Below are positions 1 through 64,000 of a stretch of 64,000 nt of DNA, one piece after another; position 1 is the stretch's first letter, and the number at the start of each line of letters is the position of its first letter. The translations under genes were made by a program, and so were the position numbers. The stretch is from Octopus sinensis (lineage: Eukaryota): contig NC_043025.1 of the NCBI RefSeq assembly GCF_006345805.1, forward strand, positions 12,524,001-12,588,000, read 5' to 3'. The notes under the pieces were generated by a model, which saw nothing but the letters and a program-made list of their open reading frames with translations, searched no databases and had not been told where the DNA came from.

Positions 1-512
1 TTCAGATATATTATGAATAAAAACAATTAACGATTGTACAATATGAGTTTCAAATTTCGGCACAAGGCCAGCAATTTAGTGGGGAGGGTGAAAGTCGATT
101 ATATCGACCCCATTGTTCAACTGGTACATGTTTCATAGAACCTGAAAAGGGATTCGCAGGAAAGCTGAATGGGGATACAACACAGATTTTTAAAATTGCC
201 TTTTGACTGCTATGTCTAGCATTTATAGGTCTGTGTGCATGCAGGGGTTTGCACAAATACTGCTTCGAGAAAAAAAAAAACCCCTCAAAAACAACAAATC
301 GTTTCTCCATTTTCTTATTTGTATTATAAATTAATGGTAAAATATTTCTTTATTTACCTTCACCCATTTAATACAAGAAGTAAGTTAATTGCATTGCAAT
401 TAAAAAAAAAACCCACTTGTGTATTAATAACTAATTTGGGTATTATACCAACAGTATATTGGATAAGTATTATCCCTTGGTTGGTTGGATCCACAACCCC
501 TAACTTACTTGG

Positions 513-543
<31 letters not shown>

Positions 544-620
544 ATATATGTATGTATATATATATATATATATGTGTGTATGTATATATATATATGTATA
601 TATATATATAATATATATAT

Positions 621-650
<30 letters not shown>
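513..650. repeat. (TA/TG)n microsatellite, representative
   Basis: Other large simple tracts at 26254-26390 (GAA/GGA), 40735-41210 (TA/TG), 41480-41510 (TTTCG), 52205-52305 (CTAT), 53150-53420 (GATA/GGAT), 63340-63530 (TA). Confidence 0.95.
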
Positions 651-652
<2 letters not shown>

Positions 653-1110
653 CCAACTTAAAATGGAGGTCTTGTTAGAACACCAAGCAGTGTGTTATTA
701 GCTTTGAGAGATCCTCTCGAATGGACGCTTGGTACATAAAAGCACACACATGAATTGTAGCAGACGGGAATCATCTGTTACGAGTGCTGGAAGTCCCCGT
801 ATCATGTTTTTTCAGTCTACCTGACATCATCAGAGGAAGGTGTCCGGTCACCGCTTGCCAGTCAAATCTTGCTGCTATGATATATAGAATTTCAGAATCT
901 TTTCATGCACTGATGTTGTAAATAGCCAACAGGCTCATTAAAAAATTAATTATTGGTGATGGAAGCATCATTAATACCCAAAGGTAATCTTTGCATTCGA
1001 CTTAACATGGATGCGTTGTTAGAACACCAAATTCTGTGGTGGAATATAAAGATTACCTTTGAGTGGTAATATTGCATCTATCTCTAATAATTAATAGATA
1101 TATAAATTAA

Positions 1111-1418
1111 TCTTTATATATAAAATTGAAGTTGTGTGTATGAGACTCTGTCTCCTCCGATTTAGATTCCTAACTACTCCCACATTTTGCGGTGCAGTTT
1201 AACCAAAAGCGGGTATCTTATAGTCGTCATTCATATCGAGCCCTTCTGGGTATTAGCGCACGTCTACGATGAGTCTGTGATTTAAAAAAAAAATTTACCA
1301 TCGTTTTACCGCATTTTTAATGATTTTTGCTCGGGTTATATAAGGGAAGTAACGCTCTAAAAATGCTTATATAGTTATTTCCCTTACAAACCCGAGCAAC
1401 GCCGGGCGATACTTCTAG
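1111..1418 (+). mobile_element. Non-autonomous Helitron
   Basis: A|TCTTTATATATAAAA 5' end; CCCGAGCAACGCCGGG motif 8 nt before CTAG|T 3' end; AT target, no TSD; homologous copy at 43374-43662. Confidence 0.8.
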
Positions 1419-1615
1419 TATATATATAATTCTAGAGTATTACAAGTGATACCAGTTTTGCACTGGTGTCTTTATAAACTAAACCAGTCCAGCTGTGATT
1501 GTAGTTTAAAGCAGAGAGCATGAGGTTTCTTTCGGATTCGGGTACCAAATTGTAATGCCAAAGGAATCGGTCATTTTATAAGAGGAAACGTTAGAAGAGA
1601 CAGGGAGGTCAAGGG

Positions 1616-1732
1616 TCATGAATTCGACAAGTCTTGACAGTGTCGGCTTTCGTTCATGTCATTACCAACGGCATCGATGATGTCCAAGAGCAGTTCTCGT
1701 TTTAGATTCCGTATCTGTGGTAAGCGAGCCAC
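1616..1732 (-). CDS. LZTR1: LZTR1 coding exon 22 (terminal)
   Basis: ttacag acceptor; [38 protein letters not shown]; TGA at 1616-1618. Confidence 0.9.
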   Translation of the reverse strand: MARLPQIRNLKRELLLDIIDAVGNDMNESRHCQDLSNS

Positions 1733-4700
1733 CTGTAACGAAAGAGAAAGACAGAGAAACATTTGAGTGAGAGAAATCAAATCAAAATAAATTCAATGAC
1801 TGGATAATTTTTGGTGTTTAACAATCAACATTCTTTTTCCTCTCGGATTCTAAGTCAATTTTTTCCCCACTCTAATGTTTGGTAATTTTCAAACAATGGC
1901 GTCTGAAAGGGTCAGGCTACTTAGAAGATATGAACGACGGACTAGTTCAGCATTATACTCGAGGATTTGCGGTATTTAGAATGACATTGTAGGATGGGTG
2001 CAAGAGGCCAGATCTGAACAAAACAAAACCTCTTAGCATTCAGAATACCCTGCCAAAAATGTCATGCTTACTTACATCGCTTTTGAATCAATCATACATT
2101 ATCTTGTAGCTTTGCGGTTTTGATGATGTGATTGCTTATTTTTAGAATGGCATTGTAGGGTAGACGTGAAAGGCCTGATCTGACCTCACAGTCATTGCTA
2201 TGTGGTTCGGATTGCCTCTCGTGCCAGAAGACAACTCAACGTTATGGAATAGTAGAGTAAGGGAGATAACCCGACTAGTTGTTTCTGGGGAGTTGACTTT
2301 GTGTCTTGCAGGAAAAAGAGGTGGTAGAGAGACAGAGAGAAAGAGACGGTATATGAAACAGATAGAGAGAGTCAAAGAAGGTAAAGAGAGACAGAGAGAG
2401 AGGAAGAGAAGTAGAACATTAATCCCTTAGCATTCAGATTACTCTATCAAATGTAATGGTTATTTATTCACATTGTTTTGAATTAATCATGGATTATCTC
2501 ATAGCTTTGAGATTTCAATGATGTGATTGTTTATTTTAAGAATGACATTGTAGGGTAGGTGTGAGACACTGGATCTGGACTTGTTTTGAATTAATCCTGC
2601 ATTATCTCATAGCTTTGAGATTTCAATGATGTGATTGTTTATTTTTAGAATGACATTGTAGGGTATGTGTGAGAGACTGGATCTGGCCTTGCTTTGAATT
2701 AATCATGCATTTATCTTGTAGATTTCAATAAAAGGATCGTTTATACCGTAAATCCTGGAGTATAGTCTGCCCTTGAGTATAATACGCAGGGGATTTTTAG
2801 TGGGGCTGTACCTCTGAAAGACCTAAACCTTGTGTATAATACGCATCCCTTCTCAAACTTGAGTCAAGGAGGTCTATATAACGTCCTTGGTTTGTAAAAC
2901 TGTATACGGTAACGTCCTTTATTATTATTGTACATATAACATAATGCAAACGTGTATACGCAGGGGATTTTTAGTGGGGCTGTACCTCTGAAAGACCTAA
3001 ACCTTGTGTATAATACGCACCCCTTCTCTAATTTGAGTCAAGGAGCTCTATATAACGTCCTTGGTTTGTAAAACTGTATACGGTAACGTCCTTTATTATT
3101 ATTGTACATATAACATAATGCAAACGTGTATACGCAGGGGATTTTTAGGGGGCTGTACCTCTGAAAAACCTAAACCTTGTGTATAATACGCAGGGGATTT
3201 TTAGGGGGCTGTACCTCTGGAAAACCTAAACCTTGTGTATAATACGCACCCTTCTCTAACTTGAGTCAAGGAGGTCTATATAACGTCCTTGGTTTGTAAA
3301 ACTGTATACGGTAACGTCCTTTATTATTATTGTACATATAACATAATGCAAACGTGTATACGCAGGGGATTTTTAGTGGGGCTGTACCTCTGAAAGACCT
3401 AAACCTTGTGTATAATACGCACCCCTTCTCTAATTTGAGTCAAGGAGCTCTATATAACGTCCTTGGTTTGTAAAACTGTATACGGTAACGTCCTTTATTA
3501 TTATTGTACATATAACATAATGCAAACGTGTATACGCAGGGGATTTTTAGGGGGCTGTACCTCTGAAAAACCTAAACCTTGTGTATAATACGCAGGGGAT
3601 TTTTAGGGGGCTGTACCTCTGGAAAACCTAAACCTTGTGTATAATACGCACCCTTCTCTAACTTGAGTCAAGGAGGTCTATATAACGTCCTTGGTTTGTA
3701 AAACTGTATACGGTAACGTCCTTTATTAAGCAGCTAACCACGTCGTCTCCATTTCTGTTCCTGCTACTTGACTACCCTGCGTTGATTTGAATTTTGTTAA
3801 ATCCACTATACCAGTCATAGAACGCAGCAGGACGAAAACGTTTTCTTATTCAACTTCCATTCTGTTCTGTTAAATGTTAATATACATGCTGTGTATAAAT
3901 GCTCTCCTCACGGATTGGAATAAATACACCAGGTACATGAAGTCTTCGAAAACTCATATGAATTGTTGTTGTTTCTCACTGGATTAATTCCTACAGCTAT
4001 CGAAGGATGACCGGACATTGTATTAAATTAGTGGGCTAAAAGCTCGCTAAAACTATATAAAACAGCGAATAGGCGCAGGAGTGGCTGTGTGGTAAGTAGC
4101 TTGCTAACCAACCACATGGTTCTGGGTTCAGTCCCACTGCGTGGCACCTTGGGCAAGTGTCTTCTACTATAGCCCCAGGCCGACCAATGCCTTGTGAGTG
4201 GATTTGGTAGACGGAAACTGAAAGAAGCCCATCATATATATGTATATATATATATGTGTGTGTATGCGTGTGTATATGTTTGTGTGTCTGTGTTTGTCCC
4301 TCTAGCATTGCTTGACAACCGATGCTGGTGTGTTTATGTCCCTGTCACTTAGCAGTTCGGCAAAAGAGACCGATAGAATAAGTACTAGGCTTACAAAGAA
4401 TAAGTCCCGGGGTCGATTTGCTCGACTAAAGGCGGTGCTCCAGCATGGCCGCGGTCAAATGACTGAAACAAGTAAAAGAGTAAAAATGAAAGAAAAGAAT
4501 GAAAACCCCGAAATAATCTGTGAGAAAGGGACGGAATTACTTACATTTGGGAAATTGTGTACGATTATGTTGAGGGCATGTTTCTTCATATCTGAGGCCT
4601 GGATCTTATCAGCAGCCTCCAGGATCTGGAAAAAGAAAAAAGAGCAAAAGAGAAATTAATTAACGTATTTTAATGTATATAAAGAATCCTTGTGTATAAG

Positions 4701-7700
4701 GAAACCCCTAATTTTTGGGCTTAAAATTTGGAAAAAAGGTTTTGTAGGTAATTATAGGCGCAGGAGTGGCAATGTGGTAAGTAGCTTGCTAACCAACCAC
4801 ATGGTTCCGGGTTCAGTCCCACTGCGTGGCACCTTGGGCAAGTGTCTTCTACTACAGCCTCGAGCCAACCAATGCTTTGTGAGTGGATTTGGTAGACGGA
4901 AACTGAAAGAAGCCTGTCGTGTATATGTATATATATATATATGTGTGTGTGTGTATATGTGTTTGTGTGTCTGTGTTTGTCCCCCCAACAACGCTTGACA
5001 ACCGATGCTGGTGTGTTTACATCCCTGTCACTTAGCGGTTCGGCAAAAGAGACCAATAGTATAAGTACTGGGCTTACAAAGAATAAGTCCCGGGGTCGAT
5101 TTGCTCGACTAAAGGCGGTGCTCCAGCATGGCCGCAGTCAAAATGACTGAAACAAGTAAAAGAGTTAAGAGAGTAATACTATCCATGTATAAGAAACTAC
5201 CATATTTTTTAAACTTAATTTTGACAAAATAGGGTTCCCTATACACATTAAAATACGGTAATTACTTAATTAATAAGCTACAGTGTGGTTAAGAAACTTG
5301 CTTTGCAACCATGTGGTCATGGGATCACTCCCACAGTGTGGCACCTTGGGCAAATGTTTAACGTATATAAGGAATTCTTGTGTATAAGGAAACCCCTAAT
5401 TTTTTCGGGCCTTAAAATTTGGAAAAAAAGGTTTTGTAAGCAATTATAATACTATCCATGTATAAGAAACTCCCATATTTTTTAAACTTAATTTTTGACA
5501 AAATAGGGTTCCCTATACACATTAAAATATGGTAATTACTTAATTAATAAGCCACAGTGTGGTTAAGAAACTTGCTTTGCAACTATGTGGTCATGGGTTC
5601 ACTCCAACAGTGTGGCACCTTGGGCAAGTGTCTTCTACTATAGCCCCATCATCATCATCATTGTTCGACCGTGGTCGAGACAATGGAATTTACCATGATA
5701 CGCCAGATTTCACAGTCCATCATGGCATTACGGAGGTCCTGTTGCTGGATGCCTGTATCCCTGGAGATTACATCAGGGTAGGAGAGTGTGAGCCCTCTGG
5801 TATTACGAGTAGATGGCTTCCAGAGGAGAAGAGTAGAAATTACTTCTTTTTCAGCTCTACAACAATGTCCAGCAAACTGGACTCTTCTACCTTTCACAAG
5901 AGATGACACAGGTGGTAGTTTCCCATATATTTGTACTTTGGTTGGATGGCACTTCCAAAAGAGAACCCTAACCCTAACCATCATCATTGTTCGACCGTGG
6001 TCGAGACAATGGAATTTATTATGCTACGCCAGACTTCACGGTCCATCATGGCATTACAGAGGTCCTGTTGCTAGATGCCTGTATCCCTGGAGATTACATC
6101 AGGGTAGGAGAGTGTGCGCCCTCTGGTATTACGAGTAGATGGCTTCCAGAGGAGAAGAGTAGAAATTACTTCTTTTTCAGCTCTACAACAATGTCCAGCA
6201 AACTGGACTCTCCTACCTCTCACAAGAGATGACACAGGTGGTAGTTCCCCATATATTTGTACTTTGGTTGGATGACGCTTCCAAAAGAGAACCCTAACCC
6301 TAACCATCATCATCATCATCATTGTTCGACCGTGGTCGAGACAATGGAATTTACCATGATACGCCAGACTTCACAGTCCATCATGGCATTACGGAGGTCC
6401 TGTTGCTGGATGCCTGTATCCCTGGAGATTACATCAGGGTAGGAGAGTGTGCGCCCTCTGGTATTGCGAGTAGATGGCTTCCAGAGGAAAGAGTAGAAAT
6501 TACCTCTTTTTCAGCTCTACAACAATGTCCAGCAAACTGGACTCTTCTACCTTTCACAAGAGATGACACAGGTGGTAGTTTCCCATATATTTGTACTTTG
6601 GTTGGATGGCACTTCCAAAAGAGAACCCTAACCCTAACCATCATCATTGTTCGACCGTGGTCGAGACAATGGAATTTATTATGCTACGCCAGACTTCACG
6701 GTCCATCATGGCATTACAGAGGTCCTGTTGCTAGATGCCTGTATCCCTGGAGATTACATCAGGGTAGGAGAGTGTGCGCCCTCTGGTATTACGAGTAGAT
6801 GGCTTCCAGAGGAGAAGAGTAGAAATTACTTCTTTTTCAGCTCTACAACAATGTCCAGCAAACTGGACTCTCCTACCTCTCACAAGAGATGACACAGGTG
6901 GTAGTTCCCCATATATTTGTACTTTGGTTGGATGACGCTTCCAAAAGAGAACCCTAACCCTAACCATCATCATCATCATCATTGTTCGACCGTGGTCGAG
7001 ACAATGGAATTTACCATGATACGCCAGACTTCACAGTCCATCATGGCATTACGGAGGTCCTGTTGCTGGATGCCTGTATCCCTGGAGATTACATCAGGGT
7101 AGGAGAGTGTGCGCCCTCTGGTATTGCGAGTAGATGGCTTCCAGAGGAGAAGAGTAGAAATTACTTCTTTTTCAGCTCTACAACAATGTCCAGCAAACTG
7201 GACTCTTCTACCTTTCACAAGAGATGACACAGGTGGTAGTTTCCCATATATTTGTACTTTGGTTGGATGGCACTTCCAAAAGAGAACCCTAACCCTAACC
7301 ATCATCATCATCATTGTTCGACCGTGGTCGAGACAATGGAATTTACCATGCTACGCCAGACTTCATGGTCCATCATGGCATTACGGAGGTCCTGTTGCTG
7401 GATGCCTGTATCCCTGGAGATTACATCAGGGTAGGAGAGTGTGCGCCCTCTGGTATTACGAGTAGATGGCTTCCAGAGGAGAAGAGTAGAAATTACCTCT
7501 TTTTCAGCTCTACAACAATGTCCAGCAAACTGGACTCTCCTACCTTTCACAAGTGGATTAAGACAACAACAAAAGCAACACTTACCTGAACGACATTTTT
7601 AAACGACACATTCATTTCCAGGTTATGTTTGCAGAATGCCTTGAGAAGGAAGAAGAAAAAGAAAAAGAAAAACAAGAGATTTAAGTATGCTTTCTATAGA

Positions 7701-10700
7701 ATATCTGCGTTAAGCATAATATACAAAATGCTGCTTAGGTAAATACAATAAACAAAATATAAAAAAAAAAAACCCATTCTCGCTCCTCTCTCTCTGAGAC
7801 TTACCTGCAGTCTGTTATTAGTGAAACCATAAAAATACGGGGCAGAAAATAGATAGAGGGAATCTTCTGGGGGCATGGTGACATCGCCATAGTAAATGTA
7901 GCGCATCAGACTGCGGAAAGCCTGCAATGAGGGAACCATTTCTCCAATAGCAATCTGGAAGACAAAAAGAGGGGAGAGTAAGAAGGGGTTACAAAAAGGG
8001 AGGTGGGAAAGGGAGAGCAACGTGGAAAGAAACATAATGAGGGGCAGGGGTGTCTGCTCCTGTCACTTGTATATATTTTTTAATAAGCTCACTGGCTAAC
8101 CATGACACCAGCACCTTTTCTGGCACTGTTAATCTATATATCACTGGTAACGAGATGGGTTGCTGCTGTCTCTAGCAGTCGAGTGTCTGTCACTGATAAG
8201 ACCAAGGAAGGTCGAAATCACAATTTAGAGAAAGGTGCAAGAATAATATCAACATCAATGGAATTTGTAGTTATGATACCAGTGCCAGTGGCACGTATGA
8301 GAACCATCCAAACGTGGCCGTAACCAGCGCCGCATCGAATGGCCTCCGTGCCGGTGGCACGTAACAAACACCATCCAATCGTGGCCGTTGCCAGCCTCAC
8401 CTGGTCTCCGTGCCGGTGGCATGTAAAAAGGACCATCCGAGCATGGCCGTCGCCAGCCTCGCCTAGCCTCCGTGCCGGTGGCACGTAAAAAGCACCATCC
8501 GAGCGTGGCCGTTTGCCAGCCTCGTCTGGCACCTGTGTCGGTGGCACGTAGAAAGCACCATCCGAGCGTGGCCACTCGCCAGCCTCGTCTGGCACCTGTG
8601 TCGGTGGCACGTAGAAAGCACCATCCGAGCGTGGCCACTCGCCAGCCTCGTCTGGCACCTGTGTCGGTGGCACGTAAGAGAACCATCCGAACGTGGCCGT
8701 TGCCAGCGCCGCCCCGACTGGCCTCCGTGTTGGTGGCACGTAAAAAGCACCATCCGATCATGGCCGTTCGCCAGCCTCGTCTGGCACCTGTGTCGGTGGG
8801 ACGTAAAAAGCACCCACTACACTCACGGAGTGGTTGGCGTTAGGAAGGGCATCCAGCTGTAGAAACACTGCCAGATCTGACTGGGCCTGGTGCAGCCTCC
8901 TGGCTTCCCAGACCCCAGTTGAACCGTCCAACCCATGCTAGCATGGAGGACGGACGCTAAATGATAATGATGGTGATGATGATGATGATGACAAATGCTT
9001 TTTACCATTTTGCTTGTGTTTTTCCAAACCCTTCTTTTAACAACAACAACAACAACAACAATACCCACTGCCACCACTATCACTACCACACTTACCTTGA
9101 CGGTGTTGTCTTCAGGCATAAATGAACGGAACATTGCCTCGAAGTAGCTGCTCCTCGCTGCCAATATGGACTTGTGGGCTGGGATTAAGATTCCATCCAG
9201 GATCAGAATTATATCACAGAATTCCATGCCGACCACTTTGAGGAAGTTCTCCATGTCTTTCTCTAGGGTGTTTGCTGCAATGACAAAAAACAAAAAAAAT
9301 TTACAAAAAAACACTGTTGCTAGGCAACTAAAAAGCATGTTAGCAGCGTCGCCTTACTGGCACTTGTGCCACTGGCATGCGACACGACAACATTCGAGCA
9401 AGGTCTTTGCCAGTGCAGCTGGACTTGCCCCTGTGCTGGTGGCACATAAAAAAACACCATTTGAGCTTGGCCATTGCCAGTAGTGCCTCACTGGCCCTCG
9501 TGCTGATGGCATGTAAAAGCACCCACTACACTCACAGATTGGTTGGCGTTAGGAAGGGCATCCAGCTGTAGAAAATCTGCCAGATCAAGATTGGAGTCTG
9601 GTGCAGCGATCTTGTTTGCCAGACCTCAGTCAAATCGTCCAACCCATGCCAGCATGGAAGGCGGACGTTAAACAATGGTGATGATGATGATGATATATGT
9701 GTGTGTATGTATATATATATATATATATATTATATGTAGAAAAATACAAACTGGGACAAGAACGTGAAACATTTAGAAGACGATACAAAAAACATGGACG
9801 GGACATTCGAAGCCTTCAATCTTCAGTCAAGAACCGGATCATCCTAGCAATTTCGGCTGATTAATCTTGAGATCGCTCCGATCCGGCCAGCCCCAAGGAA
9901 AAACTAAGCTACGAGCATTAGATTTCTTGGAAGAAGGATCGAATGTATACGAAACAGGGACAGAAAAACGGACGATGCCACACGAATATAAAATACAAAA
10001 AACAATAATGGTAAAAACAATATATATATATATATATCATCATCATCATCATTTAACGTCCGTTTTCCGCGCTAGCACGGGTTGGACGGTTTCGACCGGG
10101 GTCTGGGGAGCTAGGGACTGCCCCAGGCTCCAGTCTAGTCTGGCAGTGTTTCTACAGCTGGATGCCCTTCCTAACGCCAACCACTCCGCGAGTGTAGTGG
10201 GTGTTTTTTACGTGCCACCTGCACAGGTGCCAGAGGGGTCTGGCATCGGCCACGTTCGGATGGTGCTTTTTATGTGGGGGGGGGTGCAGAAATATAGGGG
10301 AGCACCAGTGGGGAGGGGTGGTTCAGAGAAATGATGACAGGTTGTAGGCAAGTAGAATGTAGGATATCAAGAGAGGGGTAATGCATGGTGAAATAGCGTA
10401 TTGAAGAGGGGGGTTCGAAGAGTAGACACCTATAATGGTGGTGGGAGAAGCGACATCCGGTATAGATGGAGCAAAATATAGAGATATCCGGTATTGGTGT
10501 TGGTGGTGGGGGTGGACAAGGGCGGGTGCACCGGGAATATGCGAATGTTGAACTTGATGGGCTGGCTTAAAAATGCTCTTAGCAATGGAAGGGGGGAAAG
10601 GAAGAGGGGGGATGGCAGACAACGTAAAAGAGGGAGAGAGAGAAGGGAATAGTGGAACCCCGCGAAAATGGGCCGCCATTGGAAAAAACCCCTATATTTA

Positions 10701-13127
10701 TATAATAACAATTTAATAAATAAAACATATGCATACATACATACATATATGTACATACATACATCTATATGTATATATACATGCATATATGAGTACAGGA
10801 CACCATGCATGTATATATACATATAGATGTAGGTATGTACATATATGTATGTATGTATGCATATATATTATTAATAAATTGTTATTATATGATTGAACAC
10901 CACGCGTCGTTTTCTTATTCTCCAAGTAAGTTTTTATTATATATTTATATATCACGTCATGTGATCACGTGACCGACCAGACCATCAGATGTTGTTACAC
11001 ATCGCTGGTCACAATGCGTTTGCATTTTTTTTTAGCCTTTGAATGACGCCACCCCGCTGGCTAAGCAAGCAGGCCAACAGAAGAAAGAGTGGGAGAAAGA
11101 GTACAGCAGGGATCACCACCACCCCCTGCCGGAGCCTCGTGGAGCTTTTAGGTGTTTTCGCTCAATAAACACTCACAACGCCCGGTCTGAGAATCGAAAC
11201 CGCGATCCTGCGACCGCGAGTCCGCTGCCCTAACCACTGGGCCATTGCGCCTCCACATATTTATATATATTGATATTTATTGTTCCTTTTCTCATTAGGA
11301 AATGCACAACACAGTTTATCACCTTTATATATGATCATCAGTGAAGGAACATGGCTCAGTGGTTAGAACATCAGGCTCACAATCGTGAGGTAGTCAGTTC
11401 AATCCCTGGACTGGGCTGTGTGTTGTGTTCTTGAGCAAGACACTTTATTTCACGTTGCTGCAGTTGACTCAACTGTAGAAATGAGTTGTGACGTCACGGG
11501 TGCCAGGCTGTATCGGCCCCTTTGCCTTTCCCTTGGATAACATCAGTGGTGGGGAGACGGAAGGCTGGTATGTATGGGCGACTGCTGGTCTTACATAAAC
11601 AACCTTCCACACATTTGTGCCTTGGAAGGGAACTTTCTAGGTGCAATCCCATGGTCATTCATGACCAAAAGTGGTCTTTATATAATCATCATTGTTTAAT
11701 ATTTTCCATGCCCCAAGCTGGCAGGAGTTGGACAGGATCCAATGTGTCAGAGGGTCAGGGGAAAGACTGCCAAAATAAGTAGGTTGGAAGGGTGGATGAA
11801 ACAGGATCTGTGTGCTGTGTGCAGTATTGAGGGAGATGGCCTTATGCCAAGTGATGAGAGGCTAAAATATGATAGAAGGATAGAAACATGTACCTTGTTA
11901 TAGGGGAGGTACATGGGTACCTCAGTAGGGAAAGAGAGATGGTGGGGAAGATGAATATATATACGGGGAGGTCAATATAATTGAAGTGGCCCAGAGGATT
12001 TGTCAGGGTGGATAGGCAGTGGTATGTTCAAGAGAGTGAAGGAGGGTAGGAGATGGAGGGGAGGGGAATACAGGTGGAGGGCAGTCAACTGTTAAAACAA
12101 TGCATCAAATAATGAATTCATTCGACCCATGCAAGCATGGAAAAACAGATGTAAAACAAATGAACATCTTGTCCGATGCTCTACCGATCCAACTAGCTTG
12201 CCATCTGTTAACCCTTTTGTTACCATATTTCTGTTGAGATGCTCTGTGTTTCTTTCAATTACTTTTAAATATAACAAAGAATTTAGTAAAATAACTTAGT
12301 TATCATTCAGCTAGTGTTAGGAACATAAATTGTGACTAAGGTTTGGTGGAAGATTTTAATTGAAACCTTAAGAAAACAAGACATTTTTACAACAGAGCCA
12401 GAGCCGGTTTCAGCCGGGTTGGTAACAAAAGGGTTAAACCAGCTTCGGTGGAGTTTGAACTCAGACCACAGACAGCTGCAACAAAAACTGCTAATAATTC
12501 GCCATACTGTTCAACAACCTCACTCTTAACAACAACAATAACAACAACAAAAATATTACTAACAATTGTTGGGGTCAGTTTGAGGATCAGGCAGGGTCCT
12601 GAACTGGGGTTGTTGTTTCCGTCGAATGATCTCAACCATAAGGGGCTGGTCGAGGGTCTCAAATTCCTTGCTCATTATGATCTGGCTGTAGTTGCTCTCT
12701 TTGACAATAAACTTCAAACAATATTCCTGCAGGGGACAAAAAAAAAGAAAGACAACAATTAAAAAAAAAATATAATAAAATACAGGCGCAGGAGTGGCTG
12801 TGTGGTAAGTAGCTTTTTTACCAACCACATGGTTCTGGGTTCAGTCCCACTGAGTGGCACCTTGGGCAAGTGTCTTCTACTATAGCCTTGGGCCGACCAA
12901 AGCCTTGTGAGTGGATTTGGTAGACGGAAACTGAAAGAAGCCCGTCGTATATATATATATATATAGGCGCAGGGGTGGCTGTATGGTAAGTAGCTTGCTA
13001 ACCAACCACATGGTTCCGGGTTCAGTCCCACTGCGTGGTACCTTGGGCAGGTGTCTTCTACTATAGCCTTGGGCTGACCAAAGCCTTGTGAGTGGATTTG
13101 GTAGACGGAAACTGAAAGAAGCCCGTC

Positions 13128-13175
<48 letters not shown>

Positions 13176-15871
13176 TAGGCGCAGGAGTGGCTGTGTGGTA
13201 AGTAGCTTGCTAACCAACCACATGGTTCTGGGTTCAGTCCCACTGCGTGACACCTTGGGCAAGTGTCTTCTGCTATAGCCTCGGGCCGACCAATGCCTTG
13301 TGAGTGGATTTGGTAGACGGAAACTGAAAGAAGCCCGTCGTATATATGTACATATATACATGTATGTGTGTATGTGTGTCTGTGTTTGTCCCCTTAGCAT
13401 TGCTTGACAACCGATGCTGGTGTGTTTACGTCCCCGTCACTTAGCGGTTCGGCAAAAGAGACCGATAGAATAAGTACTGGGCTTACAAAAGAATAAGTCC
13501 CGGGGTCGAGCTGCTCGATTAAAGGCGGTGCTCCAGCATGGCCACAGTCAAATGACTGAAACAAGTAAAAGAGTAAAAGAGAAAAGAGAGAGTACAAAAG
13601 ATTTTCCCCACCCTCACCTGACATTACAGCAACAAACATTTCGGGGCTTGTGCTCAGATTAGAAAAGATTATCGAGAGAGGTGAAATGTGTTCTTCCCTA
13701 CCTTGATGAAGTCCAGTTTCAGTGCTGCAGAATTCTGTAAAGCTACCAGAACATTCTTATGCCCGATACACGCTTCCAGGTAGTGGATACATAGTTGCTC
13801 CAGTCTGGTCATGTTGAACTGAAAATGAGGAGGGGAGAAAGAGAAATGATACATAGTTGTCAGTGGTTGTGGAATCGGTGAAGTTGGTGGTGTTAGTGGG
13901 TGACTGTAGTGTTGTGGTTGGTGCTTTGTTTGTTTGTTGAGTGAAGTGGTCTTCGTCCCAGAGCTCGCAAGATCACGCCTCTGTAGTGGGAGAAGTCCGA
14001 AACGTGGTCCTTTGCTATTTGTAAGACCCGCAGAAGAGAAAGCAGGTCAACCCCCGACTCACCGAGAGCATTGACGGATGGATGAATGCGCATCCAGGCT
14101 CAGCGGTTGCGTTTGTTGAGTGAAGCTGTCTTCGTCCCAGAGCTTGCAAGTAGTGGGAGAAGTCCGAAACGTGGTCCTTTGCTATTCGTAAGACCCGCAG
14201 AAGAGAAAGTGGGTAAACCCCCCTGACACCGAGAGCATCGACGGATGGATGAATGTGCATCCAGGCTCAGCGGTTGCATAGGAAGTCGGGGACAAGAAAC
14301 AGGAAGAAAGAGTGAGAGAGAAAGTTGGGGCGAAAGAGTACAACAGGGATCGCCATCACCCCCTGCCGGAGCCTCGTGGAGCTTTTAGGTGTTTTCGCTC
14401 AATAAACACACACAACGCCCAGTCTGGGAATCGAAACTGTGATCCTCCAACCGTGAGTCCGCTGCCCTAACCACTGGGCCATTGCGCCTCCACTTGTGGT
14501 CGGTGATGGCGTTGGTGGGGTTGTTGGTGATGGTGTTGTATTGGTTGTAGAGGCATTGTTTGTAGTGGTGTTGGTGGTGGTGGAGGTGTTGGCGGTGTTG
14601 TTTGTCTTAGTGGGGTGTTGTTGTTGGTTGTAGTGGAGGTGATGTTCTTGTTGTTGTTAAGCAACAAGATGGGTAATGGTGATTAGGTGAAGGTCTAGGG
14701 CTTAGGGGCAGGAGACCCCAGACCATGGGAAAAAAAAAACTTGTCTTGTTGTAGTCGAGGGCTCTTCGTTGACGCTCAACACCACTGGGAGTGGCTCTCA
14801 AAGTCGCTGGAAATGGAGATCTCCAGGTCCAAATTCTTGGAGGGCTGTTGTTGCTGTTGGCAGATGTAGTGGCATTGTTTGTAGTGGTGTTGGTGGTAGT
14901 GTTGGTAATTGTGATAAGTTAAAAATATATATTCAACAACAATAACAACAGTGGAGGTACATGGTCTAGTGGTTAGGGTGTCAGAATCATGATCCTAAGA
15001 TTGTGGTTTCAATTCCTGGACCGGGCGACGCGTTGTGTTCTTGAGCAAAACACTTCATTTCACGTTGCTCCAGTCCACTCAGCTGGCAAAAATGAGTAAC
15101 GCTGCGATGGACTGGTGTCCCGTCCAGCTGGGGAACACATATGCCATAGAAACCGGGAAACCGGGCCCATGAGCCTGGCTAGGCTTTAAAAGGGTGTATT
15201 TATTATTGTGGAGGCGCGTGGCTTGGTGGTTAAGGTGTCAGCATCATGATCGTAAGATTGTGGTTTCGATTGCTGGACTGGGCGACGCGTTGTGTTCTTG
15301 AGCAAAACACTTCATTTCACGTTGCTCCAGTCCACTCAGCTGGCAAAAATGAGTAACGCTGCGATGGACTGGTGTCCCGTCCAGCTGGGGAACACATACG
15401 CCATCGAAACCGGGAAACCGGGCCCATGAGCCTGGCTAGGCTTTAAAAGGGCACATTTATGTATTTATTAACAACAACAACAACACTCACCTGTACAGAA
15501 AGCCGGTAAACATCCATCATCAACAGAATTACTTCATTGCTCGTTGGCTCTTGACCTGTAACAACAATATATACCCCTATATAAACACACAGATTTAAGG
15601 CAATGAGCTGGCAGAATGGTTAGCATGCCGGGCAAAATGCCGAGTGGCATTTCATCTGTCTTTACATTTTAAGTTCAAGTTCCGCCAAGACACCAACACT
15701 GGTTGTATATATATATATAAGTATGTATATATATATATATTTTATATGTGTTTTATTCTGTATTATTCTGTTTGATCTGGATGTTCCTAAATAATTAGAT
15801 AATAAATTATATGAATTGGTATTATCTAGTAGTTGATGATTGATTAAATCTATTCCTCCTTTTTCTTATTT

Positions 15872-15907
<36 letters not shown>

Positions 15908-17752
15908 AATTGAGATATGGGTTGTAAATGCAACCCTCCATGGGATAACATATATCCAATATACTGCTAGTGAAGTACCCAATAAAGTTAATACATAAAT
16001 GTTAAGGATTGCGATGCAATCAATTCATTTACTGTATTATATGGGCAAAGGTAAAATGTTTTACCACAAATTACTAATACAAGATAAGAAAATGGAGAAA
16101 TACACCTTAATCAATTATCAACTACCAGATAATACTCAATCACATAATTTATTAAACCACTACGTAAGAAACTATAAGGTTAAACATAATAATGCAGGGT
16201 AAAACAGTGTACATGAAGGAGTGTACATAAAAGAGTAATGTTATACAATAAGTAGTTATAGTTTCTTATGTAGTGGTTTAATAAATTATGTGATTGAGTA
16301 TTATCTGGTAGTTGATATTTGATTTCGATGTATTTCTCCATTTTTTTATTTTATAGATATATATATATAAATGGAATATGAGTTTGTAGTTGGAGGTTAC
16401 TACTGACCTTTCTGCGTCGGGTGGATGCGGTCAGTGTAGATGTAGGACAGAACCATCTCAAAGGCTTTTGGGTTAGCATCAGGGACGGAAACCTTGAGTT
16501 TCCCAGCCATTTCTTTACTGCAGAGGGGCAACTGTTGCTGAAAGAGAAGAGAGAGATCGAGTCTGAGACAGTGTTAAATAACAAGCCTAACACTTTTGTG
16601 AGTGTGAGAGAGGGGGTTCATATGGCCCTTGGGGGTCCACATGAGATTTTGTTGTTAAAATTCAAGTGCAACAAATTGTTTATATTTCTACAATACGCAA
16701 AATATTTAACCCTTTAGCATTTAGACTAGCCATAGACGTAGGAGTGGCTGTGTGGTAAATAGATTGCTTATGAACCACATGGTTCCGGGTTCAGTCCCAC
16801 TGCGTGGCACCTTGGGCAAGTGTCTTCTTCTATAGCCTCGGGCCAACCAAGGCCTTGGGAGTGGATTTGGTAGACAGGAACTGAAAGAAGCCCGTTGTAT
16901 ATATGTATATATATACATACAAAATTTAGAGGACTGACCACTAAAAATGGACAGTCTATATGCTAGATATAGACGTCAAAAATCACCATTTTTCACTAAG
17001 AATGTGTTCCCAAGAAAAAACTCGGCAAAAAAAACCCAATGTGTAAAAATAAGCAAGGTAAATGAAAATATAAAATTTTAAATTATATATATAGGTATGT
17101 GTGTGTGTGTATGTTTGTGTTTGTCCCCCCAACGTTACTGCGTGCAAACCCACAGCCGCAATGCAGTTTTCCACAAGTAATTAACTTTAAAACTAAACGT
17201 TTATTACTCAGAGATTTTCTATAGAGAAAGAAACACCAGCAAAGGCAACGCGACAGACATTATGATGATGACAATGATGGTGGTGGTGGTGATAGTAGTG
17301 GTAGTTGTGCTGGAGCTAGAGGGTGGTGGTGTGATGGTGATGATGATGATGACAATGGTACATACCTGGGTGTCGTCTGTTTGGTATTTGGCAGCATCAA
17401 CAGCCGTTATCTCCTGCATCTGGAAAAAGACACAAAATTGGCCACAACCTTGAAAACGGGCTCAAAAAGGGGTCAAAGTTAATAAGAAGCAGGTGAACAT
17501 TTGAAAGATATCTTAAAACCCAATCAAATACCAGCCCACAAAAGCTTTGCCTGACTTTTTTAATTAACTCTGATTAATTGTAAGAATCACGTAATCAAGG
17601 CTTTTCGAAATAGGATTTACAAAATCAAAATGAACCCTAACTTTGAGAAGAATAAAGAAAAGGAGAAAAAGACATACATACACACATATATATATATATA
17701 TATGTATGTATATAAATAAATAAATGGAATTTAACAAGGGAAAAATACATAC

Positions 17753-17791
<39 letters not shown>

Positions 17792-20700
17792 TACACACAC
17801 ACACTCACACACATCTCACATCATCATTTAACGTCCGTCTTCCATGCAGGTATGGGTAGGACGGTTGATAGGAGCCGACCAGGTAAAAAAAAAAACACCC
17901 TAGGCATCTGAGCCTGTTTTGGCAAGGATTTTACGACTGGATGTCCTTCCTAACACCAAGGGTTTGGTGTCCAATGAAGGAAAGGTACGCATAAGTGGGC
18001 TGGTTACACCCCTAGCATAGGCCACGAGGTTATGGTCTCACTTGGTTTGCCGAGTCTTCTCACGCACAGCATATTTCCAAAGGTCTCGGTCACTAGTCAT
18101 TGCCTCGGTGAGGCCTAATGTTCGAAGGTCATGCTTCACCACTTCATCCCAGGTCTTCCTGGGTCTACCTCTTCCACAGTTTCCCTCAACCGCTAGGGTG
18201 TGACACTTTTTCACACAACTATCTTCATCCATTCTCGCCACATGACCATACCAGTGCAGTCGTCTCTCTTGCACACCACATCTAATGCTTCTTAAGTCCA
18301 ACTTTTCTCTCAAGTTACTTACACTCTGTCAAGTATGCACACTAACATTACACATCCATCGGAGCATACTGGCTTCATTTCTTGCGAGCTTACGCATGTC
18401 CTCAGCAATCACGGCCCATGTTTCACTGCCATGTAGCATGGCTGTTCGTACACATGCATCATACAGTCTACCTTTTACTCTGAGCGAGAAGTCCTTTGTC
18501 ACCAGCAGAAGTAAGAGCTCTCTGAACTTTGCCTGGGCTATTCTTATTCTAGCAGCTACACTTTCAGAGCACACCCCACCTGGTACTGACTCCTCATCTA
18601 GGTAATCATCATCATCATCATCGTCATCATTTAGCATCCGCTTTCCATGCTAGCATGGGTTGGACGGTTCAACTGGGGTCTGGGAAGCCAGAAGGCTGCA
18701 TCAGGCCTAGTCTGATCTGGCAGTGTTTCTACGGCTGGATGCCCTTCCTAACGCCAACCACTCCGTGAGTGTAGTGGGTGCTTTTTATGTGCCACCTGCA
18801 CAAGTGCCAGGCGAGGCTGGCAAACGGCCACGAACGGATGGTGCTACGTGCCACCGGCATGGGGGCCAGGCGAGGCTGGCAACGGCCACGAACTGATGGT
18901 GCTACGTGCCACCGGCATGGGGGCCAGGCGAGGCTGGCAACGGCCACGATCGGATGATTCGTTTACTTGTCACTGACACTGGTATCACAGCTGCAATTTC
19001 CATTGATGTTGATCGACTTCGATTTTGGTTCTGCTTTCTGATATCTGATTTGATTTGGTTTGATTTTGATTTATATATATATATCCTACATTGTTAAGTG
19101 TCTCAGTAAAAAAAATCAAACCCCTGAAGTGACCAAAGTGTAGTGGACTTACCAATTGGGTCCGGGCCCTTTTAATCTTTGTTTTCAACAGGGGAGAACG
19201 GGCGGCCACCAGAGCTATATGAGCAGGAATCTCTACCTTTTCCTGAAAAATTAGAACAAAAAAAAGGCACTGTTGACCATTCACTATAGATTGGTTTCAA
19301 AGTAGGGCACAAGGCCAACAAGTTTAGGGAACAGGCAAGTCCTCAGTGTTTAGCTAGTCCTTATTTCACTGACCCTGAAAGGATAAAAGGCAAAGTTGAC
19401 CTCAGTGGAATTTGAACTCAGAACATGGACGATTGCTGGTCTTCCGCAAAACAGCCTTGCCTGGACTTGTGCCTCAGCAGGGAACTTTCTAGGTGCAATC
19501 CCATGATTGTTTATGACCAGGGGATCTTTACCCTTAACCTGTATGTATGTTTCAGTAAGGATAGGTAAAGTGTCAGCAGAAGTTCCCCATTACCTTCTGC
19601 CGGAGCCGCATGGAGCTTAGGTGTTTTCGCTCATAAACACACACATCGCCCGGTCTGAGATTCGAACCCGCTATCCCTCAACCACGAGTCCGCTGCTCTA
19701 ACCACTAGGCCATGTGCCTTCAGCTGAGTGAACTGGAGGAACGTGAATTAAAGGGTGTTGCTCGAGAACACGACACGCAGCCCGTTCTGGGAATCGAACT
19801 CACAATTGCACAGTTGTAAGCTGGATGACCTAACCACTGGACAATGTGCCTTCACACACTTTATATCATTAGAACACACGCACACACACACACTCTCTCT
19901 CTCTGTCCTTACCGATCCCACGATGAAGGAAACATCACAGAACTGATGACTTTCCAGCAGACGTTCATAATCTTCATGAAGGGTACACTTTGGGTAACTG
20001 GAGAACTGCAAAAAGAGGAGAAAAAGAGAAAAAAAAAGGGCCATTCTTTAAAAAATAATTTTCACCTTTTAATAGCAAAGTTTAAAACTTGTGAGTTCAA
20101 AATAATTTTGGTTGGCTGGCTGGCTTCATGCACTTGTCTGATGGGGCTTGGGTCCCAAATTAGTGGTCCCAGATGTGAATCATGTGTAGAGCCATCAAGG
20201 TTCACCAGTGCTTGCCATTACTGACAATCCCATACTAGCTCCTCGGTGAGCCTTTGGAGATTTTCCCCAATCACATCCAGCCATCTGGTGTGGGGTCTGC
20301 CACTGCGGAAGTCCTGCTGGCGCTGTGGCTCAATCTCCCAGAAGACAAAGCTCCACATCTACAATGCATTGGTCTTCTCAATTTTCCTCTATGGAGCAGA
20401 AACACGGCCCCTCAAAGGCGGTGAGCTGGCAGAACCGTTAGCACGCCGGGCGAAATGCTTAGCAGTACTTTGTCTGCTGCTACGTTCTGAGTTCAAATTC
20501 CGCCGAGGTCGACTTTGCCTTTCATCCTTTCGGAGTCGATAAATTAAGTACCAGTTACGCACTGGGGTTGATGTAATCGACTTAATCCCTTTGTCTGTCC
20601 TTGTTTGTTCCCTCTGTTTGGCCTCTTGTGGGCCGTAAAGAAATAAGAAATGTGGCCCCTCTTGAAGACCCTGGCAATGAGGACTGACAGCTTTGACAGC

Positions 20701-23700
20701 AGGTCTGAAAACCATTAAGAACATTAGACAATACCATTATGTTTCCAATGAAGAAATGTTTGTGCACATGCACCAGCTCATAGCCTCCTACCTCATAGCT
20801 ATCTGTTGCATGTGCTGGTACAGACACATCCTCAATCTCCCACTTGATTATCCTACAAAGGTTTACTCTCAAAATTATTTTACTGGATTTTAATGTAAAA
20901 CTTATAAAATATAGGAGTGACTGTGTGGTAAGTAGCTTGCTTAAGAACCACATGGTTCTGGGTTCAGTCCCACTGCGTGGCACCTTGGGCAAGTGTCTTC
21001 TACAACAGCCTCAGGCCGACCAAAGCCTTGTGAGTGGATTTGGCAGACGGAAACTGAAAGAAGCCTGTCTTATATATGTATGTATATGTGTGTGTGTGTT
21101 TGTCCCCCCAACATCGCTTGACAACCGATGCTGGTGTGTTTATGTCCCTGTTACTTAGCAGCTCAGCAAGAGAACCGATAGAATAAGTACTAGGCTTACA
21201 GAGAACAAGTCCTGGGGTTCATTTGCTTGACTAAAGGCGGTGCTCCAGCATGGCCACAGTCAAAATGACTGAAAAGAGTAAAAGAGTATACTAAGGTCAA
21301 TGTGTGCGAATGCATGTGTGTGTGTATGCGTGTACATGTTAATCCCTTACCTGGAATCTGTATATCTCTCCACTGCGGACATTATTGTCCACGGTGCCGC
21401 CAAATATATACATCGCATCTGCAACAACAGCAGCAGCATGAAACAAGCGTCCAGTCGGTACCTGCAACGAGAAGCATGAAAACCATTCTCTGTGAGAAAA
21501 GACGTAACAACAACAACAAATACCTCTGAAAAACCTAAACCTTGTTTATAATACGCACCCCTTCTCTAAATTGAGTCAAGGAGGTCTATATAACGTCCTT
21601 GGTTTGTAAAACTGTATACGGTAACGTCCTTTATTATTATTGTATATATAACATAAGGCAAACGTGTATACGCACGGGATTTTTAGGAGGTTGTACCTCT
21701 GAAAGACCTAAACCTTGTGTATAATACGCACCCCTTCTCTAACTTGAGTCAAGGAGGTCTATATAAGGTCCTTGGTTTGTAAAAATGTATACGGTAACGT
21801 CCTTTATTATTATTGTATATATAACATAATGGCAAACGTGTATACGCAGGGGATTTTTAGGGGGCTTGTACTCTGGAAAACTAAACCTTGTGTATAATAC
21901 GCACCCCTTCTCTAACTTGAGTCAAGGAGGTCTATATACCGTCCTTGGTTTGTAAAAATGTATATATGGTAACGTCCTTTATTATTATTGTATATATAAC
22001 ATAATGAAACGTGTATACGCAGGGGATGTTTAGGGGGCTGTACCGCTTGAAAAACCTAACCTTGTGTATAATACGCACCCCTTCTCTAACTTGAGTCAAG
22101 GAGGTCTATATAACGTCCTTGGTTTGTAAAAATGTATACAGTAACGTCCTTTATTATTATTGTATATATAACATAATGCAAACGTGTATACGCAGGGGAT
22201 GTTTAGGGGGCTGTACCTCTGGAAAACCTAGACCTTGTGTATAATACGCACCCCTTCTCTAACTTGAGTCAAGGAGGTCTATATACCGTCCTTGGTTTGT
22301 AAAAGTGTATATGGTAACGTCCTTTATTATTATTGTATATATAACATAATGCAAACGTGTATACGCAGGGGATGTTTAGGGGGCTGTACCTCTGAAAACC
22401 TAAACCTTGTGTATAATACGCACCCCTTCTCTAACTTGAGTCAAGGAGGTCTATATACCGTCCTTGGTTTGTAAAAGTGTATATGGTAACGTCCTTTATT
22501 ATTATTGTATATATAACATAATGCAAACGTGTATACGCAGGGGATGTTTAGGGGGCTGTACCTCTGAAAGACCTAAACCTTTGTATAATACGCACCCCTT
22601 CTCTAATTGAGTCAAGGAGGTCTATATACCGTCCTTGGTTTGTAAAAGTGTATAGGGTAACGTCCTTTATTATTATTGTAATATAACATAATGCAAACGT
22701 GTATACGCAGGGGATGTTTAGCGGGGCTGGACCTCTGAAAATCCTAAACCTTGTGTATAATACGCACCCCTTCTCTAATTGAGTCAAGGAGGTCTATAAC
22801 GTCCTTGGTTTGTAAAAATGTATACAGTAACGTCCTTTATTATTATTGTATATATAACATAATGCAAACGTGTATACGCAGGGGATGTTTTGGGGGCTGT
22901 ACCTCTGGAAAACCTAGACTTGTGTATAAAAGCACCCCTTCTCTAACTTGAGTACAAGGAGTCTATATACCGTCCTGGTTTGTAAAAGTGTATATGGTAA
23001 CGTCCTTTATATTATTGTATATATAACATAATGCAAACGTGTATACGCAGGGGATTTTTAGGGGGCTGTACCTCTGGAAATAATGCAAACGTGTAGCTTT
23101 TTTTATGCATTTTGTTTGCAGAAAATAAAGAAATAACAGTAATGTCGGCTTTGACGGTAAAGGGGAGATAATCCCCATTGTTTACATCAGTATCATTGCT
23201 CCCTCCATATTTTAAAGAGGCTATAGGCCAACAGCTCTCAGGGTCTGAAAATACGCCATAAAGGTACCCTCTATGGCGAGAAACACAGGGTAACCCTATA
23301 AACTAGCCTTCACCAGTAATAAATATATATATATATATAGGCGCAGGAGTGGCTGTGTGGTAAGTAGCTTGCTAACCAGCCACATGGTTCCGGGTTCAGT
23401 CCTACTGCGTGGCACCTTGGGTAAGTGTCTTCTGCTATAGCCCCGGGCCGACCAATGCCTTGTGAGTGGATTTGGTAGACGGAAACTGAAAGAAGCCCGT
23501 CGTATATATGTATATACGTATGTGTTTGTGTGTCTGTATTCGTCCCCCTAGCATCGCTTGACAACCGATGCTGGTGTGTTTATGTCCCCGTCACTTAGCG
23601 GTTCGGCAAAAGAGACCAGCAGAATAAGTACTGGGCTTACAAAAGAATAAGTCCCGGGGTCGAGATGCTCGATTAAAGGCGGTGCTCCAGCATGGCCGCA

Positions 23701-26700
23701 GTCAAATGACTGAAACAAGTAAAAGAGTAAAAGAGTAAAGAGTATATATATATATATATATATATGCACACACATACAAACATGGCAGGGTTCAATATGA
23801 TAATGACAGGAACGTTCCAAGCTGGAGCAGCTTTTGTCAGTCCCAATCAAGACAACTAAGTTACCCTCTACGTGGTGGGTCCACTTGCTGGAAATAACTG
23901 CCGCATCTCTCTCAGATCACATCCTGTTGTCTTCAAATAAAGGAGGGACACATTGGATAACATAGTCTCTGACATTTAAAAAAAAAACAAGGAAGTAGTT
24001 TTGATTATAAGCCTGCCTCAATCAGGCTTAGCCTAGGGTTAAACAACAACACCGATAAAGATAAGAGATCTATTGTGGTTTTACCTGACTATCTCTGGAA
24101 GGTTCTATCACTGACCAGGTTTGGGAATCCAAATCAAAACTAGAAAGAGAGAGAGAGAAATGGTGTAACAGGCAGACATCATCATAGAATAATATACACA
24201 CATATAGACAAATAATATATGAGGGTGAGTCAAAAAGTAATGCCATTTTGATTAGGACAGGTATAATTACCAACACAGGAACATGTGTCATAAGGCGGCG
24301 AGCTGGCAGAATCGTTAGCACACTGGACGAAATGCGTAGCAATACTTCATCTGCCGCTATGTTCTGAGTTCAAATTCTGCCGAGGTCGAAATTTATTGAC
24401 CTCCTTTCAGGGTCAATAAATTAAGTACCAGTAACGCACTGGAGTCGATGTAATCAACTTAATCCGCATCTCTGTCCTTGTTTGTAATCAAGGATGTAAT
24501 CAACTTAATCCCTTTGTCTGTCCCCTCTATGTTTAGCCCCTTGTGGGCAATAAAGAAATATATATATATATATTCATGTATTTCATCTGTCATTATGTTC
24601 TGAGTTCAAATTCCGCCAAGGTCGACTTTGCCTTTCATCCTTTCAGGGTCAATAAATTAAGTACCAGTTACACACTGGGGCCGATGTAATCAACTCAATC
24701 CCTTTGTCTGTCCTTGTTTGTCCTCTCTATGTTTAGCCCCTTGTGGGCAATAAAGAAATAAGAAACCATCTAACCCATGTCAGTATGAAAAGCAGATGTT
24801 AAATGATGACAATGATTGTTTTATTTTCAGAATGACATTGTAGGGTAGGTGTGAGAGGCTGGATCTGGTTGGTTTGAATGTAAAACAGGTAAATATTCAG
24901 GTGGGCTTTAAATGCTAAAGGGTTAAATCATGCAACCCTATTGTTTTATCAAAGATGACACCCAAGATGAAACAGTCCAAGATGGACAAGGATCTTTTCG
25001 GTTTGAACGGCAGTTTTTTCTAACGGTGTCATATGAAATTGTCACCCATAATTATGACCCTAGTATCGATCTATTCCATTTCAATCTCTTTTAGGGTTAG
25101 GGTTAGGGGTGGGGGGAAGGGTATCTTTTTTTCTTCACAAATGTAAATAAACCCAATCTGTTTCTTAAACGATGGACATATTCATACAGCACAGAATGTT
25201 TTCACCTCAATAGACGTCATTGATTGGTTGAAATTGAAGAAAAAAACCCACAAATATCTTACAAACTATAGAATTTTCTCAATAAAGCCAAGAGAAAAAG
25301 ATGTTTTATAAACACATTCTACCAGTATACGAAGTTTAAAGTTTTTTAGTTACGTGGAAATTATTTTACAAAACTGCCGGTCAAACCGAAAAGATCCCTG
25401 TTTCTTAAACGATGGACATATTCATACTGCACAGAATGTTTTTTAACTCAATAGACGTCAGTGATTGGTTGAAATTGCAGAAATTGAAGAAAAAAAACCC
25501 AACAAATATCTTAGAAACTACATAATTTTCTCAATAAAACCAAGAGAAAAAGATGTTTTATAAACACATTCTACCAGTATAAGAAGTTTAAAGTTTTTTA
25601 GTTACCTAGAAATTATGTTAAAAACTGCCGTTCAAACCGAAAAGATCCATGGACAATGATACAAAGCTTCAATGCTAGAAAACTGACAGGAGGGTAGCCA
25701 CAACTTCTTTTACTCACCAATGAAGGTCATTCGGTAGTGTTTGTCCAGTGGCGCCACCAAAGACGTAAAGGTGACGATCATAAGCAACCATGGTGTGGCC
25801 ATACCGCTTCTCGGGTGGAGGGGGTGCTCCCCGGAGGATGTGTTCTGTTGAGATAATCGTCCACCTGACAATAACAGAAATGAAACATTTATTAACAATC
25901 ATTTACATGGTAATTAAACATTGATTTGATGTTAATTAACCAGTGAGTTTTACATTCATTAGTGAGGTATTAATTAAAGCAATTACTCATTCATTGCACC
26001 CCATGTCAAATGTGGTGTGCACAAGAAAAAAACTGCACTGGTGCAGACACGAGCATGGCTGTGTGACATCTTGGGCAAGTGTCTTCTACTATAGCCTTGG
26101 GCCAACAAAAGCCTTGTGAGTGGATTTGGTAGACGGAAACTGAAAGAAGCCCATCGTATATATATATGTGTGTGTGTGTACTTATAAAGACCTGTTGAAC
26201 AGAATGAAATTGTAATTGTGGCCGATGCCAGTGGCATGTAAAAAGCACCATGTGAAGAAGGAGGAGGAGGAAGAAGGAAGAAGAAGGAGGAGGAGGAGGA
26301 AGAAGGAGGAGGAGGAAGAAGAAGAAGGAAGAAGAAAGAAGAAGAAGGAAGAAGAAGAAAGAAGAAGAAGAAGGACAGCAGCAGTAGCAACATCAGTAGA
26401 GGCGCAATGGCCCAGTGGTTAGGGCAGTGGACTTGCGGTCGGAGGATCGCAGTTTCGATTCCCAGACCGGGTGTTGTGTGTGTTTATTGAGCGAAAACAC
26501 CTAAAAGCTCCACGAGGCTCCGGCAGAGGGTGGTGGCGACCCCTGTTGTACTCTTTTGCTCCAACTTTCTCTCACTCTTTCTTCCTGTTTCTTGTCCCCG
26601 ACTTCCTACGCAACCGCTGAGCCTGGATGCGCATTCATCCATCCGTCGATGCTCTCGGTGTCGGGGGTGTTGACCGGCTTTCTCTTCTGCGGGTCTTATG

Positions 26701-29700
26701 AATAGCAAAGGACCACTTCTCTCACTCTTTCTTCCTGTTTCTTGTCCCTGACTTCCTACGCAACCGCTGAGCCTGGATGCGCATTCATCCATCCGTCGAT
26801 GCTCTCGGTGTCGGGGGTGTTGACCTGCTCACTCTCTGCGGGTCTTACGAATAGCAAAGGACACTTCTCTCACTCTTTCTTCCTGTTTCTTGTCCCTGAC
26901 TTCCTACGCAACCGCTGAGCCTGGATGCGCATTCATCCATCCGTCGATGCTCTCGGTGTCGGGGGTGTTGACCGGCTTTCTCTTCTGCGGGTCTTATGAA
27001 TAGCAAAGGACCACTTCTCTCACTCTTTCTTCCTGTTTCTTGTCCCCGACTTCCTACGCAACCGCTGAGCCTGGATGCGCATTCATCCATCCGTCGATGC
27101 TCTCGGTGTCGGGGGTGTTGACCTGCTCACTCTTCTGCGGGTCTTACGAATAGCAAAGGACCACTTCTCTCACTCTTTCTTCCTGTTTCTTGTCCCCGAC
27201 TTCCTACGCAACCGCTGAGCCTGGATGCGCATTCATCCATCCGTCGATGCTCTCGGTGTCGGGGGTGTTGACCTGCTCACTCTTCTGCGGGTCTTACGAA
27301 TAGCAAAGGACCACGTTTTGGACTTCTCCCACTGGGACGAAGACCGCTTCGCTCAACAAACAAACAAAGCAGCAGCAACAACAACAACAACAACAAAAAA
27401 CAGAAAGAGAAGCCACTTACTGGTTCTGATCAAATCTAAACTGGAAGAGATTGTTGGTGATTTTGGCTCCACTTTGTCCTGAGAAGACAAACATAGAGTC
27501 CCGGGCCACAGCTAGGGCAAAGTTGCAGCAGGTTGGGGGGATGTTCCCAGTTTGGTTGACCTGTAAACACAATGAGACAGGGTTTAAATAACAACAAACA
27601 CAAACCTACACAGAGTTGCGTGTGTGTCTGTGTATGTGTGTGTGTGTGTGAGAGGGAGTGTGTTGTTGTGTGGTCGAGAAGTCTGCTTCCCAATCGATGT
27701 GGATTTAGGCTCAATCCCACTGCGTGGCACCTCAGGAAAGTGTCTTCTACAGTAAACCTACATCGACCTAAGCTTTGAGTGGATTTAGGATGTGTGTGTG
27801 TGTATGGGCACATTTTTTTCATGCTAAGAGTTGCTGAAGCATGGAACAAACTGCCGGCATCAGTTGTTAGTTGTCGGAGCACTGCATCCTTCAAAACTTC
27901 CATGCTTCCTGAGATTTGCCAACACTACACCTGATCTTCTCCCCTCCATACACACGCTGAAGCATGGAACAAACTGCCGGCATCAGTTGTTGGTTGTCGG
28001 AGCACTGCATCCTTCAAAACTTCCGAGCTTTCTGAGATTCGCCAACACTACACCTGATCTTCTCCCCTCCATACACACGCTGAAGCATGGAACAAACTGC
28101 CGGCATCAGTTGTTAGTTGTCGGAGCACTGCATCCTTCAAAACTTCCATGCTTCCGAAGATTCGCCAACACTACACCTGATCTTCTCCCCTCCATACACA
28201 CGCTGAAGCATGGAACAAACTGCCGGCATCAGTTGTTAGTTGTCGGAGCACTGCATCCTTCAAAACTTCCATGCTTCCGAAGATTCGCCAACACTACACC
28301 TGATCTTCTCCCCTCCATACACACGCTGAAGCATGGAACAAACTGCCAGCATCAGTTGTTGATTGTCGGAGCACTGCATCCTTCAAAACTTCCATGCTTC
28401 CTGAGATTCGCCAACACTACACCTGATCTTCTCCCCTCCATACACACGCTGAAGCATGGAACAAACTGCCAGCATCAGTTGTTGATTGTCGGAGCACTGC
28501 ATCCTTCAAAACTTCCATGCTTCCTGAGATTCGCCAACACTACACCTGATCTTCTCCCCTCCATACACACGCTGAAGCATGGAACAAACTGCCGGCATCA
28601 GTTGTTGTTGTCGGAGCACTGCATCCTTCAAAACTTCCATGCTTCCTGAGATTCGCCAACACTACACCTGATCTTCTCCCCTCCATACACACGCTGAAGC
28701 ATGGAACAAACTGCCGCCGCATCAGTTGTTGATTGTCGGAGCACTGCATCCTTCAAAACTTCCATGCTTCCTGAGATTCGCCAACACTACACCTGATCTT
28801 CTCCCCTCCATACACACGCTGAAGCATGGAACAAACTGCCGGCATCAGTTGTTGGTTGTCGGAGCACTGCATCCTTCAAAACTTCCATGCTTCCTGAGAT
28901 TCGCCAACACTACACCTGATCTTCTCCCCTCCATACACACGCTGAAGCATGGAACAAACTGCCGGCATCAGTTGTTGATTGTCGGAGCACTGCATCCTTC
29001 AAAACTTCCATGCTTCCTGAGATTCGCCAACACTACACCTGATCTTCTCCCCTCCATACACACGCTGAAGCATGGAACAAACTGCCGGCATCAGTTGTTG
29101 GTTGTCGGAGCACTGCATCCTTCAAAACTTCCATGCTTCCTGAGATTCGCCAACACTACACCTGATCTTCTCCCCTCCATACACACGCTGAAGCATGGAA
29201 CAAACTGCCGGCATCAGTTGTTGGTTGTCGGAGCACTGCATCCTTCAAAACTTCCGAGCTTTCTGAGATTCGCCAACACTACACCTGATCTTCTCCCCTC
29301 CATACACACGCTGAAGCATGGAACAAACTGCCGGCATCAGTTGTTGATTGTTGGAGCACTGCATCCTTCAAAACTTCCATGCTTCCTGAGATTCGCCAAC
29401 ACTATACCTGATCTTCTCCCCTCCATACACACACTGAAGCATGGAACAAACTGCCGGCATCAGTTGTTGATTGTCGGAGCACTGCATCCTTCAAAACTTC
29501 CATGCTTCCGAAGATTCGCCAACACTACACCTGATTTTCTCCCCTCCATACACACACAGCATGTATCTGACTCATACACTGTTCAGTTCCCAGACATTTG
29601 TACATCACTGCAGATACTTTATACGCACTTTGGACAAGTTGTGGGGCACCTGAGCACTGGATAAAAAAATTTCATCATTATTATTATTATATTATTTGTC

Positions 29701-30431
29701 CTGCATTGTTTCATAGGGAACAACAACAACAAGAACAACGGCATGAAGAACAGAATCAAAAAATGCTGGCCCTTACCTGAAGCCATTGCTTACAGTCCCC
29801 TTCTAGAGAAATAGTCCACATATCATTTAGCCTGGCATTACCGTCGTAACCAGCAAAGATCCAGAGCTTCTGGTCATAGACGGCGGCACCGTGCGCGGCT
29901 CTTGCCACTGGCATCCTGCAATAAAAGAATGGAACCGCAAAACACCGTTAACAACAGGAGAAAATTTCACAACCTTCTGATAACCTTTTACTTGTTTCAG
30001 TTGTTTTGACTGTGGCCATGCTGGAGCACCGCCTTTAGCCGAGCATATCGACCCCCCCAGGACTTATTCTTTGTAAGCCTAGTACTTATTCTATCGGTCT
30101 CTTGTTGCCGAACCGCTAAGTTACGGGGACGCAAACACACCAGCATCGGTCGTCAAGCGATGTTGTGGGGACAAACACAGACATACACACACACATACAT
30201 CATCATCATCATCATCATCATCGTTTAACGTTCGCTTTCCATGCTAGCATGGGTTGGACGGTTCAACTGGGGTCTGGAAAGTCAGGAGGCTGCACCAGGC
30301 TCCAGTCCGATCTGGCAGAGTTTCTACAGCTGGATGCCCTTCCTAACGCCAACCACTCCAAGAGTGTAGTGGGTGCTTTTTACGTGCCATACGAGGCTGG
30401 CAAACGGCCATGATCGGATGGTACTTTTTAA

Positions 30432-30467
<36 letters not shown>

Positions 30468-32013
30468 GACGGGCTTCTTTTTTAAGTTTCCGTCTACCAA
30501 ACGCAATCACAAAGCTTTGGTTGGCCCAAGGCTATAGTAGAAGACACTTGCCCAAGGTGCCACGCAGTGGGACTGAACCCGGAACCGCCTGATGTTTAAG
30601 TATTACTTTTTTTTCTTTTTACACCTTTCTGATTGCTATTAATATTTGTTCATCATAGGACACACAGAATCACAAGAAGTGGTTTTACGCCAGCAGAACA
30701 GTTAGAGTATAATAGAGGGACAGAGATGGGGGGGGGTCTTCATTATTAACATCCATCTTCCATGCTGGCATGGGTGGAATGGTTTAACAGAAGCTGGTCA
30801 GCTGAAGAGCTGCACTGGTTCCATTGTCTGTTTTGGCAAACCGTAAATCCTCGAGTATGGTCCGCCCTTGAGTATAATACGCAGGGGATTTTTAAGAGGT
30901 TGTACCTCTGTAAAACCTAAACCTTGTGTATAATACGCACCCCTAGAAAGGGAGGCAGGGCAAGGAAAGGGTTAGGATAATGTCTACTTACTGTCCTTCG
31001 AATTTCCATTTGAGCCATTGTCCAGTGGTGAATTTGTACTCAAAGAGGTCATTTTTGTTAGTCAAGTTGGAATTAGAATGGATGTCCCCTGTATAACCAC
31101 CTGAAAAGATATGAAGAAATATATTTCAAATTATCTTTCATGTATCTGTGTGTATGTGTCGTGAAAGAAAAAGGTCAATAAATACTTGCCATTACATTTT
31201 TAATCAGTATTTCTCAGAATTAATTGTCTGGTTACTTGGGAGAAGCTCATAGCACAGAATTCCTTTCCAATCCCACCAGACACAAAGCAAGACTTTTTTA
31301 GGGTGAAGACCCACTTTTGGGGTGGCTCCAGGATTGCTGTCTCTGAACATTTCGGTAGATAGTCCATTTCTCAACCTATCACAATTTGCTTTAAAAAAGG
31401 CGCGTTTTCATTCCGTTTATAAAGTGAATCACAGATGGAAATGCGATCCAAAAGGCTCTTCTCACTCAACTCATGTGGTACCCAAACATCGTAGCGATTT
31501 GTGTGCCGAAGCTTTACCAGGTGCTCATGAACAACGGATTTTGATAGGATGTGCTTTTAACGTTCTACTGGCATATATGTGACCTCCTGGAATCTGTCCA
31601 GAGACGTGCAACCAAACGCATACCCTCCATCAGACACCTACCATATTCTGAGCGCCTTGTTTCCCTGGGCATGGATTCACTGAAGCTCCGGCATCTAGCG
31701 ACGGACTTGGTAAACACCCACAAAGTTATCAACCACCTCACCAACAACAACACTGAACACCTTTTTGATCTCCATGTGTCCAACACATGTGGACATGACT
31801 ACAAAGTCAGAAAACAACACAGCTCCCATGACTTTCGGAAACATTTTTTCACGCTCAGGGTTGCTGAAGCATGGAATAAACTGCCTGCGTCAGTTGTTGA
31901 CTGCCATGACACTGCATCCTTTAAGGCCCTCATGCTTTCCGAAATCCGCCGAAACTACACCTGATTATATATACACTTTAGATGAGTTGTAGTGCACCTG
32001 AGCACTGTACACA

Positions 32014-32046
<33 letters not shown>

Positions 32047-35000
32047 GTTGAGTGCCAAACTGACATCGCCAGTGCTTGTGCCATGTAAAAAGCACAGTGG
32101 TTAGGGCAGAGGATCGCGGTTTCGATTCCCAGTCCGGGTGTTGTGTGTGTTTATTGAGCGAAAACACCTAAAGCTCCACGAGGCTCCGACAGGGGGTGGT
32201 GGCGACCCCTGTTGTGCTCTTTCGCCCTAACTTTCTCTCACTCTTTCTTCCTGTTTCTTGTCCCCGACCTCCTACGCAACCGCTGAGCCTGGATGCGCAT
32301 TCATCCATCCATCGATGCTCTCGGTGTCGGGGGTTGAACCGCTTTCTCTTCTGCGGGTCTTACGAATAGCAAAGGACCACGTTTCGGACTTCTCCCACTA
32401 CTTGCAAGCTCTGGACGAAGACAGCTTCACTCAACAAACGCAACTGCTGAGCCTGGATGCGCATTCATCCATCCATCGATGCTCTCGGTGTCGGGGGTTG
32501 AACCGCTTTCTCTTCTGCGGGTCTTACGAATAGCAAGGACCACGTTTCGGACTTCTCCCACTACTTGCAAGCTCTGGACGAAGACAGCTTCACTCAACAA
32601 ACGCAACTGCTGAGCCTGGATGCGCATTCATCCATCCATCGATGCTCTCGGTGTCGGGGGTTGAACCGCTTTCTCTTCTGCGGGTCTTACGAATAGCAAA
32701 GGACCACGTTTCGGACTTCTCCCACTACTTGCAAGCTCTGGGACGAAGACAGCTTCACTCACAAACGCAACTGCTGAGCCTGGATGCGCATTCATCCATC
32801 CATCGATGCTCTCGGTGTCGGGGGTTGAACCGCTTTCTCTTCTGCGGTCTTACGAATAGCAAAGGACCACGTTTCGGACTTCTCCCACTACTTGCAAGCT
32901 CTGGGACGAAGACAGCTTCACTCAACAAACGCAACTGCTGAGCCTGGATGCGCATTCATCCATCCATCGATGCTCTCGGTGTCGGGGGTTGAACCGCTTT
33001 CTCTTCTGCGGGTCTTACGAATAGCAAAGGACCACGTTTCGGACTTCTCCCACTACTTGCAAGCTCTGGGACGAAGACAGCTTCACTCAACAAACGCAAC
33101 TGCTGAGCCTGGATGCGCATTCATCCATCCATCGATGCTCTCGGTGTCGGGGGTTGAACCGCTTTCTCTTCTGCGGGTCTTACGAATAGCAAAGGACCAC
33201 GTTTCGGACTTCTCCCACTACTTGCAAGCTCTGGGACGAAGACAGCTTCACTCAACAAACGCAACTGCTGAGCCTGGATGCGCATTCATCCATCCGTCAA
33301 TGCTCTCGGTGTCGGGGGTTGAACCGCTTTCTCTTCTGCGGGTCTTACGAATAGCAAAGGACCACGTTTCGGACTTCTCCCACTACTTGCAAGCTCTGGG
33401 ACGAAGACAGCTTCACTCAACAAACGCAACCGCTGAGCCTGGATGCGCATTCATCCATCCGTCAATGCTCTCGGTGTCGGGGGTTGAACCGCTTTCTCTT
33501 CTGCGGGTCTTACGAATAGCAAAGGACCACGTTTCGGACGTCTCCCACTACAGAGGCGCGATCTTGCGAGCTCTGGGATGAAGACCGCTTCACTCAACAA
33601 ACAAACAAACAAACAAACAGCAATTTGGTGGCAATTAAGTCTGCAGAAATAAGTAATACTTTACCGAAGACAAACATGCTTTGGTCATAAACAACAGTGG
33701 AGTGATGATAGCGCTGGAGCGGAGGTGTTCCTGTCGTAAAGGCCCTGGAATGGACAGAAAAGATGGGGGCATGATAAAAGCTGTTAAATCAGGCAATTAC
33801 TGATAAGAGACAGAAAGTTACAGAACAATTTTGATTATGTTAGAGAGAGAGGGAGAGAGTAACAGAGAGAGAGAGAGAAAGAGAAAAACAGAGACAGAGA
33901 GAAAGAGTAATTAAAAAATATGGTTTTCAGATTTGCTCTAAAATAATTCCTCAGTTATAACTCCTAAAATGGCAGTGGTTCTGGCAGAATGTATTGGGTT
34001 GTCCGGAAAGTTCATGCCGATTTATAGTAGCTTACCTTTCGACTTATTTTAGTACATGTTTGAGTCCATAAAATAGGATTTGACTACACCTCCATTTAGA
34101 GCACAGTTTAAGCTGTCTTTTCATGGAAGAAGGTTTATGTTCCTATAACCTGTTTAATTCTGTAACCCTTTAAAATGGAAGATAAGAAAGTTCATTTTCG
34201 GCACTTGATGCTTTGGGAACCAGACAAAAATTGCTGCAGCTCGGCTGGGACGTCTGGAAAGTTCGTGCCGATTTATAGTAGCTTACCTTTCGACTTATTC
34301 TAGAACATGGTTGAGTCCCTAAAATAGGATTTGACTACACCTCCATTTAGAGCACAGTTTAAGCTATCTTTCCGTGGAAGAAGGTTTATGTTCCTATAAC
34401 TGTTTAATTCTGTAGCCCTTTAAAATGGAAAATAAGAAAGTTCATTTTCGGCACTTGATGCTTTGGGAACCAGACAAAAATTGCTGCAGCTCGGCTGGGA
34501 CGTCTGGAAAGTTCGTGCCGATTTATAGTAGCTTACCTTTCGACTTATTCTAGAAAATGGTTGAGTCCCTAAAATAGGATTTGACTACACCTCCATTTAG
34601 AGCACAGTTTAAGCTATCTTTCCGTGGAAGAAGGTTTATGTTCCTATAACCTGTATTAATTCTGTAACCCTTTAAAATGGAAAATAAGAAAGTTCATTTT
34701 CGGCACTTGATGCTTTGGGAACCAGACAAAAATTGCTGCAGCTCGGCTGGGACGTCTGGAAAGTTCGTGCCGATTTATAGTAGCTTACCTTTCGACTTAT
34801 TCTAGAACATGGTGAGTCCCTAAAATAGGATTTGACTACACCTCCATTTAGAGCACAGTTTAAGCTATCTTTCCGTGGAAGAAGGTTTATGTTCCTATAA
34901 CCTGTTTAATTCTGTAGCCCTTTAAAATGGAAAATAAGAAAGTTCATTTTCGGCACTTGATGCTTTGGGAACCAGACAAAAATTGCTGCAGCTCGGCTGG

Positions 35001-37327
35001 GACGTCTGGAAAGTTCGTGCCGATTTATAGTAGCTTACCTTTCGACTTATTCTAGAAAATGGTTGAGTCCCTAAAATAGGATTTGACTACACCTCCATTT
35101 AGAGCACAGTTTAAGCTATCTTTCCGTGGAAGAAGGTTTATGTTCCTATAACCTGTATTAATTCTGTAACCCTTTAAAATGGAAAATAAGAAAGTTCATT
35201 TTCGGCACTTGATGCTTTGGGAACCAGACAAAAATTGCTGCAGCTCGGCTGGGACGTCTGGAAAGTTCGTGCCGATTTATAGTAGCTTACCTTTCGACTT
35301 ATTCTAGAAAATGGTTGAGTCCCTAAAATAGGATTTGACTACACCTCCATTTAGAGCACAGTTTAAGCTATCTTTCCGTGGAAGAAGGTTATGTTCCTAT
35401 AACCTGTTAATTCTGTAACCCTTTAAAATGGAAAATAAGAAAGTTCATTTTCGGCACTTGATGCTTTGGGAACCAGACAAAAATTGCCTGCAGCTCGGCT
35501 GGGACGTCTGGAAATTCGTGCCGATTTATAGTAGCTTACCTTTCGACTTATTCTAGAAAATGGTTGAGTCCCTAAAATAGGATTTGACTACACCTCCATT
35601 TAGAGCACAGTTTAAGCTATCTTTCCGTGGAAGAAGGTTTATGTTCCTATAACCTGTATTAATTCTGTAACCCTTTAAAATGGAAAATAAGAAAGTTCAT
35701 TTTCGGCACTTGATGCTTTGGGAACCAGACAAAAATTGCTGCAGCTCGGCTGGGACGTCTGGAAAGTTCGTGCCGATTTATAGTAGCTTACCTTTCGACT
35801 TATTCTAGAACATGGTTGAGTCCCTAAAATAGGATTTGACTACACCTCCATTTAGAGCACAGTTTAAGCTATCTTTCCGTGGAAGAAGGTTTATGTTCCT
35901 ATAACCTGTTTAATTCTGTAGCCCTTTAAAATGGAAAATAAGAAAGTTCATTTTCGGCACTTGATGCTTTGGGAACCAGACAAAAATTGCTGCAGCTCGG
36001 CTGGGACGTCTGGAAAGTTCGTGCCGATTTATAGTAGCTTACCTTTCGACTTATTCTAGAAAATGGTTGAGTCCCTAAAATAGGATTTGACTACACCTCC
36101 ATTTAGAGCACAGTTTAAGCTATCTTCCGTGGAAGAAGGTTTATGTTCTAACCTGTATTAATTCTGTAACCCTTTAAAATGGAAAATAAGAAAGTTCATT
36201 TTCGGCACTTGATGCTTTGGGAACCAGACAAAAATTGCTTGCAGCTCGGCTGGGACGTCTGGAAAGTTCGTGCCGATTTATAGTAGCTTACCTTTCGACT
36301 TATTCTAGAAAATGGTTGAGTCCCTAAAATAGGATTTGACTACACCTCCATTTAGAGCACAGTTTAAGCTATCTTTTCGTGGAAGAAGGTTAATGTTCCT
36401 ATAACCTGTGTTAATTCTGTAACCCTTTAAAATGGAAAATAAGAAAGTTCATTTTCGGCACTTGATGCTTTGGGAACCAGACAAAAATTGCTGCAGCTCG
36501 GCTGGGATGTGTTACCCCACCCTTCATATTCACCAGATATTGCTCCTTCGGATTTCCACTTATTCAGGTCTCTGCAGAATAGTCTGCAGAATGGTAAAAA
36601 TTTCAATTCCTTGGATGACGTCTCTGTCTCTTGTCCAATCCAATATAAAATGTCCAAAGAGAGAAAAAAAGAAAAAACAATCACTGTGAAACACTTACCG
36701 TCCCCAAGACTTATCCTTTACATCAAACCTGAGGAGATCATTCAGCATGGTTTTCCTGAAGATAAAATGATAAAAACAGGTAGAAATGACAGTCAGAAAA
36801 ATTGAAAACCCAGGGAGGTATCATTAACCATTAGCATTTAAAACAGGCCACATGCCGTCCAAATATTCTCCCGCTTTATGCTTAAATTGGCAAGATCTGA
36901 CCTTTCATACCTATCCTACATAGTCATTCTATAAATAAACAAGCACATCAAGGAAATGTAGCATAATGGATGTCCACGTAGTGGTCATCCCTCTTATTTG
37001 TATGTAATATAATTTTTCTGAATTTGTATGTAATATAATTTTTCTGAATCTTCAGATTTTTCTATATGCCAAACCACTGGTTTTAAATTGATATTAATCA
37101 AATTAATATTCAATTTTTCACCCTTATTATTTTAAATTTAAATATACATATACATATATATGCACGCATTTGTTTCTCTCCTTGTTTATTTCTGTGTATC
37201 GTTCTGTAGAAGAGCGTAGGCTCAAAACGTAAAAGACTTTTTCTATTCCTGAGCACCATACTAATACATTTGTTTGTTTGTACACCACCTGCCTTCGTCT
37301 TTTGTTTATTTTCATAAAGCTTCCCGT

Positions 37328-37358
<31 letters not shown>

Positions 37359-40300
37359 ATATATAGTTAATCCAAACATGAAAAAACAACACTCAGACGT
37401 GGAACAAGTATAGTGATATTGGACACTCAGGAAAGGAGAGAAAGGAGGAGGATGTAATGTTTCGAGTGGAGCTCTTCGTCAGAAACATAGAAAAGGGAAA
37501 GATCCAAGGATGGAAAAAAATCGCCAACAATCATCATCATCATCGTTTAAACGTCCGTTTTCCACGCTAGCATGGGTTGGACGGTTCGACCGGGGTCTGG
37601 GAATCCAGGGGCTGCACCAGGCTCCAGTCTGATCTGGCAGTGTTTCTACAGCTGGATGCCCTTCCTAACGCCAACCACTCCGCAAGTGTAGTGGGTGCTT
37701 TTTACGTGCCACCTGCACAGGTGCCAGGGTGTCCGGCATCGGCCACAATCGGTTGGAGCTTTTAACGTGCTACCGGCCTGGAAGCCAGCTAAGGTGGCGC
37801 TGGCAACGGCCACGTTCAGATGGTGCGTTGTACCTGTAATTCAAAGGGTCAGCCTTGTCACACTGGATCTCTCTCACAACAACCTTAAGGGTACATATGT
37901 CTGTGGGGTACTCGTTCACTCGCACGTTAATTTAACGAGCAGGCTATTTCATTGGTCAGATAAGCTGGAATCCTTGTCACCATAACTGTTGGAGTATCAT
38001 TTATAGAAGAGGGTTTATTAAAATATCTTTTGTAGGGTGCTTGCTTTTCACTTCATGCCCTTGCTTGATGGTGCTGGGGTCACCATGTACAGGGCCAACC
38101 AGGTCCACTAGTGCTCCCCATCACTGGTGGTCCTGTGGCAGCCTCTCTACATCCTCCATGTTAATGTCAAGCCTCTAGAATTCTTCCTTAATCACATCCA
38201 GCCGTTTGGTGTGGGGGTCTGCCATCGAGCCTCTTCCAGCCAGCATCTGCTGCATGAAATAAGGGTAAGGCCCTGCGGGGACGATACGGTGAATAGCTAT
38301 GAGTGGGTGTGTCTAAAAACAAAATCTAGGGATGCTTTGTAATGTCTTGGGGTAGATCTGTGATAAAAGCCATTCCAGCCGTGACCTTTTCGCATGTCGG
38401 ACGTTACTACCTTATTCAATGTCTTCCCTTTCTTTGTTGTTTAAAAAGGAATGTGTGATTTAAGGAAGATTTAATTGCTATGTCTAGCAGTTTGAGCGAC
38501 TGTGTAGGCGTCTAGGGATCTGTCGGAAGAAGTTGCACGCTTTAGAAACTCCTGAACAACTCCAGCAGTCAGTAATTGATGAAGGTCGATAAATTAAGTA
38601 CCAGTTACGCACTGAGGTCGATGTAATCGAATTAATCCCTTCGTCTGTCCTTGTTTGTCCCCTCTATGTTTAGCCCCTTATGGACAATAAAGAAATATAT
38701 ATATACATATATATATATATTTATGTATTTCATCTGTCGTTACGTTCTGAGTTCAAATTATGCACTGGGGTCGATATAATCGACTTAATCCCTTTGTCTG
38801 TCCCTCTGTTTGGTGTGGGGGTCTGCCATCGAGCCTCTTCCAGCCAGCATCTGCTGCATGAAATGAGAGTAAGGCCCTGCGGGGACGATATGGTGAATAG
38901 CTATGGGTGGGTGTGTCTAAAAACAAAATCTAGGGATGCTTTGTTTTTAATGTCTGGAGGTAGATGTACCTAAACATCTTAGAGGTGGGCATGTTAAAAT
39001 GTCCAGATGTGGTGCATCAAGACATCTTAGAGGTGGGCATGTTAAAATGTTCAGGTGTGGTGCATCAAGACATCTTAGAGGTGGGCGTGTTAAAATGCTC
39101 AGGTGTGGTGCATCAAGACATCTTAGAGGTGGGTGTGTTAAAATGTTCAGTTGTGTTGCATCAAGACATCTTAGAGGTGGGCATGTTAAAATGTTCAGGT
39201 GTGGTGCATCAAGACATCTTAGAGGTGGTTGTGTCGAAATGTGTGGAGGCAGATATATCAGACGTGGGGAAGGGTTGTGTCAGTGCCTGGTAAAAACAGC
39301 AGTAATCAAGCGTGTGTTGCCTAGAGAGGAATATGTCAGAATGTTTGAAATGAAATAAATAGCATTACTAACCCGTTGTCTCCACCAAAGACATAAATAG
39401 CTTCATTGAAAGCCACAACTGTATGTTTGCTCCGTCTGGAAAAATAAAGAAGACAAAATAAGCCAGAAGTCAACAGGAACTGTATTTAACCCTTTTGATA
39501 CCAACCAGGCTGAAACCAGCTCTGGTTCTGAGTACAAATGTCTTGTTTCCATAAGTTTTGAATTAAAATCTTCCACCAAACCTTAGTCACAATTTATGTT
39601 CCTAACACTAGCTGAATGATAACTAAGTTATTTTATGAAATTCTCTATCATATTTAAAGTAATTGAAAGAAACACAGAGCATCTCAAAATAAATACAGTA
39701 ACGAAAGGGTTAAAGTTCTTATATAAAATTTAAGAGATAATGATGATGATTCTGACTGAGGGCTGGCGAACCAGATGGCTGCACCAGGCTCCAATCTGAT
39801 CTGGTAGAGTTTCTACAGCTGGATTCCCTTCCTAACGCCAACCACTCCAAGAGTGTAGTGGGTGCTTTTTACGTGCCACTGGCACGGGGGCCAGTCAGGC
39901 AGTACTGGCAACGACCTCGCTTGAATCCTTTTACACATGCCACCGGCAACAGTGAAGACGGCAGAGGGAGATTTGGTTGCTATTTCTAGCAGGTCGGATA
40001 ACCACATAGAAGCACCCACATCTGTTGATGTTGTTTGTAAATAAAACACAAAATAAATAATTTTTTGTTAAACAAAGTAAATAAAACAAAAGCACAAAGT
40101 AAGGATCGACTAGTCATGACTAGCTAGCGCAGATGCGCGACTACGCGAGTGCGCGCACCGGGACCACTGTTCTCAAGTAGTACCCATAGTAATGATCGAC
40201 TAGTCGTGACTAGCTAGCGCGGATGCGCGAGTACGCGCACCGGGACCACTGTTCTCAAGTAGTACCCATAGTAATGATCGACTAGTCGTGACTAGCTAGC

Positions 40301-40668
40301 GCGGATGCGCGACTACGCGAGTGCGCGCACCGGGACCCCTGTTCTCAAGTGGTACCTGTAATGAGTCAGTGCGAGATTACACAATAACGATGGGAAAGAC
40401 AGGAGAGCCATGGCTGGATTTGCTTTCAGCTATCAAAGCCCTACTCGATCAGGACTGACCCCTGCAGTTTAAACAACAATATTAGGGGGGGGGGTAAGAA
40501 AGAAAAAAGATGTGAAATTACTGACCTTGCTCCGACAAACACGGCGCATTCTGGCATCTGTTTCCAGCAATGGACTGACTCAAAGGGGCCGAAGTCTAGG
40601 GTCAAACATTCGGCACTCTCCGGCCAGTTGTGATCAAATTCTTTGCCCGGGGGTCGAGCTAGAGCCAT
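1616..40668 (-). CDS. LZTR1: LZTR1 orthologue (Kelch repeats, then BTB-BACK x2), 22 coding exons, 2337 nt, 778 aa + stop
   Basis: All 22 exons joined by hand with GT..AG boundaries and compatible phases, with no internal stop. Peptides match recalled human LZTR1 throughout ([92 protein letters not shown]). Many exon lengths (63, 57, 80, 109, 140, 111, 93, 150, 81, 117) equal the recalled human ones. Confidence 0.95.
2746..3728 (+). repeat. Tandem array of ~173-bp units from a Tc2/pogo-like MITE end, 402-bp higher-order repeat
   Basis: Starts TA|CCGTAAATCCTGGAGTATA; gcagggg anchors at 2960, 3134, 3190, 3362, 3536, 3592; solo end at 30841-30942; matching right-end relic at 1953-1972. Confidence 0.8.
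4072..4490 (+). mobile_element. tRNA-derived SINE family A (head ggcgcaggagtggctgtgtggtaag, internal TA/TG microsatellite), representative copy
   Basis: A/B-box-like head. Further copies at 4757-5174, 12785-13585 (3 heads), 16735-16900, 20915-21287, 23340-23740, 48653-48990, 57140-57470, 62930-63090 (+) and 29990-30590, 42775-42940, 43820-44065, 50515-50900 (-). Confidence 0.85.
4545..4625 (-). CDS. LZTR1: LZTR1 exon 21
   Basis: [27 protein letters not shown]; ccag / gtaagt. Confidence 0.92.
5648..7553 (-). repeat. Tandem array (6 x ~330 bp) of an RTE-clade LINE 3' end with (GAT)n tails and TTAGGG junctions
   Basis: Unit starts at 5661, 5987, 6322, 6647, 6982, 7314; encodes [39 protein letters not shown]; units alternate as a 660-bp dimer. 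Confidence 0.88.
7586..7639 (-). CDS. LZTR1: LZTR1 exon 20
   Basis: [18 protein letters not shown]; aag acceptor / gtaagt. Confidence 0.9.
7805..7954 (-). CDS. LZTR1: LZTR1 exon 19
   Basis: [50 protein letters not shown]; ccag / gtaagt. Confidence 0.93.
8225..8990 (+). mobile_element. RTE LINE 3'-UTR element with ~9 internal ~60-bp repeats and (GAT)n tail
   Basis: Same tail (ttggcgttaggaagggcatccagctgtagaaa..catggaaaacggacgttaaa(tga)n) follows the RTE ORF at 18038. Other copies at ~9340-9690, 10040-10275, 18605-19050, 30190-30420, 37530-37830, 39760-39945, 46440-46790, 47470-47870, 49680-50060, 51030-51405. Confidence 0.75.
9096..9274 (-). CDS. LZTR1: LZTR1 exon 18
   Basis: (S)[59 protein letters not shown]; gcag / gtaagt. 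Confidence 0.93.
12212..12433. mobile_element. piggyBac-type MITE
   Basis: TTAA|CCCTTTTGTTACCA..TGGTAACAAAAGGG|TTAA; inverted sister copy at 39490-39709. Confidence 0.85.
12564..12726 (-). CDS. LZTR1: LZTR1 exon 17
   Basis: [54 protein letters not shown]; gcag / gttagt, phase 1 matches the next exon. Confidence 0.9.
13702..13818 (-). CDS. LZTR1: LZTR1 exon 16
   Basis: [39 protein letters not shown]; tcag / gtaggg. Confidence 0.92.
13921..14491 (-). mobile_element. tRNA-derived SINE family D with 2-unit 3' duplication
   Basis: Head ggaggcgcaatggcccagtggttagggcag; (AAAC)n tail; short copies at 11078-11257 and 19560-19720. Confidence 0.8.
14952..15455 (+). mobile_element. Tandem pair of tRNA-derived SINE family C
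   Basis: Two ~250-bp copies with A/B-box heads and shared body ttgtgttcttgagcaaaacactt..; relative at 11341-11700. Confidence 0.75.
15491..15555 (-). CDS. LZTR1: LZTR1 exon 15
   Basis: (G)[21 protein letters not shown]; acag / gtgagt. Confidence 0.9.
16408..16537 (-). CDS. LZTR1: LZTR1 exon 14
   Basis: [43 protein letters not shown]; tttcag acceptor chosen for phase 0 (a second in-frame CAG lies 6 nt inside) / gtcagt. Confidence 0.82.
17366..17419 (-). CDS. LZTR1: LZTR1 exon 13 (poorly conserved BTB loop)
   Basis: [18 protein letters not shown]; strong tctttttccag / gtatgt, phase 0-0; little similarity to human. Confidence 0.65.
17815..18600 (-). mobile_element. 5'-truncated RTE (BovB-like) LINE with 3' UTR and tail
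   Basis: [52 protein letters not shown]; one in-frame stop at 18329-18331. Confidence 0.88.
19153..19242 (-). CDS. LZTR1: LZTR1 exon 12
   Basis: [30 protein letters not shown]; tcag / gtaagt. Confidence 0.92.
19913..20005 (-). CDS. LZTR1: LZTR1 exon 11
   Basis: [31 protein letters not shown]; gcag / gtaagg. Confidence 0.93.
21351..21461 (-). CDS. LZTR1: LZTR1 exon 10
   Basis: [37 protein letters not shown]; gcag / gtaagg. Confidence 0.94.
21524..23080 (+). repeat. Second array of the same ~173-bp unit (~9 copies)
   Basis: Anchors at 21672, 21846, 22019, 22192, 22365, 22537, 22707, 22878, 23047; many 1-nt indels. Confidence 0.88.
24085..24139 (-). CDS. LZTR1: LZTR1 exon 9
   Basis: (C)[18 protein letters not shown]; ctag / gtaaaa. 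Confidence 0.9.
24990..25648. mobile_element. MITE with 28-bp GG-start TIRs and 8-bp TSD (Merlin-like; hAT/P not excluded)
   Basis: TIR GGATCTTTTCGGTTTGAACGGCAGTTTT; TSD ATGGACAA at 24982-24989 and 25649-25656; right ~240 bp tandemly duplicated. Confidence 0.82.
25718..25864 (-). CDS. LZTR1: LZTR1 exon 8
   Basis: [48 protein letters not shown]; tcag / gtgagt. Confidence 0.94.
26398..27395 (+). mobile_element. SINE family D with 5 x 150-bp tandem
   Basis: Units at 26567, 26717, 26866, 27016, 27166. Confidence 0.85.
27421..27560 (-). CDS. LZTR1: LZTR1 exon 7
   Basis: [46 protein letters not shown]; acag / gtaagt. Confidence 0.94.
27815..29700 (+). repeat. ~14 x 123-bp array of a CR1/L2-type LINE 3' end, followed by its 3' UTR and (ATT)n tail
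   Basis: Unit gctgaagcatggaacaaactgccggcatcag.. at 27833, 27956, 28079..; native frame [18 protein letters not shown]; related to 31540-32040. Confidence 0.9.
29777..29915 (-). CDS. LZTR1: LZTR1 exon 6
   Basis: [46 protein letters not shown]; gcag / gtaagg; spans what I recall as human exons 6 and 7. Confidence 0.93.
30992..31100 (-). CDS. LZTR1: LZTR1 exon 5
   Basis: [35 protein letters not shown]; tcag / gtaagt. Confidence 0.94.
31540..32041 (+). mobile_element. CR1/L2-type LINE 3' fragment
   Basis: [35 protein letters not shown]; (ATT)n tail. Confidence 0.85.
32092..33620 (+). mobile_element. SINE family D with 8 x ~165-bp tandem
   Basis: gcaac(c/t)gctgagcc anchors from ~32276 to ~33426; (AAAC)n tail. 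Confidence 0.87.
33665..33744 (-). CDS. LZTR1: LZTR1 exon 4
   Basis: [26 protein letters not shown]; ccag / gtaaag. Confidence 0.92.
33992..36621 (+). mobile_element. Internally deleted mariner with 10 x ~251-bp tandem array of its 5' end
   Basis: TA|TTGGGTTGTCCGGAAAGTT TIR; [14 protein letters not shown] fused to [28 protein letters not shown] (D34D mariner motif); unit anchors 34005 to 36261; no right TIR. Confidence 0.92.
36699..36755 (-). CDS. LZTR1: LZTR1 exon 3
   Basis: [18 protein letters not shown]; tcag / gtaagt. Confidence 0.93.
38975..39235. repeat. 48-bp minisatellite, ~5.5 copies
   Basis: catcttagagg at 38975, 39023, 39071, 39119, 39167, 39215. Confidence 0.9.
39373..39435 (-). 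CDS. LZTR1: LZTR1 exon 2
   Basis: [21 protein letters not shown]; ccag / gttagt. Confidence 0.93.
39490..39709. mobile_element. piggyBac-type MITE (family of 12212-12433)
   Basis: TTAA|CCC..GGG|TTAA, homologous body. Confidence 0.8.
40104..40356. repeat. 3 x ~85-bp CpG-rich tandem of the MITE arm seen at 63532-63715
   Basis: gatcgactagt anchors at 40104, 40194, 40276. Confidence 0.8.
40526..40668 (-). CDS. LZTR1: LZTR1 first coding exon
   Basis: [48 protein letters not shown]; donor gtcagt, phase 2. The ATG is the only in-frame start seen, but an upstream exon cannot be excluded. Confidence 0.85.
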
Positions 40669-40893
40669 GGGTGTGGTTTGGATGGACTGATGGGGTGCGG
40701 ATGGTCGAGAACTGTCACCTTATAGTTGTAGCATGTATATATATATATACTCGTTTTGTGTGTGTGTGTATATATATTATATGTACATATACATGTGTGT
40801 GTGTGTGTATGTGTATATATATATGTTATATGTACATATATATATATATATTATATGTATATATATATATTATATGTACATATATATAATGTA

Positions 40894-40924
<31 letters not shown>

Positions 40925-41126
40925 TATATTTACATATATATATAACGTGTGTGTATATATATAGTATATGGATATATAAATATATGTGTGTGTGTGTTTG
41001 TGTTGGTATCTGTGTATGTATATGTATAACTACGTATGTATATTTGTGTTTGTGTGTGTGTGTGTGTGTGGACGTATGTATTCGTGTATATATACAGCTA
41101 TGTATATCTGTATATATATATATATA

Positions 41127-41163
<37 letters not shown>

Positions 41164-41219
41164 CTGTGCAGATGTATATATATATACAGATGTGTGTGTG
41201 TGTGTCTCTGTGTTGACAG

Positions 41220-41480
41220 ATGGGACGATGTGACCCGTCCCGCAATTACAGTTCGCCGGTCAATACACGACCACCACTGACACACCGCCGCACTCTTATG
41301 GGCATCGCAGTCGTTTGCGCCTCCAATTAACCGCAAAATCCACCTGCAATCACAGATGGAACCCTACATAATCCCCAGGTCTTCTTCATAATCTTTACCA
41401 TTTCTGCTCAACACACGGCCATAGCTCGCCGCTCACGCAACGGATCATGGGATAGCATTTGTCTCCTGGAACCTCTGGTT
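41220..41480 (-). promoter_or_regulatory. CpG-rich unique segment upstream of LZTR1, possible promoter or 5' UTR exon
   Basis: Only non-repetitive CpG-rich stretch between LZTR1 exon 1 and TMEM199's last exon apart from TE relics; no convincing ORF. Confidence 0.3.
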
Positions 41481-42744
41481 TCGTTTCGTTTCGTTTCGTT
41501 TCGTTTCGTTTTTCCATTTCGGAACATGCTGCGACTGCGGGTTTTTATTAAACTTGGAACTTATCTTTTACTTATTTCTGTCATTGGACTGCGGCCATGC
41601 TGGGGCACAGTCTTGCAGAGTTTAGTTGAACAAATTCGACAACTATTGTTTGGTATATATATATATATATATATATTATTCACACACACTAACAGAAGCA
41701 CTTCACTTACACAACATACTGTCTGTCTCCCACACCCCATCAAACACACACACACACACACACACACATGTACATCAATGCTTGCCATGCACGGTAACTT
41801 CAAAAGAACTTCCCTCGTCATACAATCGCTTTCTCTTAGTCTCTTTCGCTCTCATTACTACAAAAGTTCCCGCAAGCCCATATGTAAAAAAATAAAAGTT
41901 TTTTTTACGGAAATCGACGGAAAGGTCTACTAGAGACGAAAGATTGCCATATAATATATATATATATGTTTGGTATATATATCCGACCTGCTAGAAATAG
42001 CAACCAAATCTCCCTCTGCAGTCTTCACTGTTGCCAACGAGTGAACCTTGGTATATATATATATATCAACAATCAAGGAACGGCCATAATAGGCCATTCA
42101 CCCACTAGAAATAACAGCCAAAGCTTCAACCGCAAATAAACCACTAGGCCGCTGGTGGCAAAAAAATTCTACAAAATTTTTTTTTTTTGCCACCCTATAT
42201 TGATTAATTATGAATTTTCTGGTTAATTCCGTAATGGAATCGGCGGCTTATATTTATTTGCTGCCGATAAATTTGGCGCGAGTGCGACGATTTGAAAATT
42301 TTAGGTCAGATATACCTTGGCAGGGTCGGAAATGCCTCGTGAAAATATCTGTTCCGACTTGGGCTATTTCTTACTGAAGAATCTGAGGGCCTATGGAAGA
42401 TTGGCTTGATTTAATTTAATCAGGTTAGTTTACCATTAAACAGCAGAGAAACGGTGCATCGTATAAGAAATTACAGGGTAAATGTTTTTTAAATTTTCTC
42501 CTGGTTTACGGAATTAATTTTTATTTGCGGTTGAAGCTTTGGCTGTTATTTCTAGTGGGTGAATGGCCTATTATGGCCGTTCCTTGATTGTTGATGTTGA
42601 ACTTAAAAATGGTCTATGACTATTTAATTTTTTCCCACTAGGCCGCTGGTGGCAAAAAAATTCTACAAAATTTTTTTTTTTTGCCACCCTATATTGATTA
42701 ATTATATATATATATATATACTAAACAGGACACACACGCACATG

Positions 42745-42777
<33 letters not shown>

Positions 42778-43066
42778 CGACGGGCTTCTTTCAGTTTCCG
42801 TCTACCAAAATCACTCACAAGGCTTTGGTCGGTCTGGGGCTATAGTAGAAGACACTTGCCCAAGGTGCCACGCAGTGGGACTGAACCCGGAACCATATGG
42901 TTGGTAGACAAGCTACTTACCACACATCCACTCATGTGCCTATATATACATATATATAAACATTATTTTAAATTAAATGTTTAAATTTACCGTAAATGGT
43001 CCTTTTACAAACTGAACACTGCCTGGTAAAATTATTAATTACTAATTAATTAATTAATTTTACCCT

Positions 43067-43110
<44 letters not shown>

Positions 43111-43373
43111 AGTGCGTGTGATGCAGAGTTGCCTCCCCTGCACCGATCGTATCGACGTATAACATTTTCTTTCCAACGTTTTGGTACCATATTAGTTGAA
43201 GGCTACCAAACCTGTCACACACAGACAACTTCAGCTTCATATATATATAGATTATTATTATTATTATTATTATTATTATTTAAAGAATTGTAAAAATTGA
43301 TGCTGCTTACCAAAAACCATCACAGAATATATATATATATTGGTTTTGTGTCTAATTTAATATAATATATATA

Positions 43374-43662
43374 TCTTTATATATAAAAGTGAAGTTGTGG
43401 GCTGTCAGTCTCCTACGATTTAGATTCCTAACTACTCCCACATTTTGCGGTGCAGTTTAACCAAATTCGGGTATCTTATAGTCGTGATTCATATCGAGCC
43501 CGTCTGGGTATTAGCGCGCGTCTACGATGAGTCTACGATTTAAAAAAAAATTTACCATAATTTTTTTCCATTTTTAATGCATTTTTTTGGCTATAACTCT
43601 CTAAAAATGCTTATATAGTTATTTCCCTTATAAACCCGAGCAACGCCGGGCGATACTGCTAG
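43374..43662 (+). mobile_element. Non-autonomous Helitron (same family as 1111-1418)
   Basis: A|TC...CTAG|T ends, same subterminal motif and body. Confidence 0.8.
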
Positions 43663-43709
<47 letters not shown>

Positions 43710-44504
43710 TGTTATATTTTCAGGTGGTCGTCTCTTTTTCTTGCCAAATAAACAGATACACCATAGATTTGTTCTTCACTCATTTATTATTGTTTTTAGT
43801 TTATCCTATGTCCATTACCCTCTTACTTGTTTCAGTCATTTGACTGCGGCCAGGCTGGAGCTCCGCCTTTTTAGTCGAGCAAATCGACCCCAGTACTTAT
43901 TCTATTGGACTCTTGTGCCGAACCGCTAAGTTACGGGGACGTAAACACACCAGCATCGGTTGTCAAGCGATGTTGGGGGGACAAATACAGACACACATAT
44001 ATATATATCTCTGAACCGGAACCATATGGTTGGTAAGCAAGCTACTTACCACACAGCCACTCCTATGCAGTGTAGTTTTTTTTAGTCAAGATACCTGCTA
44101 CTTAATTCATCATCAAATAAAGTCTGAAAGTTTCCCAACCCTACAATGACCTTGGATTAAGCATTTGAAATTAAAAACACACACACACACACACTGCCAC
44201 TTGTAAACTTCATTATTTCAGTGTGGCATTGAAAACTTAGATCTTATTTTATGAAAGAACAGTTAAATAAATAAATACATTACGAACATTAAATTTTGAA
44301 TTTAGCTTTAATCATAAAAATTACATCTCTCAACAGCAAAAAACATTTGTTTTTTTGGTTTGATGTGTATATAAGTCCAAATGTTTTCTATTTAAAATCA
44401 AACCATTTTTATTTCATTTTTTTTTTCTATATCTTTTATCATTCTGTAATATCACACACACTTGAAATTATTTATCACACACTTGAAATTATTATTATAT
44501 GGGT

Positions 44505-45114
44505 GGGGCAAAATGAGTAATTTCTAATTTTTTGATATTTTCTCTCAATTTGTTTGAACTACTACATTGCAAGAACTGCATCGTCATTTTGTACTGTTGC
44601 TTCACCTTTAGGAGTGAAAATTGCCCAGCACGGTCGTTGTTGTTGAAGCTGAGAGAGTTTGGAACATGGTCAGGTGGCAAATAGATTTTATTTTTTTCAG
44701 GAAACTCTTCCTCAACTTTGAACCGATTGCAATTGAGGTATTTTATTAGTATAAAACATCTGGATAAATTTTGGTGTTTGATAAATCAATATTCTTCTCT
44801 CTGTTGGATTCCAAGTCAATTCTGCACCACCACCCCCGGTGCTAATGTCTAATTGCATAGTTTTCAATTTTCAAAAAAATGATGTCGAAGATGAGTAGCG
44901 ACCAATTTTAATAATTTCTTCTATGGTGTGTTAATATATCGAGAAGAGAGTCGCTCCAGCAGATCATGAAGAAGCCATAGAGAATATTCTATGCTGATTT
45001 TTCTCAATTTAGTCACATTTTACTAATTTCATATCATATGCTATTTTTCCACTGATCTTCTTCCATTCGAAAGAGGCAAATTTACCTTTCCTTGTCTTAC
45101 TCATTTTTGCCCCC
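44505..45114. mobile_element. Putative non-autonomous DNA transposon
   Basis: GGGGCAAAATGAGTAA / TTACTCATTTTTGCCCC near-perfect TIRs ~610 bp apart; TSD unclear. Confidence 0.5.
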
Positions 45115-45331
45115 AGCTAAATTTGTTGAACTGGTCCATATTTTTATTGACCCCCCCCGAAAGGAGGAAATACAAAGTTGACCTCGGCGGAATTTGAACT
45201 CAGAACATTAGAGAGACGGACGCAATGCCACTCGGCATTTTGGGTTTTTACGTTCTGAGTTCAAAATCCCGCCAAGGGTCCAATGAGACTTAAACCAAAA
45301 CCAAAACCAAAACCCCACCCCACCCCACCCC

Positions 45332-45364
45332 ATGATATGATGATGATGATGATGATGATGATGT

Positions 45365-45402
<38 letters not shown>

Positions 45403-45772
45403 GTGATGATATGATATGATGATGATGATGATGATGGTGGTGGTGATGATGATGACGATGGTGATGATGGTGATGATATGATATGATGATGATGATGATG
45501 ATGGTGGTGGTGATGATGATAATGATGATGATGACGATGGTGATGATGGTGATGATGATGATGATGATGATGATGGTGATGATATGATATGATGATGATG
45601 ATGATGATGATGATGGTGGTGGTGATGATGATAATGATGATGATGACGATGGTGATGATGATGATGATGATGATGATGATGTTGATGGTGATGATGGTGG
45701 TGGTGATGGTGGTGATGATGATGATGATGATATTGATGGTGACGACGACGATGATGACGACGACGATGATAA
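45332..45772. repeat. Long compound (GAT/GGT)n microsatellite
   Basis: Visible directly; contains repeated gatatgatatgatgat..ggtggtggt blocks. Confidence 0.95.
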
Positions 45773-46137
45773 TAATTGTTTCTATTTTAGGCTGAGGGGC
45801 CACAAATTTGGCAGATGGAGGTTAGTACTTCAACGGTACTTTATTTTATCCACCCTGCAAAAAAAAAAAAAGAAAAAAAGGGCATTTTGTCCTACAATTT
45901 ACCGATGTTTTACCAACCCATATATATAGTAATCAACAGCTCATAAGATTGGCAGAAGGTTCACAAATCTGAGGAATAGTGTCAGTCGATTCCATCAGCC
46001 TCAGTATTTAGCTGGTACTTCATATTATTAATCCCATTGGAATCTGGACTGAGAAGGCAAAGGGCTCGAACGAACACCACAAGGTATTTTGTCTGATGGC
46101 TCCAGCGATCCCCACGACACTCCACGGTAAACCCACT

Positions 46138-46215
46138 TCACATGGTCCTTTTTACCAGAAAGTAGAGATCAGCGAAAAACACGACAGTACCTAAGAGGAT
46201 CCCGACTAACATTTG
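46138..46215 (-). CDS. TMEM199: TMEM199 terminal exon (provisional exon 6)
   Basis: [25 protein letters not shown]; tttcag acceptor. Confidence 0.85.
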   Translation of the reverse strand, partial: QMLVGILLGTVVFFADLYFLVKRTM

Positions 46216-49004
46216 CTGAAATAAACGAGAGGAAACAATAACGAGTTAATTAAGGATCGAAAGAATTGCAAAATTATTAATCATCAATGTTCATAACACG
46301 ATATTTTTCAAACATTTAATTTCATCATCGTGGTTTTTGTGTGTGTCTTTGTGGTTATGTTTGTATCTTGTCACTGCCTGACACCCAATGTTGGTTTGTT
46401 TATGACCCCCGTAACTTAGCAGTTTGACAAAATGAAACCATCATCATCATCATCGTTTAACGTCCGTTTTCCATGCTAGCATGGGTTGGACGGTTCGACT
46501 GAGGATGTGGGAAGCCAGGAGGCTGCACCAGGCTCAAGTCTGATCTGGCAGTGTTTCTACAGCTGGATGCCTTTCTAACACCAACCACTCTGTGAGTGTA
46601 GTGGGTGCTTTTTACGTGCCACCCACACAGGTACCAGGCGAGGCTGGCAACGGCCACGGTCGGATTGGTGTATTTTATGTGCCACTGGCACGGAAGCCAG
46701 TCGAGGTGGCACTGGCTTCGGCCACGATTCGGATGGTGCTTTTTACGTGCCACCAGCACGAAAGCCAGTCAAGGCGACGCTGGCATCACCAATAGAATAA
46801 ATACAAGAACAAAAAAGTACTGGGGTCAAATTGTTTGACTGAACTCTTTTAAGGCTGTGTCCCAGAAGGACTGCAGTTTAATGATTGCAACAAATAAAAG
46901 GATAGAGATAACCCTTTAGCCATTAAACCAGCCAGATCCAGCCTCTCACACCTACCCTACAGTGTCATTCTAAAAATAAACAATAACATCATTGAAGTCT
47001 CAAAGCTATGAGATAATGCAGGATTAATTCAAAACAAGGCCGGATCCAGCCTCTCACACCTACCCTACAGTGTCATTCTAAAAATAAACAATCACATCAT
47101 TGAAGTCTCAAAGCTATGAGATAATGCAGGATTAATTCAAAACAAGGCCGGATCCAGCCTCTCACACCTACCCTACAGTGTCATTCTAAAAATAAACAAT
47201 CACATCATTGAAGTCTCAAAGCTATGAGATAATGCAGGATTAATTCAAAACAAGGCCGGATCCAGCCTCTCACACCTACCCTACAGTGTCATTCTAAAAA
47301 TAAACAATCACATCATTGAAGTCTCAAAGCTATGAGATAATGCAGGATTAATTCAAAACAATTTAAATAAAAAAGTATTACATTTAACAGAGTAATGTGA
47401 ATGCTAAAGGGTTATGGGTACGCAAGCCTATGGAGTGCTCATTGAAATCTTGAAGTTATGAGATATACACATCATCATCATCATCGTTTAACATCCGTTT
47501 TCCATGCTGGCATGGGTTGGATGGTTTGACTGGGGACTGGTGAACCAGATGGCTACACCAGGTTTCAATCTGATCTGGCAATGGTTCTACAGCTGGATGC
47601 CTTCCTAATGCCAACCACTCCGAGAGTGTAGTGGGTGCTTTTAATGTTCCACAGGCACGGGAGCTAGTCAGGCGGTCCTGGTATCGACCGTATTCATGAG
47701 GTGCCTTTTACGTGCCACTGGCACAGGAACCAGTCTAGGGACACACGTTCAGATGATGCATTTTACATGCCACTGGAAATGGGGGCCAGTCAGGGGACAC
47801 TGGTCACAGCTACGATTTTGGTTTTACTTGACTCAACAGGTCTTCTCAAGCATATCATATCGCCTGATACATCAAGGGTACTCTTAAAGGGGCTGGACAT
47901 GCAACACTGGCATTGGCCATGACTGCGATCTCACTTTAGTTGCCAGATCTCCTATCAATGCCTCTGTGAGGCCCAACGTTCGAAGGTCATGCTTCACCAC
48001 CTCATCCCATGCGTTTCTCTGTGTGTGTGTCTGTGTGTGTGTGCCTGTGTGTGTGTGTGTGTGTGTTGTGTGTGTGTGTGTGTCTGTGTGCGTGTCTGTG
48101 TGTCTGTGTGTGTGTCTGTGTGAGTGTGTGTGTGTGTCTGTGTGTGTGTGTCTGTGTGTGTGTGTGTCTGTGTGTGTGTCTGTGTGTGTGTCTGTGTGCC
48201 TGTGTGTGTGCCTGTGTGTGTGTCTGTGTGTGTGTGTCTGTGTGTGTGTGTCTGTGTGTGTGTGTCTCTGTGTGTGTGTGTGTGTGTGTGTGTGTCTGTG
48301 TGTGTGTATCATGCACCCACAGTAGTGGGTATGTTCTACCTCTTCCACAGGTTCCTTCTACAGAGAGTGTGTGTGGCACGCACGGAACGCTCACAAATAC
48401 ATACGGATACACACATAAGCTGCATGTATGCAAAAACCATAAAAATGAAAACGGAATCAAATGAACATTTGCAACTCCGCAGCGACTTACGATGGCCATG
48501 TCTGGCTCCTCCATACTGGCTTCTGCAGCTTTGTAACCAAAGGCAAAAGCACCACCAACAGTGAGGACAAAATTCACAACAGCGATTATTTGAAGGTTCA
48601 TAGCTTTCACTGAAATAAAAGACAGGACATGACAATACACTGTAAGTTATAGGCACAGGAGTGGCTGTGTGGTAAGTAGCTTGCTTATGAACCACATGGT
48701 TCCGGGTTCAGTCCCACTGCGTGGAACCTTGGGCAAGTGTCTCCTACTATAGCCTCGGGCCAACCAAAGCTTTGTGAGTGGATTTGGTAGACGGAAACTG
48801 AAAGAAGCCTGTCATATATATATGTATTAGGCGTAGGAGTGGCTGTGTGGTAAGTAGCTTGCTTAAGAACCACATGGTTCCGGGTTCAGTCCCACTGTGT
48901 GGCACCTTGGGCAAGTGTCTTCTACTCTAGCCTTGGGCCGACCAAAGCCTTGTGAGTGGATTTGGTAGACGGAAACTGAAAGAAGCCAGTCGTATATATG
49001 TATA

Positions 49005-49037
<33 letters not shown>

Positions 49038-49202
49038 GCAAATTTCTGCTGACTCTTTCGCCACAACTTTCTCTCACTCTTTCCTCCTGCATCTTGCAGC
49101 TCACCTGCGATGGACCAGCGTCCCGTCTATGTGGGGAACCTATATGCCAAGGAAACCGAGAAACCGGCCCTTATGAACCAGGGAAGGCTTGAGAAGAAAC
49201 AA

Positions 49203-49248
<46 letters not shown>

Positions 49249-52200
49249 TACACAGACATACATTATATAAATATATATATAATCCACTTAGGCATTGTGA
49301 GACTAATAACTGGGTATAGAATTCAATCTTCTTCTTCTTCTTCTTCTTCTTACAGCATCCACCCGGGGTGGGTTGAGCTGGCTTCATTCATCCTCAGTTT
49401 TGCATCTCTCACAAACGCCGACCAGTCCTGGCGATTTGAGGCTAACGACCGCGTGATCTCCAACCACTCCTTATTCCAGCGGCGAACGCCGTAGACATGG
49501 GGGCCTAGGTTGGGTTCCAGATCAGCCTTGACTGTCATCAGCCAGGTTTTTCGTTGTCCACCACATCGCTTTCACATGAATTCTACCACATGGTGGACAT
49601 GTGGTAGAATTCAAAACACATATGGTACAGAACACAATATTGTGTGTGAGTACGGAGTGGTAATAGAAAACAAAAAGATCATCATCATTATCATCATCAT
49701 CATCGCTTAGCGTCCACTTTCCATGCTGGCATGGGTTGGACAGTGCAACTGGGGTCTGGGAAGCCAGAAGGCTGCACCAGGCTCCAGTCTGATCTAGCAG
49801 TGTTTCTACAGCTGGATGCCCTTCCTAACGCCAACCACTCGGTGAGTGTAGTGGGTGCTTTTTACGTGCCACCAGCACGGAGGCCAGGTGTGGTTGGCAA
49901 ACGGCCATGATCGGATGGTGCTTTTTACGTGCCACCAGCACGGAGGCCAGTCGGGGCAACGCTGGCAACGGCCACATTCGGATGGTTCTCTTATGTGCCA
50001 CCGGCACTGGTATCACAGCTACAATTTCCATTTATGTTGATTGATTTTTTGATTTTTGATTTTTTGATTTTCAAAACCCAAATGTTATGGAATGAATTTA
50101 GTTGGGTACCAGGACAACACCCAATCGCTTCATCAGAGCCTTAAATATGAAGTACACTTTATTTGGCAGAGTTACATTTTCGGAACATGTAGAAAATTAA
50201 AATGAAATTTTGATTGAAGATTTTAATTTAGATCATTTTAAAATCGGGATGTTGTATCATAGAACCAGGGATAGTCTAGAGGTGGTGGGTACCGGAAGGG
50301 TTGAACCCCAATACCGATCACTGCAAAGCAGACTGCTTACCACACAGCCATCAAGAAATAGATTGTCAAATATATGTAATGAAATACTCACGTTCCTTGC
50401 CAACGTTTCCATCCACGATTTTTTTCTGAAATAAAACAAATATACAAACAGTTAAGAAGATATAAGGGTGGGGCGTAAGACAAGGTTTATCAGGTAATAT
50501 TTTCTCTCCCTTACTCTTTTACTTGTTTCAGTCATTTGACTGCGGCCATGCTGGAGCACCACCTTTAATCGAGCAACTCAATCCCGGGACTTATTCTTTG
50601 TAAGCCCAGTACTTATTCTATTGGTCTCTTTTGCCGAACTGCTAAGTGACGGGGACGTAAACACACCAGCATCGTTTGTCGAGCAATGCTAGGGGAACAA
50701 ACACAGACACACAAACACACACACTTATATATACATATATACGACGGGCTTCTTTCAGTTTCTGTCTACCAAATCCATTCACAAGGCATTGGTCGGCCCG
50801 GGGCTATAGCAGAAGACACTTGCCCAAGATGCCACGCAGTGGGACTGAACCCGGAACCATGTGGTTGGTTAGCAAGCTACTTACCACACACCCACTCCTG
50901 CTCTCTCTCACTCTCTTTTTAACATGCATTTTAGATGTTCCTGATGAGATAGTCATAGTGCTAGTTTTCTTTTAAAATAACTGAGACATCTTGGTTCAAG
51001 GTCAATTTTTCACTTAACTCTCATATTTTACGTGCTGGTGGCACGTAAAAAGCACCATCCGATTGTGGCCGTTGCCAGCCTTGTCTGGCTCCTGTGCCGG
51101 TGGCACGTAAAAAGCACCATCTGACCGTGGCCGTTGCCAGCCTCGCCTGGCACCTGTGCATGTGGCACGTAAAAAACACCATTTTGAGCGTAGCCGTTGC
51201 CAGTAAAGCTGGACTGGTCCTCATGCCAGTGGCACGTTACACTCACGGAGTGGTTGGCGTTAGGAAGGGCATCCAGCTGTAGAAACCTTGCCAGATCAGA
51301 TTGGAGCCTGGTGCAGCCTCCTGGCTTCCCAGACCCCAGTTGAACCGTCCAACCCATGCTAGCATGGAAAACGGACGTTAAACGATGATGATGATGATGA
51401 TGATGATTACTGACTTTACATATTTTGATCCGATATTTTTACTGAACCAAATTTCAATTATTCCACCTCCAAATCTAGCTTAGGACTGGACCGTCATTAC
51501 TAGACAGATTCCATTCAATTTGGTTGAGAACCGAATTAGTGATGAAGCCTAGAAGTGCTTCTGAGTAACTGAATGTTGACCTTAAGAACATACTCACCCA
51601 CTGCTATTGGTGAATGATACACACACACACAGATACACACACACAGACAACACACACACACACACACACACAGACACACACACAGACACACACACACAGA
51701 CACACACACACACACACAGACACACACAGACACACACACAGACACAGACACAGACACACACAGACACAGACACAGACACACACACACACACACACAGACA
51801 CACACACACAGACACACACACACAGACACACACACACACAGACACAGACACACACACACAGACACACATACACACACACTCCGAAAAGCTCTATCTGCAA
51901 TGATTTCATCTCAATCGAAGGAGAGGGGCTTTCTCCGTCCGGGTTGCGGATCCGTGGAATAAGCTACCGGACGAGATGGTGAAGATGCCAACGACCGCTC
52001 AATTCAAAGTCTCTCTTGACCAGAAATGGCCTGAACTCTTTGCATGAACACCCTCCCTGTACATGACTCCATGTCCCCCTACATGGCCTTGCTTTTTGCT
52101 TTTTGAGCCAAAAAATTAATTAACTAACTAACTAACATATGTTGATGTTTATAGATATGTATATACATCTACTTATGTATGTATGCATGTATGTACGTCT

Positions 52201-53277
52201 GTATCTATCTATCTGTTTGTCTTCCTATGTATGTATCTATCTATCTAACTACCTATCTATCTACCTAACTATCTATCTATCTACCTACCTACCTATCTAT
52301 CTACATATCTCCGTCCGGGTTGCGGATCCGTGGAATAAGCTGCCGGACGAGATAGTGAAGATGCCGACGACCGCTCGGTTCAAAGTCTCCCTTGACCACA
52401 AGTGGCCTGAACTCTTTGCATGAACACCCTCCCCGTACATAACTCCATGTCCCCCTACGTGGCCTTGCTTTAACACACACACACATTACTGGCAGAAAGA
52501 GACATAGACTTGGAGTCTTGGAGATACTTACAGTTCTGTGAACATTCTGGGTCATTTGTTTGTATTCTCTGTTTTCGGCCTCTCTCCTCAGTCTTTGAAC
52601 TCTGACCTCCAGCTCTGCACTCTAGACACACAGACAGACAAAGAGACAGTAAGCCGCAACAAAACAAACTGAAAGTAAATATCCAGTAACTAGAGAAAGG
52701 TGTGGAGTTCAAAATTGGCAAAGAAACTGAAAGTAGGGGTCTGTTCTTCCATACGGGGCTGAAACATGATGGACGCTCACTAAAGCATTGAAGAAGCAGT
52801 TGGATGGTTGTTATCCGAGGATGCTTAGAAATGGCACTCAGTGTCTCCTGGAAGAGTCAGACAACAAACGCTGACTTGTACCAGGGACTGCCAAAGGTAA
52901 CATTGAAGATATAGCAGAGAAAGATGAGGCTAGCTGGATGCTGCGTCAGACATACTGATGAAATTGCTAACAAGCTGGTGCTATGGCAACCAACGGAAGG
53001 AAGAACCAAGAGAGGAAGGAGGAAGATGGCCTGTATTGACAACTTGCTGGAGGATAATGGTATGGAAAGGAGTACAGGAGCTGAGGATCATTATGAAAGA
53101 TTGAGATAAGTGGGGAAATAGTTTTGGGGTGTCCTGAGGGACGACCTAGATAGATTGGATGGATGGATGGATAGACAGACAGACAGATAGATAGAAAGAA
53201 GGATGGATGGATGAATGAATGGATGGATGGATAGATAGGTAGATGGATGGATGGATGGATGGATGGATGGATGGATG

Positions 53278-53330
<53 letters not shown>

Positions 53331-53729
53331 GTAGGTAGGTAGGTAGATAGGTAGATAGATAGATAGGTAGGTAAATAGATAGGTAGGTAGATAGAAAGAA
53401 GGATGGATGGATAGATAGATAGAAGAGAGAATACATAATGATGGAAGGTGCCTAGTGACTGAGGTACACAACAGAGTCACAAGGTACCTGACCAGTACTA
53501 CGAGGTACCTGAGCATGAAAAAGGGATGTTAAATGATGATGATGAAAGAATGGATGATGACAGTCACAAGAAAACTACCTCTGATCATATTTGCGATTCA
53601 ACCAAGATTCACCTGGGGCTAAACAACCCTCTACATCAAAAAGGCTTACCCTTTGAGGAGGTTCATATTTCTGTAAGTGCAATTCGGAGTCTGTTATCAT
53701 TTCGTGAATATAAAGAGGTTCTGTTCTCT
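46138..53729 (-). CDS. TMEM199: TMEM199 / VMA12 (V-ATPase assembly factor) orthologue, 5'-incomplete: 5 exons, 401 nt
   Basis: Joined peptide [132 protein letters not shown] aligns by eye to recalled human YLHELLEGSEIYLP..PPR|NPELVARLEK..NEEYKRITRNV..LGKQV..IFNFIVTV..AELY. Two TM segments; all junctions GT-AG and in phase. Confidence 0.88.
46912..47411. mobile_element. piggyBac-like MITE containing 4 x 108-bp tandem
   Basis: CCCTTTAGC..GCTAAAGGG ends; units at ~46934, 47042, 47150, 47258; family relics at 2028-2730, 24820-24926, 62810-62915. Confidence 0.75.
48015..48340 (+). repeat. (TG/TCTG)n tract plus ~35-bp flanking motif
   Basis: Inverted partner at 51585-51880. Confidence 0.9.
48491..48609 (-). 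CDS. TMEM199: TMEM199 provisional exon 5
   Basis: [39 protein letters not shown]; tttcag / gtaagt. Confidence 0.88.
49340..49575 (-). mobile_element. RTE LINE 3' fragment with (GAA)n tail
   Basis: [47 protein letters not shown]. Confidence 0.75.
50392..50425 (-). CDS. TMEM199: TMEM199 provisional exon 4 (34 nt)
   Basis: [11 protein letters not shown](L); tttcag / gtgagt; phase 0-1 fits both neighbours. Confidence 0.75.
51585..51880 (-). repeat. (CA/CAGA)n tract plus the same flanking motif, inverted
   Basis: Reverse complement gtgtgtgtatcattcaccaatagcagtgggt..atgttct vs 48301 tgtgtgtatcatgcacccacagtagtgggtatgttct. Confidence 0.9.
52532..52621 (-). CDS. TMEM199: TMEM199 provisional exon 3
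   Basis: [30 protein letters not shown]; ctag / gtaagt. Confidence 0.87.
52735..53110 (+). mobile_element. Degenerate RTE LINE fragment
   Basis: [43 protein letters not shown]. Confidence 0.78.
53650..53729 (-). CDS. TMEM199: TMEM199 provisional exon 2
   Basis: [26 protein letters not shown]; tttcag / gtaagc; needs an upstream exon ending in phase 1. Confidence 0.82.
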
Positions 53730-54079
53730 CTGAAAGGTCAAAATGAAAGATGAGGAGAAGGGTGAGGAAAAAAGAAAGAAAAAAAGAAAGAAAGAATAAA
53801 TAGGCAGGGCTTGTGGTAAGAAGTTTGTCTTCTAGGTTCAGTCCCACTTTGTAACACCTTGGGCAAGTGTCTTCTATTATAATTTTGGGCTGACCAAAGC
53901 CCTGTGAGTAGATATGGTAGATGGAAAATGAAAGAAGCCCACCTTATAAATATATATATATGTGTGTCCAATATATATATATATATCATCATCATCGTTT
54001 AATGTCCAATGATGATGATGATGATGATATATATATTGGACACATATATACATATATATATAAGGTGGATATATATATA

Positions 54080-54887
54080 TTGTCCGATTTTTAAAGGAAA
54101 GGAAAAGGTCAATAAATACTTGTAATTACATTTTTAATCAACCAAATATGAACCATTTTGTTGCACAATGCATCTCCATCTTTCTTTTATCTTGAAAATA
54201 CCCTCTTCCCAGATTTGAGGTGGTTTCATGGCAAAGAATTCATCAAGGTATCTTTTTACGTCATCGAAGGAATTGAAATTTTTACCATTAAGATTATTCT
54301 GCAGAGACCTGAATAAGTGGAAATCCGAAGGAGCAATATCTGGTGAATATGGAGGGTGGGGTAACACATCCCAGCCAAGCTGCAGCAATTCTTGTCTGGG
54401 TCCCAAAGTATCAAGTGCCGAAAATGAACTTTCGGTACTTAAAATCTTCCATTTTAAAGGGTTACAGAATTAACACAGGTTTTAGGAACATAAACCTTCT
54501 TCCACGAAAAGATAGCTTAAACTGTGCTCTAAATGGAGGTGGAGTCAAATCCTATTTTATGGACTCAACCATGGTCTAAAATAAGTCGAAAGGTAAGCTA
54601 CTATAAATCGGCACGGACTTTCCGGACATCCCAGCCGAGCTGCAGCAATTTTTGTCTGGTTCCCAAAGCATCAAATGCCGATAATGAATTTTTCTCATCT
54701 TTTAATTTAAAGGGTTACAGAATTAACACAGGTTATAGGAACATAAACCTTCTTCCACGAAAAGATAGCTTAAACTGTGCTCTAAATGGAGGTGGAGTCA
54801 AATCCTATTTTATGGACTCAACCATGGTCTAAAATAAGTCGAAAGGTAAGCTACTATAAATCGGCACAAACTTTCCGGACAACCCAA
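54080..54887 (-). mobile_element. Same deleted mariner, 2-unit copy with transposase C-terminus
   Basis: ORF 54134-54406 [24 protein letters not shown]; left TIR at ~54860-54887 with TA; right TIR internally deleted. Confidence 0.9.
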
Positions 54888-55499
54888 TACAAGGCTTTCT
54901 TTTCGTAAGTTCTAAGTTAGCCTGGTGGTTGAAAAAATTGGGAATGAATGCCATACGTGATGTATGGACACCAGGGTAGTATATTTTGCGTATCACATGT
55001 ATTACCGATGCCCATACAAAGCATTTTCGTAAATTTGTCCTCTGTGTTCTTGCTTGTTTTCAGGCTTTTGGTTCACACGTTTCACACAGGCGTTGACAAG
55101 TGACTGAGGCTTTTGGTGATTTACTGTGCCTGAGAAGACATCCAGCGAAGTGAAATTGGGCTTCATATATTTTACCCCTGTGATGCTTTGATGGCATGCA
55201 CTTCTCTCTCACTCAATAATAATACTGATAATAATAATAATAATTCTTGTTGTGCTTCATTGTGATTATCGTCATCATCATCATCATCATTATTATTATG
55301 TGCTGGTGACACATGAAAGGCACCCATGTCAGTGAGACGCAAAAGGAACCCGTGCTGGTGACAGGTAAAAGACACCCTGTACACGCTAAGGAGTGGTTGG
55401 CGTTAGGAAGGGCACCCAACCATAGAAACCAAGGTAGAACAGACTGGAGCCTGGTACAGCTCTTTGGCTTATCTTAGTTAGTTAGTTAGTTAATTTTTT

Positions 55500-56290
55500 G
55501 GCTCAAAAAGCAAAAAGCAAGGCCATGTAGGGGGACATGGAGTTATGTACAGGGTGGTGTTCATGTAAAGAGTTCAGGCCACATGTGATCAAGAGAGAGA
55601 CTTTGAACCGAGTGGTCGTTGGCATCTTCACTATCTCGTCCGGCAGCTTATCGCACGGATCCGCAACCCGGACGGAGAAAGCCCCTCTCCTTCGATTGAG
55701 ATGAAATCGTCGTAGATAGAGCTTTATATATATATTCAATTCAATTCAATTTTTATTGGCTCAAAAAGCAAAAAGCAAGGCCATGTAGGGGGACATGGAG
55801 TTATGTACAGGGTGGTGTTCATGTAAAGAGTTCAGGCCACATGGGATCAAGAGAGAGACTTCGAACCGAGCGGTCGTCGGCATCTTCACTATCTCATCCA
55901 GCAGCTTATCCCACGGATCTGCAACCCGGACGGAGAAAGCCCCTCTCCTTCGATTGAGATGAAATCGTCGTAGATAGAGCTTTATATATATATTCAATTC
56001 AATTCAATTTTTATTGGCTCAAAAAGCAAAAAGCAAGGCCATGTAGGGGGACATGGAGTTAAGTACAGGGTGGTGTTCATGTAAAGAGTTCAGGCCACTT
56101 GTGGTCAAGGGAGACTTTGAACCGAGCGGTCGTCGGCATCTTCACCATCTCATCCGGCAGCTTATCCCACGGATCCACAACCCGGATGGAGAAAGCCCCT
56201 CTCCTTCGATTGAGATGAAATCGTCGCAGATAGAGCTTTTCGGAGCGACCCCGCAGCCGACGCTCTGGAGCAGGAGTGAAGAACAGCTCT
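55500..56290 (-). repeat. 3 x 258-bp tandem of another CR1-type LINE 3' end
   Basis: [32 protein letters not shown]; units at 55500, 55758, 56017; + strand copies at 51880-52130 and 52308-52470. Confidence 0.85.
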
Positions 56291-56684
56291 TTCGAGAGGT
56301 TACACTTTCCGCTTATGATTTCAGTTAAACCGTCTAACCTATACCATCATGGAAAACAGATGCTAGATGATGCTGATGGCGATGAAGAACAGCAGAAGGA
56401 AAATAAAGCTTTCCTTTCCTCAGTAACCAAGTTACTTTGGTAGTTGAAAAAAGGAATGTTCTCAAGAAAATTTTCTTGAGAACATTCCTTTCTTAGTGGT
56501 AAGACCATAGCGGATCTACTTCTAGCATATGGATGTCCACGTAGTGGTCACCCCTCTTATATGTATGTAATATAATTTTTGACGTATCTTGAGATTTTAA
56601 AATGCCAAACCACTTTTGGTTTTAAATTGATATTAATCAAATTAATATTCAATTTTTCACCCTTATTTTAAATTTATATATATA

Positions 56685-57091
56685 CTAGCAGTATCGCCCG
56701 GTGTTGCTCGGGTTTGTTTCGACCCTTTTAGAATTGGAATTTTGAAAAGTAAAAAATTTTGCATTATGTAGCTTGTTATTCTCTTTAAGTGAACATTTTT
56801 CTGGTTGAAATACACCGAAAAATGGAGACACAGCAGTCAAAGAATCGTAAAAAAATAGGGATTTTCATAGAAAAAAAAGCACCTTTTTGATGTAAATAAT
56901 TTTTGGTGTTAACATGGTCCGATTTGAATTTTTTCTTATACGGAAGGAAGAGCAAGCCTTCTTCTATCATACTCTGAATTTTGGTCAACTTGTGCCGCAG
57001 GGTCTCGGAGGAGATAGTGTTTGTTGAAGGCTACCAAACCTGCCATACACAGACAACTTCAGCTTTATATATATATGTATATATATATAGA
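56685..57091 (-). mobile_element. Non-autonomous Helitron, related ends but different body
   Basis: Reverse-strand 3' end ctagcagtatcgcccggtgttgctcggg; 5' end eroded into (TA)n; related 5' fragment at ~43190-43251. Confidence 0.65.
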
Positions 57092-57654
57092 GAGAGAGAC
57101 TTTTACTTTAAGAAAAATATTAAATTCAGGTATAGTCATGGCTATAGTTTCAAGTTCAGTCCCACTGCATGGCACCTTGGGTAAGTGTCTTTCTGCTATA
57201 GTCTTGGGCTGACCAAAGCATTGTGAATACATTTGGCAGGTGGAAACTGAAAGAAGCCCATCATATATATATTTATGTATATATGTGTGTGTGTGTGTCT
57301 CTGTGTCTGTGTTTGTCCCCCGCCACTGATTGACAACCAGTGTTGGTGTGTTTATGTCCCGGTAACTTAGCGGTTCAGCAAAAGTGACTGATGGAATAAG
57401 TACTAGGCTTAAAAGGAGAATGAATTCTTCAAGGCGGTGCCCCAGCATGGGCGCAGACTAACGACTGAAAATAAGTGAAAGATAACAAAAAAAAATAAAT
57501 AATAAATAACAAAAACAAAAATAAAATTCCAAGTTTTCATTAGGTTTTTCAAAATATCAAAACATCCGGAAACAACAACAAAAGAATATAAATAATGTCT
57601 GTCTTGTATTCGTATCCAGGATGTAGAAATCTGTTCCAATCTTTGTCACTTTGC

Positions 57655-58333
57655 TTTATCGACCCCCTAAAGGGACGAAAGGAAATGTTGACCCCTATGG
57701 GTTTAGAACCCAGATTGTAAGAGCTTGGATTTAAATACTAAAAGAGTTATTCTGTACAACGATGTACCGATTCTGTTATTCCCTCCTTTACTTTATCGAC
57801 CCCCTAAAGGGACAAAAGGAAAAGTTGACCCCTATGGGTTTAGAACCCAGATTGTAAGAGTTTGGATTTAAATACTAAAAGAGTTATTCTGTACAACGAT
57901 GTACCGATTCTGTAATTCCCCCCTTTACTTTATCGACCCCCTAAAGGGACGAAAGGAAATGTTGACCCCTATGGGTTTAGAACCCAGATTGTAAGAGCTT
58001 GGATTTAAATACTAGAAAAGTTATTCTGTACAACGATGTACCGATTCTGTTATTCCCTCCTTTACTTTATCGACCCCCTAAAGGGACAAAAGGAAAAGTT
58101 GACCCCTATGGGTTTAGAACCCAGATTGTAAGAGCTTGGATTTAAATACTAGAAAAGTTATTCTGTACAACGATGTACCGATTCTGTTATTCCCTCCTTT
58201 ACTTTATCAACCCCCTAAAGGGACGAAAGGAAATGTTGACCCCCTATGGGTTTAGAACCCAGATTGTAAGAGTTTGGATTTAAATACTAAAAGAGTTATT
58301 TTTGTACAATGATCTACTGATTCTGTCCTTCCC
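57655..58333. repeat. 5 x 137-bp tandem immediately 3' of the TBCK stop codon
   Basis: gaccccctaaagggac anchors at 57661, 57798, 57935, 58072, 58209; resembles SINE-B sequence (tcgacccc..aaagg..gttgacc). Confidence 0.88.
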
Positions 58334-58354
58334 TCATCACAGCGTTGGTGATTT

Positions 58355-61026
58355 TTAAATATCCGCAGGTGGCACTGTTAACAGGCCTGTAGGTTTTAGC
58401 ACATCAATTCCATGATGCAGCGTAGAAACACGAGGGCAGCCGAGGGCAACAAGGGAATTTGCAAACTCCGACATTGTCTTTATAAGGGTTCCGATGACCA
58501 CTTTGACCTGTAACCGATGGTTGGTGAGGATCTGCGCCATTTGGGTCGACATCAGGGTTCCGTCAGCATTGAAAGCATTATGGAAAGGAATGTTAATGCT
58601 CCCTGGTACGGTGCCCCGCTTGAAGTCCTCTGCAGATCTTATGTCGATAATCAGCAGTTTGGGTTTTGCTGTTGGACTCCTTGAAACCGAAGCCGTTCTC
58701 AGCTCCCCGAGATCTATCAAGTCTTCAGCCGATATTCTTGGACACTTCTCGAGTTTCAGTTCTTCGATTGGAATGTTGTCTTTTGAGAGTTCATTGGTCT
58801 GTGGGTTGTTATACTCTTTGGTGTAATAGGATGTGCTTGTTCGAGTGTGTGGCCACACGGACTTTTTGGACACGTGTGCATGCTGACGGAACGTTGCACT
58901 TTTTGGTGTGCTGCAGAAAATTTTGATGGAATCTTGGACGCATTTTTCAATATCGATTTCCGGCATATCGGAGAAGAGGAGGATGCAATCGTTAAAGCCA
59001 TATGCCAGAAGTCTATCGCGGAGCTGGTGTAAAATAGCAACGCCGATACACAACGGGAAAGACGAGTTGCCAAGCAACAAAGTGTCCCAGAGGTGAACAA
59101 TTTTGTGCAGAGGAAATACATGGGCATACATCGTTAAGAACCAAGGAATTGCATACAGATCCGGGATAAAGCCAATGGCATCAAGATGGTTACTTAATTC
59201 AGGATCGTGGTAGGCAACCAGGTGGGAGAATACAGCCAGGTATTCCTGGATGACAGGTGAGTTATCCTTCAGGAAAAATTTATTCAGGTATTTTGGTATA
59301 AAAGCATCCAGGCAGGCAAAAGCTAGGGCTTCGTTATTGAAGTTCAGGCCAAGAAGGGAGCACACAAGGAATCAAGTCCTTGCCAATAGACGTACTCCGT
59401 GTGGCTGATGATCCAGGCTTTTAAAATTCGTTTGAATTTTTTATGGGCTTCAGGTGATGACAGTAACTCGTGATACTGATGACAACGTGGTATGTCTACT
59501 TCGATCTGTCGGTCAGTTGGTGTAGGGGTCTCTTTATCAATGGAATCGTAACGAACTTGGATGTCGCCTTCAACCTCGAGCAGTGCCGCCCACACCTGAG
59601 CTCGGTACAAAGGAGGTGTATCGACTCTGGCTTCTCTCCAGATATGGGCTTTTTTGAATGGATAGCCCAACAGTAAGCGTTCGTAGAGAATGATACGGTG
59701 AAACTGGTACTCCACGTCTTTCTCTCGAATGATGAGAGGTAACGTAGCTGCCTGAGAGAGGTCACCACTGCTGGGAGACGTCGGTAGACCCCTGAGCATC
59801 TCTTTCTCATCTTCTAATAAGGGGTAGTAAAATGCATCTCCAATATCCTTCAGTCTATTTCTAAGCTGTTCCTGCGACAACGCTATCATGGTGTTGTCCA
59901 AAAGTTCAGACTGGTCGCGCTTTTGACCAAACCATTCGCCAGTGTTCAAAATAAAGCAAGGTAAAAGAGTAACCGGCGGTCTCGATTTGATCAAGCCAGC
60001 CCGCTTAAGAACAGACTCAAGGTCACCCCCAGCCAGCCTCCACAGGTAATACACTTCTTCCATCGTCCGCTGAGAGAGGTTGTCGACTTTTCTCATCAAT
60101 GCTATCTGACCTTCAGTGGGGAGCTCCAAATGCTTCAAGTCGATTCTACTGGAAAAGAACTGGATCCCGTTCAGGTAAGGAATTCCCCGGGGTATTTTCG
60201 ATGCAAAAGCTTTATGCTGAAGCAATTCCGAAGAGGACAGGCGATTGATAGGGCTCACTGTGAGACATTTTCTTAACAGGTCGACTGTCTCAGGAGAGAG
60301 TGTCTTCACAACATCTTCTAATTTATTGTCCTTCAGGATTATATCCATGGGTTCGTATTCGGAATTGACGAAGGCCAAAATTTTACTGATGGCCTGCTGT
60401 AGAGTTGCCGTCGCCCACAGTTGACGACCAACAAATGCCTCCAGCAGGACAAGACCCAGGGACCAAATATCGACTTTCGGTCCTAAATTAAGTTGCACGA
60501 CAGCATTACTGAATTCATCGACCACTACGGGGCCACAACAGATGACTTCGGGTGCCATATAACGGACCAGGCCGAGCGGGTAGGCAACGTTCTGTCCCCA
60601 TTCGGTCATATAGTTCATACCGTACTTTGAAATTTTCACATTGCCTTCATTATCAAACAGAATCGTATCGGGGCACAAGTTTTTGACAATAATGTTTTTC
60701 TTACTCAGATAATCCAGTCCTTCGATGATGTCAAAAGCCATTTTCAGCAAATCCGCTTCGTTCATAGGTACTTGGTCCTTCATCCGCTGGCTCAGGTTGC
60801 TTTTGTAGTGTTCGGCGACAACAATCAGCCGTTCGTGCTTGCCGCGGGATATATGTATGTATTTGCAGAGGCTGGGGTGTCCCAGCGTAGTCAAATGCTG
60901 GAATTTGCCGAGGATCTTGATGGAGTTGGGTGTTAAGGGCAGGCCGTTTGCACCGCATTTGTCGTTCGGATGACAAGAGGCGAAAAACGTCGTCACGCTA
61001 AACTCGGCTTCGCCAACCTTTGACAT
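58355..61026 (-). CDS. TBCK: TBCK (pseudokinase-TBC-rhodanese), single-exon, ~890 aa, with one 1-nt frameshift at 59347-59348
   Basis: [33 protein letters not shown]; pseudokinase (VKN for HRD, KYG for DFG); TBC fingers IEVDIPR and YWQG; rhodanese [17 protein letters not shown]; ends LLTVPPADI*. The two track ORFs (59344-61176, 58355-59365) join into one CDS if one base is restored (CAPFL[10 protein letters not shown]). ATG at 61024-61026. Confidence 0.93.
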
Positions 61027-61159
61027 GATTCTTCTTCTTCTTCTTCTTATTATTATTATTATTATTTCTGCTTTTTTGTTCTTTCTTCCTACACGTAACC
61101 AGGTTGCCGTCCCTGGGAGATATAAACAAACTGGTTCCTGATCGTCCCCAAAAAACAGA

Positions 61160-61400
61160 CAATCCGGACGTGACACAAAACTAGAAATACATCAATTCGC
61201 TACTTAACACATCCAGTAGGCCAGCAGGGAGTCGTAGCATGCTTGGATCCCCTTTCTGATTTCCTGGTCCCCACAAACAGAAACCGAGACGATGTCACGG
61301 TGAAACATGACCAAATCAAAAATGTACGCCCTCCGGAAGTTGCTCTTAGGTTATCTCCCCTACTTAAATACCCGCTGCTTCCTGTTTTCATCACGTGATG
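61160..61400 (-). promoter_or_regulatory. Putative TBCK promoter / 5' leader
   Basis: Non-repetitive and CpG-containing. CCGGAAGT (ETS-type) at 61333-61340, CTTCCTGT at 61378-61385, palindromic CATCACGTGATG (E-box/CLEAR-like) at 61389-61400, GACGTGAC at 61167-61174. Confidence 0.5.
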
Positions 61401-61589
61401 TTTACACTATTTGAAGGCGTGGCTGTTTAACCCTCGGTCAGGGCCGATCCAGCAGCCCTACGACAAAAAGGATAGCAGTTAGTGCTCGTCTCGTCCTTCG
61501 TCGGGGGAATTCTGGTATGGGCACCCTTAAAGCACCCCCATTACTCTATTTTTTTTAGAATTTTCTGGAAACTTTTACGAATTTGTGTT

Positions 61590-62305
61590 CTACAGACGGG
61601 GTCGATTAAATAAATACCAGTTACGCGCTGGGGTCGATAGAATCGACATAACCCCTTTGTCTGTCCTTGTTTGTCCCCTCTGTATTTGACCCCTTGTGAG
61701 CAATAAAGAAATAGGTATTTCGTCTGCGGTTACAATCTGAGTTCAAATTCCGCCAAGGTCGACTTTGCCTTTCATCCTTTCGGGGTCGATAAATTAAGTA
61801 CCAGTTACGCACTGGGGTCGATATAATCGACATAACCTCTTTGTCTGTCCTTGTTTGTCCCCTCTGTGTTTGGCCTCTTGTGGGTAGTAAAGAAATAGGT
61901 ATTTAGTCTGCCGCTACGTTCTGAGATCAAATTCCGCCGAGGCCGGCTTTGCCTTTCATCCTTTCGGGGTCGATTAAATAAATACCAGTTACGCACTGGG
62001 GCCGATATAATCGACTTAATACCTATGTCTGTCCCCTCTGTGTTTAGCCCCTCGTGGGTAGTAAAGAAATATTTATTTCGTCTGTCTTTACGTTCTGAGA
62101 TCAAATTCCGCCGAGGTCGACTTTGCCTTTCATCCTTTCGGGGTCGATTAAATAAGTACCAGTTACGCACTGGGGTCGATGTAATCGACTTAACTCGTTT
62201 GTCTGTCCTTGTTTGTCCCCTCCATGTTTAGCCCCTTGTGGGTCGTGAAGGAATAGGCATTTCGTCTGTCTTTACGTTCTGAGTTCAAATTCCGCCGAGG
62301 TCGAC
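61590..62305 (+). repeat. 4 x ~180-bp tandem of SINE family B body
   Basis: cggggtcgat anchors at ~61597, 61781, 61964, 62139; family copies at 20417-20650 and 24296-24760. Confidence 0.8.
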
Positions 62306-63134
62306 TATAATTTCTATTTGATTTTTATTTTGATGTTTCAAGTTGATGTACTTGACTCAATAAGTCTCCTCAAGCACAGCAGGTACCCCCTACGATCCAA
62401 GGTAAGCACAGTAGGCCGTCATTTGTCGGGTCTTCGCAGTCACAGCATATCTCCAAAGGGTCTCGGTCGAATCGTTGCCTCTGTGAGGCCCAACATTCGA
62501 AGGTCGTTTTTTTAAAAACCCAGTACTTATTTTATTGCTCTCTTTTTGCCAAAATGCTACGTTACAGGGATGGGAACACACCAACACCAACTGCGAAGCG
62601 GTGGTGGGGCACAAACACAGACAGAAAGACATAGATATGTACACATGAAGGACTTTTTAAAATCAGTTTTTCTTTTCTTTGGTTCAGAAAGAAATAGAAG
62701 TTATTTCCCTTCATCCGTTAATTCATTTGAACCCTCAACACGCGTGACACAGGCCTTGGTTCTGTCAACAAAATTTCTCTTTTGACCCTTGACCTATTTC
62801 ATATTGAAACTGGCCACATCCAGCCTCTCACACTTGCTCTACAATGTCATTCTAAAAAAAAAAACAATCACATAATAGAAACCTCAAAGCTATGAGCAGG
62901 ATCAATTCAAAATAATGTGAACAAACATGTACAGGTGTGGCTGTGTGGTAAGTAGCTTGCTTACCAAACACATGATTCCGGGTTCAGTCCCACTGCATGG
63001 CACCTTGGGCAAGTGTCTTCTACTATGGCCTGGGCCGACCAAAGCCTTGAGAGCGGATTTGGTACACAGAAGCTGAAAGAAGCCCGTCGTGTATGTGTGT
63101 ATGTATCTGTGTGTATATATATATATATATATAT

Positions 63135-63165
<31 letters not shown>

Positions 63166-63437
63166 CCGGAGTAAACACAAATGTGAAACAAGGTGGAAAA
63201 AAGAGTACTCAAATACCAGGGGTAGAGTAATATGCTTTATTTAAAAGCAGCAGAAAATTCAACAAAACCTGTTTACTCGGAGTTTCACGTTCCCGTTCGT
63301 CGGACAGTCCGACGAACGGACTTTTAAATAAGTGTGTGTATATATATATATTATATATATATAATATATATATATATATATAGGCTACATTTCGTAACCA
63401 GATATATACACATACATACACACACATATATAGATGT

Positions 63438-63471
<34 letters not shown>

Positions 63472-63531
63472 TATATACATCATACACTCACATATATATA
63501 CTAAATAATACATACATATATATATATATGG

Positions 63532-63715
63532 TACTACTAGCGAACATTGTACCCGTGCGCGCACCCCCACTAGCTAGTCATGACTAGTCGATCCGTAATT
63601 CGTGTTTTTGTGTGTTATTTACTATGCTACGTAGTCGTTGTAGGATCGTCTAGTCACGAGTAGCTTAGCGCAGAAGCACGAGTGCGCGCACCGGGACCAC
63701 TGCTTGCTAGTAGTA
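63532..63715. mobile_element. CpG-rich palindromic MITE (long imperfect TIRs)
   Basis: tactactag..gtgcgcgcac..ctagtcgatcc / ggatcg..gtgcgcgcaccgggaccac..ctagtagta; same arm triplicated at 40104-40356. Confidence 0.6.
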
Positions 63716-63722
63716 TACCTAT

Positions 63723-63753
<31 letters not shown>

Positions 63754-64000
63754 TACATATATATAATATATATATATATATATATACAACGGGCTTGTTT
63801 CAGTTTCGTCCTCAGGTCCACTCACGGGACTTTGGTCGGCCCGGAGCGATATCAGGCAGACACCTGTGCCCGAACTCGTGACCATGTGATTGGGAAAGCC
63901 AACGTCTTACCCTTTCAGCCACGATACATAGAGATAGAGACACTTTTTGTACACAAACAGAAAGTTCCACCCATCAAAGACACGATAAGAACGGTTTTTA

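Follow-up and report, generated by a model that had tools for sequence, protein, structure and literature searches.

The TBCK gene of coleoid cephalopods is best understood as an old, functional “orphan” retrogene—an mRNA copy residing in intron 1 of TMEM199, whose parent has been lost and which persists as the sole TBCK of these animals under purifying selection; we put the probability of this reading at roughly 0.8. Accordingly phrased as a history, reverse transcription of a spliced TBCK mRNA would have produced a copy that landed, sense-oriented, in the first intron of TMEM199, the gene of the V-ATPase assembly factor Vma12, before the divergence of octopods and cuttlefish. The multi-exon parental TBCK would then have been lost, leaving the retrocopy as the sole TBCK ever since, with strong purifying selection acting on it. 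With octopods and cuttlefish as the sampled cephalopods, the split between octopods and decapodiforms gives a minimum age for the event. The interpretation as a retrogene had been put forward in an earlier note on the same DNA and is now supported by the derived intronless state of the gene, its new locus in TMEM199 intron 1, and the purifying selection acting on it.

The window, i.e., the whole stretch of 64,000 nucleotides of Octopus sinensis DNA that was analysed, contains a complete TBCK gene without intron on the minus strand (58355-61026), encoding a pseudokinase, a TBC RabGAP, and a rhodanese domain. In the list of open reading frames (ORFs), the gene appears as two minus-strand ORFs (Table 1); the N-terminal one ends at a TGA arising from a frameshift, and the TBCK stop codon is located at 58355-58357. 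In Pfam, the first ORF matches Pkinase (6.6e-30) and positions 3-101 of the RabGAP-TBC profile, and the second ORF matches positions 102-216 of the latter (1.8e-24) as well as Rhodanese (8.3e-08); thus, the TBC profile is severed exactly at the ORF junction. The TBC Arg finger (IEVDIPR), the Gln finger (YWQG), and the rhodanese part were correctly described as intact in the earlier note, with both finger motifs contained in the translation of the first ORF and the rhodanese domain recovered by Pfam. The N-terminal piece shares 97% amino acid identity with XP_014773502.1 of O. bimaculoides, and the C-terminal piece is identical to O. vulgaris in 331 of 332 amino acids. The Pkinase, RabGAP-TBC, and Rhodanese architecture, the TBC Arg/Gln fingers, and orthology in the tree place the gene in the TBCK family.

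Table 1. Features of the window and their coordinates (position 1 is the first nucleotide of the window)
Feature	Position	Strand	Basis or remark
TBCK N-terminal ORF, 560 codons	59347-61026	-	ATG at 61026; pseudokinase and first TBC half
TBCK C-terminal ORF, about 330 codons, other frame	ORF 58358-59365; part 58355-59346	-	second TBC half and rhodanese
Sole TBCK lesion, 1-nt deletion in C-run	59347-59348	-	window GGCCTG versus O. vulgaris GGCCCTG
Tandem array, 137-bp x5	57649-58335	.	Tandem Repeats Finder; starts 20 nt after TBCK stop codon
Conserved block, candidate 5' UTR or promoter	61100-61596	-	upstream of TBCK ATG
Tandem array, 184-bp x3.9	61597-62306	.	Tandem Repeats Finder; bounds conserved upstream block
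TMEM199 exon 1	just past window end (>64000)	-	upstream of TBCK; not within window
TMEM199 exon 2	53650-53729	-	splice sites, translation (encodes 27-residue stretch)
TMEM199 exon 3	52532-52621	-	Pfam Vma12; AG/GT boundaries
TMEM199 exon 4	50392-50425	-	
TMEM199 exon 5	48491-48609	-	Pfam Vma12
TMEM199 exon 6, with stop codon	46138-46215	-	
LZTR1-like multi-exon gene	4458-39485	-	Pfam Kelch_1, Beta-prop_ATRN-LZTR1, BTB, and BACK on single exons

The claim that the whole TBCK runs without an intron and with a sole lesion is borne out by a codon alignment with four coding sequences of cephalopods, in which the deletion in the C-run is the single indel among the octopus sequences over 2673 nt. The TBCK of O. 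vulgaris, the closest relative, is 96.9% identical to that of the window at the DNA level and devoid of the frameshift, and downstream of it the two sequences differ by seven synonymous and no non-synonymous changes over 330 codons. The deletion is, therefore, probably either an error of the assembly or consensus, which is the likeliest case, or an allele that is very recent, heterozygous or private; it does not indicate pseudogenisation or decay. That the frameshift is real and TBCK is either broken in the species or individual—as a recent pseudogene or through a loss-of-function allele—or yields two separate polypeptides is improbable. Such a reading would take the CC of the assembly, where O. 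vulgaris has CCC, at face value, and it would fit with the fact that no intact-ORF protein of the same species was recovered among the octopus-cluster matches; when an intact TBCK of the same species was sought in this cluster, its Logan members proved to be from other species (93-97% amino acid identity). However, it is opposed by the occurrence of the only indel in a homopolymer, by the intact sequence of the closely similar O. vulgaris gene, by the lack of non-synonymous changes in the downstream codons, and by TBCK being constrained in all coleoids sampled and single-copy among their annotated proteins.

Constraint on TBCK is visible on both sides of the frameshift, with dN/dS values of 0.017-0.08 in every octopus comparison, and the gene is intact in all five other assemblies examined, which agrees with the earlier proposal of a retrocopy kept under selection. 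Cephalopod TBCK sequences form one clade within molluscs (SH-aLRT 100), with a stem branch of length 0.33. The matches listed, comprising annotated and predicted proteins, include one cluster per cephalopod lineage and no second cephalopod TBCK, and the C-terminal piece, used alone as a query for fragmentary second copies or Nautilus, gave no cephalopod matches. There is, hence, no sign of a multi-exon parent accompanied by a decaying copy, as had been considered in the earlier note, given the low dN/dS, the single clade, and the lack of a second copy among the listed matches. The gene does not fit the class of processed pseudogenes, with one homopolymer indel as the only lesion, dN/dS below 0.1 on both of its sides, and no parent found among the listed proteins.

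The intronless structure is shared by all other coleoids compared, TBCK being one unbroken ORF in Octopus vulgaris, O. bimaculoides, Argonauta hians, Sepia pharaonis, and a second Sepia-like assembly. The ORF measures 2673 bp in O. bimaculoides (890 aa), encodes 895 aa in S. pharaonis and likewise 895 aa in the Sepia-like ENA contig, and is a single 1049-aa ORF in Argonauta hians; among the window, O. bimaculoides, O. vulgaris, and the two Sepia-type assemblies, the coding region of 2672-2688 nt is colinear, and the window also runs colinearly with the Argonauta gene. The TBCK genes of the oyster Ostrea edulis and the abalone Haliotis cracherodii are composed of at least 19 coding blocks over 18.2 kb and at least 17 coding blocks over 26.7 kb, respectively, and many of their exon boundaries are common to both species. 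A single-exon TBCK ancestral to molluscs, which would have removed the need for a retroposition event, is incompatible with these multi-exon genes; intronless TBCK is derived within molluscs. It is in gene structure only that the coleoid gene deviates from canonical metazoan TBCK, with one coding exon versus at least 17-19 in other molluscs, while the three-domain architecture, the length of about 890 aa, and the Arg/Gln-finger motifs are the same; the N-terminal 560 aa share 57-61% identity with named TBCKs of bivalves and gastropods and about 50% with those of vertebrates.

In all four coleoid loci in which exon 1 of TMEM199/Vma12 was located, TBCK lies inside intron 1 of this gene and on the same strand. 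In O. vulgaris (exon 1 at 10001-10201 of L014), Argonauta, and S. pharaonis, TMEM199 exon 1 is upstream and exons 2-6 are downstream of TBCK, all on the same strand, and the deposited annotation of S. pharaonis itself nests TBCK in TMEM199. In the Sepia-like contig, an ORF for TMEM199 exon 1 that has the same donor site precedes TBCK by 0.8 kb; in O. bimaculoides, no exon 1 turned up in the 10 kb preceding TBCK. Exons 2-6 of the window, when spliced, give a stop-free translation that matches O. vulgaris TMEM199, and in the RefSeq TMEM199 proteins of O. sinensis and Argonauta, exon 2 directly continues exon 1; both proteins can be aligned over their full length with TMEM199 of bivalves and gastropods.

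The host gene TMEM199 had been overlooked in the earlier note. Its description of an intron-rich neighbourhood holds, but LZTR1 is not the immediate neighbour of TBCK, as TMEM199/Vma12 exons 2-6 (53729-46138) intervene and the LZTR1-like gene follows further downstream. The latter is composed of Kelch beta-propeller exons (~39.5-21.3 kb) and, subsequently, BTB/BACK exons forming two BTB-BACK units (~16.5-4.5 kb). The nesting of TBCK in the TMEM199 intron also accounts for several faulty cephalopod gene models, namely shortened TMEM199 models of 84 and 120 aa, an O. vulgaris chimera of TMEM199 and TBCK in which host exon 1 is joined to the retrocopy (CAI9744252.1), and an incomplete model of TBCK, 574 aa long, in S. 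pharaonis.

The locus of TBCK in coleoids is unrelated to that in the outgroup. In Ostrea edulis, TBCK and TMEM199 are found on different chromosomes (OX387705.1 and OX387704.1, respectively), and the 9.5-kb intron 1 of oyster TMEM199 contains no TBCK; in Mercenaria, Dreissena, and Mactra, the contigs carrying TBCK and TMEM199 differ in size. The oyster TBCK neighbours GDI/REP, Asparaginase_2, and FANCF are absent from the cephalopod TBCK loci. Oyster and cuttlefish TMEM199 have the same divergent gene upstream, namely SFSWAP (DRY_EERY/Surp domains), which on the cephalopod side is known from two Sepia-type loci only; a tblastx comparison of the oyster SFSWAP region with the octopus upstream flanks gave no match within 5-10 kb. 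Since TBCK and TMEM199 are on different oyster chromosomes and SFSWAP has been kept beside TMEM199, it appears that TMEM199 stayed and TBCK moved in.

This arrangement bears on the alternative that all introns were lost in situ by recombination of a cDNA at the ancestral locus, the nesting in TMEM199 being either ancestral or the result of a later DNA rearrangement. Complete intron loss alone would fit both routes, cephalopod genomes are heavily rearranged, and neither a poly(A) tract nor a target-site duplication is left. Yet, in-situ loss has little chance of being the correct explanation in view of the separate oyster chromosomes and the missing oyster TBCK neighbours; moreover, the TMEM199-SFSWAP pair kept between oyster and cuttlefish marks the host locus as the stable one, and a later, precise and sense-oriented move of an intronless gene would imply two events versus one for retroposition. 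While intron loss mediated by reverse transcription through cDNA recombination resembles the coleoid case in that all introns are precisely gone and the ORF is intact, it leaves a gene in place and usually removes some, mostly 3' introns, whereas TBCK is found at another locus and without any of its coding introns. Incorporation of cDNA or transcript contamination into the genome assembly, of which an intronless copy of a multi-exon gene would be the expected look, is effectively refuted by the presence of the same gene with its flanks (TMEM199 exons on both sides, conserved upstream block) in six independent assemblies from four genera.

In agreement with the earlier note, neither a poly(A) tract nor target-site duplications were seen around the gene; the flanks hold lineage-specific tandem arrays, of which the 137-bp array varies in copy number between species. 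At an age of over 200 million years, erosion of both hallmarks would be expected, but as neither of them is visible, reverse transcription is, like the timing of the parental loss, an inference.

The conserved block upstream of the TBCK start codon is 77-94% identical to O. bimaculoides per 100 nt (81-94% at 61100-61499), with identity peaking at 61300-61399 and the alignment ending at 61596. It contains an E-box, ATCACGTGATGAA (CACGTG, 61392-61397), about 370 nt upstream of the ATG, as well as a TATTTAAG element, and the CpG o/e ratio is 0.9-1.16 over 60.7-62.5 kb. The sole stretch common to the upstream regions of octopus and cuttlefish TBCK is an 11-nt motif including the E-box (CACGTGATGAA), which is a lead only, given a chance of ~0.06 (post-hoc estimate) for any shared 11-mer. 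Conservation of the E-box block within Octopus suggests that TBCK may possess its own promoter, although the gain of promoter-like DNA proposed in the earlier note is putative; transcription may start either from such an intronic promoter or from that of TMEM199.

RefSeq and EukProt models of TBCK exist. Furthermore, nine Logan contigs, 99% identical to S. pharaonis TBCK at the protein level, start exactly 30 nt before the donor site of TMEM199 exon 1 and run through the TMEM199 intron into the whole TBCK ORF. Logan assembly uses k=31, so that a contig break at k-1 from the exon-1 donor is as expected for a graph branch at the splice donor; indirectly, this implies that the reads across TMEM199 intron 1 and TBCK are RNA-derived. 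A further-reaching proposal is that TBCK and TMEM199 form one conserved transcription unit in which the nesting is functional, with TBCK mRNAs initiated from the promoter of TMEM199, beginning with its exon 1, and either continuing into intron 1 or splicing into the retrogene, kept since before the octopod/decapodiform split. We consider this rather unlikely; if true, a V-ATPase assembly factor and an endolysosomal/mTOR regulator would be linked in their expression.

An example of retrogene replacement by an “orphan retrogene” is SYCP1 of amphioxus (PMC5803294). Coleoid TBCK, interpreted as a retrogene, would follow the same scheme, in which the multi-exon parent is lost, its role passes to a single-exon copy that derives from mRNA and sits at an unrelated locus, and the copy relies on regulatory DNA at the insertion site (PMC5803294). 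The two cases differ in that the gene concerned here is TBCK, the animals are coleoid cephalopods, and the copy lies sense-oriented within intron 1 of TMEM199, having been retained there from a time before octopods and decapodiforms separated. A literature search found no report of a TBCK retrogene replacement in coleoids.

Intronic retrogenes that use or borrow the promoter of their host have been described for mammalian and Drosophila retrocopies. With these, coleoid TBCK has in common its position in a host intron on the same strand and the existence of chimeric models of host exon 1 and retrocopy (CAI9744252.1); unlike in those cases, host-driven transcription of TBCK is only putative, and the E-box block conserved in Octopus suggests that an own promoter may serve instead. 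TBCK in TMEM199 offers a naturally occurring system in which to study how a retrogene that lies in an intron of its host comes to be expressed.

Throughout animals, TBCK is conserved and has many exons; in humans, losing it results in a severe neurodevelopmental disorder. In the reading favoured here, the coleoid gene is a clear, albeit not unprecedented, retrogene replacement, and represents a tidy evolutionary case and a useful correction rather than a new kind of biology. It would constitute a well-dated retrogene replacement outside vertebrates and insects, with an entire major clade depending on a nested retrocopy.

TBCK is intronless, an uninterrupted open reading frame, in all five of the other coleoid assemblies examined, which represent four genera and have the retrogene in common. 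The earlier proposal of a functional retrogene in Octopus sinensis has proved essentially right, with a derived intronless state and a new locus in intron 1 of TMEM199 (Vma12), a V-ATPase assembly factor. Outside the cephalopods, TBLASTN resolves the TBCK of Ostrea edulis (899 aa) into at least 19 separate blocks spanning 18.2 kb, and that of Haliotis cracherodii (897 aa) into at least 17 blocks spanning 26.7 kb; many block boundaries match, e.g., at residues ~64/65, 88/89, 152/153, 241/242, 314/315, 640/642 and 861/863. Since oyster and abalone have these boundaries in common, the multi-exon gene is ancestral for molluscs, and the alternative raised in the earlier note, a single-exon ancestral TBCK, fails. 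The intronless state is derived, and the sampled coleoids have it in common. All cephalopod TBCKs form one clade inside Mollusca in a maximum-likelihood tree (SH-aLRT 100, stem length 0.33). When N-terminal and C-terminal pieces of the protein were each searched against a collection of 5.8 billion proteins, the matches listed included a single TBCK cluster from octopods and a single one from decapodiforms, with no further cephalopod copy. The TBCK ORF of Argonauta hians exceeds that of other cephalopods by ~150 aa through in-frame insertions, one of them lying between residues ~305 and 317.

The host gene can be traced on both sides of TBCK. Upstream, an exon of 67-68 aa located 2.9 kb from TBCK is joined to TBCK from ~codon 126 in the 830-aa model CAI9744252.1 of O. 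vulgaris; the counterpart of this exon in a Sepia-like ENA contig, 43% identical and on the same strand, precedes TBCK by 0.8 kb and has the identical donor site, AAG/GTAAATAT. Downstream, Pfam detects Vma12/TMEM199 exons in the window, and exons 2-6, when spliced, give a translation ending in FLVKRTM and a stop. A query joining the upstream exon to these five exons matched a TMEM199-like protein of Argonauta hians (216 aa, 100% coverage) and TMEM199 isoform X2 of O. sinensis, in both of which the upstream exon is joined to exon 2 as predicted, and full-length bivalve and gastropod TMEM199 proteins align to the same query from the first residues. The exon upstream of TBCK is therefore TMEM199 exon 1. 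With exon 2 lying downstream, intron 1 of TMEM199 encloses TBCK, both genes being on one strand, in O. vulgaris, Argonauta and S. pharaonis; for the window, exon 1 would be just past coordinate 64000.

Coordinates of TBCK, TMEM199 and flanking tandem arrays
Sequence	Feature	Position	Strand	Remarks
Window	TBCK ORF 1	59347-61026	minus	560 aa from ATG at 61026
Window	TBCK ORF 2	58358-59365	minus	stop at 58355-58357
Window	TMEM199 exon 2	53729-53650	minus	canonical splice sites
Window	TMEM199 exon 3	52621-52532	minus	canonical splice sites
Window	TMEM199 exon 4	50425-50392	minus	canonical splice sites
Window	TMEM199 exon 5	48609-48491	minus	canonical splice sites
Window	TMEM199 exon 6	46215-46138	minus	canonical splice sites
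Window	tandem array, 137 bp x5	57649-58335		begins 20 nt past TBCK stop codon
Window	tandem array, 184 bp x3.9	61597-62306		from 570 nt upstream of TBCK ATG
O. bimaculoides	TBCK			uninterrupted ORF, 2673 bp, XP_014773502.1, 890 aa
O. vulgaris (L014)	TBCK	12729-15551		uninterrupted ORF; nested gene 12879-15551
O. vulgaris (L014)	TMEM199 exon 1	10001-10201		
O. vulgaris (L014)	TMEM199 exon 2	~21240-21302		
Argonauta hians (L017)	TBCK	11522-14671		uninterrupted ORF, 1049 aa, with in-frame insertions
Argonauta hians (L017)	TMEM199 exon 1	5001-5276		
Argonauta hians (L017)	TMEM199 exon 2	18767-18847		
Sepia pharaonis (L019)	TBCK	8906-11725		uninterrupted ORF, 895 aa from position 9038
Sepia pharaonis (L019)	Vma12 gene	8050-21725+		199 aa; encloses TBCK 9038-11722 in the deposited annotation itself
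Sepia-like ENA contig	TBCK			uninterrupted ORF, 895 aa

CAI9744252.1, named "domain-containing kinase", is an in-frame chimera of TMEM199 exon 1 and TBCK (L014 10001-15551), representing either a real fusion transcript of host and retrogene or an artefact of annotation. Gene prediction seems to be disrupted by the nesting: TMEM199 models are short and start from an internal Met in O. bimaculoides (84 aa, L012 16314-19396) and O. vulgaris (120 aa, L014 21252-25551), and the TBCK of S. pharaonis is modelled at 574 aa (L019 10001-11725) despite its longer open frame. TMEM199 exon 4 of the window opens with an A7 run; exons 4-6 are frame-shifted in the RefSeq O. sinensis isoform X2, altering its C-terminus, which may be due to another problem of homopolymer length, or to an alternative acceptor, where exon 4 begins.

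In Ostrea edulis, TBCK (OX387705.1, 61.18 Mb) has GDI/REP, Asparaginase_2 and FANCF genes as its neighbours, and TMEM199, with the exon pattern seen in cephalopods, lies on another chromosome (OX387704.1, 54.74 Mb), its 9.5-kb intron 1 containing no TBCK match. The two genes occupy contigs of unequal size in Mercenaria, Dreissena and Mactra. A divergent DRY_EERY/Surp gene (SFSWAP) is found directly upstream of TMEM199 in both oyster and cuttlefish; thus, the TMEM199 locus is conserved and TBCK is the newcomer. Outgroup comparison identifies TMEM199 intron 1 as a new locus for TBCK. The precise absence of all coding introns, combined with a new position in an intron of an unrelated gene, is the signature of retroposition and argues against loss of the introns in situ. 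Neither a poly(A) tract nor a target-site duplication is visible at TBCK in the window, where lineage-specific tandem arrays occupy the flanks. The 137-bp and 184-bp arrays bracket the TBCK unit, and conservation with O. bimaculoides stops exactly at the upstream one. Long tandem arrays also fill introns of the LZTR1-like gene (window ~27860-29580, ~32170-33550, ~34150-36560), where ORF patterns recur at intervals of ~123, 165 and 250 nt. Three minus-strand ORFs (54137-54469, 31207-31407, 18041-18328) resemble transposon remnants by eye, namely two mariner/Tc1-like transposase fragments, one of them downstream of TBCK but still within TMEM199 intron 1, and one LINE ORF2-like C-terminus.

The TBCK of the window is divided into two ORFs that overlap by a few bases, with the junction sequence CCCTTCTTGGCCTGAACTTC. 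ORF 1 contains Pkinase and RabGAP-TBC profile positions 3-101, and ORF 2 contains positions 102-216 and Rhodanese (Pfam); given this divided profile, they represent one protein, cut exactly inside the TBC domain. Its translation includes the IEVDIPR and YWQG motifs noted earlier. The 2672 nt were aligned with TBCK coding sequences from O. vulgaris and O. bimaculoides, from a Logan octopod contig and from two decapodiforms. The alignment confirmed a single lesion and zero introns across the coding region, with exactly one indel column among the octopus sequences (window CC vs. O. vulgaris CCC, window 59347-59348). DNA identity of the region is 96.9% to O. vulgaris (GCA_951406725.2) and 91.7% to O. 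bimaculoides; at the protein level, window and O. vulgaris differ at ~6 of the 767 residues compared, which places the source close to O. vulgaris within Octopus. Determined by Nei-Gojobori for each piece separately, without reading through the stop, dN/dS is 0.017-0.08 for every octopus pair. Comparison of the window with O. vulgaris gives, for synonymous and non-synonymous differences, respectively, 14 and 4 upstream of the frameshift and 7 and 0 downstream. A lesion of any age would have relaxed constraint on the last 330 codons, where it still holds. Given the homopolymer site, the intact closest relative and the constraint kept downstream, the lesion is most likely an error in the consensus, or else an allele that is very recent or heterozygous.

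Three indirect lines of evidence concern the expression of TBCK. Between 100 and 570 nt upstream of its ATG, window and O. bimaculoides have in common a block with 77-94% identity, with a peak of 94% at 61300-61399; for the remaining intronic blocks that can be aligned, identity is 73-90%, mostly 83-90%. Just upstream (window ~61340-61400) are an E-box, ATCACGTGATGAA (61392-61397), and a TATTTAAG element. The E-box has an identical extension, CACGTGATGAA, in three Octopus species (-361/-371) and two decapodiforms (-583/-590), with further positions at L013 9411 and L002 1620; the decapodiform sequence at -583 and -590 is ACACGTGATGAA. The upstream regions show no wider octopus-decapodiform conservation around the motif, which is therefore a weak lead. 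Each of nine Logan contigs, whose encoded protein has 99% identity to the TBCK of S. pharaonis, starts exactly 30 nt ahead of the donor site of TMEM199 exon 1 and continues through the intron into a complete TBCK ORF. Logan assemblies are built with k=31, and a graph branch at a splice donor would yield contigs that start k-1 bases ahead of it. This would imply RNA-derived reads, comprising both spliced TMEM199 mRNA and transcripts running from exon 1 into TBCK.

No published account of an intronless TBCK, of TBCK-TMEM199, or of an octopus or cephalopod retrogene of this kind was found in the literature searched. Retrogene replacement (orphan retrogenes) has a worked non-vertebrate example in amphioxus SYCP1 (PMC5803294), and coleoid TBCK resembles it as the same phenomenon. 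What is added to the earlier note is that five other coleoid assemblies share the retrogene, that it is nested in TMEM199 intron 1, and that its single lesion in O. sinensis is probably not biological decay.
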